Source: an uncultured virus (IMG/VR IMGVR_UViG_3300030061_000857) (taxonomy: Duplodnaviria > Heunggongvirae > Uroviricota > Caudoviricetes > Crassvirales). From it: DNA of 64,000 bases. Shown one piece after another: positions 1 through 64,000 of the stretch (position 1 is its first letter; each line of letters begins with the position of its first letter). The stretch is taken from the IMG/VR virus record IMGVR_UViG_3300030061_000857. One strand, given 5' to 3'. The position numbers were made by a program, and so were the translations under genes. Under the pieces are notes generated by a model. The model made no database searches. It saw only the letters and a list, made by a program, of their open reading frames with translations, and was not told the DNA's origin.

Positions 1-1512
1 AATTATTCTGAATTAAATGGTTTACGATCAGCTTTTCCTTTACCATTAACTGATACTATACAAACTAATTTTCCAACAAGAACACACAGAAGTGCTAAGG
101 CAGATACTACTAGCTTAATAGATAACTATAGAATATTTTTAGCAAATCAATTTAAAGACCTGCCTAAGAACAGAGGAGATCTTTGGGTATTATCATCTTT
201 TAATAACCTATTATATTTCCATATGCAAGAAAGTTTATTTGCAGCTAAAGGTAAACAGTCTTTACAAATGAAAGATGGTAGTGAATCTTTTGTGGGTAGT
301 GGAGATATATTCCAACAAGAGCCAGATGAATTAGTACAAACAGCTGGAGGATATGCAGGTACTAGCTCACAATGGGCAGCGCTAACAACACGTTATGGAT
401 ATTTCTTTATAGATAAAAATTCTCGTAAGGTCTTTTTAATGGGACAACAACTACAAGAGATAAGTGCTAATGGTATGGAAACATGGTTTAAAGATAATCT
501 TAAGTTTGAATTAGAAGATTATGGTCTTACAACTGAGTATGATAATCCTATACTAGGATTAGGATTTAGTTCTATATGGGATCCTAAACAAAGAAGAATA
601 CTATTAACTAAAAGAGAGTTTTCTCCTACAACTACATTTACAACTAATTATCCTTCTGCAATATCATATGATGATACAGAGGGTAAATATAAAAACACAA
701 CAACTAACAGATTTATAGAATGGGATGATGCAACTTATTTTACACCTAGTGGTTGGACTATATCGTATACACCAGAAGCAAACACTTGGACTAGTTTCCA
801 TGATTATATACCTTATATTTATTTTAATACTTCTACAGATTTTTATTCATTAACTGATAAATATCCTAGACCTGTATCTGCTTCTGTTAGCGGTACAGCA
901 TTTGGTAATGCAGGTATATGGAAACATAACTCAGAAACAAACAGAGGTATATTATATCAAGACGGAACAAGAAGTAATATAGATCACTATTTATTTGAGG
1001 TAGAGTTTATACATAATGAACTTAAAACTAGTGATACTTTAATTTCTAATTTAAGTTATACATTAGAAACATTTAATCAAAATAATATAAGTGTGTTAGA
1101 GCATGGATTTACAGATTTCTTTATGTATAATACATTACAGATGTCAGGAACTACAGAGTTAGAATATATGATAAATACTAGAAGAGTTGGTAATAGCTGG
1201 ACTATTAATCAATTTAGAGATATGGCAGCACTATCTACTAATACAAATACATATTACATGTCATCAAATACTAACTTGTTAGGAGGGACTAACACAGGAA
1301 CTGTAACAAGTTCTTCCACAGAAAACATGTTTAATGTTGATGGAATGAGTGAAACTATAAACGATGCTTTTATAGATTTAAATAAAACATGGGATAAACA
1401 AAAGAAGTTTACAGATAAGTGGGTAGGAATTAGACTAATATGTGACAATAAACAAAATAATTTATTAAATTTGTATTCTACGTCTGTAGGTGCAAGAAAG
1501 GTACACAGATAA
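1..1512 (+). CDS. Tail stabilisation/muzzle protein (crAss-like, P22 gp10-like), 5'-truncated by window edge
   Basis: Frame is open from base 1 (NYSELNGLRSAF...), so the listed ATG at 223 is internal. WTISY...WTSFHDYIP segment and beta-rich composition; lies just upstream of the cargo genes as in crAss-like phages. Confidence 0.75.
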   Translation, partial: NYSELNGLRSAFPLPLTDTIQTNFPTRTHRSAKADTTSLIDNYRIFLANQFKDLPKNRGDLWVLSSFNNLLYFHMQESLFAAKGKQSLQMKDGSESFVGSGDIFQQEPDELVQTAGGYAGTSSQWAALTTRYGYFFIDKNSRKVFLMGQQLQEISANGMETWFKDNLKFELEDYGLTTEYDNPILGLGFSSIWDPKQRRILLTKREFSPTTTFTTNYPSAISYDDTEGKYKNTTTNRFIEWDDATYFTPSGWTISYTPEANTWTSFHDYIPYIYFNTSTDFYSLTDKYPRPVSASVSGTAFGNAGIWKHNSETNRGILYQDGTRSNIDHYLFEVEFIHNELKTSDTLISNLSYTLETFNQNNISVLEHGFTDFFMYNTLQMSGTTELEYMINTRRVGNSWTINQFRDMAALSTNTNTYYMSSNTNLLGGTNTGTVTSSSTENMFNVDGMSETINDAFIDLNKTWDKQKKFTDKWVGIRLICDNKQNNLLNLYSTSVGARKVHR

Positions 1513-1513
1513 T

Positions 1514-2575
1514 ATGGCAAAAAAATCAAAGAAAAAGCTTCGTAAAAAAAGTAAATACGTAACAGGTGGGTCTATGTATAGTACTAATACTATACCTGCT
1601 GGTTATGGTCCTGGTAATACAACAAATATAGTAGCAGAAGAAAGTGATCCAAATGCAGTAAAGATAAAAGAAGAAGCTTTTGCCGCAGAACAAGAAAGAT
1701 TAAATACTCTTGCTAATACTGCTTCAGAAAAAATTGCACAAGACCAAGAGATGGCAGCGCAAAACATAGAGATAGCAGCTGCTCAAAGTGAAGGACAAGC
1801 AGACGCTGCAGTAGGCCTTGCAAGACAAGTAGGAGATAAATTTGTAAAACCACAAAATAGAACTAACCCTTTTACACCTGCAGTGCAAGCTTTTAAAGCA
1901 ACTAAAGCTGTAAACTTAGCAGCAAAAGCTCAACGAGGTGTTACAGCAGGAGTGCAAACAGCCAAACAAGCAGCACAAGGTGCTAAGGCGTTACAGCTAG
2001 CTAGCCAAACTTCTAAAATACCTGTTGGAGTAGCTGCACCACAAACTGTTAGCAGCTTAGCACAAGGAGCTAAAGGAGCAAGTGCAATAGGAGCAGGATT
2101 AAAAAACTTTGCTACATCTGGTGCAGGTATAGGAACGATAGCATCTTTAGCTGGTGCAGGAATTAGTAGAGCGGCAGATGATAAGGATGCTACTACAATG
2201 ACCTTTGGTGAAGGAACAGGTAAAGTATTGTCTGGTATTGGAACAGGATTAGGTACCGCAGCATTAGCTGGTATGGCTTTAGGTAGTGCAGTTCCATTAG
2301 TAGGTAATGTAGTAGGAGCTGCAGCAGGAGCAATATATGGATTAACAAAAGGGCTTATAGCAAGAAATAAAGCAAGGCGAGAAAAAGCAAAAGCAGACAG
2401 AGCAGAACAAAAGTTTGTAAAAGAAACAAATAAAGATGTAACAAGTAGATTTGGAGCTCAAGCATCAAATGTAAGAGCACAAAGACTAAGGAGTAAAACA
2501 TTCTCTGGGTATAATCAAGGTGTTAACACAACAGTAAAGATGGGAGGTTTAAGACTAGGAATGCCGAGATATTAA
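1514..2575 (+). CDS. Virion cargo/ejection protein with glycine-zipper hydrophobic segments
   Basis: Likely start MAKKSKKKLRKK at 1514, right after the upstream stop. Long Gly/Ala-rich hydrophobic stretch (GIGTGLGTAALAGMALGSAVPLVGNVVGAAAGAIYGL), KxxxGG-type motifs at both ends, no Cys. Confidence 0.6.
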   Translation: MAKKSKKKLRKKSKYVTGGSMYSTNTIPAGYGPGNTTNIVAEESDPNAVKIKEEAFAAEQERLNTLANTASEKIAQDQEMAAQNIEIAAAQSEGQADAAVGLARQVGDKFVKPQNRTNPFTPAVQAFKATKAVNLAAKAQRGVTAGVQTAKQAAQGAKALQLASQTSKIPVGVAAPQTVSSLAQGAKGASAIGAGLKNFATSGAGIGTIASLAGAGISRAADDKDATTMTFGEGTGKVLSGIGTGLGTAALAGMALGSAVPLVGNVVGAAAGAIYGLTKGLIARNKARREKAKADRAEQKFVKETNKDVTSRFGAQASNVRAQRLRSKTFSGYNQGVNTTVKMGGLRLGMPRY

Positions 2576-2587
2576 AAATATAATACA

Positions 2588-4561
2588 ATGAAAGAAACTA
2601 TACTAAAAAGATTAAAAAAATATAACATGGGGGGAATGCCAACTATGCCTGTTCAACCAATGCCAGAAATGCTTGAGAACATGACAGGTCCTACCGGTCC
2701 TGCGTATCCTACTCTAGAACCTGGAGTTATAGCAGGAAATGCACCTAATCCTATAAGTTCTTTAATGAATTTAGGAAAAACTATTTATAATAACAGACAA
2801 ACTATTTCAAATATTTTTACACCAAAAAAAGGAGTGGATACAAGTATATTCGCAGGTAAACTGCAAATGGGAGGAGTAGAACCATTACCAGGAGGTGTGG
2901 TAGCACCTATACCAGGAAGTGATGCTGTAGAGTTTATGGGTAATAAACATAATGAGTCAGGTATGGGATCAGATAGCGGTATTATGGTAGATCAGCAAAC
3001 AGAAGTAGAGGATGGAGAAACTATGGACCAGGTTAGTATGAAACATGGTGGTAAACGTGATTATTTCTTTTCTTCTTATCTAAAGAAAGGAGGTAAGTCA
3101 TATGCTGATATGCATAAAAACATTTTAGCAATGGGCGGTAGTCAAGAAGATATAAATATGCTAGCTAGAATGCAAGAGAAAGCTGCAGGTAGAGATCCTA
3201 ATCAAGTAGCTAAACTAGGAGGTGTAGTACAGTATGATACAGGAGGTGTAAATATTAATTTAGATGCGATTATGGATCAGTATCCTACTTACAGTGAAGA
3301 GATATATAATCCAAATATCTTAACAGAACAATTACCACAGTATCAAAATCAAATGGAGTTAAGAGAACAAAGGAGACCTCCTATAGCAGAACAAAGAAGA
3401 AGAATGTTTAGAAACTTACAAACTTTTATTGATAGAGGACAAACTCTTTCACCAGAACAACAAGGACAATATAATGAATTATCTAGTGATCCTTTTGTTA
3501 CTTCTCCAGAGCTTGTAAAATTAGAGCCAATAACAATTGATGGATTACAACGTGATAATTATTTTCAAAGTTCAATAAAACCACCACCTCCACCAGTAAC
3601 AAGCGTAGAGATGCCTGAAACAGAAATAACTTTACCTAAAATGTCTGAAGAAGAAATAGCTTTAGCAAACAGTGATGCAGACACATATGATTCATACTTA
3701 GCTAGAATAGAAATGTCAGGAGAACTTCCAAATGATAGAATAGGATTATTTAAAAGAGGTATACTAAGTGAAGAGCAGTTTAATAAAAGAAAAGAAAGAG
3801 AACAAAACAGACTAGCTAGAAAATTAAATCCAGGTATGCCGCTTGAAGCTAAGATAGCAGCTGGAGTGCAATTGTTACCTGCTATAACTGCTGCATTTAC
3901 AAAACCAGAAGAACTAACACAGTATGATTATGAGCCAGGTTTTACATCTCCTATAATGGCTGACAGAGTTAAAGGTCAAAAATTTGATGCTCCTACACAA
4001 GATGCAGCTAGAGCGTCGTTAGCTCGTGCTTACCAAGGACAACAAGAAAACATTGATACAGCAGGATTAGGACCTGGAAGTCAAAGTAATAGACAAGCTT
4101 TATTTGCTAAGAAGATAGAAGGTTTAGACAAGATAGGAGCAAGAGAAGCTGCGGATAAACTAAAAGCAGAGACAATGACTAAACAAAGTCAGTTTAAAGC
4201 AGATGCAATGAATGCTGCAAATGAATTAAAAGCTGCAACTATAAATGCACAGATGATACAAAAAGAAGCAATGAGAAAACAAGCTGTGGATGCTGCTAAT
4301 ACACAAATGGCAAATCAAGCAGAAATTGATAAGATACAAAAAAGACTTAATATTGTTACTAATCTATCACAAAGTATTGCAGGAATAGGAGGAGATTTAA
4401 TGGCATATAAATCACAGGAAAGACTAGCAAAAGCTATGGGATCTGATGGTATATACCAGAGAGATATAATGTCTAGATATTTAAAGAGTCAAAATCCTAA
4501 CATGAGTGATGATGAAATTAATAAACTTACTTTAGAAACACTAAAAAAACTAGCAAGCTAA
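2588..4561 (+). CDS. Internal virion cargo protein
   Basis: GNKHNESG...EVEDGE segment, repeated xxxGG motifs, helical Ala/Gln-rich C-terminus, position between the tail stabiliser and the giant proteins. Confidence 0.6.
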   Translation: MKETILKRLKKYNMGGMPTMPVQPMPEMLENMTGPTGPAYPTLEPGVIAGNAPNPISSLMNLGKTIYNNRQTISNIFTPKKGVDTSIFAGKLQMGGVEPLPGGVVAPIPGSDAVEFMGNKHNESGMGSDSGIMVDQQTEVEDGETMDQVSMKHGGKRDYFFSSYLKKGGKSYADMHKNILAMGGSQEDINMLARMQEKAAGRDPNQVAKLGGVVQYDTGGVNINLDAIMDQYPTYSEEIYNPNILTEQLPQYQNQMELREQRRPPIAEQRRRMFRNLQTFIDRGQTLSPEQQGQYNELSSDPFVTSPELVKLEPITIDGLQRDNYFQSSIKPPPPPVTSVEMPETEITLPKMSEEEIALANSDADTYDSYLARIEMSGELPNDRIGLFKRGILSEEQFNKRKEREQNRLARKLNPGMPLEAKIAAGVQLLPAITAAFTKPEELTQYDYEPGFTSPIMADRVKGQKFDAPTQDAARASLARAYQGQQENIDTAGLGPGSQSNRQALFAKKIEGLDKIGAREAADKLKAETMTKQSQFKADAMNAANELKAATINAQMIQKEAMRKQAVDAANTQMANQAEIDKIQKRLNIVTNLSQSIAGIGGDLMAYKSQERLAKAMGSDGIYQRDIMSRYLKSQNPNMSDDEINKLTLETLKKLAS

Positions 4562-7131
4562 TGGCAAAATATCAACTACCACAATATCAATCAGTATACA
4601 GAGACACAGGATCTGTGCAGGTTAATCAGTTAAAGAGACAAATGTTTTTAGAGAACATGAAAGCAGATGATGCATTGTCAACTTCTGTTATGAACATGGA
4701 TGCTTTAGATAAAGACAAAGAACAAATGAATAGTCTTGCAGAAGTTTACAATAATAATATATCAGAGAGAGCAGCTAGAAAAGACTATGAAAACCTAGGA
4801 ATGACTATTCATACAGACGCTATGAACTTTATTAAAGACTATACTCCTATTAAAAAGAGTAAAGATTTATATACTGCATATGAAAAGATGTTATCAGAAA
4901 GAGTAGCTAAAGGTGATATAACTGATTCAATAAAACAAAGAAAGTTAGCGCAGTCTTTATCTAAATATAAAGGTATACAGAAAAGTGCAACAGGAGTTAT
5001 TGATGGAGACTCATATTTTAAAGGAGCAAATGTTACTGCATTTGTAGATGTTAATGCTGAGATTCAAAAAGCAATGAAAGATGTAATACCAAGAGAAAAA
5101 GGGATTAAAGGATTTGAATTAAGAGATGGTGATTTTGATGTATTCCTTTCTTCTAGAACTATGACTGGAGATCCAAAGGCAGATGGAGCTGTTTGGAAAA
5201 TTAAGCAAGGAGAAAAAATAGTAGAGGTACCAGACTATGTAGTAGAGAGTGTAACTAAGGATATTTTACGTAGACAAGATGTAGCAGGTTTTATAAATCA
5301 AGAAGCAGATCTTAATACTTATATGTTTAGTCAAGAAGAAGCTACAGAAAAAATAAATGAATCTATTGTAAAAATAGATGAGATGATTGCTAAAATACCT
5401 AGTTTAGAAAAACTTACGGCTGACGAGAAAAAAGAAGCAATTAAATCTCAAAAAGAACTAAAAGAAAGTATTTTAGAAAAACAAAAGACTATGAATAGTG
5501 TAGATCTTTTAAAATCTATGACTCGTAATGATTTAAACAATCAGTATATGAAGTCTGCTACAAATAAGTATGTATATAGCAATGTATTTGTTGACAAAGA
5601 TATTTCAGTAATAGATAAAGAGGGAGTTGGATCATCACAAAATAATGATCAAGTAATTCTATCAGGAGAAGTTAGTGATTCTTTAACTGCTGAAGTATTA
5701 GGAGGTAAGACTTTAAAATCTAAGAGAGCATTCCAGCTTGAATCTCAAAACTATTTAGATGAAAGAACTAGTCAGTTTGGAACTGAATTTAATAATGATA
5801 TGTTAAATGCTAATACAGAAGCAGATATAAATGCATTAGCTGCAAAGTATAATTTAGTTCCTCAAGATATATTAGCTCAATCTAAACAAGTTAAGAGACA
5901 TCAAGATAATGTAGATTTAATGGAGATTCAACTAGAGGATGCAATAAAAAACGCAACAGGAGGTCAAAGTAAAGAAGAATATGACGCAGAAGTTAGTGAT
6001 ACTTATGCTACTAAAACAAATCCAAGATATAAGCAAACAGAAAGATTCCCTACAGATGTTGATGGTAATATGTTGCTTAAGGCTTTACAACTTCCTATAC
6101 ATACAATAGGTATGGTGGCTGATTCAAATACTGGGGAAATAATAAATAGAGGTACTGACAATCAAGCTATTTTACCAGCTGATGCAACAGTTAAAGATGC
6201 AATGGATTGGTTAAGAGATAATGTTTCAGAACAAGATAACATGTCAACTAGTCAAGGTATACTAAAAGGACATCCAATGCAAAAAACTTTAATGCAAGCT
6301 TTAGTTCAAGCAAATGGAATAGAACTAAAAGGTGAAACAACTGTAGCTATTCGTTATAAAAACAATGCTTTATCTGCATTAGCAGATGATAACGGTATGG
6401 TTTCTAGCGAGTATTTATCTTTAGGTGAAAGTTATTTGAGGTTACTTGAAATGTACAATAAAGACCAAAATAAAACTGAAAAGAAAATAGAAGAGCATTT
6501 AAATACTCAACAAATTAAATTTGATAATACTATAGCTACAAGCTTTGGAGATAAGACTGAAGAAACTAGAAAAGAAATAAGAGAAACTATAGCTAAGGGT
6601 ATTCCTGGAGACTTTATAACTTATACTGATGGAAGTAATGAAGGTATAAAGTGGGATGATGCAATGAAAGCAGATTATGAAGGAAAAGACTTTGAAATAG
6701 TTCCAGAATTATCAGGATTATCAAACATATCTATGATGGATGGAACTCCTCTTATGGCTATAGCTGTTAAAAGTGAAGGTAAAATTAAAATGTACAATAT
6801 AAATGCTAAGCAGATTGGTATGCCTTCAGTAGATGAATATACTGCATCAACCGGTTATAAGGTACGAGCCGTATATGCTAGAGGTGAGTGGGCAAATGTA
6901 GATGAATGGTCTCCTAAACTATTTAGCTACGAAGAACAAATTGATCCAGAAGACGCGTCAAAAGGTACACAAGAAGTTCAAGGTGTAATGTTTAAATACA
7001 ATAGTGATCCAGAATTTCCTGTACACATAAGACAAAAAGATGGCACATATAAACGTATGAGTGAAAAAGCAGGATTAGAATACATTGAAAAATTTGTAGA
7101 AGAGAAAGGAATACAAAACTATATATATTAA
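4561..7131 (+). CDS. Internal virion protein, unknown function
   Basis: 856-aa ORF coupled by TAATG overlaps at both ends, no Cys, within the cargo operon. Confidence 0.55.
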   Translation: MAKYQLPQYQSVYRDTGSVQVNQLKRQMFLENMKADDALSTSVMNMDALDKDKEQMNSLAEVYNNNISERAARKDYENLGMTIHTDAMNFIKDYTPIKKSKDLYTAYEKMLSERVAKGDITDSIKQRKLAQSLSKYKGIQKSATGVIDGDSYFKGANVTAFVDVNAEIQKAMKDVIPREKGIKGFELRDGDFDVFLSSRTMTGDPKADGAVWKIKQGEKIVEVPDYVVESVTKDILRRQDVAGFINQEADLNTYMFSQEEATEKINESIVKIDEMIAKIPSLEKLTADEKKEAIKSQKELKESILEKQKTMNSVDLLKSMTRNDLNNQYMKSATNKYVYSNVFVDKDISVIDKEGVGSSQNNDQVILSGEVSDSLTAEVLGGKTLKSKRAFQLESQNYLDERTSQFGTEFNNDMLNANTEADINALAAKYNLVPQDILAQSKQVKRHQDNVDLMEIQLEDAIKNATGGQSKEEYDAEVSDTYATKTNPRYKQTERFPTDVDGNMLLKALQLPIHTIGMVADSNTGEIINRGTDNQAILPADATVKDAMDWLRDNVSEQDNMSTSQGILKGHPMQKTLMQALVQANGIELKGETTVAIRYKNNALSALADDNGMVSSEYLSLGESYLRLLEMYNKDQNKTEKKIEEHLNTQQIKFDNTIATSFGDKTEETRKEIRETIAKGIPGDFITYTDGSNEGIKWDDAMKADYEGKDFEIVPELSGLSNISMMDGTPLMAIAVKSEGKIKMYNINAKQIGMPSVDEYTASTGYKVRAVYARGEWANVDEWSPKLFSYEEQIDPEDASKGTQEVQGVMFKYNSDPEFPVHIRQKDGTYKRMSEKAGLEYIEKFVEEKGIQNYIY

Positions 7132-10100
7132 TGGGCATACCTATAACAATAAATAGCGGAACTAATTTACAAGAGCCTACATCTTCTAGTGGAGGTATAA
7201 ATTTATACTATGATCCAGACATAGCTAAAAAACCTTTAGACAGAATCTCTAGAATAGATCCGTATGATACTATAAACTTTACAAATATATACACAGATGA
7301 TTTGTCTAAGTATGAGAAATACGATGTACCTACAACTAGATTTTTTAATTGGGATGATCAAAGAGCAAAAAATCAAAGCACAGGAGAAAAGTGGTTAAAT
7401 GGTTTAAGTAAAGGATTAGTTACAACTGCAGGAGCTGTAGTAGAAAACACACTTGGTGTAATAGCAGGATTAGGTGAAATGGCATTTGGCTCTGGGTATT
7501 ACTATGATAATTTTATAGGGCAAAGTATAGACAAAGCTAATGATTGGATGCGTGATGCTATGCCTAATTATAGAACACAAGCAGAGATGGATATGACTAC
7601 AGGTCAAAAACTAGGTACTGCTAACTTTTGGGCAGATACAGTATTAAATGGTGTAGGATATAGTATAGGGTCTATTGCTACTATGTGGTTAACAGGAGGC
7701 ACAGGGCTTATCATGAGAACTGCAGGGGCAGTAGGCAAAGCACAAAGAGCTAAAAATATATATGATGTATCAAAAGCTATTACAACTGGTACAAAACTAG
7801 CAGACAAAACTTTTAAAGCTAGTAGAGCGCAAGGATTACTTAATTCTGCTAACATGTTAGAAATGGGATTATATATGTCATTAGCAGAAGCTTCAGTAGA
7901 AGCAAGAGAAGCACAAAAATCAGCGTATGATGCATTAATAGAAAAAGAATTAGAAGACAGAAATCTAGAAAGAGAGTTTGAATTAGGAGATGAAGTACGT
8001 GCTGATATATTAAATGCTTCTTATGCTGCAGGTAATGCAGATTTCCTAGCACAATTACCAGTATTAGCTGGTACAAACCTATTTATGTTTGGTAAACAAG
8101 TAGCAGGATTTAACACTGCAAGAAAACTAAGACCAGACGTAGCTTTTGATAATGCTACTAAAAAAGTTGTAAATACAATAGGAGAAAGAGGTCTTTTTAG
8201 AACAGGTTTGAGCAGATTAAAACCTTTTGCACAAGGATCTTTAACAGAAGCATTTCAAGAAGGATGGCAGTTTGCGTCTAAAACAGGAGCAATAGATTAT
8301 CATACAGATAAATATTTTAATGGAGGAGCTGCAGATATGAGTGAATCTATATTACATGGAATTAATGAAACGTTTGGAACACAAGAAGGTTTAGAGTCAA
8401 TGCTAGTTGGAGCAATTGTAGGGGGAGGTGTTTCTGGAGTACAGAGCGCTATACAAAAACCATATGCACAAAGACAAAAGAATGCTAAGTATTTAACTGA
8501 TTTACTAAATGGAGGGTTTTTAAGAAACGCTGCTAATAAAGGAATGACATCAAATGCTATGACACTTGCTTTAGTGCAAATGGAACAAGCAAGAGAAAGC
8601 GGTGATATAAAAGCTTTCAAAGATGCACAAAACAAACTTATAATGTACAATGCATTTGAAGCTTTACAAAATGGAGGCTTTGATGTATTTATGGAAAAGC
8701 TAGACGATGCTGCATCTTTAGAGGACTCAGAATTTGCAAAAGCTTTTGGGTATGATACTGAACAATCTATACAAAAACAAACAGGTAAATCAAAACAACA
8801 AATAATAGATAATGCTAAAAAGAAGTATCAAAGTTTTAAAGAAACATATGATAGTATAAACGAAGCTTATCCGCCAGCAGATAGAAAAACCGGTCTTCCT
8901 AGAATGAGAATGACAGAAGAAGAAAGAAAAGCTGAAGAAGCTGTTTATCAAGGAAGAGAAGCACTACGTGCACAGCTTATACTAGGTATGGGTAGCATAA
9001 AGAATAGAAACAGTAGATTAAAAAGCATACATGATAATATGCAAGCTTTGTTAGATAGCACAGTTAATCTAAATAATGGAAGTGTTCTAAAAGATATTTT
9101 AGCTTTACCACAATTTGGTGGAGAAAATATTTTAGAGTATAGTGCTGCAGAAGAGCAAGAAAATACTCGAAAAAGACTAAATGAAGTACTACAAGTTCTT
9201 GTAAAAAATAATGTAGACCCTGTAAAGATAGCAGACTTTAAAAAGCAAGCTCAAGATTATTTATCATTGCTAAGAGAAAATCAAGAAACTGTTGAAGCTC
9301 ATATAAAACTTAGCTCAGATACTTTTGCTCAAGAACAATTTAAAGATGAAGTAGCAAAGAATGTAGAAGCTGCAAAGAAAAAAGCAAAAGATTCTAAAGA
9401 TAAAAAGAATGTTGAGGAAGCTAAAACTAGTGAAGATATAAAAAATAATGTAAAAGATGCTGAAGGAGAAACAAAAGCAGATGCAGAGCAAAAGTTCCAA
9501 GATTTAAAACGTCAAGAAAAAGAAGCAGAAGATAAATACTTATCTAAAGATAAAGACTTACCTGCAAAAAATAGACTTAGATTACTTAAAGCAATAGACA
9601 CATCTAATCTTAGTGACACAGAAAGAGTGGGACTAGTCAACGCTATAGAAAAATTAGAAAAGTTAGAAAAACAACAAGCAGAAAAAGAAACACCTATAGG
9701 AGAAGATCCAGATGCTCAAACTATAGCTGACATATTAGAACAAGAAGAAACACAAGAAGAGGAAGAAGTGGATGCAGTACAGCAAGAACCTGAGCCTGCA
9801 AAAAGAGAAGTTGTAATTACAGATACTAGTCAACTAGAAATATTTGACGATGTTAGTGTGGAGAATGATAACAACGAAACTCCTGTGTTGGGGCTAGAAT
9901 TAGCAGTAGATCCTACTATATGGGTAAGTGATAAGAAGGTAGGTGTAAATGAAAACGGTGTGCCTGATGGTTCTACAGGAGATACTGTAAATGGTAAGCC
10001 TATAATTATTAGTCAAGAGCCTTTATTAGGAGAGACAGAAGGAACCGAGGTAGAGTTTGTAATAATAGAAAATGATTTCTTTGTAGAAAATCATAAAGGT

Positions 10101-11642
10101 AAACCAACAGAAATTGAACAAACGCCTATTTATGTAAAGATAGGAGATACAATAGTAGGTAAACTACAAGCTAATAAGAGTGATGAGAGAAAGGCACTAG
10201 TACAAAAAATAAGAGAGACTGAAGGACAAGTAGAGATTGAACGTATACAAAACGAGGAATTACGGGGAATGACAGATAGGTATAATAGTGAAACAGAAAG
10301 TAAAGGATCTCCTTTCTATGGAAAAGAAAAGGTTACTTACGAAGAAATGGAAAAATTATATGCAGATGTTCTTGATAGAATTAGAAAAAAAGCTAATGCT
10401 AATAAAATACTTCGTAGTAAAGGTAGAAAGACAATAACAGCTCAAGAAGTAATAGATGATATAGTGCAAAACTATATTAATAATACTCCTTTACAATCTA
10501 TGCCTATAGGAAATCCTGGATTATTCTTACTAAAAGAATATATTAGAGAACAAATTGACGGAACAGCATTATTAGGAAAAAAAGTAACTACAAAAATATC
10601 AAAAGTAGTTGCTAATAATTATAATAATGCTGTGCTTTCAGAAGCATCAAACACTAGTTACTTTTTTAATATAAAAGATGTAATAGGTAATGGTAAGACT
10701 GAGAATGTATTATTAGCATTTACTGCAGGTACTCCTGGAGAAACAGATGTTGTACAATGGGAAGTATCACCTGTTAGTGATGAAAAGAATCAATCAGATT
10801 TACCTAAGATACAAAGAGAAGCGCAACGTGAACAAGCAGAAGGAAGAATAGATCAAGTAGCTGTAGTTGTAAGACCGGAGAATGTGCCTGGAGGAAAAGC
10901 AAGAATATATATAACAAGTACAGCTAACTTATCTGAAGACGCACAACAAAAAGTAATTGATTTAGTATTAGAAAAAAACTATGATGCAGCTAAAGAAATT
11001 GTAGCAGCTAGTCAACAAAGAAGAGGTAATGATAATCCTAGCTTTTTAGAGTTTAACACTTTTGAAAATGGCGATAAATACATAGTATACTACAGTCCTA
11101 AACTTAGAAAGCTTATACGTATTAATGAAACAGAAATGACAAAAGCTCTAAGTAATCCTGAGAATAAAGCTTTCTTTGATATTGTTAGTATACAAGATGA
11201 GATGTATACAAATAAAGGTAAAAGAAATACTACAGATTTAAAATTTAACTTAGGAGAAGATTTTAATTTGTTTTTAAGTAATAAAAAATATCATGTAGAT
11301 AAACAACTTGCTAATAGTACAGAAGAATACTTTAGTCCTGTAGATCCTCAAAGAAGATATGATAACTACCAAGAGTATTTATTTAGTCCTGCAGAGGTTG
11401 GAGACAGGGTAGAAGGTACGGGACATTATTCTATACTTAGTATTGACGCTGTTAAGATAGGTGAAAGTTTATTTAACAATCCTAAAGTTACATTTGAAAG
11501 AGGTAATGTAATAGGAGAAACAAAACAAGAAGTTGTAGATAAAACAGATTTAACATCTATGAAAAAACAAGTAGAAGTAAGTGCTGTAGACAAAGCTCCA
11601 AAAGGTTTTAAAGATAAATTTAACAAAAAGAATTGTAAATAA
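7131..11642 (+). CDS. Giant internal virion/ejection protein 1
   Basis: 1503 aa. N-terminal Gly/Ala-rich hydrophobic helices (EAFQEGWQF; MLVGAIVGGGVSG) like phage ejection proteins, followed by coiled coil. Directly upstream of the RNAP. Confidence 0.65.
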   Translation: MGIPITINSGTNLQEPTSSSGGINLYYDPDIAKKPLDRISRIDPYDTINFTNIYTDDLSKYEKYDVPTTRFFNWDDQRAKNQSTGEKWLNGLSKGLVTTAGAVVENTLGVIAGLGEMAFGSGYYYDNFIGQSIDKANDWMRDAMPNYRTQAEMDMTTGQKLGTANFWADTVLNGVGYSIGSIATMWLTGGTGLIMRTAGAVGKAQRAKNIYDVSKAITTGTKLADKTFKASRAQGLLNSANMLEMGLYMSLAEASVEAREAQKSAYDALIEKELEDRNLEREFELGDEVRADILNASYAAGNADFLAQLPVLAGTNLFMFGKQVAGFNTARKLRPDVAFDNATKKVVNTIGERGLFRTGLSRLKPFAQGSLTEAFQEGWQFASKTGAIDYHTDKYFNGGAADMSESILHGINETFGTQEGLESMLVGAIVGGGVSGVQSAIQKPYAQRQKNAKYLTDLLNGGFLRNAANKGMTSNAMTLALVQMEQARESGDIKAFKDAQNKLIMYNAFEALQNGGFDVFMEKLDDAASLEDSEFAKAFGYDTEQSIQKQTGKSKQQIIDNAKKKYQSFKETYDSINEAYPPADRKTGLPRMRMTEEERKAEEAVYQGREALRAQLILGMGSIKNRNSRLKSIHDNMQALLDSTVNLNNGSVLKDILALPQFGGENILEYSAAEEQENTRKRLNEVLQVLVKNNVDPVKIADFKKQAQDYLSLLRENQETVEAHIKLSSDTFAQEQFKDEVAKNVEAAKKKAKDSKDKKNVEEAKTSEDIKNNVKDAEGETKADAEQKFQDLKRQEKEAEDKYLSKDKDLPAKNRLRLLKAIDTSNLSDTERVGLVNAIEKLEKLEKQQAEKETPIGEDPDAQTIADILEQEETQEEEEVDAVQQEPEPAKREVVITDTSQLEIFDDVSVENDNNETPVLGLELAVDPTIWVSDKKVGVNENGVPDGSTGDTVNGKPIIISQEPLLGETEGTEVEFVIIENDFFVENHKGKPTEIEQTPIYVKIGDTIVGKLQANKSDERKALVQKIRETEGQVEIERIQNEELRGMTDRYNSETESKGSPFYGKEKVTYEEMEKLYADVLDRIRKKANANKILRSKGRKTITAQEVIDDIVQNYINNTPLQSMPIGNPGLFLLKEYIREQIDGTALLGKKVTTKISKVVANNYNNAVLSEASNTSYFFNIKDVIGNGKTENVLLAFTAGTPGETDVVQWEVSPVSDEKNQSDLPKIQREAQREQAEGRIDQVAVVVRPENVPGGKARIYITSTANLSEDAQQKVIDLVLEKNYDAAKEIVAASQQRRGNDNPSFLEFNTFENGDKYIVYYSPKLRKLIRINETEMTKALSNPENKAFFDIVSIQDEMYTNKGKRNTTDLKFNLGEDFNLFLSNKKYHVDKQLANSTEEYFSPVDPQRRYDNYQEYLFSPAEVGDRVEGTGHYSILSIDAVKIGESLFNNPKVTFERGNVIGETKQEVVDKTDLTSMKKQVEVSAVDKAPKGFKDKFNKKNCK

Positions 11643-14600
11643 TGAGTTGTAGAATAGAAAATGGTAGAGCCATATTACCTAATGGTAAAGATTCAAAACT
11701 TTTAAAAGGCCTAAGAGACGCTGTAGGTTCTAGAGCGCAAGCAGATGCTATATATGAAAGTGTGTATGGAGAAGAGTTTAAAAAATTCTATGGGTTTGAT
11801 TTTGAAAAAGAAGGCATAACACAAGTAGAAAGATTTGCTAATAACCTAGATGAAAACAATGAGCCTAGACTGTTTGCTGGTATAGGTATATATGAGTTTA
11901 TAAATAACAAATTAAAAAGTTTTCCTGTTGCTCTATCAGATAAACAACAAAACAAAATACTAGATTTAAATAGAACAGAGGCAGAAAATGCAGAGATACA
12001 ATCAGAACTTATAAATACTCTTATAGGATTTACAAACAACTTAAAAATAAAAGCAGGTGTTGATAATGCTGATATTATATTTAATACACTAAAAGATAAA
12101 ACTTTATTAGCAGCATTTAACAATACTATAGATATTGAAAAAGCTAAAGAGTTATTTAGAACTCTTAACATGGGTGAGAATGGTTATGATAACTTTGTAA
12201 AAAAGATAGAAGAAGAAAACATAAGTTTAGCACCTATGTTTGATGTGTTTATTAGTGCTTATGATCAATGGGAATCTACACAAGATGCGCTAGGTAATAT
12301 ACAAACTATAGGCGTTAGAGATATACTAAAAGACAGCTTCTCTAGATATAACATGAGGCTAAGAGACGGCTATTCTTTACTAGAGGAGATAGATGATGAG
12401 TATATAAGAATATATAATAACTCTAGGCTAGAAGACAATCCGCAAAATAAACTATCATCAAAAGCAAAAGCTATTATAAGTAACATTGTAGTAGGTGAAA
12501 ATAGTTTAGGGTATCCTGAAACATTGCCTACAGATAGAGTCTATGCTATTATAGCAGAAGCAGCTGTAGGTCAACCAGACTTTGATGCAATGATTTCTAA
12601 ACTAGATTATTACTCAGAGTATAAACCTGAAGTAAAAGAGATTGTAAATAAATTACTAGCATTAAAGCCTGGAGAGAAAGCAGCTATCTTCTCTGCTTTT
12701 AAAAATACATATAAAAAGTTTTTACTATTTAAACAAGAAGCAACTGATGGTGGATTTAGAAATGTAATTATAAATTCTAATCAAAGCAATGTAGCTATAA
12801 AAACTAGAAGAGACTTTAGAGATAATGCTGTACAATACACAATTGAGAATCCTAGAGCTGTGTATATATCAGATAAAGATAAAATATCTGTAAAACCTGA
12901 AAAAGTAAAACGTATTAGAAAAGCATGGGATATTGTAAAAAAAGCGCAAGGGCAAGCAGAATGGACTGATCAACAATTAGATGCTTTAGGTGTATATCTA
13001 TGGGAACTAGGTATGAATTATGGTCCTACACTAGAAAGCACACAAGAAAACATAAAAAAGTACTATACAAAGGGTAATGAATCTAGAATAAAAGAAGGAG
13101 ATTTATTATCAAGGTTTGTATTTGAGCCTAATAAGAACTTTGAAAAACTAATACTAAGTTTAGAAAATAACCCTAGTGATAATTTTCATGACGCAGAAGG
13201 AAGTATAGTACAAAAGATTGCAGACATTGCTATACTATTTGATAGTAAGCCTTTTGGAACTTTTATTAGCGGTACAAATAAACAGTACTATCCTGTAAAT
13301 TTACCAACAGCACTAGATGAACTAACAGAACTATTTAATGACCCTAATCAAGTCTTTGAATTAAAACAGTTTGTAAAAAGCTTAGGAGAAGATCCGTTGT
13401 TTAACCCTGGACAAACTAAATACAAGTCTATATTGTTAAGAGCACTTACTAGTAGTAAAGGTAATGCAAGAGAAAACTTTATAGCATACATATTAGATTC
13501 TTATAAATCTGCTACCCAAGATGCTGTAGATTACAATTCTCAAAACGATAAGACATCTCTAAAAGAAAGATTAATAGGTTATATAAACAGAGATAGTAAG
13601 TACTCTTTATCTGCAATACATATTCAAGCAGATCGTAGACAAATGGGATTTGTGCAAGTGCCTAAAATGTCTGAACTGTCTTCTTTTGGTATTACATTAA
13701 GTAGACAAGAAATAATAGAAGGGTTAATAATACAAGACTTATCTAGAATAAATCAAGCAAGAAAACTTATAAGAAGTAAAGATGAGTCTAAGTTTATAGA
13801 AGGCTATCATTACAAGCCAGGGTCTAGTAAATATGCAATGGACGGATCAGTATTTACAATGACACAAATCTATGGACTTGAAGATACAGATTTAGGAGGA
13901 GAGTATATGTCTGATTTAGTAGAAGACTTTGTAGCAGGAGTACCAAATGATTTATTTACTAAACTATTAGGAGAAAAAGTATCACAAGTAGAACAAATGC
14001 TAGAAAAGTTTGAAGAAGAATTACAAACTGAGTTAGTACAGTTTGATATAAAATTAATTAAAGATGTAAGTTCTAATTTAGATACTGATGCTAAAAAATT
14101 AAAGTTTGTTAAAGACTTTGTTTTTAATGAATTTGTAAATAGAATAGAAGTTACAAAGCTATTACGTAGTGGATACTCTTTTGCAAAGGACTCTGCAGAT
14201 TTTTACAAACGTATGGGACTTGTAAATACACCTGGAACTAAATTAGCTATACAAGGATTTGATCAAAACGATACGCAATATGGTATGATGCCACAGTATA
14301 ATGGATTAGTAATAAAAGATTTTGATTATTCCGATAAAGATAGATCAGACCAAGTTGTAAAAAATCTAATAGCTAACGGACTAGATCCAAAAATAGCTGG
14401 TTTATATTTAACTACAAACAAATCAGATGCACAATCTTTTATTAGTGTAGATATGTACCGCGGGATCATGCAAGGTATGGGTAACTGGACACAAGAAGAT
14501 GAAAATGCATATAAAGTATATTTACAAGGAGGTGGTTATAATAGACCGGTTGTTCCTCTAAAGCCATATCATGAACAAACAAATGTAAAGAATGGACTTA

Positions 14601-17600
14601 GTACTATGCATATGGACAAGAACTCCTATACTGTAGTTACACCAGAGCTAGCTGCAGACTTTCCGTATTTACAAAACATGCTTGATGCAATGCGTAATGA
14701 CAATATACATGTAGTGCACACAGAAAGCGCAACAAAAGGAGCTAGGTCTAATGTGCAAGACTTTCAAGCTACAGGTGTTCTTGATGTTAGTAATCCTACA
14801 GTATATGATTCTACTAAACTTAGGTTTCCACAGATGATACCTGTAGATGAAAAAAATACTATAACATTTAATAGACAACTTAGAAAGAACATAACTACAA
14901 ATGTTATAAGAGACGGTCAGTATACTATTGATGGTAAAACAATGTCTGGCGCTGAGGTACAAAAACTACATGATGAATCTATAGCAGGAAATATAAAACA
15001 AGACACAGAAAGAATAGAAAAAGAGTTAGGAATAACTAAAGTAAACAGAATAAAAAATAAAGAATCTGTAGAACATAAAGAAGCTAAGTTAGCGCATTTA
15101 AAAGCTCTTAGATCTAGAATAGAAAAAGAAATTGCTGAGAGAGACCTACCGCAAAACTATTTAGATGGATTAGATATTATACCTAATGGTCCATTTGATT
15201 ACAAATTTAGAGTACCACTAAGTTTCCCAAACTTTGCAGCTAGATTTGAAACAATTGTAGCAGGTATATTTAACAAAGAAATATATAAACAAAAACTAAA
15301 AGGACAAGAAGCGGTACAGATAGCAGAACTAGGAGGCCATAGTGTTAGTGGAGAGTTAAGAATGTATGATGGACAAAATGGAGGAGCAGAAGTTAGAATA
15401 AAAGCTAGTACTCTTGGATTTACAGCAGAAGAAATAGAAGGTAAAACCGCTGCAGACTTTGCAGGAGATCCTAGATTAGAGTTTATAGGTTATCGTATAC
15501 CGCAACAAGGTAAGAGTTCTTCTATGGTGTTTAGAGTTGTTGACTTTTTACCTGAGTCTCATGAAAAAGCTATTATGGTTCCTGGGGCTCTAACAATACA
15601 ACAAGGTAGTGACTTTGATATAGATAAGTTAAATCTTATATTCAAAGAAGTAGGTGAACTTAATGAAAGACAAAAAAGAAATAATAATATATATGAAGTA
15701 TATAAAGGAATTATACTAGATCCAAAACACTTGACAGAAGTTATGACCCCTGTTGCTAACGAAGAGTTAAAAGACTTAGCTAGAATTGTTGGTGATGTAG
15801 ATGCTAGTGTAAATTATAACAACCCGCTGACTGAACTTAAGATGGAAAATAGACAGAAGATGGGTATAGCTGGTAGAGGATTGCATTCTAATATTATTAA
15901 AGGTAGAAACACAGCAGAAAAACTAGGAATTTTATCAGTAAGATCTGACTTTGCTCCTGTTATAGAAGGAAATCCTATGATGTTTATACAAACAAATGAT
16001 TTAAAAGGTAACTTTACAGACGCTAATATATCACAATACCTATCAGCTGCAGTAGATGCGGCAAAAGCTCCTATACAAATAGATATAAACGATAATAAAT
16101 ACACTATACCTGTAACCGGTCTTTTATTAAGTGTAGGTGTTCCAATAGAAACCGTGGTATACTTTTTATCACAGCCTAGTATTAAACAGTTAATAAAAGA
16201 AGCAGAGCTAAATGATGTAGGAGAAAATAAATTAGTAGAAAAAATTGATACAAAAGAAGGTGTAAAAAATATGACTCTTGCACAATTAAAAGAGGGATCT
16301 ATACCACAAGAAGAGATACTAAGAAACTTTGCTATATTCCATAGAGCTGGTAAACAAATGCAAAGAGTATATAAGATAATTACTCCAGGTGATATAGATA
16401 ATGTAAATGAATTATCTGCTATAAATGCATGGATAGATGAAGAAACTTTCTTTTTATATAATCAAGACAGTGTAATACTAGGGGCTAAAGATTATATAAC
16501 ACATCAGCAAGGTAGTAATAAACCTTTAAATGCAATGGGCATCGCTTATAGAGGAGTACTAGATACTATAATAGATAATACTAATCAGTTAGGATTTTTA
16601 CAGAACACTAATGCATTTAAACAAGCAAAAGAAAACTTAAAAACATCTTTAGGTATAAATATTCTTACTGCTGCACAACATAAATTTATCGATAGAGCAT
16701 TATATGGGGCGTTAATGACACAGCCTAATAGTCCTTTAATGATAAATATAGGAGATAATGTAGGATTACTATCTAGAAGAGTAATTAGTGCTTTATACAA
16801 CCCTCAAAGCAAAGATAATATAGTAGTTAAAACTAGAGAGATAGCTCTTAAACATCCTAAATTAAATGACAATCCATTCTATAGACTATTAAGAGAAGAT
16901 CCTAGTAACAAAGAAACCGGTATAGCTAGAATACAATTTGATACTGGTATAAATTTATCTGTAGCAGATAAGAATGATTTAAGTAATGCTTTGTTACGTA
17001 TAATAAAAGACCCAAACCCAGAGATAAGATCTTATGGTAAACTTTTAGTAGCAAATCAATTTTTAACTAGCGGATTCTTTCCTACATATGGTAGTTATAT
17101 AGACTTAATACCAACAGAAGTTCTTACAACAGACCTAATAAACCCAGGTAATGGAAGTCCTGTAGAGTTTTTTGAGCAAGAAATAACACAACTAGTTGCT
17201 CCTGATTACTTAGGTTTTAGTAACTTTACACACGAGTTTGTAAGAAACTATGGTACAAGAAGACCTGGCGGACAAAATTTATTAAGAGTTGTAAAAGTGC
17301 CTGTAAAAAATCTAGACTATGGGCAAATTACTTTTTCTGATTTTGACTCACAAGTATACGATGAACAAAATGGATATGTACAGTACTTTAAGTCTAGAGC
17401 AGGTACAATGTATGTGTACATAGGAGGATCTACTTACCAACAACTAGAAGCATTAGGTGTAGAAAATAAAGTTGCAGAAATAGGAACTTCTAATTTAGTA
17501 ACAGATAGTGTGTTTCAGCAAAATAGAAGCAAAGTTAAAACAACAGATAAACCTGTAGATGGATATATACAAATGACTCCAGATGTAATAAAAGAAGATA

Positions 17601-17635
17601 ACGAAAATGATGACCCAATAAAAGTTTGTAAATAA
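11642..17635 (+). CDS. Virion-packaged two-barrel RNA polymerase (phi14:2 gp66-like)
   Basis: 1997 aa with GYRIPQQG and the catalytic DxDxD loop QQGSDFDIDKL (~15599-15630), plus SAAVDAAK. Size and context match crAss-like vRNAP. Confidence 0.9.
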   Translation: MSCRIENGRAILPNGKDSKLLKGLRDAVGSRAQADAIYESVYGEEFKKFYGFDFEKEGITQVERFANNLDENNEPRLFAGIGIYEFINNKLKSFPVALSDKQQNKILDLNRTEAENAEIQSELINTLIGFTNNLKIKAGVDNADIIFNTLKDKTLLAAFNNTIDIEKAKELFRTLNMGENGYDNFVKKIEEENISLAPMFDVFISAYDQWESTQDALGNIQTIGVRDILKDSFSRYNMRLRDGYSLLEEIDDEYIRIYNNSRLEDNPQNKLSSKAKAIISNIVVGENSLGYPETLPTDRVYAIIAEAAVGQPDFDAMISKLDYYSEYKPEVKEIVNKLLALKPGEKAAIFSAFKNTYKKFLLFKQEATDGGFRNVIINSNQSNVAIKTRRDFRDNAVQYTIENPRAVYISDKDKISVKPEKVKRIRKAWDIVKKAQGQAEWTDQQLDALGVYLWELGMNYGPTLESTQENIKKYYTKGNESRIKEGDLLSRFVFEPNKNFEKLILSLENNPSDNFHDAEGSIVQKIADIAILFDSKPFGTFISGTNKQYYPVNLPTALDELTELFNDPNQVFELKQFVKSLGEDPLFNPGQTKYKSILLRALTSSKGNARENFIAYILDSYKSATQDAVDYNSQNDKTSLKERLIGYINRDSKYSLSAIHIQADRRQMGFVQVPKMSELSSFGITLSRQEIIEGLIIQDLSRINQARKLIRSKDESKFIEGYHYKPGSSKYAMDGSVFTMTQIYGLEDTDLGGEYMSDLVEDFVAGVPNDLFTKLLGEKVSQVEQMLEKFEEELQTELVQFDIKLIKDVSSNLDTDAKKLKFVKDFVFNEFVNRIEVTKLLRSGYSFAKDSADFYKRMGLVNTPGTKLAIQGFDQNDTQYGMMPQYNGLVIKDFDYSDKDRSDQVVKNLIANGLDPKIAGLYLTTNKSDAQSFISVDMYRGIMQGMGNWTQEDENAYKVYLQGGGYNRPVVPLKPYHEQTNVKNGLSTMHMDKNSYTVVTPELAADFPYLQNMLDAMRNDNIHVVHTESATKGARSNVQDFQATGVLDVSNPTVYDSTKLRFPQMIPVDEKNTITFNRQLRKNITTNVIRDGQYTIDGKTMSGAEVQKLHDESIAGNIKQDTERIEKELGITKVNRIKNKESVEHKEAKLAHLKALRSRIEKEIAERDLPQNYLDGLDIIPNGPFDYKFRVPLSFPNFAARFETIVAGIFNKEIYKQKLKGQEAVQIAELGGHSVSGELRMYDGQNGGAEVRIKASTLGFTAEEIEGKTAADFAGDPRLEFIGYRIPQQGKSSSMVFRVVDFLPESHEKAIMVPGALTIQQGSDFDIDKLNLIFKEVGELNERQKRNNNIYEVYKGIILDPKHLTEVMTPVANEELKDLARIVGDVDASVNYNNPLTELKMENRQKMGIAGRGLHSNIIKGRNTAEKLGILSVRSDFAPVIEGNPMMFIQTNDLKGNFTDANISQYLSAAVDAAKAPIQIDINDNKYTIPVTGLLLSVGVPIETVVYFLSQPSIKQLIKEAELNDVGENKLVEKIDTKEGVKNMTLAQLKEGSIPQEEILRNFAIFHRAGKQMQRVYKIITPGDIDNVNELSAINAWIDEETFFLYNQDSVILGAKDYITHQQGSNKPLNAMGIAYRGVLDTIIDNTNQLGFLQNTNAFKQAKENLKTSLGINILTAAQHKFIDRALYGALMTQPNSPLMINIGDNVGLLSRRVISALYNPQSKDNIVVKTREIALKHPKLNDNPFYRLLREDPSNKETGIARIQFDTGINLSVADKNDLSNALLRIIKDPNPEIRSYGKLLVANQFLTSGFFPTYGSYIDLIPTEVLTTDLINPGNGSPVEFFEQEITQLVAPDYLGFSNFTHEFVRNYGTRRPGGQNLLRVVKVPVKNLDYGQITFSDFDSQVYDEQNGYVQYFKSRAGTMYVYIGGSTYQQLEALGVENKVAEIGTSNLVTDSVFQQNRSKVKTTDKPVDGYIQMTPDVIKEDNENDDPIKVCK

Positions 17636-20600
17636 ATGGCGTGTAAATATTATGATAAAAAAACCGGATTAGTAAATGAGTTACTTACTGATCTATATGG
17701 TTATATGGATACAGTACAAAACAAAAATGTAGACTCTGTATATAAAATATTAAAAAAACATCGTATAGCTACAAAACGTAATGACATTATGTATTTAACA
17801 TTACCTAATGTTAATTATAGCCTAAGAGAGTTTAAAAGAATAGAAAGAAAACATCCAGGACTTTTTTCTACTGAGTATATAAAAATGACTCCTAGAAGCA
17901 TATATTCTGAAGCTGCTCCCCTATACTCACTAACTATAAATAAAAATGTTTTAGAAAACATAAATCCTGAAGGTACAGCTAATGCAGATATTAGCACAAC
18001 AGACCCGGTTGACATAGATCAATATGTTAGATTTATTGCAGGTGCTGAAAGAAATACAAGAGATTATTATCTAGATGAAATAGCTAGAAGAGAAAATACT
18101 AGTAATAGTAAGTTTTCTGCTATGGAAAAAGAGGATATGGAGAATGTATATAGAGTTAGTAATGAACTTAAAAACTCTTTTGCAAAAGCTGGAGTAACTG
18201 TAGATGTTATATTTGATACTAGCATAGATAATATAGGACAGGTAGATCCTGCAGAGCTTGGTATGAATCCTACAATAAGGATAAATCCTCTAAAGGTTAG
18301 AAAAGATACAACATATCATGAGTTTGGGCATATATACATAGACTTATTAGGTGTAAATCATCCTATTGTTGCACAAGCTATAGCAGAACTAAGAGATACA
18401 GATTTATACTATCAGGTAAAAGAAGCCTATCCAGAATTATATGGTGAGTTATTAGATAAAGAAGTACTAGCTACAGCAATTGGATTAGAAGGAGCAAAAA
18501 TAGTTAGAAAAAATCCAAACAAATTACAAAGAATACTTAATAGATTGTTTAGAGCTATTGGCAAATTGTTTGGCATAACTCCAAATACTGCAGCAAGACT
18601 TGCAGAAGAAATGTTTGCAGGTAAATTAAGGAGAGATAGCATGATCAATCCTCTAAGCTCTTATATACAGGCAAGTAAAGAAGAAGTTAAATTAAAAGAA
18701 CTTGTAGATGAAGCAAGAGTTAGAATAAACTCTGAGATATATGAGCTAAATCAATTGCCAGAAGACCAGGTAAGTCCAGAAGAAAAAACTACTTTATTAA
18801 GATTAGAAAATAGTTTACAAAGAGTAAGAAAAGTAGAAGACTTATTTAAACTTGTAGATGCTATGGGTGGTGCATTAGCTAGAGCTAAAAGTAATTATAG
18901 AAATATAATGGAACTACCAGAAGCAGAAAGAGGGACTACAGCTAACTTAAATAAAATGTGGGCTCTAAAAAAGACACTAGATGGATTAGAAATGTTTTCT
19001 AGTATTAAAAGCTTATTGTTAGCTACTAAAGATAAAGGTAAAATACAAGACTTAGATGCATTTGATAAATTAGAAGATAGAGTAAATGAAATTATAGATC
19101 AAGCTACAGTGCTAGATAATGATTTTAAAGATGATATTATACCAGTATGGGCACAATCTGTAATAGGTTTATCTAATAAAAATTTACCAGCTGAAATACA
19201 AAAACTTATAGATAATATAGAGAAGAATAAAAGACTAGTAGGCCCTGATACAACAGACATTGCATGGGTACAACTTACTGAAAGATATAATAAAGGTCAA
19301 ATTACAAAAGAAGAGTTAACAGAAAAGAGACTTAAATTAAATGTAGAACAGTTAAAACAAAAGCAATTACTAAATTATGGTGATCTTGTAAAAGAACTAA
19401 CAACTGCACATAAAGATAAAAGTGGTTATTCTTTTTACTTTGACCCTATTGTTTATTCTAGTGATAGAGGTATACAACTATTAGTTAAAGCAGTACAACA
19501 AGCTAATTTAGAAAAGAATGACCTAACACTAGATCTTAAGTCTAAGCTAGCACCTGTCTATGATGAGTTTGCAGCTGGTCAAAGTGAATCTAATGTAGAA
19601 AAATTAAATGATGACTTATTAGAAGAGGTAACTATAAACGGTGTAAAAAGATTAGCGCTTGTTAATCCAATTGACCAAGAGAGGTACTATGGTGATCTTA
19701 GAGATTATAAAAAACAACTAGACGAAAAGTATAGTAAACCTAAGCCAGCTGATTTTAATGATGACATGGAATTATATAAAATAGAATATGGTAAATGGAT
19801 AGAAAGCAGTAAAGGTAGAAACTATCAAAGAGACATAGTTACATGGAATAATGAGAATAGTACTCCTATAGAAGGATGGGAAAAAGAATTAAAAAGAGTA
19901 AGAGATGAATTAAAGGTACAGCAGTCAATACTTAAACAACTTAAAGCAAATGGTTTTGAAAATACAGACTCATATCTAAACGCACAAATAAATAGAGACC
20001 AGCTAAATAAATTTTTAAATAAAAATTATATAAACGGTAAACCTGCAGGTGATTGGGTGCAACCAGACCCTAAAGTATATACTAATGCTAAGTATACAGC
20101 TATACAAAATGATCCTAGATTAAAAAAATACTATGATTTTGTATTACAAGAGTTTCAAACAGCACAAAGAATGATAGGTGTAAATCGTATGGATAAAAAT
20201 ACATGGGATAAATACTCATATTTAATGCCAACTTACAGAAAAGAAGACTATGACAGAGCAAAAGAAAATGGTACTTATAACACTATAAAGGATATGCTGC
20301 AAGACGGGTTTACTATACAAGAAACTAATCATGATTATTATACCTATAATCAAAACAACAAAGACATAGAAAAAAGAGTCCCTGTTTACGCTACCAACAG
20401 GGTTCCTGCTAGAGAAGTCTCAAAGGATATAGCTAGTAGTTTATATAGATTTAGACACATGGCACATAACTTTAAAACTAAAAGTGAAATATTAGGACAA
20501 GTTATGATATTTCAAGAAATATTAAAGAATGCAAAAACTTTAGAGACCAACTCAGCAGGTATACAGCTAATACAAAAAGCTGCAGAAAGTATGGGTATAA

Positions 20601-22024
20601 ATATGCCTAAACTAAAAGAAGGTGAAACCTATAACTTTAGACATGTAAACGAATGGATAGACTCTGTAATGTTTGGACAGTCTAATTTACAAAAAGACTT
20701 TACAGTATTTGGTAAAACATTTTCTGCTAATGAAGCAGTAGGGACAATAAATGCATTTACAGCAATGAGCACGTTATCGTTTAACTTACTACAAGGGGCT
20801 AACCAGTCTATATTAGATAATATGATGATGCTACAAGAATCATTTGCTGGACAGTTTTTAAGTAAATCTGATATGGCATGGGCAAAAGGAAAGTACTGGG
20901 GATCCGGTATGGCTATAACAGATATAGGTAGATTTGACCCAAAGAGTAAAATAGCAAAGGCAGTAGAGTATTTTGATGCGCTTACAGAATTTACAGATAC
21001 AGAAGGAAATCAAATAGTAGGAGGTAAAAGAAGAAAAGCAGCAAGAACCGGTAATCTATTGTTTTTACAACAAGCAGCTGAACACGAACTATCCGCTACT
21101 AGAATGCTAGGACTAATGAAAAACCTTGAAGGCACACTAAAAGACAGTGATGGTAATGTAATACTAAATGAAGAGGGTAAACCAGCTAACTTATATGATT
21201 TACTAATAGTAGATGAAAAAACCGGTAAGATGTCAATAGATCCTAGACTCGATGAGAAGCAGTCAGGATTTAATAGGTTAGATTTTATAACAAAATTACA
21301 AGGATTAAGTAGAAGGACTAACCAGATAAAAGGTAAGATGCATACTAATATGCTACAAAGAAGATGGTGGGGTAAACTGTTTATGTTATTCCGTAATTGG
21401 ATGCCGCCTGGAATTAGAAGAAGATATGGACACGGTGGTGGATCTACAGTGCATGTAGATGAAGAGTTAGGTGCTGTTACACAAGGTATGTATGTATCGT
21501 TTTGGAATTTTGTTGCAGAAAGTATATCAACTAAATCTTTTGCATATACTAATATGACTGAAATGGAACAACAAAATGTTAAAAGAACATCTGTAGAACT
21601 AGCATCTTTAATGGGAGCTATGGCATTAGTAGCAGCGTTATCTAATTTAGATGATGAAGAAGAGTCATGGGTAAGTAACTTTGCTTTATATCAAGCTAAA
21701 CGATACCAAACAGAGATCCTACAATGGACACCGCTAGTAGGTGGAAAAGAAGCATTTAGAATACTACAGTCTCCTACAGCAACAGCTAGACCAATACTAA
21801 AAGGTGGTGAGTTGTTAGGACAAATGATAAGCGAAGTTAGATATGTATTAGGAGACCCATTCATTGATGACTCTGCTATTTTTTATCAAAGAAGAACAGG
21901 TAGATTCCAAAAGGGAGACCGTAAAATAAGAAAAGATTTCGAAGATTTATTACCAATATTTAGAGGCTTACAAAAATCAAGAACACCCGAAGAAGCTTAT
22001 AAATGGTTCACTACCTTAGAGTAA
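17636..22024 (+). CDS. Giant internal virion protein with zincin-like metalloprotease domain
   Basis: HEFGH (HExxH) at ~18317-18331 with a downstream Glu helix (KEVLATAIG). Hydrophobic C-terminal helices; follows the RNAP gene. Confidence 0.75.
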   Translation: MACKYYDKKTGLVNELLTDLYGYMDTVQNKNVDSVYKILKKHRIATKRNDIMYLTLPNVNYSLREFKRIERKHPGLFSTEYIKMTPRSIYSEAAPLYSLTINKNVLENINPEGTANADISTTDPVDIDQYVRFIAGAERNTRDYYLDEIARRENTSNSKFSAMEKEDMENVYRVSNELKNSFAKAGVTVDVIFDTSIDNIGQVDPAELGMNPTIRINPLKVRKDTTYHEFGHIYIDLLGVNHPIVAQAIAELRDTDLYYQVKEAYPELYGELLDKEVLATAIGLEGAKIVRKNPNKLQRILNRLFRAIGKLFGITPNTAARLAEEMFAGKLRRDSMINPLSSYIQASKEEVKLKELVDEARVRINSEIYELNQLPEDQVSPEEKTTLLRLENSLQRVRKVEDLFKLVDAMGGALARAKSNYRNIMELPEAERGTTANLNKMWALKKTLDGLEMFSSIKSLLLATKDKGKIQDLDAFDKLEDRVNEIIDQATVLDNDFKDDIIPVWAQSVIGLSNKNLPAEIQKLIDNIEKNKRLVGPDTTDIAWVQLTERYNKGQITKEELTEKRLKLNVEQLKQKQLLNYGDLVKELTTAHKDKSGYSFYFDPIVYSSDRGIQLLVKAVQQANLEKNDLTLDLKSKLAPVYDEFAAGQSESNVEKLNDDLLEEVTINGVKRLALVNPIDQERYYGDLRDYKKQLDEKYSKPKPADFNDDMELYKIEYGKWIESSKGRNYQRDIVTWNNENSTPIEGWEKELKRVRDELKVQQSILKQLKANGFENTDSYLNAQINRDQLNKFLNKNYINGKPAGDWVQPDPKVYTNAKYTAIQNDPRLKKYYDFVLQEFQTAQRMIGVNRMDKNTWDKYSYLMPTYRKEDYDRAKENGTYNTIKDMLQDGFTIQETNHDYYTYNQNNKDIEKRVPVYATNRVPAREVSKDIASSLYRFRHMAHNFKTKSEILGQVMIFQEILKNAKTLETNSAGIQLIQKAAESMGINMPKLKEGETYNFRHVNEWIDSVMFGQSNLQKDFTVFGKTFSANEAVGTINAFTAMSTLSFNLLQGANQSILDNMMMLQESFAGQFLSKSDMAWAKGKYWGSGMAITDIGRFDPKSKIAKAVEYFDALTEFTDTEGNQIVGGKRRKAARTGNLLFLQQAAEHELSATRMLGLMKNLEGTLKDSDGNVILNEEGKPANLYDLLIVDEKTGKMSIDPRLDEKQSGFNRLDFITKLQGLSRRTNQIKGKMHTNMLQRRWWGKLFMLFRNWMPPGIRRRYGHGGGSTVHVDEELGAVTQGMYVSFWNFVAESISTKSFAYTNMTEMEQQNVKRTSVELASLMGAMALVAALSNLDDEEESWVSNFALYQAKRYQTEILQWTPLVGGKEAFRILQSPTATARPILKGGELLGQMISEVRYVLGDPFIDDSAIFYQRRTGRFQKGDRKIRKDFEDLLPIFRGLQKSRTPEEAYKWFTTLE

Positions 22025-22563
22025 TATTAATATTTGTATTTATATTAGCTTGTAGTAAAGAGGTTGATGATTTAGGATTTAGAACGTATGTTATACCAGC
22101 TGGTGAACATAGTTCTGGTAATTTTATTAATCATCCCGATAACTCCAGGCTAGTATTTGATTTTATATTAGACGAGTCAGCAAAATACTATACAGAAGTA
22201 CCGGAAAACCAACACGATGTAAACAAGATCTATGGTATGAGTGACTTTGGTAAGTTACATCAAAAATATTCCATACGTCTTGGATGGCGCTACTTAGATG
22301 GAAATATAGAATTATGTTGGTTACGTCATGAACAAGGCAGGCATAGCTCTGCTACAATAAAGGTTATAGAACCCAACGTAATTTATAATGCTGTAATAGA
22401 TATTACAACATTTTACTATGTTATAGTTATAGATGGTGATACTACAATGGTTAGACGTAGACCAGAAGGTTATTGGGGACTAGTTAGAAGGTATTATTTA
22501 TACCCATACTTTGGCGGTAATGAATATGCACCACATGACATAACTATTAAAATAAAAGAATAA
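22003..22563 (+). CDS. Putative lipoprotein, beta-rich
   Basis: N-terminal R-VILIFVFILA-C-SKE resembles a signal peptidase II lipobox. Last gene of the + operon. Confidence 0.55.
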   Translation: MVHYLRVILIFVFILACSKEVDDLGFRTYVIPAGEHSSGNFINHPDNSRLVFDFILDESAKYYTEVPENQHDVNKIYGMSDFGKLHQKYSIRLGWRYLDGNIELCWLRHEQGRHSSATIKVIEPNVIYNAVIDITTFYYVIVIDGDTTMVRRRPEGYWGLVRRYYLYPYFGGNEYAPHDITIKIKE

Positions 22564-22582
22564 TCAATTTCTTGGGGGTAGC

Positions 22583-22610
22583 AAAAAGGGGGCAATACCC
22601 CCTTAATTTA
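22583..22610 (-). terminator. Intrinsic terminator at the convergence of the two operons, possibly bidirectional
   Basis: AAGGGGG-caata-CCCCCTT hairpin; on the - strand it is followed by TTTTT. Confidence 0.75.
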
Positions 22611-23126
22611 TTACATACTCATTTTTAACAAAAGTAAATAACCTATAAGGTCATCAACTGTATCTTCAGTTTGATCATTTATACCTTTATTTTTTATACG
22701 CATGATTTTATCATCAATACGCGCACATAGCGCCTCTGTAGCATCTAATCTGCTAAATATCTTAACAGGTGATAATGCAGTGTTACCGTAAGCTTTATTC
22801 TTGCTTTTTAATAAATCTACAATAGCACTAGCTGCAGTGTCTAGTTTATTTGCAAAGTCTTCAAAAGCAACCTCAGTTCTTGTTTCTACCCATTTAGGAT
22901 CTATCGCATGTTCAGCATTTAACTGGTCTTCGTAAGAAGGAATAGTACATTGCACTAATGGTTCTACATTATCAGGACTTGTATAGAAACAAAGATCATT
23001 AGACTCTTCAGCGCATAGCTTAAGTTCTGTCTTTTTAATCTCCGTAACTATATATCTATTCCCAATAACTCCTCGATGATGGTATTGATCATGTTTTCTT
23101 AATATTACAATATCATTTATATTCAT
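22611..23126 (-). CDS. DUF1599-like (nucleotide-modification-associated) domain protein with N-terminal extension
   Basis: KNKAYGN...ARIDDKIMRIKN...EDTVDDLIGYLLL pattern in the C-terminal half. Confidence 0.65.
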   Translation of the reverse strand: MNINDIVILRKHDQYHHRGVIGNRYIVTEIKKTELKLCAEESNDLCFYTSPDNVEPLVQCTIPSYEDQLNAEHAIDPKWVETRTEVAFEDFANKLDTAASAIVDLLKSKNKAYGNTALSPVKIFSRLDATEALCARIDDKIMRIKNKGINDQTEDTVDDLIGYLLLLKMSM

Positions 23127-23878
23127 AGTAATTTTTTTAATTTATAAATATCTGGATTATATGTTTCCGCTTCTATATCTATTATACTTAAGAGCTCTGA
23201 CTCTTCTGGCAAGTCTGCATTAAGCCGTTTTTCTAACAGCTCTCTACGTTTATCACTCTTAAATATAATCTGACCCACTTCGTCATTAATATCAGCATTA
23301 TGAAAATCTAAAATGTCTAGCTTGTATTCTCTAGTAAATTTAGAATACTTACCTAACATAAACGCCCTGTATTCTCTTCTAAATCCTTTAGGAATGTCAA
23401 AAACAAACATTACATAGTTAGGACTAGGATCATACCTACGTTTAAAATATTTAACCTCTTTTAGTATTTTCTCAAACTTAATATATCTTGTATCAGCAGA
23501 CCATCTAAATAGTAATGCTATACAATCTTTGTCTTCTGGTGTAGCTATAAAACAATTTACAAAGAAAGTGCTCCAAAAATATAATTTTCTAGTACCAGGT
23601 AACATAGGCATTATAAAAGTTGTAGCTTTTGTTCGCTTAGCTATTGATATGTCATAATATAATTTGTAGTTACCAACTTTCTCTATAATATTAATTTTAT
23701 ATTTTGTCTTCTTAACAGGAACTGTTAGACCCAGTGTTATATTAAGATCATTTGGCCCTTCTAGTGCTACAATAACACCATCTTTCTCTACGGGTTTTAG
23801 ACACTCTGTATTACCGCTAATTCTAAACGTTAGAGCATTTATTGGAGTGTATACTAAATTGTCACATTGTACTACCAT
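23123..23878 (-). CDS. Hypothetical protein
   Basis: 251-aa ORF overlapping both neighbours in the operon. Confidence 0.7.
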   Translation of the reverse strand: MVVQCDNLVYTPINALTFRISGNTECLKPVEKDGVIVALEGPNDLNITLGLTVPVKKTKYKINIIEKVGNYKLYYDISIAKRTKATTFIMPMLPGTRKLYFWSTFFVNCFIATPEDKDCIALLFRWSADTRYIKFEKILKEVKYFKRRYDPSPNYVMFVFDIPKGFRREYRAFMLGKYSKFTREYKLDILDFHNADINDEVGQIIFKSDKRRELLEKRLNADLPEESELLSIIDIEAETYNPDIYKLKKLL

Positions 23879-24624
23879 AATTCTTCTTGATTTGAAAATT
23901 CAACTTTATGTGTTACTAGATCTGGTAACTCTATACCGGTTTCTCTTAACACATCTTCTTTAGTTTTAAGTATGTATATTAACTTAAACGTCTCTGTAAA
24001 TCTATGAATTCCCTCTGAGTTTCCAAACTTTTCTATATATTTATTTAGTACAAAAGTTGGCATATCAGATGGAGGCATATCTTTTAACCACCCCTCAGCT
24101 GTCTTAGGACCTACCTTTGGTATACCCATAATACCATCTGTAGAGTCACCCATTAGCACCTGTTTCCATAAGAATCTTAGCGCATCATTTTCATCTACCT
24201 CAACAAACTCACCCTTACCATAATTGTAATTATGTACTCTGTTTTGATATAACACATCCTTGTCAGGACTACATATAATAGTCTTTAGAGGATCATGATA
24301 CACTGATACTAAATCATCTGCTTCTAGCTCTGGTATGTATGTAAACTTCCATTGCTGTTGTAGATACTCTTTCAATGCAGGAAATATAATTGGTAAATCA
24401 TCTCGTTTTCTATTGTATTTATATGGTCTGGTAGTTGCTACATTGTATCTAAAGCATTTACCCTTGGTTAGAAAACCGGCATAATATTTACACCCAGTTA
24501 TATTTAGCATTTGATTAATTCTCATATCAATACCTGCTAGTGCTTCTTCTAAAGTATTCTTTTTCATCTCATAATAGATTAGACTATCGCCATCTATTAG
24601 AGCTATCTTATCTTCTCTTTTCAT
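23872..24624 (-). CDS. 5'-3' exonuclease/RNase H (FEN/T7 gp6-like)
   Basis: ALIDGDSLIY, YKYNR, ELEADDLV, SPDKD, and MGDSTDGIMGIPKVGPKTA (H3TH) motifs. Confidence 0.9.
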   Translation of the reverse strand: MKREDKIALIDGDSLIYYEMKKNTLEEALAGIDMRINQMLNITGCKYYAGFLTKGKCFRYNVATTRPYKYNRKRDDLPIIFPALKEYLQQQWKFTYIPELEADDLVSVYHDPLKTIICSPDKDVLYQNRVHNYNYGKGEFVEVDENDALRFLWKQVLMGDSTDGIMGIPKVGPKTAEGWLKDMPPSDMPTFVLNKYIEKFGNSEGIHRFTETFKLIYILKTKEDVLRETGIELPDLVTHKVEFSNQEELW

Positions 24625-24695
24625 ATTTTAAGTTTTAATGGATTCAGGGGGCTACTCAGTACTTCACCCCCTTTATCCTACCAATTAAACACTAG

Positions 24696-25865
24696 CTACA
24701 GAGCATTGAGCTCAGCAACTTCCTTGTCACTTTGAGCTTTCTTCTCTGCTCGCTCTTGTACAGCCTTAGACCTCATCTCATCCCACTCCGCATCTGTCAT
24801 AGCTGCATAGCTAGAACTATGGTAAATAGATCCATTGACACCTACTAGAGATGAATGGACAAAGTATTGCTTACATCTAATAGCGCCGTCTACATCACAA
24901 GGCACAGCACCAATATGCATTGGGTCTACGAATATGTTATGTATCTCACCGCTGTAGAAAGCAATATACTTAAGGCCGCCAACGTGAAGCCCTTTAACGC
25001 ATGATACTGTATCATTAACGTTAACTTGGCTCCAGTCAGCTAGTCTGTGGGTACAACCCACTCTGATAAAGTGTTGTGGACTACCATAACCATTTGGGCC
25101 CTCACAGAAGAATGCATCCCCACTGTTACCCATAACCGCGGGTTCAAATAGTCTATCTTCTACGTGTTCTGGTAATCCATCTCCCTCTATCTCACCGGTA
25201 TCAACGTTGAACGTTCTTTTATAACGATCCTCTTGTTCACCGGTTTCTGCGTTAAACTTATGCAGCACCTCTCTAGAGACCTTGTAACCATTTAACAATC
25301 CCTCATGGGTGATCTTCATTTGGTACATCGTTGCTCTTTTCTCGGCTGCTTCTTCGCTTAACCCATGGTTTTCCATAAGATCCTCTTTATGTTTAGGATG
25401 CACATATTGCATATTAACAAAGTTAAAGAATCTATTACAGAAGTCTTCTCCATGACCTTGCTTCATCTTTCTCCACAAGATTGGATTTCTTAGCCACCTT
25501 GTCCACATCTTTACCAAAGGCATAAAGTCTATCTCTTTATCTAGAGACTCAAAGATTCTATCTACAAGCGCCTCTGGCATAGGTATACTAGATACCACAC
25601 CATTGTGCTTAAGAAAGAACTCTCCTGTGCCTTTATTAATATGTATGTAAGGACATTGTGTTTCAATTGTTTTTGTGTAATCTACAACAGTCAGCTGTGC
25701 AAAAGCCTCTAGTATATCATTATACTGTTCCATTGTATTTACATTGTTTGCCTGATCTGCTAGACCTTGCATTTCATCATACAGCTCTTTGCTGTAATCC
25801 ACTGTGAATGGATTCTCTCCATAATTACCACAGATTTTGTTTTCTATAACATTAATTGTAATCAT
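24696..25865 (-). CDS. rIIB-like protein
   Basis: ITHEGLLNGYKV, CVKGLHVGGLKY and VDPMHIGAVPCD..IRCKQY motifs resemble T4 rIIB-like proteins; lies downstream of rIIA. Confidence 0.8.
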   Translation of the reverse strand: MITINVIENKICGNYGENPFTVDYSKELYDEMQGLADQANNVNTMEQYNDILEAFAQLTVVDYTKTIETQCPYIHINKGTGEFFLKHNGVVSSIPMPEALVDRIFESLDKEIDFMPLVKMWTRWLRNPILWRKMKQGHGEDFCNRFFNFVNMQYVHPKHKEDLMENHGLSEEAAEKRATMYQMKITHEGLLNGYKVSREVLHKFNAETGEQEDRYKRTFNVDTGEIEGDGLPEHVEDRLFEPAVMGNSGDAFFCEGPNGYGSPQHFIRVGCTHRLADWSQVNVNDTVSCVKGLHVGGLKYIAFYSGEIHNIFVDPMHIGAVPCDVDGAIRCKQYFVHSSLVGVNGSIYHSSSYAAMTDAEWDEMRSKAVQERAEKKAQSDKEVAELNAL

Positions 25866-25882
25866 ATTTTATATTTAATTGG

Positions 25883-26746
25883 TTAAAAAATGTACCTTAT
25901 AGTATTCCAAGGCACTTTGCTTTCATGTATCTGTCTAAACTGTTTAATATATTTAGACTTCTCTCCAAGTTTGTAGCGTACGTTTTCTCCACCATACTGT
26001 GATTTTTTTATCTCTTGCTTATCAATAACCCATAGATCTACTTCTGTCTCTGGATGTCTATCTAAGTTTACAGTATGCTTTTTAAAGTTGTGTGTCAAAA
26101 ATATACACTCTGCTAAAACTTGATTTTTGTAACTTACATAATCATTCATCATATCAAATATATACTCATAGTCTTGTAACCAACCATCGTATACAATAAT
26201 AGGACTGTAGTTTACATGTACATCATAACCGGCTTCTATAAATGCATCGATAGCTTTTATTCTGTCAATGATCTTAGATGTACCAGGCTCATGTAAATCT
26301 GACTTATGTTGTGGCATTAGACTAAATCTAATACGTATTTTACCTTTAGGGTCAAAGTTTATTAACTCTGGGTTTACAAATTTAGTTGCAAAGCTACCCA
26401 TAGCTACAGGATGATCTCTAAAGAACTCGAATATCCTTTGCCAATCATGATATTTAGCATGCAACGCAAAATCTTCGTTACAGCTAATATCATAAGTGGT
26501 ATATTCTGCATGGGTCTGATTAGGTTTATCTACTGGTGTAAAATACGCATGATTATTAATCTCTGTTAATATATCACCGGTGTTTACAGCAATAGACAAA
26601 CCTTTATCTTTATGACGTTTCATATAACAGTAAGAACAATTATACAAACAGCCATACCCAAAACTAGGAGATATAAAATCCGTAGATCTACCCGAAGGCC
26701 TTATCGTGAACGTTTTTCGTACATCCTTAGTTATTAGTTTTCCCAT
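25883..26746 (-). CDS. splB: Spore photoproduct lyase-like radical SAM enzyme
   Basis: GCLYNCSYCYM (CxxxCxxC followed by Tyr), YDISCNEDF, FATKF, RIRFSLMP, RIKAID..GYDVHVNYSPII motifs typical of the SplB family. Confidence 0.8.
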   Translation of the reverse strand: MGKLITKDVRKTFTIRPSGRSTDFISPSFGYGCLYNCSYCYMKRHKDKGLSIAVNTGDILTEINNHAYFTPVDKPNQTHAEYTTYDISCNEDFALHAKYHDWQRIFEFFRDHPVAMGSFATKFVNPELINFDPKGKIRIRFSLMPQHKSDLHEPGTSKIIDRIKAIDAFIEAGYDVHVNYSPIIVYDGWLQDYEYIFDMMNDYVSYKNQVLAECIFLTHNFKKHTVNLDRHPETEVDLWVIDKQEIKKSQYGGENVRYKLGEKSKYIKQFRQIHESKVPWNTIRYIF

Positions 26747-29475
26747 ATTTCTCTAGATTTAGCTCTTAGATAAACTCTAATCTCTTTCTCGAGTTCAGGA
26801 GACATATCACATTCTCTCTCCTCAAGACAAGACAGTTCATCTAGTAGCGGTTTAACTTCTTCTGCAAATTCTACAATATTATTATACTTAGCTAATATAG
26901 TCAAATCTGCGGCTTTAGCCTCACCAATATCTGACAAAACAAACAGTTCTTTAGACTTTTCTTGTATCAAATCTGGATCATCACACTGTTGTATAAACTG
27001 TTGAAACTCAAACAGTTTGTCCATGTGTTTAATTAGATCTGGTGCCATATCACGAGCTGTTCTGTACTCCCATTCAGAGTAATTATCATTTCGTAAATCT
27101 AGCAGTTCACAATAGTCTTTTTGTAGCTCAGGATGTATACATCCAAGACCCTGCATAAATCTAAATAGGTTTATCTTTTCTAGTTTATGCGCAGTGTAAT
27201 ATTTAACAAGTGAATTATCCATAGTATATCCGTTTTTATCTGTTAGTTGTAAAAATAGCTCGTCGATGTGTTTGACATTAGGGTTTTGTGTAATAAACTT
27301 AACCTTGTTTTGACTAACACGTATAAGTTGAGGCGTATCCCATCCTTGTTTAGGATCAGCAGCCCAGTCCTCATACTCACCTTTCTTATTCCACTTCATA
27401 AATCTAACAGGCGGATGCTCATACCAGTAAATAGGATAACTTTCAGAACCTCTAGATGATCCGTTAGCATACCAAGAGGCTTGTGGATAAACTTGTTTGA
27501 AATGTGGTGCAGTATTTTTTAGTAACATTGCAGCAACTTTCATTTTATCCTCATCTTCTTTAGTACAATAATAGATACGATTAGAACTAGCCATAAGATC
27601 TTTTGCTTTAGGCTCTATCTTCTCTAATGTAAGTCTATCATCTTTACGATGATCCCACCTAAGAGTATATGCAACCATTCTTTTCTCTATCTCACGACGC
27701 TCTGCAGCGGTTAGATTAGAATACTTAGACTTTTCTTCTTCTTCTAGCTCTTGTTCTTTACAGTCTGCAATAAACTCATCAGGAACTACAACACTATCAT
27801 AGTCTTTGTACCACTCTGATTGTTTAATAAAGTTAAATACAGCTGTACGTTTAGCAAGAACTCTATTCTTCTCTTTTATAACAAAAGATTTATCTGTAGC
27901 TTTTATCAAATCATCTTTAAAATGCTCATCTAAATCTATTCTACTAAACGTTACAACACTGTTAAGAGAGAATCTATCCTCTGTGTCTTTTTGCATAAGA
28001 TACAGATCTTTGTATTTACTAAACTGCTCTTTTCTAAAGTATAAATGTTTAGCATCAACACCGTGCCATTCTTTAACAGGCTCTCTATCTATCTTACCAT
28101 TTAGTCTTAGAGGTTTCATTAGTTTAAAACCTTCAAACAGTTTATTAGCTGGTCCATACTTAATCCTAGGATCAGGCCCAAAGACAGGCTTAATTAGATC
28201 TCTGTCAATGATACGAGCAATTTTATTTAGAACTTTATTGTCATCACTATCACCTGATATAATAGACCTACACTTATCAACCCACTTAAGAAAGTCTGTT
28301 TCTGTAAGCTGTTCTTGAACCATGTCACTAGCTTCTTTTGCAGCAGCCATAATAACACTTTTGATGTATTTCTTAGTAGTCTCGTTCCATATAACTTTCT
28401 CACGAGATGGAGTAACATCTACACCCTCTTGTAATACAGTCTCTGTGCCATCTTCGTTAGTGATCACCTGTCTAGCAGGACACTTGAAGGCAATAGAACC
28501 ATACATCTGTTGCATTTCTAGCTCTTTGAAGTCAATATAACCATAGTTAATACCTGTGCTAGCATTCTTATCTTTTACAAGAACAATATGCGGCTTACTA
28601 AAATAGTAACTATCTGAAACTATAAGATTCTCAGAGTTATGTAATACCTCAGCTTTAAAATGCATGTCTCTAGACTCACCATCTTCGTATTTAATAGTAA
28701 AATTAACGTTATCAAAATACAACAGCTGCTCTTCTACCGCATCTCTAAACTTGCTACGGTTGTGTTTCTTTACACCAAAAGATATTGTAGTTTGATTTAT
28801 GTCATCAGAATGCTCATAGTATACTTTAGTGCCATCACTAAACGTTATGAATTTATTCTGCATACCTGTCTTTACATTAAATGCTGGTATAATAAAATCA
28901 GTTTTGTAGTTGTAACAGTTACATTTAAAACGCATACCATTGTATATAGTTTCTATAGTATAGAAATCTACACCTGTAGATAGTGCAGCTTTTGCACCTA
29001 GGCCAAAGGCACCGAAGTTCTCGCTTGTGTTACGCTTTGTAGAGTAACCTAGCTCTAGTATACCTTCTAGTCTTCTACCACCTATACCTACACCATAGTC
29101 AGTAACTGAAAATGTATCACAATATCCAACACCTTGGTTCTCTGTATATAATAAGTCTACCTTGTGTTTATTATGATGTAAATGTGTTAGACTATAATAG
29201 TTTATATCAAAATTACTATCCTCATACTGCGCACCATGACGCTCTATGTAATAGTCTTCTACTTGTCTCTTACCTGTTATAATCTCCAGTGCTACCTCTT
29301 TCTCACGTTGAGAGTCACATGCATTTGTTACAAGCTCTCTAATAGTAGACTGTATTGGCATAGAATACTGTGTTGACTGCAAAATGTCAAACACCATCTT
29401 CTCAGCGCCTTTGTTAATTTTCTTTGCTATGCCGGCGCTACCTTGCATAGGCTTATCAATAGTTTTAATACTCAT
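26734..29475 (-). CDS. rIIA-like protein with GHKL ATPase domain
   Basis: IRELVTNACDS, VTDYGVGI, GAFGLGAK (GHKL boxes) and VDVTPSREKV. Confidence 0.85.
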   Translation of the reverse strand: MSIKTIDKPMQGSAGIAKKINKGAEKMVFDILQSTQYSMPIQSTIRELVTNACDSQREKEVALEIITGKRQVEDYYIERHGAQYEDSNFDINYYSLTHLHHNKHKVDLLYTENQGVGYCDTFSVTDYGVGIGGRRLEGILELGYSTKRNTSENFGAFGLGAKAALSTGVDFYTIETIYNGMRFKCNCYNYKTDFIIPAFNVKTGMQNKFITFSDGTKVYYEHSDDINQTTISFGVKKHNRSKFRDAVEEQLLYFDNVNFTIKYEDGESRDMHFKAEVLHNSENLIVSDSYYFSKPHIVLVKDKNASTGINYGYIDFKELEMQQMYGSIAFKCPARQVITNEDGTETVLQEGVDVTPSREKVIWNETTKKYIKSVIMAAAKEASDMVQEQLTETDFLKWVDKCRSIISGDSDDNKVLNKIARIIDRDLIKPVFGPDPRIKYGPANKLFEGFKLMKPLRLNGKIDREPVKEWHGVDAKHLYFRKEQFSKYKDLYLMQKDTEDRFSLNSVVTFSRIDLDEHFKDDLIKATDKSFVIKEKNRVLAKRTAVFNFIKQSEWYKDYDSVVVPDEFIADCKEQELEEEEKSKYSNLTAAERREIEKRMVAYTLRWDHRKDDRLTLEKIEPKAKDLMASSNRIYYCTKEDEDKMKVAAMLLKNTAPHFKQVYPQASWYANGSSRGSESYPIYWYEHPPVRFMKWNKKGEYEDWAADPKQGWDTPQLIRVSQNKVKFITQNPNVKHIDELFLQLTDKNGYTMDNSLVKYYTAHKLEKINLFRFMQGLGCIHPELQKDYCELLDLRNDNYSEWEYRTARDMAPDLIKHMDKLFEFQQFIQQCDDPDLIQEKSKELFVLSDIGEAKAADLTILAKYNNIVEFAEEVKPLLDELSCLEERECDMSPELEKEIRVYLRAKSREIWEN

Positions 29476-29495
29476 GTTATTTGTGTTTAATTGGT

Positions 29496-29708
29496 TTATA
29501 ATCCTAGACGTCTGTCTTCCATCATTGCTTCTGCTCTATCATCTTCAATACGAGCTCTGTACTCATAATCTACAATAGGCTCATCAAACTCTTCTTTACA
29601 AGAGTCACATTCATAGCTTTCGTCTGTTTCTGTGTAAGTGCAGCCACAACAAGGGCTTAGTAGCTCATCCCCGTCTGGAGGGGACAGCTTCCAGTCATCA
29701 TAATTCAT
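29496..29708 (-). CDS. Small acidic Cys-rich (Zn-ribbon-like) protein
   Basis: SPCCGC...CDSCKE; preceded by the shared AACCAATTAAA leader motif. Confidence 0.7.
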   Translation of the reverse strand: MNYDDWKLSPPDGDELLSPCCGCTYTETDESYECDSCKEEFDEPIVDYEYRARIEDDRAEAMMEDRRLGL

Positions 29709-29732
29709 ATTTAAAGTGTTTAATTGGTTAAA

Positions 29733-30182
29733 TTATAGTTGCTTAATAAGCTCTATAACCTCATCTACTTGTGTTTTATTTCTTGGCATAAATAATACAT
29801 AGTGATGATTATTATCTTTTAGATGTTTTTTAAATAGTTTCCATCTCAACGGAAAAGACTCATTGGCATAGCCTTTTGTTTCAATGATAAACTTACCATT
29901 AGGATCAACAAAATCTGGGGTATAAGTTATAGCCCGTATTTTACTGCCTTTATTATACAGTTTCTTAGCTGTACCTTCATAGCATGCTTGAGGATATACT
30001 AAAGGATCAAAGATTGTAAATGTGTGCTGTTCATATTCAACGTCAACTTCAGCCTTTTTTAGTCCTTTATAACAATAAAGTTCTAGATTAGACTGAAAAG
30101 TCTTACCGTCATACGTACTTTTTTTAGCATTTTTTACTTTCTTACGTCCTGGTTTACTTCTAGCTTTTCTCTTCCAGGCCAT
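29733..30182 (-). CDS. PD-(D/E)xK endonuclease (DUF1064/endonuclease I-like, possible Holliday junction resolvase)
   Basis: FQSNLE...YE...YTPDFV...IIETKG. Confidence 0.8.
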   Translation of the reverse strand: MAWKRKARSKPGRKKVKNAKKSTYDGKTFQSNLELYCYKGLKKAEVDVEYEQHTFTIFDPLVYPQACYEGTAKKLYNKGSKIRAITYTPDFVDPNGKFIIETKGYANESFPLRWKLFKKHLKDNNHHYVLFMPRNKTQVDEVIELIKQL

Positions 30183-31329
30183 AGCTCATTACATTTGTTT
30201 GGAGGTACCCTTCCAGTCCTCTGTTCTTATTCCATATAAAAGCTTGACCACATCTAAGTGTTCCTACATAGCCTTGAGTTTTGTGCCAAGTGTCATTAGC
30301 ACAAATACTAGGAATAAATCTAACCTTAGTTCCCATGTATTCATTAAGCATTTCTTTATGCTTATGTCCACAATGTACTTCCCTAACTTTACATCTACTC
30401 CACATCTCAGGTTGTTCTGTAGCAATCAACAGCGGTAATTCTTGCGCTTTCTCCTTGTCTCCATGTGTAAACATGATCATATTTATACCATACTCATAAT
30501 ATTTACGTGACTCTAGACTATTATCTACAGTTACATTTTTATTATTATGATATAAAGCATCTAAAACCTCTCCTACATAAAACATGCGCTCGAAGTCATG
30601 ATTACCTTGTATTACAACTACATCTACCGGGGCATACTGTGATAAATAATCAATAGCTTTTGTAACTAAGTGCCAGTATCCTCTAAAAGATTGACGCCAA
30701 CGCATACTATCTTGCTGAGGTGTCCCTTTTGTTGTAGCTCTACTCATACCTTCTGAGTTTAGACCATCATTACCTACCGGTAATAAAAATCTATCTATCT
30801 CAAGACCATCAGCTTTTCTATGTAAATCTACTATAGCTTTCATATAGTTTCTTTCTAGCGCTTCTGGTCCTTCATCAGTAATTTTACCATAATGTATATC
30901 TGGTAGTGATATTTCATACAGCACAGGATCTTTTGGCTTTGTATATTTAATCTTAGCTACTTTAGCAGATCTATTCTTTATATAGTTTAGTAACTCATCC
31001 TTAACTTGCGGCTGTTCATGCCACTGATTATGTGTTACTATACTATAACGTTGTTCACCATTAAAGTTTTGCCAAAATTTAACAGACTTTACATCTGCCA
31101 TTGTTAATCCATTATCTAATAAATGTTTTGAAAATGCTTGGCTTTCGCTAAGCTCATGACCATTATCATTATTCATGCGCTCTTGCACCCACTCTTCTGA
31201 GTTTACAAGTTTTTTACAATCTCTAATAATAGCTATGTCTACATCCCATTTATCAGCTAGGAACTGTGCTCCTTTTTTTAAGTATCCTTTTCGTGTTCTT
31301 AATTTTTCAATAATTTCATCTCGTGTCAT
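30160..31329 (-). CDS. Calcineurin-like metallophosphoesterase
   Basis: LPDIHYG, GND, GNHD, FTHGD and HCGHKH motifs. Confidence 0.85.
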   Translation of the reverse strand: MTRDEIIEKLRTRKGYLKKGAQFLADKWDVDIAIIRDCKKLVNSEEWVQERMNNDNGHELSESQAFSKHLLDNGLTMADVKSVKFWQNFNGEQRYSIVTHNQWHEQPQVKDELLNYIKNRSAKVAKIKYTKPKDPVLYEISLPDIHYGKITDEGPEALERNYMKAIVDLHRKADGLEIDRFLLPVGNDGLNSEGMSRATTKGTPQQDSMRWRQSFRGYWHLVTKAIDYLSQYAPVDVVVIQGNHDFERMFYVGEVLDALYHNNKNVTVDNSLESRKYYEYGINMIMFTHGDKEKAQELPLLIATEQPEMWSRCKVREVHCGHKHKEMLNEYMGTKVRFIPSICANDTWHKTQGYVGTLRCGQAFIWNKNRGLEGYLQTNVMSYGLEEKS

Positions 31330-32317
31330 TTAATATGTTTTTAAGTTCAATGAACCCGCATGTCTTACTTACTAAGTCTGATGGATCTTTAGACTGATAG
31401 TAATCAGGTATGCATATGTTCGTAAAACCATATAAATCACAAATCTTTTTAGCCATAGCTTGGCCAGGATTTGTCACTTTGTCGAAATCATTGTCGTATA
31501 AAATATCTATCTGGCTAAATCTTTCTTTTAGCTCAGTTACCAATTTAGCTGAAGGTATTTGCATTTCGCTTTGTAGTGCAATTGCATGATAACCTGCAGC
31601 ATACAAACACATAACATCTTTAAGCGATGAAGTAATGATAAGTCTCTCACCTTTATACGGGAGTTGGTTATAGCCTTGGACATCTGTCTTTTTTGTATTG
31701 CTTAACCACTTATTTTGTTCTTCATAAGGAGAATAAATTTTATATCGATTCTTGAATCTAAAAGCGTAAGTAATTGATTTACAACTAAATCTGTTACTAT
31801 TTACCCAGAAGTGACTTATAGGTTCGACCCCAAACATAGTCAATATTTTTTTACTAACAAAATATTTCTTCCAAAAGTTTGCGTCGTCCCTAGTCCACTG
31901 CCTACGGCGCTTCCTAAGTAAAACTTCAGGTTTAGTGTAATCTGGTGTTTTATTTTGTCTATAAGCCATTAGACCCATAGTAAATTTTATACCAGCTTTT
32001 TTAGAACTTAGATTAAGATTGAAATCAGAATCGATAATGTTTAACGCAGAGTAAAAATCACAATTATATTTAAACTTTACATAATTAAAGCAATCAAATG
32101 TGTGATCAGGAGAACCAAAGTCCTTATATAGTAACTTACCATTATACGGTATTATAGAAACTGTAGGTGAATTATCTTGTCGAAGGTCACTCTTAAATTT
32201 CTTACCAAGTATTTTAAAGTTTGGGCAATAATACCTAAAAATGTCATACTCAGTAATTTTACTAAGTATGACATCGGTATGTAGGTGATCGTTACTATCT
32301 CTACGATCAACGGCCAT
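31316..32317 (-). CDS. DNA primase (DnaG/TOPRIM, crAss-like)
   Basis: YKDFG..DCF N-terminal region, IITSSLKDVM, ILYDND (DxD), KDPSD. Confidence 0.85.
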   Translation of the reverse strand: MAVDRRDSNDHLHTDVILSKITEYDIFRYYCPNFKILGKKFKSDLRQDNSPTVSIIPYNGKLLYKDFGSPDHTFDCFNYVKFKYNCDFYSALNIIDSDFNLNLSSKKAGIKFTMGLMAYRQNKTPDYTKPEVLLRKRRRQWTRDDANFWKKYFVSKKILTMFGVEPISHFWVNSNRFSCKSITYAFRFKNRYKIYSPYEEQNKWLSNTKKTDVQGYNQLPYKGERLIITSSLKDVMCLYAAGYHAIALQSEMQIPSAKLVTELKERFSQIDILYDNDFDKVTNPGQAMAKKICDLYGFTNICIPDYYQSKDPSDLVSKTCGFIELKNILNDTR

Positions 32318-33087
32318 TAGAAAGGAGCGCTCTCTGCTGGCTGTGCGGTAGTCCAGTCTTCTTCCTCACTAATAGTGTCAGGAGTAACTAGGCTAACTGT
32401 AGATACATGCTTACCCCACTTGAGGTCTGCATTGAAATCGTGATTTTTGAACTGAGTATACTCATCATTAAGAGCTTTCATAAATAAATCATCTCTTTGT
32501 GGTCTAACTCTGCCAAAATAACCAGTGTAAATACCTTGATATTTATCATCTTTTACACCGATCAATACTCTAAGTTGATTAGTCTTAAGCACTTTTGCTA
32601 GGTTCTTGATCTCTGCAACGTTACCGTTAACAATATCAGCCATGGTATCATAATACACATTAGCACCTGCTGCAACATTTGCCCAAGCTTTTGTAAACTC
32701 AATTAGTTCTCTCTCGCCGTCATAAGCTTTTCTCTCACCGTCTTTCTTCCACCAGTCATAAGTTGGTGCATCAGTTGACCATGTAGATTGACCTACATTG
32801 TTTAGCCATAGAGACTTTCCAGTTTGAGATAGTTTATGATTATTCTTTAGAAACAAATCTAGTTTAAATTTACCATCTTCATTTGCAAGCCAGAACGTTA
32901 CTTTGTTCCAGTCTTGATCATTGCTAGTACCTGAGTATGCAGGTTCTTGTTTTACATTTATGTCTAGCGCATGTAGTTCTGCCATTGTAGGGTTAACTGC
33001 AACAACATTTACATTTGTTAGACCGGAGTAGAATTCTCTACCACCTCCTGATACCTCTTCGGTACTTGCATTACTTTGTATTGCCAT
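32317..33087 (-). CDS. Putative single-stranded DNA-binding protein
   Basis: Beta-rich; acidic tail ending in PF (EEEDW...SAPF); lies between the Sak4-like ATPase and primase. Confidence 0.55.
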   Translation of the reverse strand: MAIQSNASTEEVSGGGREFYSGLTNVNVVAVNPTMAELHALDINVKQEPAYSGTSNDQDWNKVTFWLANEDGKFKLDLFLKNNHKLSQTGKSLWLNNVGQSTWSTDAPTYDWWKKDGERKAYDGERELIEFTKAWANVAAGANVYYDTMADIVNGNVAEIKNLAKVLKTNQLRVLIGVKDDKYQGIYTGYFGRVRPQRDDLFMKALNDEYTQFKNHDFNADLKWGKHVSTVSLVTPDTISEEEDWTTAQPAESAPF

Positions 33088-33106
33088 ATCTATATATATT
33101 TAATTA

Positions 33107-33496
33107 TTAAAATTGTGTTAATTGATTATCGTCTGTAGATTCTATAGTATCTATTGTATTAGCTATAGAGTCCATAGCTGCCTCTTCGTTTACTTCAGTT
33201 TCTACCGTAGGTACAGGAATACTAGTTTGATTTGTATCATCTACATCTACTTCTGCAAATGTAGTATCATCTACAAAAGTAAACGACAGTTTTCTAATCT
33301 TTTTAGCTTTCTTACCTTTTAGTGCAGGGTGCTCAAACATTTGTTTTACTTCCCATGCCTGTAAACTATACTTATCTCTGATCCCATTACGGTCTACACC
33401 GTTATCTAGGTCAGCTATAATCATACTAGTAGTTATTCTTGCTGGTGTCTCTTGTTTTACAACCCCACCAGGAGTTGGTTCATTCGCGTCTATCAT
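33107..33496 (-). CDS. Hypothetical protein (HTH-like N-terminus, acidic tail)
   Basis: 129-aa ORF within the replication operon. Confidence 0.65.
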   Translation of the reverse strand: MIDANEPTPGGVVKQETPARITTSMIIADLDNGVDRNGIRDKYSLQAWEVKQMFEHPALKGKKAKKIRKLSFTFVDDTTFAEVDVDDTNQTSIPVPTVETEVNEEAAMDSIANTIDTIESTDDNQLTQF

Positions 33497-33512
33497 AGTT
33501 TTCGTGATTTAA

Positions 33513-34220
33513 TTAGTCTATAAAAATTTGATCCCAAGCTAAAGGCATGGTTGCGCCTTTTAAATGTGCACATCTAGAACCTGCAGTTACATCGTCTAGA
33601 GAGTTAAAACTAATCATAGTCTCATCTTCTTCTCTATATACATAACCTACAGCATCTGCATTAGCACATGTAATTTGTTTAATCTTACCTGTAAGGTCAA
33701 GATCCTTTACTGCTACCTCTTTACCTTTCTTCTCTAGCATTTTATCTTTTAGATGACCTACAAGAATAATATGATCTGCTAGTTTATTTAGCTTGTCAAT
33801 CCATTCTTTGTATGCCATACGCAAATACAAATAACCAGCACCGTTAGGCAATGACAATACAGATAATCCTTCTTTCTTAACGTCAAAGTTCTTACCCATA
33901 GGTGTCTTTTGATATATTGCTTTTGCATGTAATTCACACCATTCTTCTAGTTTAGATATAGTGTCGATAGCTACATATTTGTACGGTCTGCCCTGCTTCA
34001 TGATCTCACTACCAATAGCCTGCAAGTCTGCAAGACTATTTGCTTTTACTTTTAGTGCATCAACCATATCAGAACCATCCTCTAGATCTATAATCAAACA
34101 GTTGTCAAGCTGTGACAATACTGTAGTCTTACCGATCTTTGGTGGACCATATATAACCATATTTTTAGGCGATTTACGGCTCGCCATAACCTTAACTTTA
34201 GGTAATTCCATAGTTTCCAT
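33513..34220 (-). CDS. AAA_24/Sak4-like ATPase (ssDNA annealing)
   Basis: Walker A GPPKIGKT, IIDLEDG, VAIDTI, ILVGH. Start reassigned to METMELPK at 34220 because a small ORF occupies 34225-34365. Confidence 0.85.
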   Translation of the reverse strand: METMELPKVKVMASRKSPKNMVIYGPPKIGKTTVLSQLDNCLIIDLEDGSDMVDALKVKANSLADLQAIGSEIMKQGRPYKYVAIDTISKLEEWCELHAKAIYQKTPMGKNFDVKKEGLSVLSLPNGAGYLYLRMAYKEWIDKLNKLADHIILVGHLKDKMLEKKGKEVAVKDLDLTGKIKQITCANADAVGYVYREEDETMISFNSLDDVTAGSRCAHLKGATMPLAWDQIFID

Positions 34221-34224
34221 ATAA

Positions 34225-34365
34225 TTAGTTTTCATACCACACGCCCCAGATTTTACATCCATGACTAGTAGTGTTTATTAATACTCTTTTTATTACTTTC
34301 TTTTCTTTAGTTTCGCTAGCATCCATATACTTAGGATTCTTGCTATTTAATTTTCTTTTCTTCAT
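34225..34365 (-). CDS. Small basic protein (46 aa), absent from the ORF track
   Basis: MKKRKLNSKNPKYMDASETKEKKVIKRVLINTTSHGCKIWGVWYEN*. ATGA overlap with the helicase stop; fills the gap exactly. Confidence 0.65.
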   Translation of the reverse strand: MKKRKLNSKNPKYMDASETKEKKVIKRVLINTTSHGCKIWGVWYEN

Positions 34366-35318
34366 TCTTTTGCTCTCTCTTTAATTGTAAATGTTGACAT
34401 CTCCGCTTCGTACGGTATCATACCTAGCAAACCATCACGGTTTTTCTCCATGTGTACTGCTAGCAGACCAACAGGATTCTCATTACAGTATGTATCTGTA
34501 ATCCCATATAGATCATGTGGTCTTTGTAACATCATAACAACATGTGCATCCTGACCAATAGAGTCACCGCCAAACAAATCTGTTAGCAGCGGCTGATACT
34601 GTGCCTTAGCACGATGTTCTTGTTCTATGTTACGGTTTAACTGAGATAATAGAATGTTTATAGTCCCCATTTTAGCTTGCAACCACATACATCCTTTTGA
34701 TACCTCATTTAGTTTTTGTAATTCTTGTTCTCTACTACTTAAGATCAGTCTAGAGTGATCGAATACATTAATAATGGTGTAATCAGGCCTTTTGTTAGTT
34801 ATATCTACATTAGCCTCTTTGATAAACTCCATATCTCTAGGTACATTGTTAAAGTATACAGGATAGTTCCCATACTTTAGTACCTCTTCCTTAAATTTTT
34901 GATAAGCACTCTGTTCTAGTTTCTTTTCTACAGATAACAGCTCACCTACCTGTTTGTTTACGCCTTTTGAGCCTGCACGCAGTATCTGCTGATAACCGGG
35001 CATCTCGAAAGTCCAATACAATACAAGCAAATTCTTACCTATATTGTTATCCAATAAATCAAAGATCAATTGGTTACTAAACGCTGATTTACCTACACCT
35101 GGACGACCTGCAATTACATACATCTTACCTGGTTGCAAACCACCTAGTAAGTTTTTGTTTAGTCTTGCCCATTTGGTAGGATACACCATACGTCTACCAT
35201 TCATACCATCAGCTACCTGGTGCAATGACGCACTAATAGCTTTTCTTATGCTCTTAAATCCCTTATCCTTAAAGGGATCTTGTAATTCTGTTGGTTTCTT
35301 GTCTTGTGTCATTTTCAT
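34362..35318 (-). CDS. DnaB-like replicative helicase (ATPase domain only)
   Basis: AGRPGVGKS, FEM, LSQLNR, SIGQDA, EKNRDG. Confidence 0.9.
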   Translation of the reverse strand: MKMTQDKKPTELQDPFKDKGFKSIRKAISASLHQVADGMNGRRMVYPTKWARLNKNLLGGLQPGKMYVIAGRPGVGKSAFSNQLIFDLLDNNIGKNLLVLYWTFEMPGYQQILRAGSKGVNKQVGELLSVEKKLEQSAYQKFKEEVLKYGNYPVYFNNVPRDMEFIKEANVDITNKRPDYTIINVFDHSRLILSSREQELQKLNEVSKGCMWLQAKMGTINILLSQLNRNIEQEHRAKAQYQPLLTDLFGGDSIGQDAHVVMMLQRPHDLYGITDTYCNENPVGLLAVHMEKNRDGLLGMIPYEAEMSTFTIKERAKE

Positions 35319-35820
35319 CTAAGTTTTCATACTTCTCCCAAGTATGGTTATTAATCCATGTTTCTAAGTTTTGCATATATGCAAGATTGTGCCTTTCTAT
35401 TGTAAGTTGTGTATCTAAACACTTTATTATGTGTTTGTGTTTATATAGCTTATCCCCTACTATTTTTTTATATTTTGCTTTGCTCTTTGCATTAGCCTTA
35501 GAATCTGGATCCTTAGCATGTAACACTCTGACACCACGATCTGTAGTCATTACTTTCATAGGATAATTACCTATAAGCTCAGCAAACATCTGATCAAAAT
35601 TCGAAGAGAAAAGATCTATGAACTCTTGTCTTATAAAATGTTGATCAGGTGTTTCGCCTAGCTTAATATATCCATCTTCTTGTAACTTCTCTAGATTTGG
35701 TTTTAGATTAAGATTGTTTAAATATGCATAACTTTCCTTGTAGATAACATATAGGTATAGATAATCGTCAGCAGACATACCTGTCTGTTCTAACACTTCA
35801 AAATCTATATCTACATTCAT
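35269..35820 (-). CDS. Putative replication initiator/helicase partner
   Basis: wHTH-like N-terminus, F..L...YP segment and QNLETWINNHTWEKY C-terminus typical of phage replisome organisers; directly upstream of the DnaB-like gene. Confidence 0.5.
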   Translation of the reverse strand: MNVDIDFEVLEQTGMSADDYLYLYVIYKESYAYLNNLNLKPNLEKLQEDGYIKLGETPDQHFIRQEFIDLFSSNFDQMFAELIGNYPMKVMTTDRGVRVLHAKDPDSKANAKSKAKYKKIVGDKLYKHKHIIKCLDTQLTIERHNLAYMQNLETWINNHTWEKYENLDENDTRQETNRITRSL

Positions 35821-35872
35821 ATGGCAGTAATGGTTATAAAAAGTTTTGTTATACTAATTTTAAATCTAAAAG

Positions 35873-35904
35873 CAAATATAATAAATTTTGTTATCATCTA
35901 CAAA
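35873..35904 (-). promoter_or_regulatory. Bacteroidota sigma-type promoter (TTTG-N20-TATATTTG)
   Basis: The - strand reads TTTG (35904-35901), a 20-nt spacer, then TATATTTG (35880-35873), upstream of the initiator/helicase/primase operon. Confidence 0.8.
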
Positions 35905-35916
35905 TAATTTGTATAA

Positions 35917-37086
35917 TTATTCCCAAACAACATTCTTAAGACTTTTTGTAGCCTTCTTAAGCCACTTTTCTTCCTGAGAATCAGCAACATAGATAATTAC
36001 TATCTTACCAATTTTATCCTCCTGGAAACGTATTAATCGTCCCACACGCTGTATCATAGACAAAGCTTTGCTTGTAATACCACACATAATACCCATATTT
36101 GCGTTGGGAACATCAAAGCCTTGATTAAGAGCTTTTGTAGAAAATAGCACATTTATATCATCATTTTTAAATGATTCTAGTGCTAATTCTTTCTGCTTTT
36201 TTGTTTTGTTAGAGTGATAAGCCATACCACCTGGTATAGAATCACACAATTGATCCGTAAATGCATTTGCACCACCAAATACTAGTATTTTCTTGTCTGT
36301 ATTTGATGCATATATCTGCTGAAACTTATTTATCTTGTTTTCTGCAAAATCTACAATCTGTTTACGAGCTCTAATACATCTATAAAACTGTACCGCTGCT
36401 TGTATTTGCACACCACTAGCATTTCTTTTAGCCAAAATTCTTCTAGCCTCGTTAAATGCATCAAAGTTACCTAGTTGCAGCTTCCAATAAACATATTTAT
36501 TATTTATCTTTTTGTATGTTGCTTTCTCTTCTTCTGTAAGCTCTACAGGTACACATGTAATCTCATAAGGACTAACAATACCTAGTTTTACACATCTATC
36601 TAGTGTAATTTTGTATGCAGTTGGTGCTATTTCTTGCAATAACTCTTTGTATTCCATTTCTTCTGGTAATGTTGCAGTCATACACAACAATCTATCAAAA
36701 TGATTATTCTCAAAGAACATACGATACTGTGGTGACAAACCTAAATGTATCTCGTCACACACAACAATATCATAATGATGTCCTTGTAATTTATATGCAC
36801 TTTGATAACACATAACTGTCACATTATCAGACGATACACCCCATTTATCAAATTCTTCTACAAACTGATCTTGCAATTGTACAGTAGGCACAAGTATCAA
36901 TGCATCACCACCATTTTTTAGTGCATGTTCCACTGCTAATACACCAACTCTAGATTTACCGAAGCCTGTACCTGCAATAACAGAACCAACAAAGTTTTGA
37001 GAAGCCCATGCATTTAGGGCCTTTCTTTGTTCTTTATCTCTTATTTTATTTATTTTACTCACAATATCATCGTCTTTAGTTACCAT
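35917..37086 (-). CDS. Superfamily 2 helicase (DEAD/ResIII-like)
   Basis: AGTGFGKS, VCDEIH, MTAT, QGFDVP, QRVGRLIR. Confidence 0.9.
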   Translation of the reverse strand: MVTKDDDIVSKINKIRDKEQRKALNAWASQNFVGSVIAGTGFGKSRVGVLAVEHALKNGGDALILVPTVQLQDQFVEEFDKWGVSSDNVTVMCYQSAYKLQGHHYDIVVCDEIHLGLSPQYRMFFENNHFDRLLCMTATLPEEMEYKELLQEIAPTAYKITLDRCVKLGIVSPYEITCVPVELTEEEKATYKKINNKYVYWKLQLGNFDAFNEARRILAKRNASGVQIQAAVQFYRCIRARKQIVDFAENKINKFQQIYASNTDKKILVFGGANAFTDQLCDSIPGGMAYHSNKTKKQKELALESFKNDDINVLFSTKALNQGFDVPNANMGIMCGITSKALSMIQRVGRLIRFQEDKIGKIVIIYVADSQEEKWLKKATKSLKNVVWE

Positions 37087-37382
37087 TTTTTAATGCCTTT
37101 TAAATTAATAATCCTATCTATTCTATCTTTCTTTAGTTTATATCTACTCATATCATTATGCACCGCTAGCTGCTTTGCTGTTGGCAGAGGTTTATAATCT
37201 TCTGGCGCAGCTACAAATTGACTATAGTTTGTACCTTCATACCTATACTTTTTTACTCTAACCTCTATTAAATTAGTAGGTTTAAAATAATCATCAAATT
37301 CTCTTACTTTGCCTGCATATATCTTATCTAGATATTGTTTCTGTTTCAGTTCTGCTATTATATCTCTAGTTTCCTCCTTCAT
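37080..37382 (-). CDS. Hypothetical protein
   Basis: 100-aa ORF overlapping both neighbours. Confidence 0.65.
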   Translation of the reverse strand: MKEETRDIIAELKQKQYLDKIYAGKVREFDDYFKPTNLIEVRVKKYRYEGTNYSQFVAAPEDYKPLPTAKQLAVHNDMSRYKLKKDRIDRIINLKGIKKW

Positions 37383-38091
37383 ACTCTACAATATTTGATG
37401 TGTTCCACTCTATAGATTTATCAATAGTTTCATTAATGATATTAAAATGCCCACAAGTATAAAACCCACTATTACCACCAGTGTAAGATTCGCTAGCAGG
37501 ATGAGCAGCTTTAAGAATAGTTTGATTCCCTCTAATATATTGTTCATAGTATTGTGCCTTTTTACCCCACAGTACAAAAACAAGATTAGATTTATTTCTA
37601 GATAACATTTCTATAAACATTCTTGTAAAATCTTTCCATAACTCTGTATGTGATCCGGCTTTACCTTGTTCTACAGTCAATGCTGTGTTAAGTAACAACA
37701 CACCCTGTCTTGCCCAACTCTCTAATGATACATCTATATCTAACAATCCTTTTACATTTACTTCATGCTTGTTACCATAATCTATTTCTACAGCTGTGAT
37801 TATATTCTTTAAACTTGGACTAACTTTACGTGTACCTGTACGATTGGCAAACGCTAGTCCTGTTGCGCTACCATCATGATACGGATCTTGTCCCAATATT
37901 ACAACTCTTACATCTTTTAGCGGACATAATCTAAATGCCTTAAATGTTCTAGATGTCTCCGGTAATATTGTTACACCTGCAGCTCTACGATCTCTAATAT
38001 GTGCTGCTATTTTTTGAAACGTTTTTGTTTGTAGGATAGGTAACAACATTGGATACCAGTCTCCTAATTGACTTTGCATTATTTTACTCAT
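37366..38091 (-). CDS. ung: Uracil-DNA glycosylase, family 1
   Basis: VVILGQDPYH, GLAF, WARQGVLLLNTALTV, FVLWG, HPAS. Likely start MSKIMQ at 38091. Confidence 0.9.
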   Translation of the reverse strand: MSKIMQSQLGDWYPMLLPILQTKTFQKIAAHIRDRRAAGVTILPETSRTFKAFRLCPLKDVRVVILGQDPYHDGSATGLAFANRTGTRKVSPSLKNIITAVEIDYGNKHEVNVKGLLDIDVSLESWARQGVLLLNTALTVEQGKAGSHTELWKDFTRMFIEMLSRNKSNLVFVLWGKKAQYYEQYIRGNQTILKAAHPASESYTGGNSGFYTCGHFNIINETIDKSIEWNTSNIVEYEGGN

Positions 38092-38184
38092 ATATATAGT
38101 TTTATAAATAAACATGAGTGAGGCAAACATTTAATATTAGGGATGTCTCTTAAACACCCGGTTAGATTAGAACCTCACTCACAC

Positions 38185-40083
38185 TTATTTTTCCCAGCAA
38201 TTACTTACTGTTACTTCGGCTTTTAATAAGCCATTACTTACAATCTCCAAAGCTGCCTGTTCCATTAGACCTTTCATAACTACAGCCCAATCAGACACCT
38301 GATCATTTCTACATATAGTATCTATCTGATCATGCACAGTCATTACCACTTTAACCGGTAAATTATGTGCAGCTACATAATCTCTAATAAATACCAATGC
38401 CTTCTTAGTCATATCTGCAGATGCACCCTGTATAGGTGTGTTCTTGCTAGCACGCTCGATGCTACCCAGCTCCATGACTGACGATTTGTTATTCCAAATC
38501 TTTGGATACCATGTACTAAACCACCTCTTACGATTATATGGTGGGAAAGTTTTTATGTACCCAAACTTTTTACCAAAGTTACCTAGCTTATCTAGGAACC
38601 CTTTGATTGCCGGGAACGCTTGGAAATACTTTTCGATGAGGACTTTAGCTCCGTCCACACTGATGTTAAGAGTATCAGCAAGCTTATTAGGGCCCATGCC
38701 ATAAGCAAGCCCGAAATTAATAGTTTTGACATTTGTTCTCAATTTTTTATGCTTTGGACAATTACATTTCATTCTAAGTTTCATGTAAGCGCAATCATCC
38801 TCTGCTGCATTTAACCATTCTTCTCCATAAACTAACTCTGCACACGTAGAGTGTAAGTCTTCATTATTTTGTAGTGCTTTTATCCATACAGGATCCTTAG
38901 AACCAAATGCAATTACATTTAACTCCTGTGAACTGTAGTCTGCACTAACAAAACTCCAACCATCTGGTGCTGTAAAACAATTCCTGTAAATATTATCTGC
39001 AGGTATCTGCTGCATATTAGGTTTACTACTACTTACACGACCGGTGTCTAGTATCTGATGAAAGTTTGTATGTATTTTATTATCACTTGATAGGTTTTTA
39101 AAGAATGCATCACCATACGATGTGCATAATTTCATAGCCTCTTTATATTTTACATACTTGTCAATCAATGGATACTGAAATCTATACTTATACATTTGCT
39201 TACCATTTACATTATCTAGCTTTGGCACAAGACACTGAAATACTTCCAACACCTGTTTAGGTGATGTCCATTTTATATCTATCTTTCTCAAATCTTCTAC
39301 CGCTGTAAACAAATCTGCTTGTACATATTTAGATACAAATCTATCTAGACGAGGATCAAGTGTAACCATATGATCCAAACTATCTTGTAAATTATCAGCT
39401 TTTTCTGTGTTAACTTTCTCAATCTTCTTCCAACTCTCTGAATCTAAATCCAAACCATTGTACTCGATGTCTGCAAATGCTAGCACAACTTCATTCTCAA
39501 GATCAATAACTCTATTGAGTTGGTTTCTATCTACAAGTGGCAACTGATGTGTACGTATCTTTATCAAATACTCTACATCTTTTGCACCATACACAATCTG
39601 ATTATCTGTAAATGGTTTGCTAGCTAGTCCTATAAATTTACTACGCACCTCTTTATCTAGATCTACATCCAAATATCTTTTGCATACATCTTTCAGACCA
39701 TAACCATAGTTTTGTTTACCACAGTTTAGCACACGCTCTACCAAATATGTGTCATAGATACCTTCACATATAATATTTGACCACTTTTTAATAAACTTGT
39801 AGTCAAACTTTGCATTATGAAATATCTTTATAATGTTTTTGTTTTGTAATATATTACGTAGTGGTTCAATGCTGACACGTCTAGTGTCAATAACAAACTG
39901 CTGATTTTCATCACCAATCTGAAACATAATCATCTTCTTAGTAGTAAAATCAAAGCCCTCAGTCTCTGTGTCTACACCAAGTATCTGTTTTGTTTGACAA
40001 TACCTTACCACATCATCAATCATTGCTGACTGATAATGCGGAGAAGGTACAGTTTTTGATGAACCATCTACTAAATGTATCAT
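38185..40083 (-). CDS. polA: DNA polymerase family A with 3'-5' exonuclease domain
   Basis: GVDTET, FHNAKFD, YGAKDV (Exo I-III); TGRVSS..PNMQQIP; ADYSSQEL (motif A); KTINFGLAYG (motif B, Phe at the 762-equivalent); VHDQ (motif C). Confidence 0.95.
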   Translation of the reverse strand: MIHLVDGSSKTVPSPHYQSAMIDDVVRYCQTKQILGVDTETEGFDFTTKKMIMFQIGDENQQFVIDTRRVSIEPLRNILQNKNIIKIFHNAKFDYKFIKKWSNIICEGIYDTYLVERVLNCGKQNYGYGLKDVCKRYLDVDLDKEVRSKFIGLASKPFTDNQIVYGAKDVEYLIKIRTHQLPLVDRNQLNRVIDLENEVVLAFADIEYNGLDLDSESWKKIEKVNTEKADNLQDSLDHMVTLDPRLDRFVSKYVQADLFTAVEDLRKIDIKWTSPKQVLEVFQCLVPKLDNVNGKQMYKYRFQYPLIDKYVKYKEAMKLCTSYGDAFFKNLSSDNKIHTNFHQILDTGRVSSSKPNMQQIPADNIYRNCFTAPDGWSFVSADYSSQELNVIAFGSKDPVWIKALQNNEDLHSTCAELVYGEEWLNAAEDDCAYMKLRMKCNCPKHKKLRTNVKTINFGLAYGMGPNKLADTLNISVDGAKVLIEKYFQAFPAIKGFLDKLGNFGKKFGYIKTFPPYNRKRWFSTWYPKIWNNKSSVMELGSIERASKNTPIQGASADMTKKALVFIRDYVAAHNLPVKVVMTVHDQIDTICRNDQVSDWAVVMKGLMEQAALEIVSNGLLKAEVTVSNCWEK

Positions 40084-40331
40084 GAGTTTAATTTATTTTC
40101 TACTTCCAACCAGTATATTCTTTCCGCTTGTGCTTGATCTGCTTGCTCTTCTAAGTTATCATTATAGTCATTAATTATCTTAATTGCAGCGCCTGCTTTT
40201 ATAATATCAATGTCCATATTATCAAACTTAAAGATAAGCAATTTCTTGCGAAGCGCAACCTCATATGCTAGTTTAAATTCATTTTCTCGGCATTCATCTA
40301 TCAATGAAAATACCCATTTCATCTGTCCCAT
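40080..40331 (-). CDS. Hypothetical early protein
   Basis: 83-aa ORF with ATGA overlap to polA. Confidence 0.65.
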   Translation of the reverse strand: MGQMKWVFSLIDECRENEFKLAYEVALRKKLLIFKFDNMDIDIIKAGAAIKIINDYNDNLEEQADQAQAERIYWLEVENKLNS

Positions 40332-40450
40332 TTGTGTCTATGTTTTAATAGTTCGCATACAATAAATCCTAAGACACCACCAAATATGAGCCATAGTACT
40401 TTTATCTCTACGATACTTGTTATTACTAATTTTGTTTCTTCTGCCATCAT
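40319..40450 (-). CDS. Small membrane protein (43 aa), absent from the ORF track
   Basis: MMAEETKLVITSIVEIKVLWLIFGGVLGFIVCELLKHRHKWDR*. One hydrophobic helix; ATGA overlap with the upstream gene. Confidence 0.6.
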   Translation of the reverse strand: MMAEETKLVITSIVEIKVLWLIFGGVLGFIVCELLKHRHKWDR

Positions 40451-40680
40451 GCGTTCCCAACTGTATTAGAAGGACCATTACTATTGCCTGGACCAAATGT
40501 GCCAAAACCTGCTGGCATTTTTTTACGTCTAGTTTTACCTAGCTTAGTCTTTTGTTCTTTTCTAAATAAATCCTTCATCGCCTCTTTGTCTTGATGTGCT
40601 GATGATTCATATATCACACCAGACACAAAACCAAATCCGTAGGCAGCGATTATACCTACAATTAAAAGTACTGTTTCCAT
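40447..40680 (-). CDS. Small membrane-anchored protein
   Basis: N-terminal hydrophobic helix VLLIVGIIAAYGFGFVSGVIY. Confidence 0.65.
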   Translation of the reverse strand: METVLLIVGIIAAYGFGFVSGVIYESSAHQDKEAMKDLFRKEQKTKLGKTRRKKMPAGFGTFGPGNSNGPSNTVGNA

Positions 40681-40699
40681 AATTTATTATTTAATTTAG

Positions 40700-40939
40700 T
40701 TATCTATTATTTATTTCTATAAAACGTTGTTCTATACCACTTGATTTTGTATTCCTAGTAGGTATGCCTGGATGAAATCCAAACTGCATCTGAAATGTTA
40801 AATCCTCATTTATAATCTTAGGTATTTCAACTGTTTTAATTATTTTTTCTCTAATTATTTTCTTTCCCTGAAAAATAATCTCTTCATTTACCACTGTACG
40901 TTTTACTATACGTGGTATCGTTCTATCATATCGTATCAT
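40700..40939 (-). CDS. Hypothetical early protein
   Basis: 79-aa ORF with an A-rich leader. Confidence 0.6.
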   Translation of the reverse strand: MIRYDRTIPRIVKRTVVNEEIIFQGKKIIREKIIKTVEIPKIINEDLTFQMQFGFHPGIPTRNTKSSGIEQRFIEINNR

Positions 40940-41087
40940 AAACTTATTTTAAATTATGTACAAGACAATGGGAAACGGTAGGCTCTCTTGCTCCGTTGTT
41001 AATAAGGACACCGCGCGCAGTGCCTGTTGTCGATTGTTATCTCGTCTCCCATTATCTTATACTAATACACAGATTGCGTCTGTATTA

Positions 41088-41678
41088 TTATAGCATCATG
41101 TCTGCCATGTCCTGCACTTGAGTCTCAACAACCTCGTTGACTCTATCATGCTGAACAAATGTGTGAGAAGGCTCGCTTATAGTCATCTTAGTGTTTCTAT
41201 AAATCTTTTGCCCATCTTTCAACAAGATCTCACCTGTTGCAGGATTAACTTTATGCCCTACACCATTAGCTTTTTGCCAGTCTGTTGGTGTAGTTGTCTC
41301 TGTAATCTCAACTCTAAGTTTATTACCATTAAACTCAGGATTAAGAATGTTAAGAGGTACAACTTGTCTAACTTTACCTGACTTACTAGTTACAGATACA
41401 AACTCTGAGTTCTCAATATCAAGTCCATCGATATTAAGTAAAGTCTCTACGTCTGTTATTGTAGCTGGAACCCAAGTGTATGTTTTACTACCTCTTTGGA
41501 ATCTTGGATCGCTAGCGTTCATCATTGCTAGCACATCATCTGTACCATTACCGCCACGATTAATATGTTCTACAAACTCAGCTCTGTAACCACCATTTGC
41601 AGTCTTTTCTACGTGAGTTAGTATTACGTCGTCTACTTTTAGAGTGTCTAGACTACCACTATTTAATTGATTTGCCAT
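41088..41678 (-). CDS. Hypothetical early protein (possibly nucleic-acid binding)
   Basis: Likely start MANQLNSG at 41678, preceded by the AACCAATTAAATA leader. Contains KVNPATGEILLKDGQKIYR. Confidence 0.65.
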   Translation of the reverse strand: MANQLNSGSLDTLKVDDVILTHVEKTANGGYRAEFVEHINRGGNGTDDVLAMMNASDPRFQRGSKTYTWVPATITDVETLLNIDGLDIENSEFVSVTSKSGKVRQVVPLNILNPEFNGNKLRVEITETTTPTDWQKANGVGHKVNPATGEILLKDGQKIYRNTKMTISEPSHTFVQHDRVNEVVETQVQDMADMML

Positions 41679-42202
41679 TTTAAAATATTTAATTGGTTTA
41701 TTATTGTGATAATTTGAGGTATTATCGTGACCTTTTGTAGTTAAAAGACTCTTATCATACACCTATCATCTATCAAAGTAGTAAATAGTATGTAGAGTTT
41801 GTGAGTCTTTTTAAATTATAAGAATAGTAGTCAAACCCCTCTCCTTATATGACTTTCAGTTTGCAACCCTAATATAATTACCTACTAACGTCGCAGTAAC
41901 TCTATATTAGCAAAAACTGAGGCATGGAGTGCACGTTCACCTAATCTAAGGTGTACCATGTGTGAACTATTCTAGAAGTTAACTAAGGATAGGCAAACAA
42001 GTTATTATGAAAACACAACGTTAGTTGTAATTAATTATAAAAACCTATCCTTAGTTATTAAGTGTTATATTGTATTATGTAAACAATTACAATAGTTGTT
42101 GATTTAGGCTTAAATCGTGCGAATACAGCCTAGTGCGCACACTTACACGTTGAATAGCAAGTGTTTTTGATTGTTGTGCGTATGTTTTTTGATTGTGCGT
42201 GT

Positions 42203-42224
42203 AAAAAAGGGACAAAGTCCCTTA
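42203..42224 (-). terminator. Intrinsic terminator after the first early gene
   Basis: The - strand reads AAGGGAC-ttt-GTCCCTT followed by TTTT, just after the stop at 42228. Confidence 0.7.
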
Positions 42225-42227
42225 ATA

Positions 42228-42482
42228 TTACCACACAAACTTCATGCGAACTTCTCCACTTTTAGTAGTAAAAGGCTCTCCGTCCTCATTAACCATAGGT
42301 TTAAGAGTAAAGCCTTGTGGCATTTTAAAAGTAGAGCCTGGTTCTAGATTTAAAATAGAGGATGCATTTACATAACCAGCAATGCTATCCATAGAGAATG
42401 GATTAGATGCAGTAGTAATGAACGCAGATTTACCAGATTGTGAGAAGTATTTTAGTGTAGCTGTGATTAAATTATTTTCCAT
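42228..42482 (-). CDS. Hypothetical protein, first gene of the - strand block
   Basis: MENNLITATL... (84 aa), followed by a terminator. Confidence 0.65.
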   Translation of the reverse strand: MENNLITATLKYFSQSGKSAFITTASNPFSMDSIAGYVNASSILNLEPGSTFKMPQGFTLKPMVNEDGEPFTTKSGEVRMKFVW

Positions 42483-42632
42483 AACGCAATTTTGTATTAA
42501 CACCAGTATCCCAATACGGGGTACTTTAAGTGCGTTGTATAGCGGGGGTCATTGACTGTGTTGGTTAGTACGCTCACAAAACCTGTTAAAAAAAATTTTT
42601 TGGTAATTTTATTTTTTTATTCAAAGTTTTTA

Positions 42633-42640
42633 TATCTTTG
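42633..42640 (+). promoter_or_regulatory. Bacteroidota -7 promoter element (TATCTTTG)
   Basis: Matches TAnnTTTG in an AT-rich context directly before the structured RNA candidate. Confidence 0.65.
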
Positions 42641-42643
42641 CAC

Positions 42644-42900
42644 TGCAACATTATTCATCCCCCGGTAACCAAAAAAGGGATTAGACATCGGATTGTAGTC
42701 TCAAATAGAGATAGAGTTTTCTCCGGTAGTTGCAAAAGAGTTAAGGTATAAGCTCTAGTTAGGATACAATGCACACAGGTAAGTGCGATGAATTAACATC
42801 AGTTTTAGTATCCTTGGGTCCCGTAAAACGGAGCACTGCTAGAGTGAAATCACAACTTGAAAAAGAATCCTCAAGGGGGAGAGCTATATTTTCTCCACAG
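42644..42900 (+). ncRNA. Candidate structured non-coding RNA (~255 nt)
   Basis: GC-richer island between two promoters with about 9 nested helices; G-U pairs work on the + strand (see findings). Confidence 0.55.
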
Positions 42901-42903
42901 ATA

Positions 42904-42936
42904 TTTGGAAATGTAAAAAAATTGTTTATATATTTG
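42904..42936 (+). promoter_or_regulatory. Bacteroidota promoter (TTTG-N21-TATATTTG) upstream of groES
   Basis: TTTG at 42904-42907 and TATATTTG at 42929-42936. Confidence 0.75.
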
Positions 42937-42953
42937 TAAAAAAATATATAGAT

Positions 42954-43223
42954 ATGAAATTTAAACCAAGTGGAAGCTGGATAGTCCTTCCGGACCCAGT
43001 AATTACAGAAACAGAATCAGGAATAATATTAGATGAAGCTACGGCTATGGAGAACTCTAAACGATCAAACGTTTTGGAGGCGATAGCTGTTGGGCCTCAT
43101 TGTAACTTTGTAGAAAAAGGTGACACTGTAATGGTAGATCCTAGATCAGAGGCTGCAAGAACAGAAATAGATGGTAAATTATACCTAATTATTTCAGAAC
43201 ATCAAATATTAGGCAAGTGGTAA
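42954..43223 (+). CDS. groES: Co-chaperonin GroES/Cpn10
   Basis: MKFKP, TESGIIL mobile loop, AIAVGP, VEKGDTV, YLIISEHQILG. Confidence 0.85.
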   Translation: MKFKPSGSWIVLPDPVITETESGIILDEATAMENSKRSNVLEAIAVGPHCNFVEKGDTVMVDPRSEAARTEIDGKLYLIISEHQILGKW

Positions 43224-43453
43224 CAGGACAAGTTACTCTAAGTTTAGAAGATTACCATACTTTACTAGAGGCATCTAAAAAGGCTGCAGAATTAAGACAA
43301 AACACTGAACTGTTATTAAAAGAGTTACAAGTGTTTTTGTCGTTTATGGCTACACGTACAGAAATAGAACCTTACATAGTAGAGTTTAACAAGCAATCTA
43401 AAACATCTGTTATAGAAATAAACGGAGGTATTGCAAAAATTAAAGAAAAATGA
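43217..43453 (+). CDS. Hypothetical protein
   Basis: 78-aa coupled ORF. Confidence 0.65.
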   Translation: MVTGQVTLSLEDYHTLLEASKKAAELRQNTELLLKELQVFLSFMATRTEIEPYIVEFNKQSKTSVIEINGGIAKIKEK

Positions 43454-43779
43454 AAAGAAAAATAACAGTAACTATGGATACTACGTATAAATACGTACAA
43501 TTATGGAATGGTATTTTTAATTTAACAGAAAAAGGACTACAAATATTAGCTGCATTTATAGATGTACAGATAATTACAGAAGAACAAAACTTTTGTAGCG
43601 TAAAAAACAAGAAAGAAGTAGCAAGAATAGTAGGTATTAAAGATTATAATACGTTAAATAATTATATTAAGAGATTTAAAGATAAAGGTGTAGTATCTAA
43701 GAAAGATAATAATTATAAATTAAATAATTTACTAAATCCTAGTACATCATCTGTAGAAATAACAATAAATAAAGAATAA
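43450..43779 (+). CDS. Putative winged-helix DNA-binding protein
   Basis: LTEKGLQIL...KKEVARIVGI...TLNNYIKRFKDKGVV..YKLN pattern of wHTH proteins. Confidence 0.6.
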   Translation: MKRKITVTMDTTYKYVQLWNGIFNLTEKGLQILAAFIDVQIITEEQNFCSVKNKKEVARIVGIKDYNTLNNYIKRFKDKGVVSKKDNNYKLNNLLNPSTSSVEITINKE

Positions 43780-43895
43780 TGAAGATATTTGAGCAAATAG
43801 TGCCATCATATTTTGAGATAGGCGATATGGAGATTATAATTTTACAAGATACTATGGGTAATTGTTTAACTATAAAGATTAATTATTATGAGTGA
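43779..43895 (+). CDS. Small hypothetical protein (38 aa), absent from the ORF track
   Basis: MKIFEQIVPSYFEIGDMEIIILQDTMGNCLTIKINYYE*. TAATG coupling upstream and overlap with the next start. Confidence 0.55.
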   Translation: MKIFEQIVPSYFEIGDMEIIILQDTMGNCLTIKINYYE

Positions 43896-44193
43896 TACTG
43901 AAAAACCAGTGCCACCATCATTATTTAATATGATTAGTTCTTTTGCTAGAGATTTAAAAGAATATGTAAAACAAGGCGCACCAAATGTTACAACAGAAGA
44001 TTATATACAAAGATTAGAAGAATGTAATAGGTGTGAACACTTAATACGAGAAAAAATGCGTTGTGGATTATGTGGATGTTTATTAGAACACAAAGCAAAG
44101 TGGAAAACAACTAAATGTCCAGACTTAAGATGGAAAGAACAAATATTAGATGGCGAAAGACAAGAAAGCAATAATACAAACGCTAGCAACTAA
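43888..44193 (+). CDS. Small Cys-rich putative metal-binding protein
   Basis: RLEECNRC...CGLCGC...KCP..RW. Confidence 0.7.
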   Translation: MSDTEKPVPPSLFNMISSFARDLKEYVKQGAPNVTTEDYIQRLEECNRCEHLIREKMRCGLCGCLLEHKAKWKTTKCPDLRWKEQILDGERQESNNTNASN

Positions 44194-44371
44194 ATATAAT
44201 TTACCTTTAAAAAAGGTAGAAGAAATAGTAAACCATCAGTTTAAGTTTGTAGAAAAGATAATGAAGAATGGAAAATTTGAAATGGTAAGATTACCATATT
44301 TTGGTAAGTTTTCTGTAAACCCTAAAAGGGTAGAACATATAAATAAATTAAAAGATGAGTCTAAGGGATGA
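44150..44371 (+). CDS. HU/IHF-like DNA-binding protein
   Basis: IIQTLATKYNL..KKVEEIV...VRLPYFGKFSV. Confidence 0.8.
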   Translation: MAKDKKAIIQTLATKYNLPLKKVEEIVNHQFKFVEKIMKNGKFEMVRLPYFGKFSVNPKRVEHINKLKDESKG

Positions 44372-44876
44372 TTTAATACACATAATAGATAATAGAGCTA
44401 CACCTAGTGCATATGCATTAACTGTAAATGAGTTTAAAAATTTAACAGTAGAAGAACTAGCTTTTGTATATTTTACAACAGATCATAAATCACCTTTTTC
44501 TGTTTACGAGTGGGAACAACGTATAATTGAAGTAAAAAATAGTATATTTGGAAAAAAGAATAACTTTAAACCAAGCGCAGAAGTTTTAGCAGCTTGTGAA
44601 AAGTATGATAAATTGATTGAAACCTCAGCTGTTAGGTTACTACGAGCAGCAAGAGAATCTGTTATAAAATTAGAAAAGTATTTTAGAGATATAGATTTAA
44701 CTTTAGTAGATGACAATGGCAGACCTATTTTTCATGCAAAAGATTTAATTAGCAATTTAGAAAAAATGGGTAAAGTAGTAGATGGGCTTAGAAACTTAGA
44801 AGAAATAGTAAAAAAAGAAGAACAAGCAGCTAATACTAATAGAGGAGGGATTGAAGTAAATAAATATAGTATGTAA
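44355..44876 (+). CDS. Conserved-type hypothetical protein (possible small terminase)
   Basis: Helical 173-aa protein ending NRGG..., two genes upstream of TerL. Function inferred from position only. Confidence 0.5.
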   Translation: MSLRDDLIHIIDNRATPSAYALTVNEFKNLTVEELAFVYFTTDHKSPFSVYEWEQRIIEVKNSIFGKKNNFKPSAEVLAACEKYDKLIETSAVRLLRAARESVIKLEKYFRDIDLTLVDDNGRPIFHAKDLISNLEKMGKVVDGLRNLEEIVKKEEQAANTNRGGIEVNKYSM

Positions 44877-45175
44877 TGGATTTTTTAGAAGATTTAGCAC
44901 TTTATGAACGAGCAATGCAAAATGCTTATATGTTGATAACTAAGAAAAAAACTGTTGACGACTTTTATTACGATTTAGAGAATGATAGCATAGATGATTT
45001 TCCTTTGCCATTTGATCCTCTACAAACTGATGGCAGACATACAGATGTAATAGATGTTGTGATAGAATATTTTACAAGCACAGAAGAATATGAGAAATGT
45101 GCTGAGTTAGTTAAAATAAAAAATAAATGCTTAAAGAAACAGACAGAGTCAGACCAGCCGCCATTGAATTTATAA
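44876..45175 (+). CDS. Hypothetical protein with UVR-like C-terminal helix pair
   Basis: YFTSTEEYEKCAELVK. Confidence 0.6.
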   Translation: MDFLEDLALYERAMQNAYMLITKKKTVDDFYYDLENDSIDDFPLPFDPLQTDGRHTDVIDVVIEYFTSTEEYEKCAELVKIKNKCLKKQTESDQPPLNL

Positions 45176-47091
45176 ATAATGGTTACTATACATCTGCACT
45201 TCCAGGCACTCGAGAGTATTATGAGTTTTGGGATGAAGAACAAAACAGATGTATGTATGGGTATAAAGTAGGGGATTTAGAAATAACTGGATTTCATTAC
45301 TTTTATTTAAACTATTGTCCTATTGATAGAGCTGTAGATGAGCTATTACCTGATGGTACAATGCAAGCAAAACGTGAGCGTACATTCCCTAGATTTTATG
45401 ATGGAGATTATGAATATTTTCATGAGATAGATAAAGCAAGAGCAGCAAATAAACATATGATAGTTTTAAAAGCAAGACGTAAGGGATATTCTTACAAAGC
45501 TGGATCTATGCTTGCTAGAAATTACTTTTTTGTTAGAAATAGTAAAAACTTTGTATTTGCATCCTCCAAAGAATTTTTAATTGGTGACGGACTACTCTCA
45601 AAAGCTTGGGAGTTTTTATCTTTTATAGATGATCATACTGCATGGTCTCAACCAAGATTAAGAGACAGAGAAATGCATAAAATATCTGGGTATAAGAAAA
45701 AAGTAAATGGAATGGAGATAGAAATGGGTATGAAGTCTCAAATTATAGGTGTATCTCTAAAAGATAATCCAGATAAAGTAAGGGGTAAGGCAGGTGAGTT
45801 AGTATTTTTTGAAGAAGCAGGATCTTTCCCTGGATTACTAAAAGCATGGGAGGTAACAATGCCAACAATGAGACAAGGTGCTAAAACATTAGGGATGATG
45901 GTAGCATTTGGTACAGGTGGTACAGATGGATCTGACTTTGAAGCTATGGAAGAAATATTTTACAATCCAGCAGCATATGATTGTATGGATTATGAAAATG
46001 TATGGGATGAAGGAGCTATGGGTACAAGATGTGGTTACTTTATACCAATACAAAAAAACTTAGACGGATTTATAGATGATCAAGGTAATTCTATAGAGCA
46101 AGATGCTTTAGAATACGAACAAGAAATGAGGGAGAAGAAAAAAGGGGCTGCAGATGCAAAATCTTTAGACCAATATATAGCTGAGCACCCCTTTTCACCT
46201 CAAGAAGCAACACTGCAAATAACATCTAATTTATTTGACATTGCAACATTACAAGAACAATATAATAATATAAAAGCTAGAAATTTACAATCAATAGGTA
46301 CTGCAGGTAGATTATATCATAATGAGAAAGGAGAAGTTAAGTTTAAAATAGATGGTGATTTAAAACCTATAACTAAATTTCCACACAGAAAAGATGATGA
46401 TAAGACAGGAGCAATTGTAATATACGAAGCACCGTATAAAAATCAAGAACAACAAGTACCTTTAAATTTATATGTAATTTGTCATGACCCTTATGGTCAA
46501 AATCAATCAGCAGACTCTATGTCATTAGGATCTGCATATGTATTAAAAAGACCTAACAATTTATCACAACCAGATGATATAATTGTAGCCTCATATGTAG
46601 GTAGACCACACTCACAAGATGATTATAACAGAAATTTGTTTATGTTAGCAGACTATTATGGGTGTAAAATAGGATTTGAGAATGATAGAGGTGAGGTAAT
46701 AGCATATGCAAAACGTTTTAGAAAAATGCATAAATTACAAGAAGAATTTGAGATGTTAGACAAAAAAGAACTAAGAAGTAAGAACGTAAAGCGTCAATAT
46801 GGGATGCATATGACTGAAGCAAGGAAGCGTCAAGGTGAGATATATATAAGAGACTGGCTAAACACAGTTAGGAGTACTGATGAGACAGGAAAAAAATTAT
46901 TAAATTTACATAAGATATATGATCCAGCTTTACTAACAGAATTAATTAAATTTAATCACAGTGGTAACTTTGACCGTGTAATGTCTTTAATGATAGGCAT
47001 GTATCATACAAGGGAATTGTATAACGCTGAGGTAAAAGACATCATAGAAGATAGAGCTACAGATAAGTGGTTCGAACAAAACTATTATTAA
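45127..47091 (+). CDS. terL: Terminase large subunit
   Basis: ITGFHYFYLNY, LKARRKGYS (Walker A), FFEEAG (Walker B), FGTGG, HDPY, GNFDRV nuclease motifs. Confidence 0.95.
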   Translation: MLKETDRVRPAAIEFINNGYYTSALPGTREYYEFWDEEQNRCMYGYKVGDLEITGFHYFYLNYCPIDRAVDELLPDGTMQAKRERTFPRFYDGDYEYFHEIDKARAANKHMIVLKARRKGYSYKAGSMLARNYFFVRNSKNFVFASSKEFLIGDGLLSKAWEFLSFIDDHTAWSQPRLRDREMHKISGYKKKVNGMEIEMGMKSQIIGVSLKDNPDKVRGKAGELVFFEEAGSFPGLLKAWEVTMPTMRQGAKTLGMMVAFGTGGTDGSDFEAMEEIFYNPAAYDCMDYENVWDEGAMGTRCGYFIPIQKNLDGFIDDQGNSIEQDALEYEQEMREKKKGAADAKSLDQYIAEHPFSPQEATLQITSNLFDIATLQEQYNNIKARNLQSIGTAGRLYHNEKGEVKFKIDGDLKPITKFPHRKDDDKTGAIVIYEAPYKNQEQQVPLNLYVICHDPYGQNQSADSMSLGSAYVLKRPNNLSQPDDIIVASYVGRPHSQDDYNRNLFMLADYYGCKIGFENDRGEVIAYAKRFRKMHKLQEEFEMLDKKELRSKNVKRQYGMHMTEARKRQGEIYIRDWLNTVRSTDETGKKLLNLHKIYDPALLTELIKFNHSGNFDRVMSLMIGMYHTRELYNAEVKDIIEDRATDKWFEQNYY

Positions 47092-47092
47092 T

Positions 47093-47428
47093 ATGAATAA
47101 AGCAAAAGATTGTAAACCTTATAACCCTCTGCCAGAATACTTGGCGATTGGACCATCAGATATTCACGGAGCGGGGATCCTAGCAAAAGAAGATATTCCG
47201 GGAGAGGTAGTTATAGGTATTACACATGTATACGATCCAAACTTTCAACACAATTATATTAGAACACCATTAGGAGGATTTATTAACCATAGTAATGATG
47301 CTAACTGTGAATTGATGGATAAAGATGAGGATTATCATTATAAGGTGATAAAAACAAAACGTAAGATAGAGGCAGGAGAAGAGCTGACTTTAAAATACAG
47401 TTTGTATGATATATGTAATTATTTGTAG
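47093..47428 (+). CDS. SET-domain protein (putative lysine methyltransferase)
   Basis: SDIHGAGILAKEDIP, FINHSNDANC and IEAGEELTLKY: the GxG, NHS and ELxxxY SET motifs. Confidence 0.9.
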   Translation: MNKAKDCKPYNPLPEYLAIGPSDIHGAGILAKEDIPGEVVIGITHVYDPNFQHNYIRTPLGGFINHSNDANCELMDKDEDYHYKVIKTKRKIEAGEELTLKYSLYDICNYL

Positions 47429-47506
47429 TGGTATATTTATAATACCAACTTTGTAATTAGTATTACACAAAAAACGAGAGGTAAAATTTATTAAATTTGT
47501 AAGATT

Positions 47507-49789
47507 ATGGGATACGATAAAATACCGAGGCAAAAGCTTTCGATTACTAAAAAAAATAAAAAATGGGGAGAGGAATGTGTAGAAGCATTCATAGATCTCT
47601 CTAGTTCTGGTGCTAGTCACAACAAGCAAAAGGACGATATGAAAATATTATATGACTACTATAACGGTGTAATTGACGAGGCAGATTATAAGTACGTACT
47701 AAAACCTTACGGCAAATCCCGTAAGAATTTTCCTTCTGAAATGCGTAACTACCCCATTATCAAACCCATAATTGATCTTCTTCTAGGGGAAAAATCTAAA
47801 AGACCTCTCAATTATACTGTTACAGTTCAAAACTCAGATTCTATTACCATGAAAGAACAGCAAAAGCAAGAAGCTATTGCTGCTAATTTAAGACAAAAGT
47901 TTTTACAAGAAGTACAAGCTATGGGTGTAGATATAGGTGCAAACATGGATGAGATACCAACACCTAAACACATAGCTGATATGTTTGAATTAAATTATGT
48001 TGATAATAGAGCTGTTTTAGGACAACAAGCTATGAATTATATATTTCAAGAACAAGAAGTATATGATAAAATACAAAAAGCTTGGTTTCACTATTTAGTT
48101 ACTGGAGAATGTTATACGCATAGAGGTGTAAGAAACAATGAGCCTTATTATGAAATACTAAACCCATTAGATGTAGACTATGACCTTGATCCAGATTTAG
48201 AATTTGTAGAAGATGGAGATTGGGCATTAGTTAGAAAGTATGTACATGCATCTACAGTTATTGATGCTTATTATGAAAGTTTATCAGAGCAAGAAATATT
48301 AGAATTAGAAGAGCCAAGACATTCTGAAACTGACATTTCTTTTTTATATGCTAACTCATCAGGTAAAGATGAAAATACATACAGAAATAGATTAATAGAA
48401 GTTGTAAATGTATATTGGAAGTCTAGAAAAAGATTAGGATTCTTAACTTACTTTGATCCTGAAACAGGAGACTTTGAAGAAGTAGAAGTTGAAGATGGGT
48501 TTAGAATGCCAGCAGAAATAAAAGATTTAGGGGGTAAATTAGAATTTAAATGGGTTAATGAAGTATGGGAAGGTACAAGAATAGATGGTAGAATATATGT
48601 AAATATAAATCCTATACTTAATCAAAGATTATCTTTAGAAAATCCTTCTAAATGTAAATTACCTATAAATGGTAGAAGATACTCAGACACAAATGCTAAA
48701 AATATATCTTTAGTAAAACTTGGTATACCTTATCAGTTAAATTACAACATTTACAAATACAGATTAGAACTTGCAATAGCTAGAAGTAAAGATATTATTG
48801 CACAGTTTGATATTAACATGATACCTAAAAAATGGGACATGGATAAATTTATGTACTACGTAGAAGGTACAGGTATTGCTTGGGTAGATTACAATAAAGA
48901 AGGTATACAATTAAATCCTCAGCATCAATCTGTATTAGACATGTCTATAAAAACAATTAACCAGTATATTACACTGCTAGAATCTATACTAGTAGAGTGG
49001 GAGAAAATATCTGGAGTAAGTAGACAAAGACAAGGTGAGATTGGAGCATACGAAGGTAAAGCATCTTCACAACAAGCTATATTACAATCATCACATATTA
49101 CAGAAGATTTATTTAGAAAGTTTGAAAGAATGGAGCAAAGAGATTTTCAAGCTCTATTAGATTATTCTAAAGAAGCATGGTTAACCGGTAAGAGAGGTAT
49201 GTTTGTATTACCTGATGGTACAACTGACTTTTTAGATATAAATAGTTTAGAATATATGGAAGCTAACTTTGGTATATTTGTTTCTGATGCAGGTAAAGAT
49301 CAAGAGAAACTGCAAAATATTAAAGGATTAACACAAGCTATGATGCAAAACGGTGCTAAGCCAGGAGATATAGCTGAGATGTTAGATTCTGATAGCTTTA
49401 CACAAATTAAGAAAAATCTTAAACTTGCAGACAAAGCAAATGCTGAATTAGAACAAGCACAGCAACAAGCTCAACAAGAAATGCAACAACAACAGTTGGC
49501 AGCACAAGAAATGCAATTAGAAATTGATATGCTTGAAAATGAAAAAGACAGACAAAAAGATATTGAGATTGCATTAATAGCTGCAGAAGCTAAAGATCAA
49601 TCAGGAGCTAATGCTTTAAATTTAGAAAAGATGGTACAAGACTTTGAACTAAAAAAGAGAGAGCTAGATTTAAAAGAGCAAGCATTACAATTAAAAATGC
49701 AAGGAGATATGGATTCTAATGCTGTAAAAAGAGAGGATATACAAACTAAAAAAGAAATAGCAAAACAGAATGCTAACAAATCAAGATAG
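47507..49789 (+). CDS. Portal protein
   Basis: 760 aa after TerL; NYPIIKPIIDLLLGE, WVNEVWEG, ISGVSRQRQG; Gln-rich coiled-coil tail as in crAss-like portals. Confidence 0.9.
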   Translation: MGYDKIPRQKLSITKKNKKWGEECVEAFIDLSSSGASHNKQKDDMKILYDYYNGVIDEADYKYVLKPYGKSRKNFPSEMRNYPIIKPIIDLLLGEKSKRPLNYTVTVQNSDSITMKEQQKQEAIAANLRQKFLQEVQAMGVDIGANMDEIPTPKHIADMFELNYVDNRAVLGQQAMNYIFQEQEVYDKIQKAWFHYLVTGECYTHRGVRNNEPYYEILNPLDVDYDLDPDLEFVEDGDWALVRKYVHASTVIDAYYESLSEQEILELEEPRHSETDISFLYANSSGKDENTYRNRLIEVVNVYWKSRKRLGFLTYFDPETGDFEEVEVEDGFRMPAEIKDLGGKLEFKWVNEVWEGTRIDGRIYVNINPILNQRLSLENPSKCKLPINGRRYSDTNAKNISLVKLGIPYQLNYNIYKYRLELAIARSKDIIAQFDINMIPKKWDMDKFMYYVEGTGIAWVDYNKEGIQLNPQHQSVLDMSIKTINQYITLLESILVEWEKISGVSRQRQGEIGAYEGKASSQQAILQSSHITEDLFRKFERMEQRDFQALLDYSKEAWLTGKRGMFVLPDGTTDFLDINSLEYMEANFGIFVSDAGKDQEKLQNIKGLTQAMMQNGAKPGDIAEMLDSDSFTQIKKNLKLADKANAELEQAQQQAQQEMQQQQLAAQEMQLEIDMLENEKDRQKDIEIALIAAEAKDQSGANALNLEKMVQDFELKKRELDLKEQALQLKMQGDMDSNAVKREDIQTKKEIAKQNANKSR

Positions 49790-51653
49790 GCGAAGAATTT
49801 TAAATCAAGTAAGATCTTCTGAATCTCAGGATATAATTGCAGCACTTAGAGGTCAAGTTTCTCCTGCACCTGAACAATCTGCCATGTCTACACCTGAACC
49901 TGTAAGTATACCACAATCACCTCAACCTATAGATGTAGATTTCCCAGAATCACCATCATTACCATCTAATTTAGTAGATAGTACTACATCTGAACCTACA
50001 CAACTAGCTAAAGAAGGAGGAGTAAAATCTAGAAATGGTAGTACTTATGTAATAAATAAGAAGGCAGTTATTACTGATCCTGTTAGAAATACTGAATACT
50101 TTTCAAAAACTCCAATGTATGAAGGACAACCGCATTCAACTCACTTAATGGCTGATGATGATAAGTTAACTGCTTGGGCAACTATATTTCAAGATAAACA
50201 AGGTAACTGGTTTGAAGGTGGACGTAAAGAAGCAGAGAAAAGAGGTGAAATATACAAGTTTGATACTAAAGAAGAAATGATTGATTTTGCTAGGAAAGGA
50301 AATTGGAAAAATGAAATAAACACTAAAAAACAAACTGGAGGACTTATTGATTTTATAACTGATCCTATTAGAAAACGTATAGCAGAAAATTTAGAGCCAT
50401 ATAGTTATGAAAAACCTTTAAAAAGATTAGCTGATGCAGTAATATTTAATAAAAAAGATCCTGAAAGATTAGATGCTGATGAAGCTAGATATGGTCCTAT
50501 GTGGTGGGCTGATAGAACTGATGACTTTGCATCTACTACTGAAAGAATGGATCTTTTAAATATGACAATGGGTCAACCTCAAAAATATAATAGTATTGCA
50601 AAGGCTATATATAAACCAACTAAAGCAAAAGATCCAGATGCAGAATATTATAGATCAATAGTAACAGAAAATAAAATTAAACAATTAATAAAAGATGATA
50701 ATTTAGTTCCAGGCTATGGATATGCAGGTGGAGTATTAGGAGAATTTAAAATACAAGAAGGTGAAGATAAAAAAGGTAAATACTATTCTTATTATGACAA
50801 ATGGGATTTAAATCCTCTTGATCATAGTATTGGAAGTCCAAAACTTAATGAACTAGTAGATAAAGTAACTAAAGCTGTAGGAATAACACCACCAGAAATA
50901 TATGGTAGAGTATATTTAAATGATTTAGAAGAAGAACAAACAGTTGGAGCCAAAGTAAATGAAGAAAGAAAAGAACAGTATAGATTAAATATAAAAAGAC
51001 TAGAAAAAGAGTTCTTACAGCAGTATGGATATAAAGCTCCTAAAGGTTATTTTTCTACAAACCCAGATTATGATGAAAAACAAGACGGTGGTCTTAGAAA
51101 CCATATGATGGAGTATATGAACTTTAGTGGTAGAGATACTAATAATGTAAATCTTGTAATGAATGCTATAGCTGAACATGAATCTAAAAATAAATTTGAC
51201 GAAATACAGGTATCACAAAAAGATGACGGTACATTATTTGATGGTCCTGGAAGAGGCTTGTTTCAATTTGAAATAGGTCCTAAAAAAGGAGCTAATACAG
51301 CTTTAAATAGAACAGCTAATTTTTTAAAAAATAATACAGATAAAACTATAAAAGATTTTACTAATATATATGACAAATATATTTCTAGTAACTCTCAAGA
51401 CTTTTCTACATTTAGTAAAGAAGATCAAGAGGGTATATTTATAGGAGATAAAATATTTGGAGGTCCTGAAAGACGAAATGAGTTTAACAAAGTAGTTAAA
51501 AGAGATACCCCTCCAACACAAGAAGAAGTTTTTATGTATTGGCTTAACAATCATAAAGGAAAAGTTAATGGTAAGTCTATAAAAAGTCTTACTAAAGAAG
51601 AAATAGCTACTGAAAGAAAAAAATGGAATGAAAGAACAAAGAACATTTTTTAA
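49770..51653 (+). CDS. Modular cargo-type protein with C-terminal lysozyme-like domain
   Basis: Pro-rich N-terminus, three GG motifs delimiting modules, YYDKWDLNP module, C-terminal AIAEHES...GPGRGLFQFE. Confidence 0.55.
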   Translation: MLTNQDRRRILNQVRSSESQDIIAALRGQVSPAPEQSAMSTPEPVSIPQSPQPIDVDFPESPSLPSNLVDSTTSEPTQLAKEGGVKSRNGSTYVINKKAVITDPVRNTEYFSKTPMYEGQPHSTHLMADDDKLTAWATIFQDKQGNWFEGGRKEAEKRGEIYKFDTKEEMIDFARKGNWKNEINTKKQTGGLIDFITDPIRKRIAENLEPYSYEKPLKRLADAVIFNKKDPERLDADEARYGPMWWADRTDDFASTTERMDLLNMTMGQPQKYNSIAKAIYKPTKAKDPDAEYYRSIVTENKIKQLIKDDNLVPGYGYAGGVLGEFKIQEGEDKKGKYYSYYDKWDLNPLDHSIGSPKLNELVDKVTKAVGITPPEIYGRVYLNDLEEEQTVGAKVNEERKEQYRLNIKRLEKEFLQQYGYKAPKGYFSTNPDYDEKQDGGLRNHMMEYMNFSGRDTNNVNLVMNAIAEHESKNKFDEIQVSQKDDGTLFDGPGRGLFQFEIGPKKGANTALNRTANFLKNNTDKTIKDFTNIYDKYISSNSQDFSTFSKEDQEGIFIGDKIFGGPERRNEFNKVVKRDTPPTQEEVFMYWLNNHKGKVNGKSIKSLTKEEIATERKKWNERTKNIF

Positions 51654-51746
51654 GAAGTGTTATATAATAAAGATAAAATCAAAAATATAAAAAAGTAAAA
51701 ACCAATTAAATTAAATACTAAATTTGTAAATTAAAACAATATATAT

Positions 51747-52847
51747 ATGGACCCAAATGAAAAAATACAATTAGACGATATTACCTTTGATGATGTTATT
51801 GGGGGTGATGGAGTTGACACAGTTGCTGAGGTAGAACCTATCGAAGAAGTAGCTGAACAAAAAGAAGAAGTAAAAGAAGAACCACAAGCTGAACTTGAAG
51901 ATATTGATGATGAAGAAGAGGAGCTTGAGGAAGAGACAGAGGACGAAGATGAGGAGGAAGAAGTAGAAGAAGAAGAAGAGTCTGACGACGAAGAAGTTGA
52001 ATCTACTGAAGATTCTACAGTTGTATCAGAAATATTAGATAGCTTAGGTTATGAAGGTGAATATGATGATACAGCAGAAGGATTAACAGCGATGACTAAA
52101 GATATAGCTTCTCAAATGGCAGACGAAAGAATTGATGAAGTTCTTGAGAAATTTCCGTTAGTTAAAAAACATATGGAATATGTATTAGCTGGAGGAGAAT
52201 CTCAAAAATTTATGAAAGCTTTTGATCCTACTTTAGATTATAATCAAATGGATATTGCAGAAGATGACTCAAGAAGTCAAAAAGCAATTCTTACAGATTA
52301 CTTTAATCAAAAAGGACACGATGGAGACTTTATCAAAGAAATGCTAGAAGATTATGAAGATTCTGGTAAATTATTTAAAAAAGCAGAAGCAGCAAAACAA
52401 GCTTTAGGTAAAGTACAAACACAGGAAAAAGAGCAATTAGTAGAACGACAAAGAGCAGAACTACAACAGCAACAAGAAAAGCAGATGGAGTTTTGGAATG
52501 GAGTTCAAGAGACAATTAAAGAATCAAAAGAGTTTGCAGGATTGCAAGTTCCAGAAAGAGAAAAAACAAAATTCTTTAACTATCTCTCGAAGCCGGTAAC
52601 TAAAGAAGGTTACACACAGCGTGATGTAGATCACTCTGAAGCTGAAATGGATGTAAAATTAGCTATAGATTATTTAATGTATAAAGGATTTAATCTAGAG
52701 AATATTATAAACAAGAAAGCAAAGACAACGGCTACGAAAACATTGAGACAAAAAATAGCTAAAAATGAGGAGACTGTAAAAAGTGCTCGTAAAAGATCAA
52801 CACGAAAGAAAAGTTTTGATTTAGATAATTTAGATCTCAATATTTAA
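51747..52847 (+). CDS. Capsid scaffold-like protein
   Basis: Very acidic N-terminus, coiled coil, basic C-terminus; directly upstream of the MCP. Confidence 0.7.
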   Translation: MDPNEKIQLDDITFDDVIGGDGVDTVAEVEPIEEVAEQKEEVKEEPQAELEDIDDEEEELEEETEDEDEEEEVEEEEESDDEEVESTEDSTVVSEILDSLGYEGEYDDTAEGLTAMTKDIASQMADERIDEVLEKFPLVKKHMEYVLAGGESQKFMKAFDPTLDYNQMDIAEDDSRSQKAILTDYFNQKGHDGDFIKEMLEDYEDSGKLFKKAEAAKQALGKVQTQEKEQLVERQRAELQQQQEKQMEFWNGVQETIKESKEFAGLQVPEREKTKFFNYLSKPVTKEGYTQRDVDHSEAEMDVKLAIDYLMYKGFNLENIINKKAKTTATKTLRQKIAKNEETVKSARKRSTRKKSFDLDNLDLNI

Positions 52848-52896
52848 AGATATACCTTAACAGGGAAATAGGTACCCTATAAAATTTTATAATAAA

Positions 52897-54342
52897 ATGG
52901 CAGTAAATGGAACAAATATAAGCGTTCAAAAGACGTTTTACAATGATTCGCAAATGACTGATATGAACAGTCTAGCAAATGCATTGTTGACTAAGCCTAC
53001 TGAACTGTCTCCAATTATTACTCATTTAGCAGGAAAAGACGATAAAAGATTCCCTCTATCTTTCTTAACAGAAGGAGTTGGTAACACTAAGTCTATTGAC
53101 CGATTAGAGTATGAGTATCGTGTGGCAACACATAGATTAAGAACGAGACCAGTGGCAACAGCAAATGCAAACGCAAACTTAGGTTTGGGTGGATCTTCTT
53201 TCGAATTAGAATTTCCTGACAAACACTTCGTATTCCCATATGTGTTAGTATCTCAATCAGGGGCACAAGCACGTATAATGAAAGCACCTGAGCAAGTAGC
53301 TGGGGGATCTTCATACAAGTATACACTACAGTTAGTTAACCCTGTAGCTTCAGCAACTTTACCTGCAGCCGATGCAGTAGCGGGAGCACTTTGGGCTCAA
53401 ATGTATGCACCTGTAGGAGTTGATTTCTCTAGAGGTAATGCTTCTAACTGGGAAACTCCAGGTAAAGTAAGAAACAAACTAACTACAGTTAGAAAATCTT
53501 ACCACATGTCTGGAAACGCTAAAGATTTTGTAGCAGAATTTTCTTTACCAACTAAAGGAGGATCTACTACTAAGCTTTGGATGGACTACGAAGAGTATTT
53601 ACACATGCTTGACTTTAAAGAAGAGTGTGAGTTGTACTACTGGTACGGTCAAAAAACATACGATGCAAACGGACATACTTTCATGAAAGATGAAAATGGA
53701 CAACCTGTAATCGTAGGTCCTGGTCTTTTAGAGCAAATCGTCAACACTGACACTTACTCTACAATGACTGAGACAAAACTTAAGAATATCATCGGAGACT
53801 TATTCTACGGAATGACTGATGCTTCTGTTAAACAAGTAACTTTATATACTGGAACAGGAGGAGCAAGAGAATTTGATGAAGCTCTTAAAAGCCACTTTTC
53901 AAATAATACTTTTAAAGTGGGAGGAGAAAACAGATTTATCACAGGTTCAGGACGTAACCTAGGATTAACTGGATACTTCACTACCTATGAGCATGTAGAT
54001 GGACACACGATCAATGTGGTAAAATTACCAATCTTTGATCATGGTGCCGTGGCGCAAGCTCGTGCAAAACACCCTACAACAGGATACTCTTTAGAGTCTT
54101 ACAGAATGGTATTTGTTGATCAATCAAATTATGATGGTCAAAATAACCTTCAAATGATTTCTAAGAAAGGTCGTGAGGCAATGAGATGGTGTGTAGCTGG
54201 ATCTGTAGTCCCTAGAGGATTCTCAGGATCTGATGCTAGAGCATCTGACATTGACGGGGCGTCTGTGCACATGTTAAAGACAGCAGGTATTGTGTTAAGA
54301 AGATTTGACACATCTATTGATATTACGTGCACAGCATCGTAA
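52897..54342 (+). CDS. Major capsid protein (crAss-like)
   Basis: 481 aa; FPLSFLTEG, RNKLTTVRKSY, GPGLLEQI, LYTGTGGAREF; synteny portal-scaffold-MCP. Confidence 0.9.
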   Translation: MAVNGTNISVQKTFYNDSQMTDMNSLANALLTKPTELSPIITHLAGKDDKRFPLSFLTEGVGNTKSIDRLEYEYRVATHRLRTRPVATANANANLGLGGSSFELEFPDKHFVFPYVLVSQSGAQARIMKAPEQVAGGSSYKYTLQLVNPVASATLPAADAVAGALWAQMYAPVGVDFSRGNASNWETPGKVRNKLTTVRKSYHMSGNAKDFVAEFSLPTKGGSTTKLWMDYEEYLHMLDFKEECELYYWYGQKTYDANGHTFMKDENGQPVIVGPGLLEQIVNTDTYSTMTETKLKNIIGDLFYGMTDASVKQVTLYTGTGGAREFDEALKSHFSNNTFKVGGENRFITGSGRNLGLTGYFTTYEHVDGHTINVVKLPIFDHGAVAQARAKHPTTGYSLESYRMVFVDQSNYDGQNNLQMISKKGREAMRWCVAGSVVPRGFSGSDARASDIDGASVHMLKTAGIVLRRFDTSIDITCTAS

Positions 54343-54377
54343 CATAGGCATTAATTTGCGTCTATATATTGGTTTTT

Positions 54378-54421
54378 GATTAAGGTTGTGGGGATTAATT
54401 TCCCCATGACTTTAGTCTTTA
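54378..54421 (+). terminator. Long hairpin after the MCP gene (terminator or stabiliser)
   Basis: GATTAAGGTTGTGGGGA/TCCCCATGACTTTAGTC 17-bp stem with G-U pairs on the + strand, followed by TTT. Confidence 0.6.
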
Positions 54422-54488
54422 ATCTAACTCAGTTAGGAGAGTTATTCTTTATATCCTAACAACTTAACCTTAAAAAAAGAACTGAATT

Positions 54489-55301
54489 ATGAGTAAAAAA
54501 ATAACAATTAGACAAAAGGAAATATTAAACCATTTGCCTAAAGCGGTAAGAGCTGAGGCCGTATCCAAACTCAGTAGTGTTTATGTAAATAGACAACCTT
54601 TAAAACCTTTTACCCCTGAAGAAGAAAAGAAATACATGCAAGGTATTTTAGATGTTAATCCTGATCACGTTGATTGGCCTAAATATTCTAAACAATACTG
54701 GGCAGAAATGACAATTCCTGTAGGATTTACTGGGGTAGAACTAGAAATAGGTACGGATGATAATGATATGCCTCTACAAATAGTAGACTATATTAAATAT
54801 AGATTTGCATTAAAACATCCTCATGTAGCTATGACTAAAAATGAAATGGATGCTGATTTTAACAAAAGATTTTATATTCAAGATTTAACAAGAGAAGATA
54901 AATCTAGAAACAATGAAATACAAATAAAGAAAGATGCAGATAAAGAATTTATTAAATTATCTTCTAGTCCTAAAAACATGAAGAGAGTTTTAAGACTTTT
55001 ATCTAATGTTAATCCTGATAGAATGACAGCAGATCAAATAGAAAATTCTTTATATGAAATTAAAAATTCAAATCCAAAGAAGTTTGTAAGAATTACTACA
55101 GATAAAAATTTAGAACTAAAAGCTGAGATTGAAGAAATGGTAACAGCTGGAGTTCTTAGAAAAATAGGAAACCAGATAATTTATATTGATGAAGTACTTG
55201 GCGAAAACATGGATAATGCAGTCGTCTACTTAAAAGATAAAAAGAACTCTGGAACACTAACAATAATGAGAGCTAAACTCAAAGAATTAGCATTAGTATA
55301 A
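54489..55301 (+). CDS. Conserved head-module protein following the MCP
   Basis: 270 aa; synteny with the crAss-like capsid block. Confidence 0.6.
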   Translation: MSKKITIRQKEILNHLPKAVRAEAVSKLSSVYVNRQPLKPFTPEEEKKYMQGILDVNPDHVDWPKYSKQYWAEMTIPVGFTGVELEIGTDDNDMPLQIVDYIKYRFALKHPHVAMTKNEMDADFNKRFYIQDLTREDKSRNNEIQIKKDADKEFIKLSSSPKNMKRVLRLLSNVNPDRMTADQIENSLYEIKNSNPKKFVRITTDKNLELKAEIEEMVTAGVLRKIGNQIIYIDEVLGENMDNAVVYLKDKKNSGTLTIMRAKLKELALV

Positions 55302-55302
55302 T

Positions 55303-56430
55303 ATGAATGTACAAGAAATGCATTTAGCAATACAGCAAGGAGTGGATAAAATAAATTCACTCCAAGCTGATTTGCTTTTATCACAAGAAATAGACATAGA
55401 ATTAAATAAATCTATGATGAGATTTATTAATACTAAATATGGTAGGAATAATAAATATAGAAAAGGATTTGAAGAGTCACAAAAACGTATTGATGATTTA
55501 AGATCATTAGTAAGAGAATATGAAGCACCTACACTTTTTAAAGAGGAACTAGGAGCTAAATTTAGTATTGATACTTTTACTTTACCTCCTGATTATCTAT
55601 ACTTAGTTAATACATTAGCTAGAGTACATAGAAATGACGCTTGTACTAAAATAGATTATTTTTTAAATGAGCCTATACCTTTATTATTTTTTACTATTTC
55701 ATTAGATACATTTGTTTGTAATAATAACTCTTCAATTGCAGATTCAATTATAATGTATGAAGATGCAAGCGATTTAACACAAGGATCAGCTATTGTATGG
55801 CAAAATAATAATAGTTATCAATTTCCACAGGATATAAATTCTGTTAGAGGAGATATACTAGATAACCCAGGAACAGGATTTACAATATACTGGGAACAGT
55901 TTGGAGAACTAAACTATCAAGGACAATTTATTGTAGTACCAGATCCAAATGTATTTCCTTGGTTAGAATGGGATGCCTCAGTAGGTACAGTAACAACTAT
56001 AGTTAATGTAGAATCTGGAGGAACGCATTTACAAAGTAGAGATCCTTATTATTCAGCAGCTAATTTAAAAGAAAAAAGAGTATTAACTGAAGAGCCTGTA
56101 GAAGTTACAGTAAGCAGTAAATTTGTTCAACAAGATGACATATTTACATTACTAACAGACCCTTTTAATACAACCAAACACACAGGACCAATATACACAA
56201 TACGTGGAAACACTATAGATGTATACACGAGTGATATATTTATAATAGACGCTTTGAAAATAACTTATATAAGAAAACCCTCTAAGATTTCATTATCTTT
56301 GGGGATTAGTTGTGAATTACCCGAACACTGTCATCAAGAGATAGTGGACATGACTGTGAGCAGCATACTTGAAGGGATCTCTGATCCAAGGTATCAAACT
56401 CACCAAATAGAGGTAAATAAAAATGAATAA
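55303..56430 (+). CDS. Tail ring/head-tail adaptor protein (tubular, P22 gp4-like)
   Basis: EIDIELN..., GFEESQKRIDDL, LPPDYLY, ITYIRKP...CELPEHCHQEIVDMTV. Confidence 0.75.
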   Translation: MNVQEMHLAIQQGVDKINSLQADLLLSQEIDIELNKSMMRFINTKYGRNNKYRKGFEESQKRIDDLRSLVREYEAPTLFKEELGAKFSIDTFTLPPDYLYLVNTLARVHRNDACTKIDYFLNEPIPLLFFTISLDTFVCNNNSSIADSIIMYEDASDLTQGSAIVWQNNNSYQFPQDINSVRGDILDNPGTGFTIYWEQFGELNYQGQFIVVPDPNVFPWLEWDASVGTVTTIVNVESGGTHLQSRDPYYSAANLKEKRVLTEEPVEVTVSSKFVQQDDIFTLLTDPFNTTKHTGPIYTIRGNTIDVYTSDIFIIDALKITYIRKPSKISLSLGISCELPEHCHQEIVDMTVSSILEGISDPRYQTHQIEVNKNE

Positions 56431-56450
56431 ATAATTTAAAAAATAAAAAA

Positions 56451-57389
56451 ATGGCAAGACATTTAATTATTGGAGACGGTACGGCATTTGGTGTAACCAA
56501 CGGGTTAGTAGATGACGGTGCAGTTTCTGTACAAAAATTAAGCGCATCTGGACCCACTGAGTTAGTTATTGGTGAGACTATTGTAGATGCTCCACAAATA
56601 AGAATAGTTGCAGGAGGACCTGACGGTTTAAATGTTGCAACTCCTTGGTTTTATGGTAAAGATGTAGTTGATTTTAGTGGTAAAGCATTTTCTGATGCAA
56701 CAGCACAAACTTCTACTATTTTACCAGTTACTACTAACGCAGCAACAGCAAAAGAAATTGAAGTTAAATTTGTAAGATCAAGCGGTCCTAGAACATCAGA
56801 GTCTTTTAAGTTTAGCGTAACAATTGCTGCAAGTGCAAACGTTACAAACTCTGGAACTGCAATTCACGATGCTTTTGAAGCTTTAGATAATATACCAGAC
56901 TGGTTAAATCCTTTAGCAGGAGATAACGGTTCAGGTACTGTTACTTTTTCAGGAGCAAAAAGAGGTGATACAGCTCAAAGTGGAAACACTTGGGACTATG
57001 AGCCTGTAGTATTTAAAGTTCTAGTTTCAATTAATCCAGAAACTACTCAGACTTACACAGTTACAAATCATGTAGTTGATGCAGACCCTGGGTACGGTGA
57101 TGGATTCGCAGTAAGAGAATATGAAAAAAATCAACAAGGAACATCTCATGGATTCTATTTCAGAGGACACTTACCACAGCAACCTACTTTTATGTCAGCA
57201 ACAGGTACGGATTATGACATGTACAACATTGTAGCAACTAAAGATGGATCTTCAAATTCTCAAATTCACGGAGTTGATAATTTAATAGAAATATCTATTG
57301 CTTTAAAAGAAGGCGATGCTGATAGTGCAGTTGTTGAGGCAAAATTAAACGGTTATTTTGCAGGAGTATTTCCAGCATTATCACTATAA
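56451..57389 (+). CDS. Structural protein (auxiliary capsid protein-like)
   Basis: Beta-rich; PGYGDG...YDMYNI; position after the ring protein. Confidence 0.55.
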   Translation: MARHLIIGDGTAFGVTNGLVDDGAVSVQKLSASGPTELVIGETIVDAPQIRIVAGGPDGLNVATPWFYGKDVVDFSGKAFSDATAQTSTILPVTTNAATAKEIEVKFVRSSGPRTSESFKFSVTIAASANVTNSGTAIHDAFEALDNIPDWLNPLAGDNGSGTVTFSGAKRGDTAQSGNTWDYEPVVFKVLVSINPETTQTYTVTNHVVDADPGYGDGFAVREYEKNQQGTSHGFYFRGHLPQQPTFMSATGTDYDMYNIVATKDGSSNSQIHGVDNLIEISIALKEGDADSAVVEAKLNGYFAGVFPALSL

Positions 57390-57418
57390 TTATTAACTTT
57401 TAAAAAAAATAGAATAAA

Positions 57419-57796
57419 ATGGCAAATCCAAAATTAACAACAGCACACGCTAGATACGACTTTTCAGTTGACGGTGGTGCTGCAAGTACAATTGTACCGT
57501 CTAATTCAGCAATCATTCCTGATAACGCAGTTATCGTTAGATGTTATTCTGTAGTTACTACAGCAATGACTAGTGGTGGTTCTGCTACTCTTGCACTTTC
57601 TGCAGGAGGAGTAACATTAAAAGCTGCAACAGCTTTTGATAATGGAGCTTTTGATGATGAGGACGTAACAGAACACTCTGTTACAGACAAAACTACAAGT
57701 GGAACAGGTATACAATTTACAATTGCAACAGCAGCTTTAACTGCTGGTGTAGTTGATGTATATGTTGAATACTACTTACTAGCAGAGTCTGCATAA
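57419..57796 (+). CDS. Small structural/decoration protein
   Basis: Ala/Thr/Gly-rich beta protein (IPDNAVI...LTAGVVDVYVEY). Confidence 0.55.
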   Translation: MANPKLTTAHARYDFSVDGGAASTIVPSNSAIIPDNAVIVRCYSVVTTAMTSGGSATLALSAGGVTLKAATAFDNGAFDDEDVTEHSVTDKTTSGTGIQFTIATAALTAGVVDVYVEYYLLAESA

Positions 57797-57818
57797 GCAG
57801 ATTCTTTAATATAAGACT

Positions 57819-57852
57819 TATAGGGGGCATTAGTCCCCCTATATATCTTTTT
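57819..57852 (+). terminator. Intrinsic terminator
   Basis: TATAGGGG(G)...CCCCTATA hairpin followed by a T-rich tract. Confidence 0.65.
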
Positions 57853-57874
57853 CTAATTTTAAAACAAATAAACT

Positions 57875-58402
57875 ATGGCTTTAACAGTTTCAGGATCTCC
57901 TACATGTGAGCAGGTCAACATAATTGCAGATTATTATAGCGCTAGTACAAGCGCTACTTTGACATTTGGTGTGGTAAATGCATCAGGAGCAAATGTATTA
58001 AATATAACTTCTCCAAACTTTACAGTAACAGCATCAAGTGGAGCTATTAGTTATCCTTTATTAGTTTCTGATTTATCTATAACTAATGGAATTGTTACTG
58101 TAATCTCCTATATTGATGGAGCAGAGCAAGACAGAAAATCTGTATTACTACCATGTGATATTGATTGCTGTTTAGCAAAATTAACCAATGAACTTATAGA
58201 CTGTGCTTGTGATTGTGCAAAATGTTCTTCAACTTTAGCAAAAGCTCAAAAAATTATGTTATTACTAAAGTCTTCTGAATATTCACTAAAACAAGGAAAT
58301 ACTGTAGGCACAACATTACAAACAGGATATATACAAGACGCACATAATAAATATACTAAAGCAAGAGAGGTTTGTGACAATAGTTGCGGATGCGATTGCT
58401 AA
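57875..58402 (+). CDS. Structural protein with Cys-rich C-terminus
   Basis: CDIDCC...CACDCAKC...CDNSCGCDC; tail-associated by position. Confidence 0.6.
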   Translation: MALTVSGSPTCEQVNIIADYYSASTSATLTFGVVNASGANVLNITSPNFTVTASSGAISYPLLVSDLSITNGIVTVISYIDGAEQDRKSVLLPCDIDCCLAKLTNELIDCACDCAKCSSTLAKAQKIMLLLKSSEYSLKQGNTVGTTLQTGYIQDAHNKYTKAREVCDNSCGCDC

Positions 58403-58413
58403 ACAAATAAAAT

Positions 58414-61400
58414 ATGTTTAAATTTCCAATATTTTACTATCCAGACGGAGATCAAGGAGGTGGTCAAGAAGAAAATGAAGAATACGGCGAAGAAAGAGAA
58501 AGTCAAGAACAAGAGCAAGACCAACAAGACTCTTCAGACTCAGGCGGTGGTTCTACTACTACTACTGGTACTGCTGTAAATTATGATACAGATACAGAGA
58601 TACAAAGTGATACTCCAGACACTAGAGGAAAAGAAATAACAGGGGAAGGAGAAAAATATTTAAAAGTAAAAGAATATGTAGGGACAAAGTCTCAGCATCA
58701 GAGAAATATGATCTTTGGTGCACCTCCACCAACAGGATTACCTAAACACATACAAATAGTTGCAGGTCCACATGCACCAGGCGGTAGCTTAATAGGTCCT
58801 AAATTAAGGATTACGGTTAATAAAACTGTAACTATGCAAGATCCACTTACTGGAGTAATCTCTGTGGATCCAGCTTTTGATTCTGTTCAGTCTATTCAAG
58901 ATATAACACCAAACAATTCAGGTGCTCCTTACTTTACAAATACCGGACAAGGTCCTGATATTATAGATATGTATGGGTTAGGAGTTCAATCCTTTCTATC
59001 ATATCAAACAGGACAAGAGCAATACATAACTTCAAACACTGCTACAGATCAACTTTATATAGAATATGAAAATGACCATGTAGGAGGAGGTAGTTGTACT
59101 ACTTTACCTTATTGTCCTTTTCAAAGAAAAATACAAGTAACATGGTCAAGCGGTGATACTAGAGTTTTTGAAATTATTTTACCAGGATGGTCACACGCAA
59201 ATCTTGGTAATGGTAGTCCTAGTCATACTACATTTACTAATTCTGTAAGAACAGATGGATGTGAAGGAGACGGGACTACAGCACATGTACACACTTCACA
59301 TTCACAAAATAATATAGGATATACTGGTAATCAGCACAATGATTACATGTATTTAGGATTTTTTAAAACAGTAAATGGTAATAATGTAGGATTGCCTAAT
59401 ACTTTTGAGTATAATCTTAGTTGGAATACTACTAAGTATTATGATTTTGATTTTGACTCTAATGGTAGTACTTTTAATTTTGGTGTCTTAGGTAATCAAG
59501 AAAATGATTTTGCAGGAGAACAATATTATAAAGGTATTGTAGCTAATATTGATTCAACACAAAATGTTGCTACTACTGGTAATGAAACTGCAGACATATG
59601 GTTTCCTAATAATATAGTTGGTAATTCTTATGACTATGCAGCAAGTCAGTTATTAAGTCAAGCACAAATAACTGGATTTGGTTTACCTCCTGCTTTTGAT
59701 GGTGCAGGTGTTGGACTTAGATTTATGGATGTACATGTATATTCAGAAAAGACTCCAGACTGTACAGCAGTTCCACCAAGTCCAATAACATTTACTGTTT
59801 GTGATGATAGTAGCGCTTCAGATTATTATTTACTTACAGGAGTAGATTGTAGTAGTAATGATTTAACAGCTTTTGGAACTCCAGCAGTTAATTATTTAAC
59901 AGGAGGTGGTGCAACATTTATATCACAAACACATCCAAATAATTGTTGTACAGATTGTAATGGTTTACAATTAAGTGTAACAAAAGTTGATCCAACAATA
60001 CAAGGAGGTGATGACGGTATAATAGAAGTTACAGTTTTAGATGGAGGTTTTTCAGGAGCAACAGCAATTCCAGGACAACCTTACACTAATGGAGGAGTAG
60101 GAACAGCTACTGGAAATGAAACAGGTAATGGTAGATATGCATGGACAATAAGAGCAAACAGTTTAACAAAGATAGGAGGATTAGGAAGTACAGGAACAGC
60201 TAATGTAGTAGGGTACGGATATGCAACTCATCCATTAGGAGGTCAAGATTATGTTAATACATTTACACTTGGATTTCAAGAAGATTTAGCACAAGATGCA
60301 GTTACTACACCACAAAATGCAGCTTTTGCTAGTTTAGGTGTACTAAGCGTTACAATGGGTAGTACAACAACTAATGTAATACCTGCAAGTACTGTAAATG
60401 GTACAGTAAGTACAGGTTTAATTGCAGGATGTTATCAAATATATGTAAGAGATGAATCTCAAAACGGTGCAGGCTCTACAGTACCTTGTTTCAAAACAAT
60501 GGAGGTTTGTTTAGATGATGGTGTAGGTATTGCAGGATGTACAGATAATAATGCAGGTACTAATTTTGGAGCAGCATTAAATTATCAATCTAATGCAGTA
60601 GTAGATGATGGCTCTTGTTTATATTGTAATGCAACTACTGGAGCTTTAATAGATTCATCTGGTAATCTTGCAAATGGAAATGGAGATATAGCAGCAGGTC
60701 AAATAAATTCTATTACAACAACTCCTACAATAAGAACAAATTCAGCTGATGGTATTATTAATATAGGTAATCTTCCAGCAACTACACAATTTCAACCTTT
60801 TATAAATGATGTTGTAGATGCTAATGGAATGTTTAATGGAGAATATACTATACAGTTTTATAATACTACTAGTAAAGTTTTTTGGGATGCAGCACAAAGC
60901 AGTTCAACAGCTAATGATTTAACAAACTTTAGCACAGTAGGTAATTTAATAAACAATGGACAAGGACAATGGCAAGGTAGTTTTACTACAACTAATGTAG
61001 GTGCAAATTTAAATTATGGTTATTATGCTGTAAAAATAGCAATTAATGATCCAGATGCTGCAGTAGAAGTAGAAGATTGTTTTCAAGTATTTTATTTTGT
61101 AATACCTATAAATGTATGTGTAGACTCAAGTGGTCAATTTGCAACAGCTATTACAAATACAAACTCACCTCCAGGCACATTAATAATACAACAGGCGGAA
61201 GATATTTTATGGTATTCTAACCCATCAATGTGTTCAATATTAAACAACTTTTGTTGTAATCCACCTCTATTAACAAACCCATCAGGAGTATGTGATGTTA
61301 ATGAATTATTAGCAGAATTTTATTGTGATCCTGTACCATCGTTATTAAGTTTTGAGTTACAACATCAAGATCCTACTAGTAACGCTTTTGTTACAATAAG

Positions 61401-63096
61401 TACAAATACTTATACACCTACTAATAGTGCTAGTTATAACTATACTTATACTCAAGGATCATCTATAACTGCTAACACTTTTACAGATGATGGTTTTTAT
61501 AGAGTAATACTAACAAGCTCATACCCTAACTCTGCAGACTGTATACAAACAAGTTCTGTTGTACAAATTACATCTGCTATATTTGGATGTATGGATGCAA
61601 CTGCACTAAATTACGATCCAACAGCTACATGTCCTGACACTTGTGTTTATTGTGTTTATGGATGTACTGATGATACAATGTCTAACTATAATCCTCTTGC
61701 TACTTGTGATGATGGTTCATGTATTCCATTTGTGTACGGATGTACAGATCCTTTAGCTTTAAATTATTATGCAGGAGCAAATATTGATGACGGTTCATGT
61801 CAATACGGAGTATTAGGATGCACAGATCCAACAGCTTATAATTACAATAAAAATTGTGCAGGTGTAACAGTAACTGCAACAGTAGATGATGGATGTTGTT
61901 TTTATCCATGTAGTCCAGCTAATCAAGGGCCTCCATCTACTTTTACAACAACGGATGCTACAGGAGGATGTCCAGCAGCTAATAATGATGGATCATTTAC
62001 TATCACTGTGTTAATTATGAATACTGGAGCAATGGCAGGGCAAAGTAAAACAGTACAGTTTTTTGATAACTCTGGTAATTTACTTTACACAGATCCTACT
62101 ACATATACTAATGCAAATAGTCCTAATCATCAATTTACTTCTACACTTTCTAATGTAGGTCCTGGAGTTTATTTAGCAGTTGTAACTGATAACTTTGGAT
62201 GTGTAGAAAATATATATGGAACTGTAGGTAGTACTACAGCAAACTGTGGGTGTACAGATCCAAATGCATCTAACTACGACCCAACAGCAACTACAGACGA
62301 CGGATCATGTTTATATCCAGGATGTATAGATCCTAATGCTTTAAACTATGATCCTAACGCATCAATAGACGATGGCTCGTGTGTATATCAAACAGTAGTA
62401 AACCCTTGTATTCCTGGAAATACTAATTCATTAATTAGTTTATTACAAGCATGTATAGCTAAGAATGGTTTTACGTATTATAACAAATTAGTTACAGGAC
62501 AAGCAGATGATTGTTCTATAATGAATGCTTGGAAAGTTATTTTAATAGAATATCTAGTAAGTAAAAGAGGAACAAAGTGTATATACAATTGTGCAGATTC
62601 TGCAACTCCAAATGTATCTACAATTGGAACATGTGCTTCATTATGGACAACAGGAGGACCAGTAACAGGGCTTAATGATCAAGCGCATGCAGGATCTAGT
62701 ATAGCAACAGGTGAAGGAACTACAATAACAGATCCTAGTTTATATTTTGTAGCATCAAATACTTTATATTTAGGAGATGTTATAAAAATGCCTAGTGGTC
62801 TTATCTATCAAGTAGTTCCACCAACAACTAGTATTAGTGGTGCAGGACACAATCCTGAAACAGCTCAAGGAGCAAAATCTGGTGCTTGGCAACAATGTGT
62901 ACCAGGTCTACAAGTAACTTCGTTTCCAGACAGTGTAAATTATTTAGATAATTTTAATACATTTGTAGCTAAGTTCTGTGTAGACTGTAATATAGTAGAT
63001 GAAAATGTGATTAGAAACGTAAAATCAACACCACCATCTAAAAGAGGTAGAAGTGGAAGATTAAGTATAGATGGTATTAACGGTTTAGAAATATAA
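58414..63096 (+). CDS. Large Cys-rich repeat protein, putative fibre/adhesin
   Basis: Seven GC(T/M/I)D-x-A-x-NY...DDGSC-type repeats and SprB-like segments. Confidence 0.7.
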   Translation: MFKFPIFYYPDGDQGGGQEENEEYGEERESQEQEQDQQDSSDSGGGSTTTTGTAVNYDTDTEIQSDTPDTRGKEITGEGEKYLKVKEYVGTKSQHQRNMIFGAPPPTGLPKHIQIVAGPHAPGGSLIGPKLRITVNKTVTMQDPLTGVISVDPAFDSVQSIQDITPNNSGAPYFTNTGQGPDIIDMYGLGVQSFLSYQTGQEQYITSNTATDQLYIEYENDHVGGGSCTTLPYCPFQRKIQVTWSSGDTRVFEIILPGWSHANLGNGSPSHTTFTNSVRTDGCEGDGTTAHVHTSHSQNNIGYTGNQHNDYMYLGFFKTVNGNNVGLPNTFEYNLSWNTTKYYDFDFDSNGSTFNFGVLGNQENDFAGEQYYKGIVANIDSTQNVATTGNETADIWFPNNIVGNSYDYAASQLLSQAQITGFGLPPAFDGAGVGLRFMDVHVYSEKTPDCTAVPPSPITFTVCDDSSASDYYLLTGVDCSSNDLTAFGTPAVNYLTGGGATFISQTHPNNCCTDCNGLQLSVTKVDPTIQGGDDGIIEVTVLDGGFSGATAIPGQPYTNGGVGTATGNETGNGRYAWTIRANSLTKIGGLGSTGTANVVGYGYATHPLGGQDYVNTFTLGFQEDLAQDAVTTPQNAAFASLGVLSVTMGSTTTNVIPASTVNGTVSTGLIAGCYQIYVRDESQNGAGSTVPCFKTMEVCLDDGVGIAGCTDNNAGTNFGAALNYQSNAVVDDGSCLYCNATTGALIDSSGNLANGNGDIAAGQINSITTTPTIRTNSADGIINIGNLPATTQFQPFINDVVDANGMFNGEYTIQFYNTTSKVFWDAAQSSSTANDLTNFSTVGNLINNGQGQWQGSFTTTNVGANLNYGYYAVKIAINDPDAAVEVEDCFQVFYFVIPINVCVDSSGQFATAITNTNSPPGTLIIQQAEDILWYSNPSMCSILNNFCCNPPLLTNPSGVCDVNELLAEFYCDPVPSLLSFELQHQDPTSNAFVTISTNTYTPTNSASYNYTYTQGSSITANTFTDDGFYRVILTSSYPNSADCIQTSSVVQITSAIFGCMDATALNYDPTATCPDTCVYCVYGCTDDTMSNYNPLATCDDGSCIPFVYGCTDPLALNYYAGANIDDGSCQYGVLGCTDPTAYNYNKNCAGVTVTATVDDGCCFYPCSPANQGPPSTFTTTDATGGCPAANNDGSFTITVLIMNTGAMAGQSKTVQFFDNSGNLLYTDPTTYTNANSPNHQFTSTLSNVGPGVYLAVVTDNFGCVENIYGTVGSTTANCGCTDPNASNYDPTATTDDGSCLYPGCIDPNALNYDPNASIDDGSCVYQTVVNPCIPGNTNSLISLLQACIAKNGFTYYNKLVTGQADDCSIMNAWKVILIEYLVSKRGTKCIYNCADSATPNVSTIGTCASLWTTGGPVTGLNDQAHAGSSIATGEGTTITDPSLYFVASNTLYLGDVIKMPSGLIYQVVPPTTSISGAGHNPETAQGAKSGAWQQCVPGLQVTSFPDSVNYLDNFNTFVAKFCVDCNIVDENVIRNVKSTPPSKRGRSGRLSIDGINGLEI
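61585..62390 (+). repeat. Cluster of GCTD...NY...DDGSC coding repeats
   Basis: Six copies in this interval (four tandem, then two tandem); a seventh near 60535. Confidence 0.8.
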
Positions 63097-63105
63097 AAAA
63101 ATAAT

Positions 63106-64000
63106 ATGGCAAAAATAACAGACTTAGGAACTCTAGCAAAAACTTCAGTAGCAAGTACAGATTTTTTACTTGTAACAAGTAGTGCTACAGGACAATCTAA
63201 AAAATTAACAGTAGAAAGCCTATTTCCAGCTGTATCTACAGCAGGGAGTAGCAGTGAAACATTATATAATAGTGCAACACTAACAAATAAAAATCAAATA
63301 GCTTTTAAAGGTATAAAGAGTGGTGATACAGGTTTACTAACTGTAGGAACAACTTCTAGTAATCTTGTATTAACAGTATTAGAAGCTGGTATTGATCTTA
63401 GTTTATGTAACAATGCTACATCTGGATTTATAACTGGTGTAGATTTTTCCGGAACAGTTACAGGAGAATGTGGAGTAACAAACGGAGGTACTGGTTTATC
63501 TACAGTAGCAAAAGGATCTGTACTATATGCAAGTAACACAGATACAATAGCTGCATCAACTGCAATGTCTACAAATGGACAATTACTTATTGGTAATGCA
63601 ACTAATGGTTATCCATCAGTAGCAACACTTACTGCAGGAACAGGTGTAACAATAACTAATGCTGCAGGAGCAATTACAATTGCAGCTTCAATAGCTAATG
63701 CAGAATCAAACATAGATATGCGTAATGCAGCAAATAGTACTACATACAACATAGATTTAGTTGGAGGTACAGCATTTATATCTGGAGATGGATCTGCAGA
63801 AGGTTTAACAGTAGACAATGACGGTAAAGTATTTATAGGACAATCAACTCCTACAGCAGCTTTTGCTGATAGTTTAAATATAAAAGGAGGAATTAGATTT
63901 ACTAATACAGATGCTCCTACAATAAAACCAACAGCTACTACATCGAGTACAGCTGGACAAGCAGTAACAATTGAAGGAGGAAGCAGTGCAGGAGCGGCAG
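63106..64000 (+). CDS. Tail fibre-like protein, 3'-truncated by window edge
   Basis: MAKITDLGTLAKTSVASTDFLLV... open to the window end; VTNGGTGL, GQLLIG and TLTAGTGVTITN fibre-type motifs. Confidence 0.75.
   Translation, partial: MAKITDLGTLAKTSVASTDFLLVTSSATGQSKKLTVESLFPAVSTAGSSSETLYNSATLTNKNQIAFKGIKSGDTGLLTVGTTSSNLVLTVLEAGIDLSLCNNATSGFITGVDFSGTVTGECGVTNGGTGLSTVAKGSVLYASNTDTIAASTAMSTNGQLLIGNATNGYPSVATLTAGTGVTITNAAGAITIAASIANAESNIDMRNAANSTTYNIDLVGGTAFISGDGSAEGLTVDNDGKVFIGQSTPTAAFADSLNIKGGIRFTNTDAPTIKPTATTSSTAGQAVTIEGGSSAGAA

Follow-up and report, generated by a model that had tools for sequence, protein, structure and literature searches.

Crassviruses carry in their virions a trio of giant proteins, homologous to the trio described here, which are encoded by g067, g066 and g065 in phage phi14:2 and correspond to gp47, gp50 and gp49 of crAss001 (bioRxiv 2020.03.07.982082; PMC10172136). 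In some phages, the trio is fused into one polyprotein (bioRxiv 2020.03.07.982082). Virion presence and activity of the polymerase member have been shown for the phi14:2 and crAss001 homologues only (bioRxiv 2020.03.07.982082; PMC10172136). The crAss001 cargo must unfold in part to exit, the particles contain other inter-subunit disulfides, and the map leaves gp47, gp49 and gp50 unresolved (PMC10172136). Packing and order of the injected crassvirus proteins have been attributed to packing and mutual contacts (PMC10172136), and it has been asked how the tripartite N4 polymerase compares with the trio (PMC13434306). The virion RNA polymerase of N4 and DEV (Schitoviridae) is an ejected, Cys-free protein composed of an N-terminal domain, the polymerase and a C-terminal domain (PMC11445570, PMC13434306). 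In cyanopodophage A4 (Anabaena phage A-4L), cryo-EM revealed a disulfide between the pre-ejectosome proteins gp27 and gp26 inside the capsid, with the C-terminal helix of gp27 lying in a cleft of gp26 (PMC12002296).

In this study, we analyzed a stretch of 64,000 nucleotides from an uncultured virus (IMG/VR IMGVR_UViG_3300030061_000857), hereafter the window. It belongs to a crAss-like phage, as identified by Pfam matches to Crass_capsid (E 9e-82), ring 3/4 (E 7e-9) and muzzle (E 9e-7; PF25731, gene 223-1512) and by PHROG matches to portal and terminase. The relevant features are as follows.

1514..7131, + strand: three Cys-free ORFs (353, 657 and 856 aa) that follow the muzzle gene and precede A; probable further cargo by position, outside the proposed Cys chain.
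7131..11642, + strand: protein A, 1503 aa, proposed chain head with one C-terminal Cys; counterpart of crAss001 gp47 and phi14:2 g067 (PHROG 32390, E 2e-16).
11634..11636, + strand: Cys1502 of A, putative donor end of junction 1 (ORF translation and counts in relatives).
11642..17635, + strand: protein R, 1997 aa, predicted virion RNA polymerase and proposed chain middle; counterpart of phi14:2 gp66 and crAss001 gp50 (PDB 6VR4; DFDxD).
11642..11900, + strand: N-terminal Cys3 of R (11648-11650) and small domain, putative acceptor for the end of A (N-terminal domain family; boundary approximate).
17627..17629, + strand: Cys1996 of R, putative donor end of junction 2 (ORF translation and counts in relatives).
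17636..22024, + strand: protein T, 1462 aa, equivalent to phi14:2 g065 and crAss001 gp49; proposed chain tail with a zincin-type HExxH at residue 228.
17636..18160, + strand: N-terminal Cys3 of T (17642-17644) and domain of ~120-175 aa, putative acceptor for the end of R (domain family; no match in fused relatives).

Protein R gave tblastn matches in 118 phage records and matched a single PDB entry, 6VR4 (E 4.5e-32). It has a DFDxD catalytic motif at residue 1324 and is homologous to gp66, i.e., it is a polymerase of the gp66 type, and its core is ~26% identical to the phi14:2 and crAss001 polymerases. R is likely packed in the virion and injected together with A and T. Protein A is mildly hydrophobic around residues 96 and 423, and T has Glu residues ~45 residues downstream of its HExxH motif. 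No PDB match was found for A or for T residues 1-1200; Pfam had no match to any trio protein, T included, and PHROGs only the one unnamed family matching A. The three ORFs upstream of A likely encode further cargo proteins, as suggested by their position and by PMC10172136. A Pfam scan of 50 window proteins revealed no thiol-oxidoreductase.

Together, A, R and T contain four Cys in 4962 aa, and every one is at a junction-facing end: residue 1502 of A, residues 3 and 1996 of R, and residue 3 of T. The initial annotation had reported this pattern, as well as the absence of Cys from the outer termini of the trio and from the three upstream proteins, and our recount of the translations reproduced all of these observations. 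The other window ORFs counted have 178 Cys in 12,335 aa (1.44%), a rate at which ~72 would be expected in the trio, and if four Cys were placed at random, each of the four junction-facing stretches of 10 residues would receive one with a probability of 4e-10.

The same layout recurs among 234 dereplicated relatives, in which a Cys within 10 residues of a terminus was scored as terminal. Junction-facing ends carried such a Cys in 411 of 426 cases and outer ends in 1 of 270. Separate A proteins had it in the last 10 residues in 44/48 cases and in the last 32 residues in 48/48, and R proteins with a separate T had it at the C-terminus in 146/147. The N-terminal Cys occupied positions 2-7, and the C-terminal one was 1-10 or more residues before the end. 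The annotation had suggested testing whether terminal Cys co-occur across a junction and disappear when the genes are fused, and both proved to be the case. Both Cys were present at 143/147 R-T junctions and at 40/48 A-R junctions (48/48 with wider windows), and all 17 A-R-T fusions lacked terminal Cys. The N-terminal Cys was absent from all A+R fusions (0/59) and the C-terminal Cys from all R+T fusions (0/42); thus, the end of A pairs with the start of R, and the end of R with the start of T. An arrangement in which R closes on itself and A pairs with T is disfavoured, since fusions remove the Cys in A-R and R-T pairs. Exceptions include the R proteins of three loci (L181, L217 and L232), whose last Cys is 130-398 residues from the end, and one locus (L387) without a terminal Cys.

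Fusion or fission occurred repeatedly, with 17 and 14 switches on the polymerase tree at the two junctions (at least 13 and at least 8 after collapsing weak nodes). In five loci the split lies inside the polymerase core, and there Cys are found on both new ends together with a known N-terminal module. Terminal Cys were also kept in Cys-rich proteins (18/18 pairs above 2 internal Cys per 1000) and in phages of gut anaerobes. Both cultured phages, phi14:2 and crAss001, have the four terminal Cys. In crAss001, the A gene is on the opposite strand, after T, and inverted A genes keep their terminal Cys. The annotation's idea of a chain in gene order therefore holds for the A-R-T order and not for gene order as such.

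Behind the N-terminal Cys, R and T have a small domain in common: one family comprised 33 R and 69 T N-termini, including that of the window R. Among 124 fused proteins, only 1 contained this module internally, and when the window T was aligned to six fused relatives, the alignment began at T residue 161-178. In the five module families there was no conserved second Cys or His (the highest His column reached 11-33%), nor was there one near the C-terminal Cys. The C-terminal peptides have little sequence in common, and a connector of this kind leaves unexplained how the two junctions are distinguished.

These sequence patterns make some end-to-end link between the trio proteins very likely. By analogy with A4, the link is likely a disulfide, and we consider it somewhat probable that A, R and T are joined head to tail in this way, by a connector of peptide and domain that replaces a peptide bond. 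The last residues of one protein are predicted to dock on the small domain at the N-terminus of the following protein, and the disulfide would lock the docked peptide to the domain. Docking would accompany assembly of the capsid in the cytoplasm, which is reducing, and oxidation would follow lysis. The link would then outlast unfolding of the proteins and passage through the tail and envelope, the absence of other Cys would avert wrong pairings on the way, and the A-R-T chain would be packed and injected as if it were a single polypeptide. Reduction in the host cytoplasm may occur and is not required; the existence of full A-R-T fusions implies that redox release is not needed in every lineage. 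Counting against a disulfide, phages of gut anaerobes and Cys-rich proteins keep the terminal Cys although an oxidant there is not obvious.

A role of the link in ejection as well as packing is reasonably probable. The disulfide may instead be only a packing latch, holding neighbours in the pre-ejection assembly without their being pulled out as one chain. The A4 report describes its disulfide as stabilising the pre-ejectosome (PMC12002296), and a partner that is not linked might simply go unpacked. However, a latch need not be located at the extreme termini, whereas the Cys are in all cases terminal and follow the order in which the proteins become fused; moreover, a non-covalent contact would be enough for packing, and a covalent one would matter once proteins unfold. 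We therefore regard a latch alone as unlikely. An ion such as zinc shared by the two Cys, with a second junction copy supplying additional ligands, would function without oxygen and during cytoplasmic assembly, which would suit the gut phages, and each protein is possibly packed in several copies. Yet the module families and C-terminal ends offer no conserved further ligand, two-protein layouts, which retain only two terminal Cys, rule out a four-Cys site formed by one chain, and in the sole solved case the link is a disulfide (PMC12002296). A shared metal site is thus improbable, and of the annotation's two options, disulfide or shared metal, the A4 precedent favours the former.

It is very improbable that the Cys drive true ligation, by thioester transfer or trans-splicing, with formation of a peptide bond between the proteins. 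Split and fused states do interchange in evolution and T has a zincin motif, but the Cys positions are too loose for such chemistry and nearby catalytic residues are not conserved. Intein-type ligation requires a free N-terminal Cys. Lipid modification of the N-terminal Cys was rejected: lipid-modified Cys are preceded by a signal peptide, and there is none here. Finally, the Cys might be a by-product of stop-start overlap DNA that serves translational coupling, or of weak selection acting near protein termini. This reading is refuted, for although the two window junctions abut or overlap and have one DNA sequence in common, this exact DNA occurs at only 4 of 146 R-to-T junctions, the Cys codon is TGC at 25 of them, gaps vary between -41 and more than 60 bases, the Cys persist in inverted A genes, which have no coupled neighbour, outer ends are Cys-free with the one exception in 270, and the window's two overlapping junctions farther upstream have no terminal Cys. 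The junction DNA to which the annotation drew attention is present at both window junctions; it is incidental, and a DNA-level coupling motif was rejected.

If correct, the terminal Cys link provides a concrete answer to how crassvirus cargo is packed and ordered, accounts for the frequent fusion and splitting of the trio genes, and suggests that studies on isolated gp66 miss its partners. In other phages, facing terminal Cys would also offer an easy way to recognise linked ejection proteins from sequence. The chances are about even that a portable connector, consisting of a Cys-ended peptide and a small Cys-led domain, serves crassviruses as well as some other podophages, fits any break, including one within the polymerase core, and makes a post-translational polyprotein whose ~5000-residue chain leaves the capsid in fixed order. 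In the literature searched, including bioRxiv 2020.03.07.982082 and PMC10172136, we found no mention of the terminal-Cys rule or of the connector for crassviruses.

Among known systems, A4 resembles the trio in its terminal layout: gp27 (1717 aa) has a single Cys at 1715 and gp26 (1114 aa) a single Cys at 5, and their genes are adjacent, 5 bases apart. The window trio likewise has its sole Cys at the C-terminal end of one protein and the N-terminal end of the next, with two such junctions instead of one. The A-4L proteins gave no match below E 0.5 to A, R and T profiles that do not cover the junction ends, and the precedent therefore serves as an analogy. Excerpts of the A4 paper present a single stabilising bond, perhaps in a chain reaction, rather than a conserved connector alternating with fusion (PMC12002296). 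Crassvirus A-R-T fusions, in turn, are Cys-free single chains, like the N4/DEV polymerase. The likeness is one of layout only: N4 uses one polypeptide with a T7-type polymerase, whereas the window has three ORFs with a predicted Cys link and a different polymerase fold, for which 6VR4 is the only PDB match.

On the basis of its sequence matches, i.e., Pfam matches to crass capsid, ring and muzzle proteins and PHROG matches to portal and terminase, the window is a crAss-like phage. Its three giant cargo proteins, A, R (the virion RNA polymerase) and T, are encoded in the chain order A-R-T, with the end of A facing the start of R (junction 1) and the end of R facing the start of T (junction 2). 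The ORF calls are as follows:

7131-11642, A, 1503 aa
11642-17635, R, 1997 aa
17636-22024, T, 1462 aa

R matched the phi14:2 gp66 structure (6VR4; E 4.5e-32), and its crAss001 counterpart by tblastn is gp50. T has an HExxH motif at residue 228 and sequence matches in phi14:2 g065 and crAss001 gp49, and A was grouped with phi14:2 g067 and crAss001 gp47. PMC10172136 reports gp47, gp49 and gp50 in crAss001 virions by mass spectrometry and states that their passage through the tail requires partial unfolding; by analogy with these homologues, A, R and T would be packed in the virion. The same text calls the crystallised polymerase a gp49 homologue; tblastn here places the polymerase core in gp50. 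Other genes in the window included:

22003-22563 (+), 186-aa ORF overlapping the T end; its hydrophobic N-terminus precedes Cys17, resembling a lipoprotein signal
25883-26746 (-), radical SAM protein with a match to spore photoproduct lyase (PF20903, E 9e-29)
26734-29475 (-), protein of 913 aa weakly matching an HSP90-type ATPase
42954-43223 (+), Cpn10-like protein
44150-44371 (+), HU-like protein
47093-47428 (+), SET-domain protein

The initial annotation held that Cys residues in the trio occur only at junction-facing ends and that three upstream proteins lack Cys, and ORF translations bear out both points. The 4962 aa of A, R and T contain four Cys (A1502, R3, R1996 and T3), and the three ORFs upstream of A contain none. 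At the mean Cys content of the other window ORFs (1.44%), about 72 would be expected in the trio, and the probability of four random Cys landing one per junction-facing 10 residues is 4e-10. N4-like ejected proteins avoid Cys, an exclusion that PMC11445570 ascribes to periplasm passage.

Related loci were pooled from six scans and 18 named records; four scans contributed the best 80 of their 513-533 confirmed stretches, the genome scan 80 of 83, so the sample is biased toward the query sequences. An ORF of at least 300 aa was present in 420 loci (window included), 419 of which had a polymerase-core match and formed 234 clusters at 70% identity, each with one representative. Proteins were labelled with profiles of the first 750 aa of A, the core of R and the last 650 aa of T, which exclude the junction ends, and a terminal Cys was scored within 10 residues of a protein end.

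Among the matches listed, Cys was found at 411 of 426 junction-facing ends: A end, 44/48; R start, 77/84 (82/84 if a later Met is allowed); R end, 146/147; T start, 144/147. Among the same matches, only 1 of 270 outer ends had Cys (A start, 0/37; fused A+R start, 0/59; R+T end, 0/42; T end, 1/132, the one adjoining a run of N). The internal-Cys background was 0.8% per 10 residues. Kept outside these totals were 17 long R ORFs that lacked an A match (Cys at the start in 0/17), 23 A-position ORFs chosen by a low-Cys filter (21/23 with Cys), 23 R ends without T in the locus (14/23), eight R starts without the N-part and four truncated R ends.

Terminal Cys had also been predicted to co-occur across junctions and to vanish when genes fuse, and both predictions were upheld. 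Among the matches listed, the R|T junction had both Cys in 143 of 147 cases, with joint absence never seen, and the A|R junction in 40 of 48 (48/48 with wider windows); all 17 A-R-T fusions, 14 of them complete, were Cys-free. The polymerase tree, in which long ORFs without an A match were scored as fused, contained 158 cores: 67 A+R|T, 55 A|R|T, 18 A|R+T and 18 fused. By parsimony, junction 1 required 17 changes and junction 2 required 14, and with nodes below 0.95 collapsed the minima were 13 and 8; the tree is midpoint-rooted, and the direction of each change is therefore not fixed.

New breaks also carried Cys. The polymerase core is split in five related loci (L083, L203, L216, L229 and L321), with Cys on both new ends and a ferritin-like gene filling the gap; this gene matched Pfam PF00210 in the three loci tested. 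Coordinates of the gene include the following:

L083:9334-9807, ferritin-like gene
L203:11014-11490, ferritin-like gene
L321:5439-5915, ferritin-like gene

In Leptolyngbya phage Lbo-JY46 (L422:5552-18458, PP438436), A adjoins T with facing Cys and no polymerase match between them; its listed host is cyanobacterial and its cargo is of crass type. Phage csAssE-Sib (L423:1-4828, OR575929) has a large ORF with a terminal Cys and a later 752-aa ORF with Cys near both ends, which suggests a chain of more pieces scattered among inserted genes. The phi14:2 trio has exactly the window's four Cys. That of crAss001 adds a single internal Cys to these four; its A gene, on the opposite strand after T, still keeps the C-terminal Cys. 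Carjivirus communis has Cys at the A end and at the start, not the C-end, of its R+T fusion.

Among the 15 misses, six were protein starts where an earlier ATG lies in frame, and four were A proteins whose Cys lies 12-32 residues from the C-terminus; an assembly gap (L370) and a frameshift (L408) account for two where the DNA still encodes the expected Cys, and L387, which lacks a terminal Cys, stays as an exception. In L384, a further miss, a single TAG separates A from R, which may be a fusion read under another code. In the last miss, L393:14805-19788, T is split into three ORFs, with Cys at both ends of the first and at the start of the second. Outside the totals, the last Cys of R lies 130-398 residues before its end in L181, L217 and L232, where R is followed by an inserted 525-697-aa gene with an EGGE-like start; insertion at the junction is possible. 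In L006, L026 and L117, R ends at 1782 aa before a 630-base gap preceding T, probably through a frameshift, and its near-end Cys may be due to chance.

Judged by sequence, the connector, i.e., the C-terminal Cys peptide of one protein with the small Cys-led N-terminal module of the next, extends beyond the Cys itself. In the 70 residues that follow the N-terminal Cys, R and T have families in common, the largest comprising 33 R and 69 T sequences; a match to a T start was found for 36 of the 82 R starts, and 55 of 232 were singletons. The family of the window's T has T members only. Profiles of five families matched internally in only 1 of 124 fused proteins, and alignments of fused relatives begin at residue 161-178 of the window's T and mostly near 200 of its R; in L296 the R and T matches are just 25 residues apart. 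C-terminal ends have an acidic stretch and then a Lys-rich Cys terminus, with little other conservation. No second conserved Cys or His was found at connectors.

The terminal-Cys pattern is a real, order-wide feature; Cys positions, pairing order, interchange with fusion and shared modules are direct observations. Exactly one pair per junction is kept against Cys-excluding pressure, which points to selection for the pair. The fused versions show the working unit to be a single chain. We propose that the ends of A, R and T would dock during assembly, that the Cys pair would oxidise after lysis and that A-R-T would pass as one chain, with optional reduction inside the host. A counterpoint to a simple disulfide is that the Cys rule holds in gut phages, where an oxidant is not obvious. 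Other disulfides occur in crAss001 virions, and the disulfide passages in the accessible part of PMC10172136 concern the tail and gp57. We found no description of terminal Cys in crassvirus cargo in the literature searched, which covered few subscription journals; Cys and disulfide terms were absent from the text searched of bioRxiv 2020.03.07.982082, PMC7886860, PMC10136315, PMC5512222 and PMC13434306.

The fused crass trio is laid out like the N4 polymerase, a comparison that PMC13434306 raises as open. In cyanopodophage A4, according to PMC12002296, the gp27 C-terminal helix lies in a gp26 cleft, held by a Cys1715-Cys5 disulfide; the genome record shows that these genes are adjacent and that their products have no other Cys. 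The A4 pair resembles the trio in having sole, facing terminal Cys in adjacent genes, but differs in that no sequence homology was found between them. The proposed terminal-Cys mechanism is testable and has one solved analogue, in this unrelated phage.

Follow-up and report, generated by a model that had tools for sequence, protein, structure and literature searches.

A structured non-coding RNA gene at the strand switch of a crAss-like phage

The window, the whole 64,000-nt stretch of DNA that was analysed, is a portion of a crAss-like phage genome that includes genes for TerL, a portal protein, a GroES-like protein and a protein of the Crass capsid family. The crAss-like phages, a large group, infect Bacteroidota of the gut and the ocean. 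The window TerL is about 42% identical to TerL from gut Suoliviridae, and marine collections are the source of its close relatives, judging by contig names and run labels. The replication genes, on the minus strand, extend to 41762; the virion genes, on the plus strand, begin at 42954, and the first of them encodes a GroES-like protein without a match among GenBank phages. To judge from comparative sequence analysis, the gene-free strand switch between these two blocks contains a real non-coding RNA gene that falls outside any catalogued family (Table 1).

Table 1. Features of the RNA gene and its surroundings, in window coordinates.
Feature	Position	Strand	Remarks
Promoter element TATCTTTG, Bacteroidota-type -7	42633..42640	+	Conserved in homologs; P1 begins 3-4 nt downstream
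Non-coding RNA gene, ~247 nt, two domains and probable 3' pseudoknot	42644..42890	+	Block kept in 72/80 loci; 76/255 columns at least 97% conserved (100 homologs)
Domain I, three-way junction	42644..42734	+	Covarying pairs in P1, P2, P3, P4
P1	42644-49/42729-34	+	Covarying pairs
P2	42657-62/42676-81	+	Covarying pairs
AGAC linker	42683-86	+	Between P2 and P3
P3	42687-92/42722-27	+	Covarying; 100% paired in 20 near and distant sequences
UUGUA / AGAG-UUUUC internal loop between P3 and P4	Domain I	+	
P4	42698-702/42708-12	+	Covarying pairs; variable
Domain II, long irregular helix enclosing P6-P9	42738..42858	+	Covarying pairs in P5a, P5b, P6, P7, P9
Outer helix P5a	42738-46/42851-58	+	Covarying pairs
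UAUAA/GAAAU loop	42747-51/42846-50	+	Retained in distant homologs
P5b	42753-59/42838-44	+	Covarying pairs
P6	42761-67/42808-14	+	Covarying pairs
P7	42771-74/42783-86	+	Covarying pairs
P8	42787-90/42797-800	+	Fully paired, below significance
P9	42817-23/42829-37	+	Covarying pairs
Near-invariant AGGGGG	42874..42879	+	42876-79 98-100% G; weak local hairpin is the sole pairing seen
URUR(U), 3' strand of probable pseudoknot, conserved 3' end	42885..42889	+	Faces UAUA 42747-50
Second host-type promoter, TTTG...TATATTTG, for groES block	42904..42936	+	Retained even where cargo genes are inserted after the RNA
56-codon ORF overlapping the RNA, rejected as conserved feature	42769..42939	+	Frame not conserved; no PHROG match
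GroES-like gene, first of terminase/portal/capsid block (context, outside the RNA)	42954..43223	+	phrog_3188, PF00166
Strong intrinsic terminators within late block	54378-54417 and 57819-57843		Conserved in related genomes

A preliminary description of this DNA had proposed a promoter-delimited RNA of about 255 nt. The start just after a promoter and the separate groES promoter downstream both stand, but the conserved part ends at about 42890 and not at 42900. The RNA is present as a single copy in all five near-complete genomes, and the eight groES-found relatives that lack the block have at most 369 nt of sequence upstream. Among relatives, the distance between the RNA and groES varies from 59 to 2099 nt, and the RNA therefore moves as a module.

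The promoter is conserved along with the RNA. A TAnnTTT[G/A]-type site precedes 168 of the 181 distinct full-length homologs among the matches listed, and a separate count found the promoter element in 100 of 108 homologs, with similar spacing in most distant ones. The TAnnTTTG site is one that we take to be the Bacteroidota promoter. Several loci (L113, L114, L138, L164, L072, L074, L076 and L189) lack a dedicated RNA promoter; in these, the RNA comes immediately after the stop codon of a small upstream gene, so that it would need 5' processing or would stay within the mRNA.

No terminator was found directly after the RNA in this clade. Where groES comes next it has its own promoter, whereas inserted cargo genes start without one; an intervening promoter is absent from 48 of 129 loci, in most of which unrelated cargo genes begin 6-40 nt past the RNA, so transcription reads through and the RNA is tied to no single downstream gene. 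This slot is a hot spot for unrelated cargo (L013, L031, L049, L066, L098, L119 and others), with ORFs that were labelled by eye as cysteine-rich, SET-like, membrane or other. Parts of the stretch occur in 20 RNA runs, of which four, from seawater, were examined as contigs, from which ends, strand and level are not readable; the depth over the RNA is low, like that of its flanks, and in three of the four a single contig spans the RNA into groES.

The preliminary description had allowed that the overlapping 56-codon ORF might instead be the conserved, translated feature. However, an ATG followed by at least 45 open codons is preserved in just 18 of the 181 homologs, and length changes across the ORF region, counted among the matches listed, fall in all three frames (64, 63 and 54).

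Folding of the single sequence is only weakly non-random (-62.2 kcal/mol, z -1.74, with 8 of 200 shuffles equally good), and so the case for a conserved structure rests on homologs. Pattern scans of viral and metagenome contigs returned at least 120 loci each; 361 of 390 loci matched the profile, and these contain 181 distinct full-length sequences among the matches listed. Across 37 diverse sequences, the model is paired in 91.3% of cells, and two-sided changes are seen in 37 of its 66 pairs. That level of pairing was reached by none of 500 shuffles, and slid controls gave 37.5-44%.

Shuffles disregard kinship, and column pairs were therefore also scored against a tree-based null. This null was our own simulation: all column pairs in 100 homologs aligned to the model (mean identity 72%, the alignment being fitted to that model) were compared with 40 simulations of independent columns on the tree. 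Twenty-nine column pairs have E <=0.025, of which 19 are model pairs, out of 70 listed, distributed over nine helices; this is the covariation by which the preliminary description had proposed that the fold be judged. The other 10 link columns that lie next to a true pair or that change together, for the most part, on a deep branch. When 107 sequences were aligned without regard to structure, the top covarying pairs were largely the same. In its covarying multi-junction structure and its own promoter, the RNA resembles the ornate large non-coding RNAs, a descriptive class.

Most of the stems originally drawn from the single sequence are preserved, and the elements named lie where the preliminary description placed them. 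Covariation or near-complete pairing is seen for UGCAAC/GUUGCA, AUCCC/GGGAU, AUCGGA/UCCGGU and GUCUC/GAGAU in the first domain, and for CUCUAGU/GCUAGAG, AGGAUAC/GUAUCCU, GCAC/GUGC, GAUG/CAUC and CCGU/ACGG in the second. Three further proposals lack support when the pairing at each position is counted among the 37 sequences: the GUG/CAC hairpin (9, 12, 35), the GGAGAG/UUCUCC hairpin (23, 16, 10, 20, 31) and the alternative stem AGAGUU/AGCUCU (35, 27, 32, 17, 18, 20). The CUUGA/UCAAG hairpin can form in part (35, 33, 28, 25 and 7 of 37), but 42855-56 covary with 42740-41 instead, within an outer helix (P5a) that had been missed, as had the probable pseudoknot.

In domain I, the P3 pair 42692:42722 is A-U in nine and G-C in 11 of 20 near and distant sequences, and P4 carries inserts of about 60 nt in some relatives. 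The internal loop between these helices is presumably of the bulged-G or loop-E-like type. In domain II, distant homologs retain the outer helix and its loop while the interior varies; in one of them (L690:6200-6550, G009), the two strands of the UAUAA/GAAAU loop seem to be swapped in order.

The 3' end probably forms a pseudoknot between UAUA (42747-50) and URUR (42885-88). All four pairs are 96-100% compatible, and each URUR purine has 19 changes on the tree, nearly all of them A-G exchanges, whereas the facing UAUA is invariant, a pattern that fits a 4-bp pseudoknot clamping the 3' end. In one distant type (L677/L686), a pseudoknot A-U pair is replaced by G-C. Two-sided covariation across these pairs is below significance in the 100 homologs. 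Most distant homologs have AGGG ahead of the 3' pseudoknot strand. A helix between UUUUCU and AGGGGG was considered and discarded, as it would require four tandem G-U pairs and shows no variation.

No Rfam 15 family reaches its gathering threshold in the window, the families searched including RNase P, SRP, 6S, T-box, riboswitches, introns, GOLLD, ROOL, raiA, OLE and HEARO, and E-value mode gave chance-level matches alone for the window region, eight near loci and 12 distant loci. Resemblances to group I introns, RNase P, the cobalamin riboswitch, T-box leaders and 23S rRNA have no Rfam signal. ARAGORN detected no tRNA or tmRNA in the window, and no Rfam ribozyme was matched, in keeping with the original impression that this is not a tRNA, a tmRNA or a small ribozyme. 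The description of a structured, promoter-delimited and unrecognised RNA is thus supported by covariation, promoter conservation and the lack of Rfam or ARAGORN matches. A role as the guide or template RNA for an enzyme of the phage (retron, DRT or omega RNA) was rejected: 36 of the window's ORFs were scanned with Pfam, and none of these proteins belongs to a reverse transcriptase or TnpB/IscB family, nor does any protein family track the RNA.

The closest analogies are with GOLLD, ROOL, OLE and raiA, ornate large RNAs of bacteria or phages that are linked to phage tRNA regions; GOLLD, ROOL and OLE are larger than the RNA of about 247 nt described here. An own gene, a multi-junction fold and high conservation are common to all of them, but the present RNA has no Rfam match and was found only in crAss-like phages in our searches. 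GOLLD, ROOL and OLE form RNA-only oligomers, according to the accessible part of PMC12286853.

Non-coding RNAs have been reported from another crAss-like phage: in Cellulophaga phage phi14:2, the portion of 10.1101/2020.03.07.982082 available to us describes highly transcribed non-coding RNAs at the g004-g006 junctions, within long intergenic regions (L274:2905-4601). However, those are early transcripts; the model R1 described below reaches at best 15 bits on phi14:2, inside a gene, and the domain-I model (R2) finds nothing there. The literature searched contains no description of this RNA or of any structured RNA family for crAss-like phages. Candidate RNAs of 29-151 nt from IMG/VR, some of which lie before groES genes, are catalogued in PMC10690425; six motifs had no match in three of its supplements, and a fragment could be catalogued in the remainder. 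A term search in the accessible portion of 10.64898/2026.10.21.760802 returned no mention of crass or phage.

The distribution of the RNA is wide but uneven. When R1 was searched on 127 TerL-selected loci, it recovered three same-clade matches, one chance match and one weak true lead, L596, which has the same genomic position and a TerL 35% identical to that of the window; sequences of close relatives of L596 end before the RNA position. A pattern derived from L596 found 15 loci, all of which match R1 at 19-61 bits, with E-values that are flattered by selection. The promoter, P1, P2 and the outer helix, which are outside that pattern, are present in most of the 12 distinct distant sequences, a few of the helices having been read by eye. 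A crAss-type TerL is present in nine of the 10 records found with the pattern (28-46% identity), and the tenth has many families in common with one of these nine. R2 added an independent member, G017 (E 3e-9, TerL 54%), and had no match on 79 non-training loci. Across this range of TerL identity (28-54%), distant homologs share the outer architecture of the window RNA.

The same domain-I model detected no copy in 16 of 16 other crAss-like genomes that are at least 90% complete or in five reference genomes (cr60_1, ProJPt-Bp1, crAss001, Fpv3 and phi14:2). Because distant homologs exist and yet many crAss genomes have no copy, the family is, on this distribution, either old within crAss-like phages or moving between them, and patchy. 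Searches with blastn against GenBank phages gave nothing or short chance matches. A strict pattern had no match in GTDB genomes; a looser pattern gave at least 120 chance loci, none of which fits the profile among the matches listed, and a cellular homolog of the distant type may exist. In one 116-kb crAss-like carrier genome (G010, L691:10433-11617), an integrase gene lies near the RNA.

The RNA had been placed at the head of the late region, and this holds for the present clade and for eight of 11 distant carriers, which have it on the terL strand at a distance of 2-6 kb upstream of that gene, but not for the remaining three (G008, G009 and G017), in which it is opposite to the adjacent genes. 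The placement in the clade and in the eight carriers is the one that a cis element would have. In G009, it is directed away from the terminase block 2.1 kb off and lies near a tRNA; the plus-strand terminator of a converging unit abuts its 3' end, with the T tail on the strand opposite to the RNA. The G017 copy is located within the early block, 3.4 kb from its edge, and is antisense to the ORFs on either side; the G008 copy is flanked by two paralogous ORFs, both on the other strand. The G008 and G017 sequences are partial genomes (30% and 45% complete, respectively), and homologs are lacking for most of the ORFs next to these three copies. RNA antiterminators act only in cis, and the orientation of these three copies therefore suggests a free RNA rather than a cis antiterminator.

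The patchy distribution and the orientation fit best with a trans-acting accessory RNA, whether as a decoy or in another trans role. Specifically, we favour, with a little less than even confidence, an accessory phage RNA that acts in trans against a host machine by binding protein as a decoy or scaffold. Such an RNA would be transcribed by the host RNA polymerase in mid to late infection; here it would head a read-through transcript, and the pseudoknotted 3' end would be the likely mature end after trimming. The parts preserved from lineage to lineage (the AGA linker, P3 and its loop, the UAUAA/GAAAU loop, AGGG and the pseudoknot) may pack into one tertiary surface, with P4 and the interior of domain II being replaceable. 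The partner of that surface could be a host protein or complex that is itself conserved, with the machinery for translation or for RNA surveillance and defence as its most likely source.

Two observations favour a host target: the RNA is not accompanied by any particular phage protein, and elsewhere its usual slot is filled by tRNA arrays. A blastp comparison of 2075 ORFs from 12 carriers and four non-carriers identified no dedicated protein partner, though seven of the distant genomes are fragmentary and small or fast-evolving proteins could escape; the best candidate family occurs in four near carriers and in two of eight distant carriers. In crAss001, L539 and L544, tRNA arrays occupy the slot of the RNA, while the present clade has no tRNAs in any of 60 loci or in any of four genomes.

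A new class of ribozyme, for example one that is self-cleaving or that processes RNA, is a rather unlikely alternative. Several traits would be typical of ribozymes, namely the invariant nucleotides at the junction, the probable pseudoknot and peripheral helices that can be replaced, and one distant copy adjoins a tRNA. However, Rfam ribozymes give no match even when E-values as high as 10 are admitted, tRNAs that could be processed are absent from this clade, and the RNA occupies no intron-like position within a gene.

We consider it unlikely that the RNA is a processive antiterminator or leader that acts in cis, comparable to HK022 put, Bacillus EAR or conAn2, and that would let host RNA polymerase read through the virion block of 45-58 kb. 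In most carriers, the RNA is likewise at the head of a long operon, and in this clade it is the first element of the late block, upstream of it and on the same strand, with no terminator following. Strong intrinsic terminators are conserved within that block, after the capsid gene in four of five genomes and one block later in all five. The RNA is also similar in size to conAn2 regions, which the accessible text of PMC8191782 gives as about 260-600 bp and near the operon start; however, the same text has RNA antiterminators acting only in cis, and the orientation of the RNA is not fixed, the copies in G008, G009 and G017 opposing their neighbours. The earlier suggestion of a regulator, if taken as a cis regulator of late genes, is disfavoured by these three carriers. 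The late block also has internal promoters of its own, conserved like its terminators, with TAnnTTTG sites before groES, before the portal gene (four genomes) and before the pre-capsid gene (four genomes); late-block internal promoters are described for crAss-like phages, as for phi14:2-like phages, in the available part of 10.1101/2020.03.07.982082. Finally, no ConAn1-like partner tracks with the RNA, and there are crAss phages that have similar late blocks without it.

The near-invariant AGGGGG tract has no covarying partner and is presumably complementary to the 16S 3' end; through it, the RNA could bind ribosomes, with the tract serving as an anti-Shine-Dalgarno decoy, or could base-pair with RNAs of the host or the phage. 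This is improbable, as base pairing alone would not require two conserved folded domains. The fold may also bury the tract, which precedes the pseudoknot strand by 4-12 nt, and some members have only AGGG.

A role in packaging, as had been suggested earlier, or in some other step of virion assembly is very improbable. The phi29 pRNA, which has three-way junctions, is likewise a phage RNA near packaging genes, and the usual location of the present RNA, upstream of terL and on the same strand, would suit such a function. A packaging RNA would be present in all phages sharing the motor, but the present RNA is not universal in its phage group, being absent from the 16 near-complete and five reference genomes above, which have homologous TerL. 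Its presence does not track TerL identity, the motor is of the terminase type, and neither inter-loop pairing nor a complementary loop pair with covariation was seen.

Least probable is a replication primer, an R-loop RNA or a structured DNA element, belonging to an origin near the strand switch. The locus does combine a GC-skew minimum with the strand switch and has a G tract followed by AT-rich DNA, but the skew simply follows the coding strand. Three carriers differ in position and orientation, the G-U-type variation and the constant distance to the promoter are what an RNA would show, and genes may begin 6 nt after the RNA.

Returning to a trans-acting accessory RNA, a fold that is conserved at about 30% terminase identity and yet dispensable elsewhere behaves like a host-interaction gene made of RNA. 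It is possible, though on balance somewhat doubtful, that it represents a new class of phage RNA machine, ancient in crAss-like phages (TerL identity down to 28%), in which a conserved tertiary core acts in trans to hijack or disarm a core Bacteroidota machine such as the ribosome, RNA polymerase or an RNA-sensing defence protein, or which is a new ribozyme. The novelty may lie in the fold, and the function could be of a known kind. Natural minimal and expanded versions, with domain II interiors of about 70 and about 200 nt, are ready constructs for cryo-EM, pull-downs and cleavage assays.

Several other features of the window were observed in passing. A conserved G-rich motif lies upstream of the RNA promoter (42545-42575; strict pattern in 27 of 168 homologs), and similar motifs were seen by eye at the strand switch of crAss-like phages that do not have the RNA (Fpv3, L553 and L652); it may be an early promoter, a genome end or a packaging signal. 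Among further conserved intergenic blocks, a perfect 14-bp inverted repeat with its arms 50 nt apart (41980-42057) may mark either an origin or another RNA belonging to the early side. A SET-domain gene lies between terL and the portal gene (47093-47428), and the replication block includes a spore photoproduct lyase gene (25883-26746).
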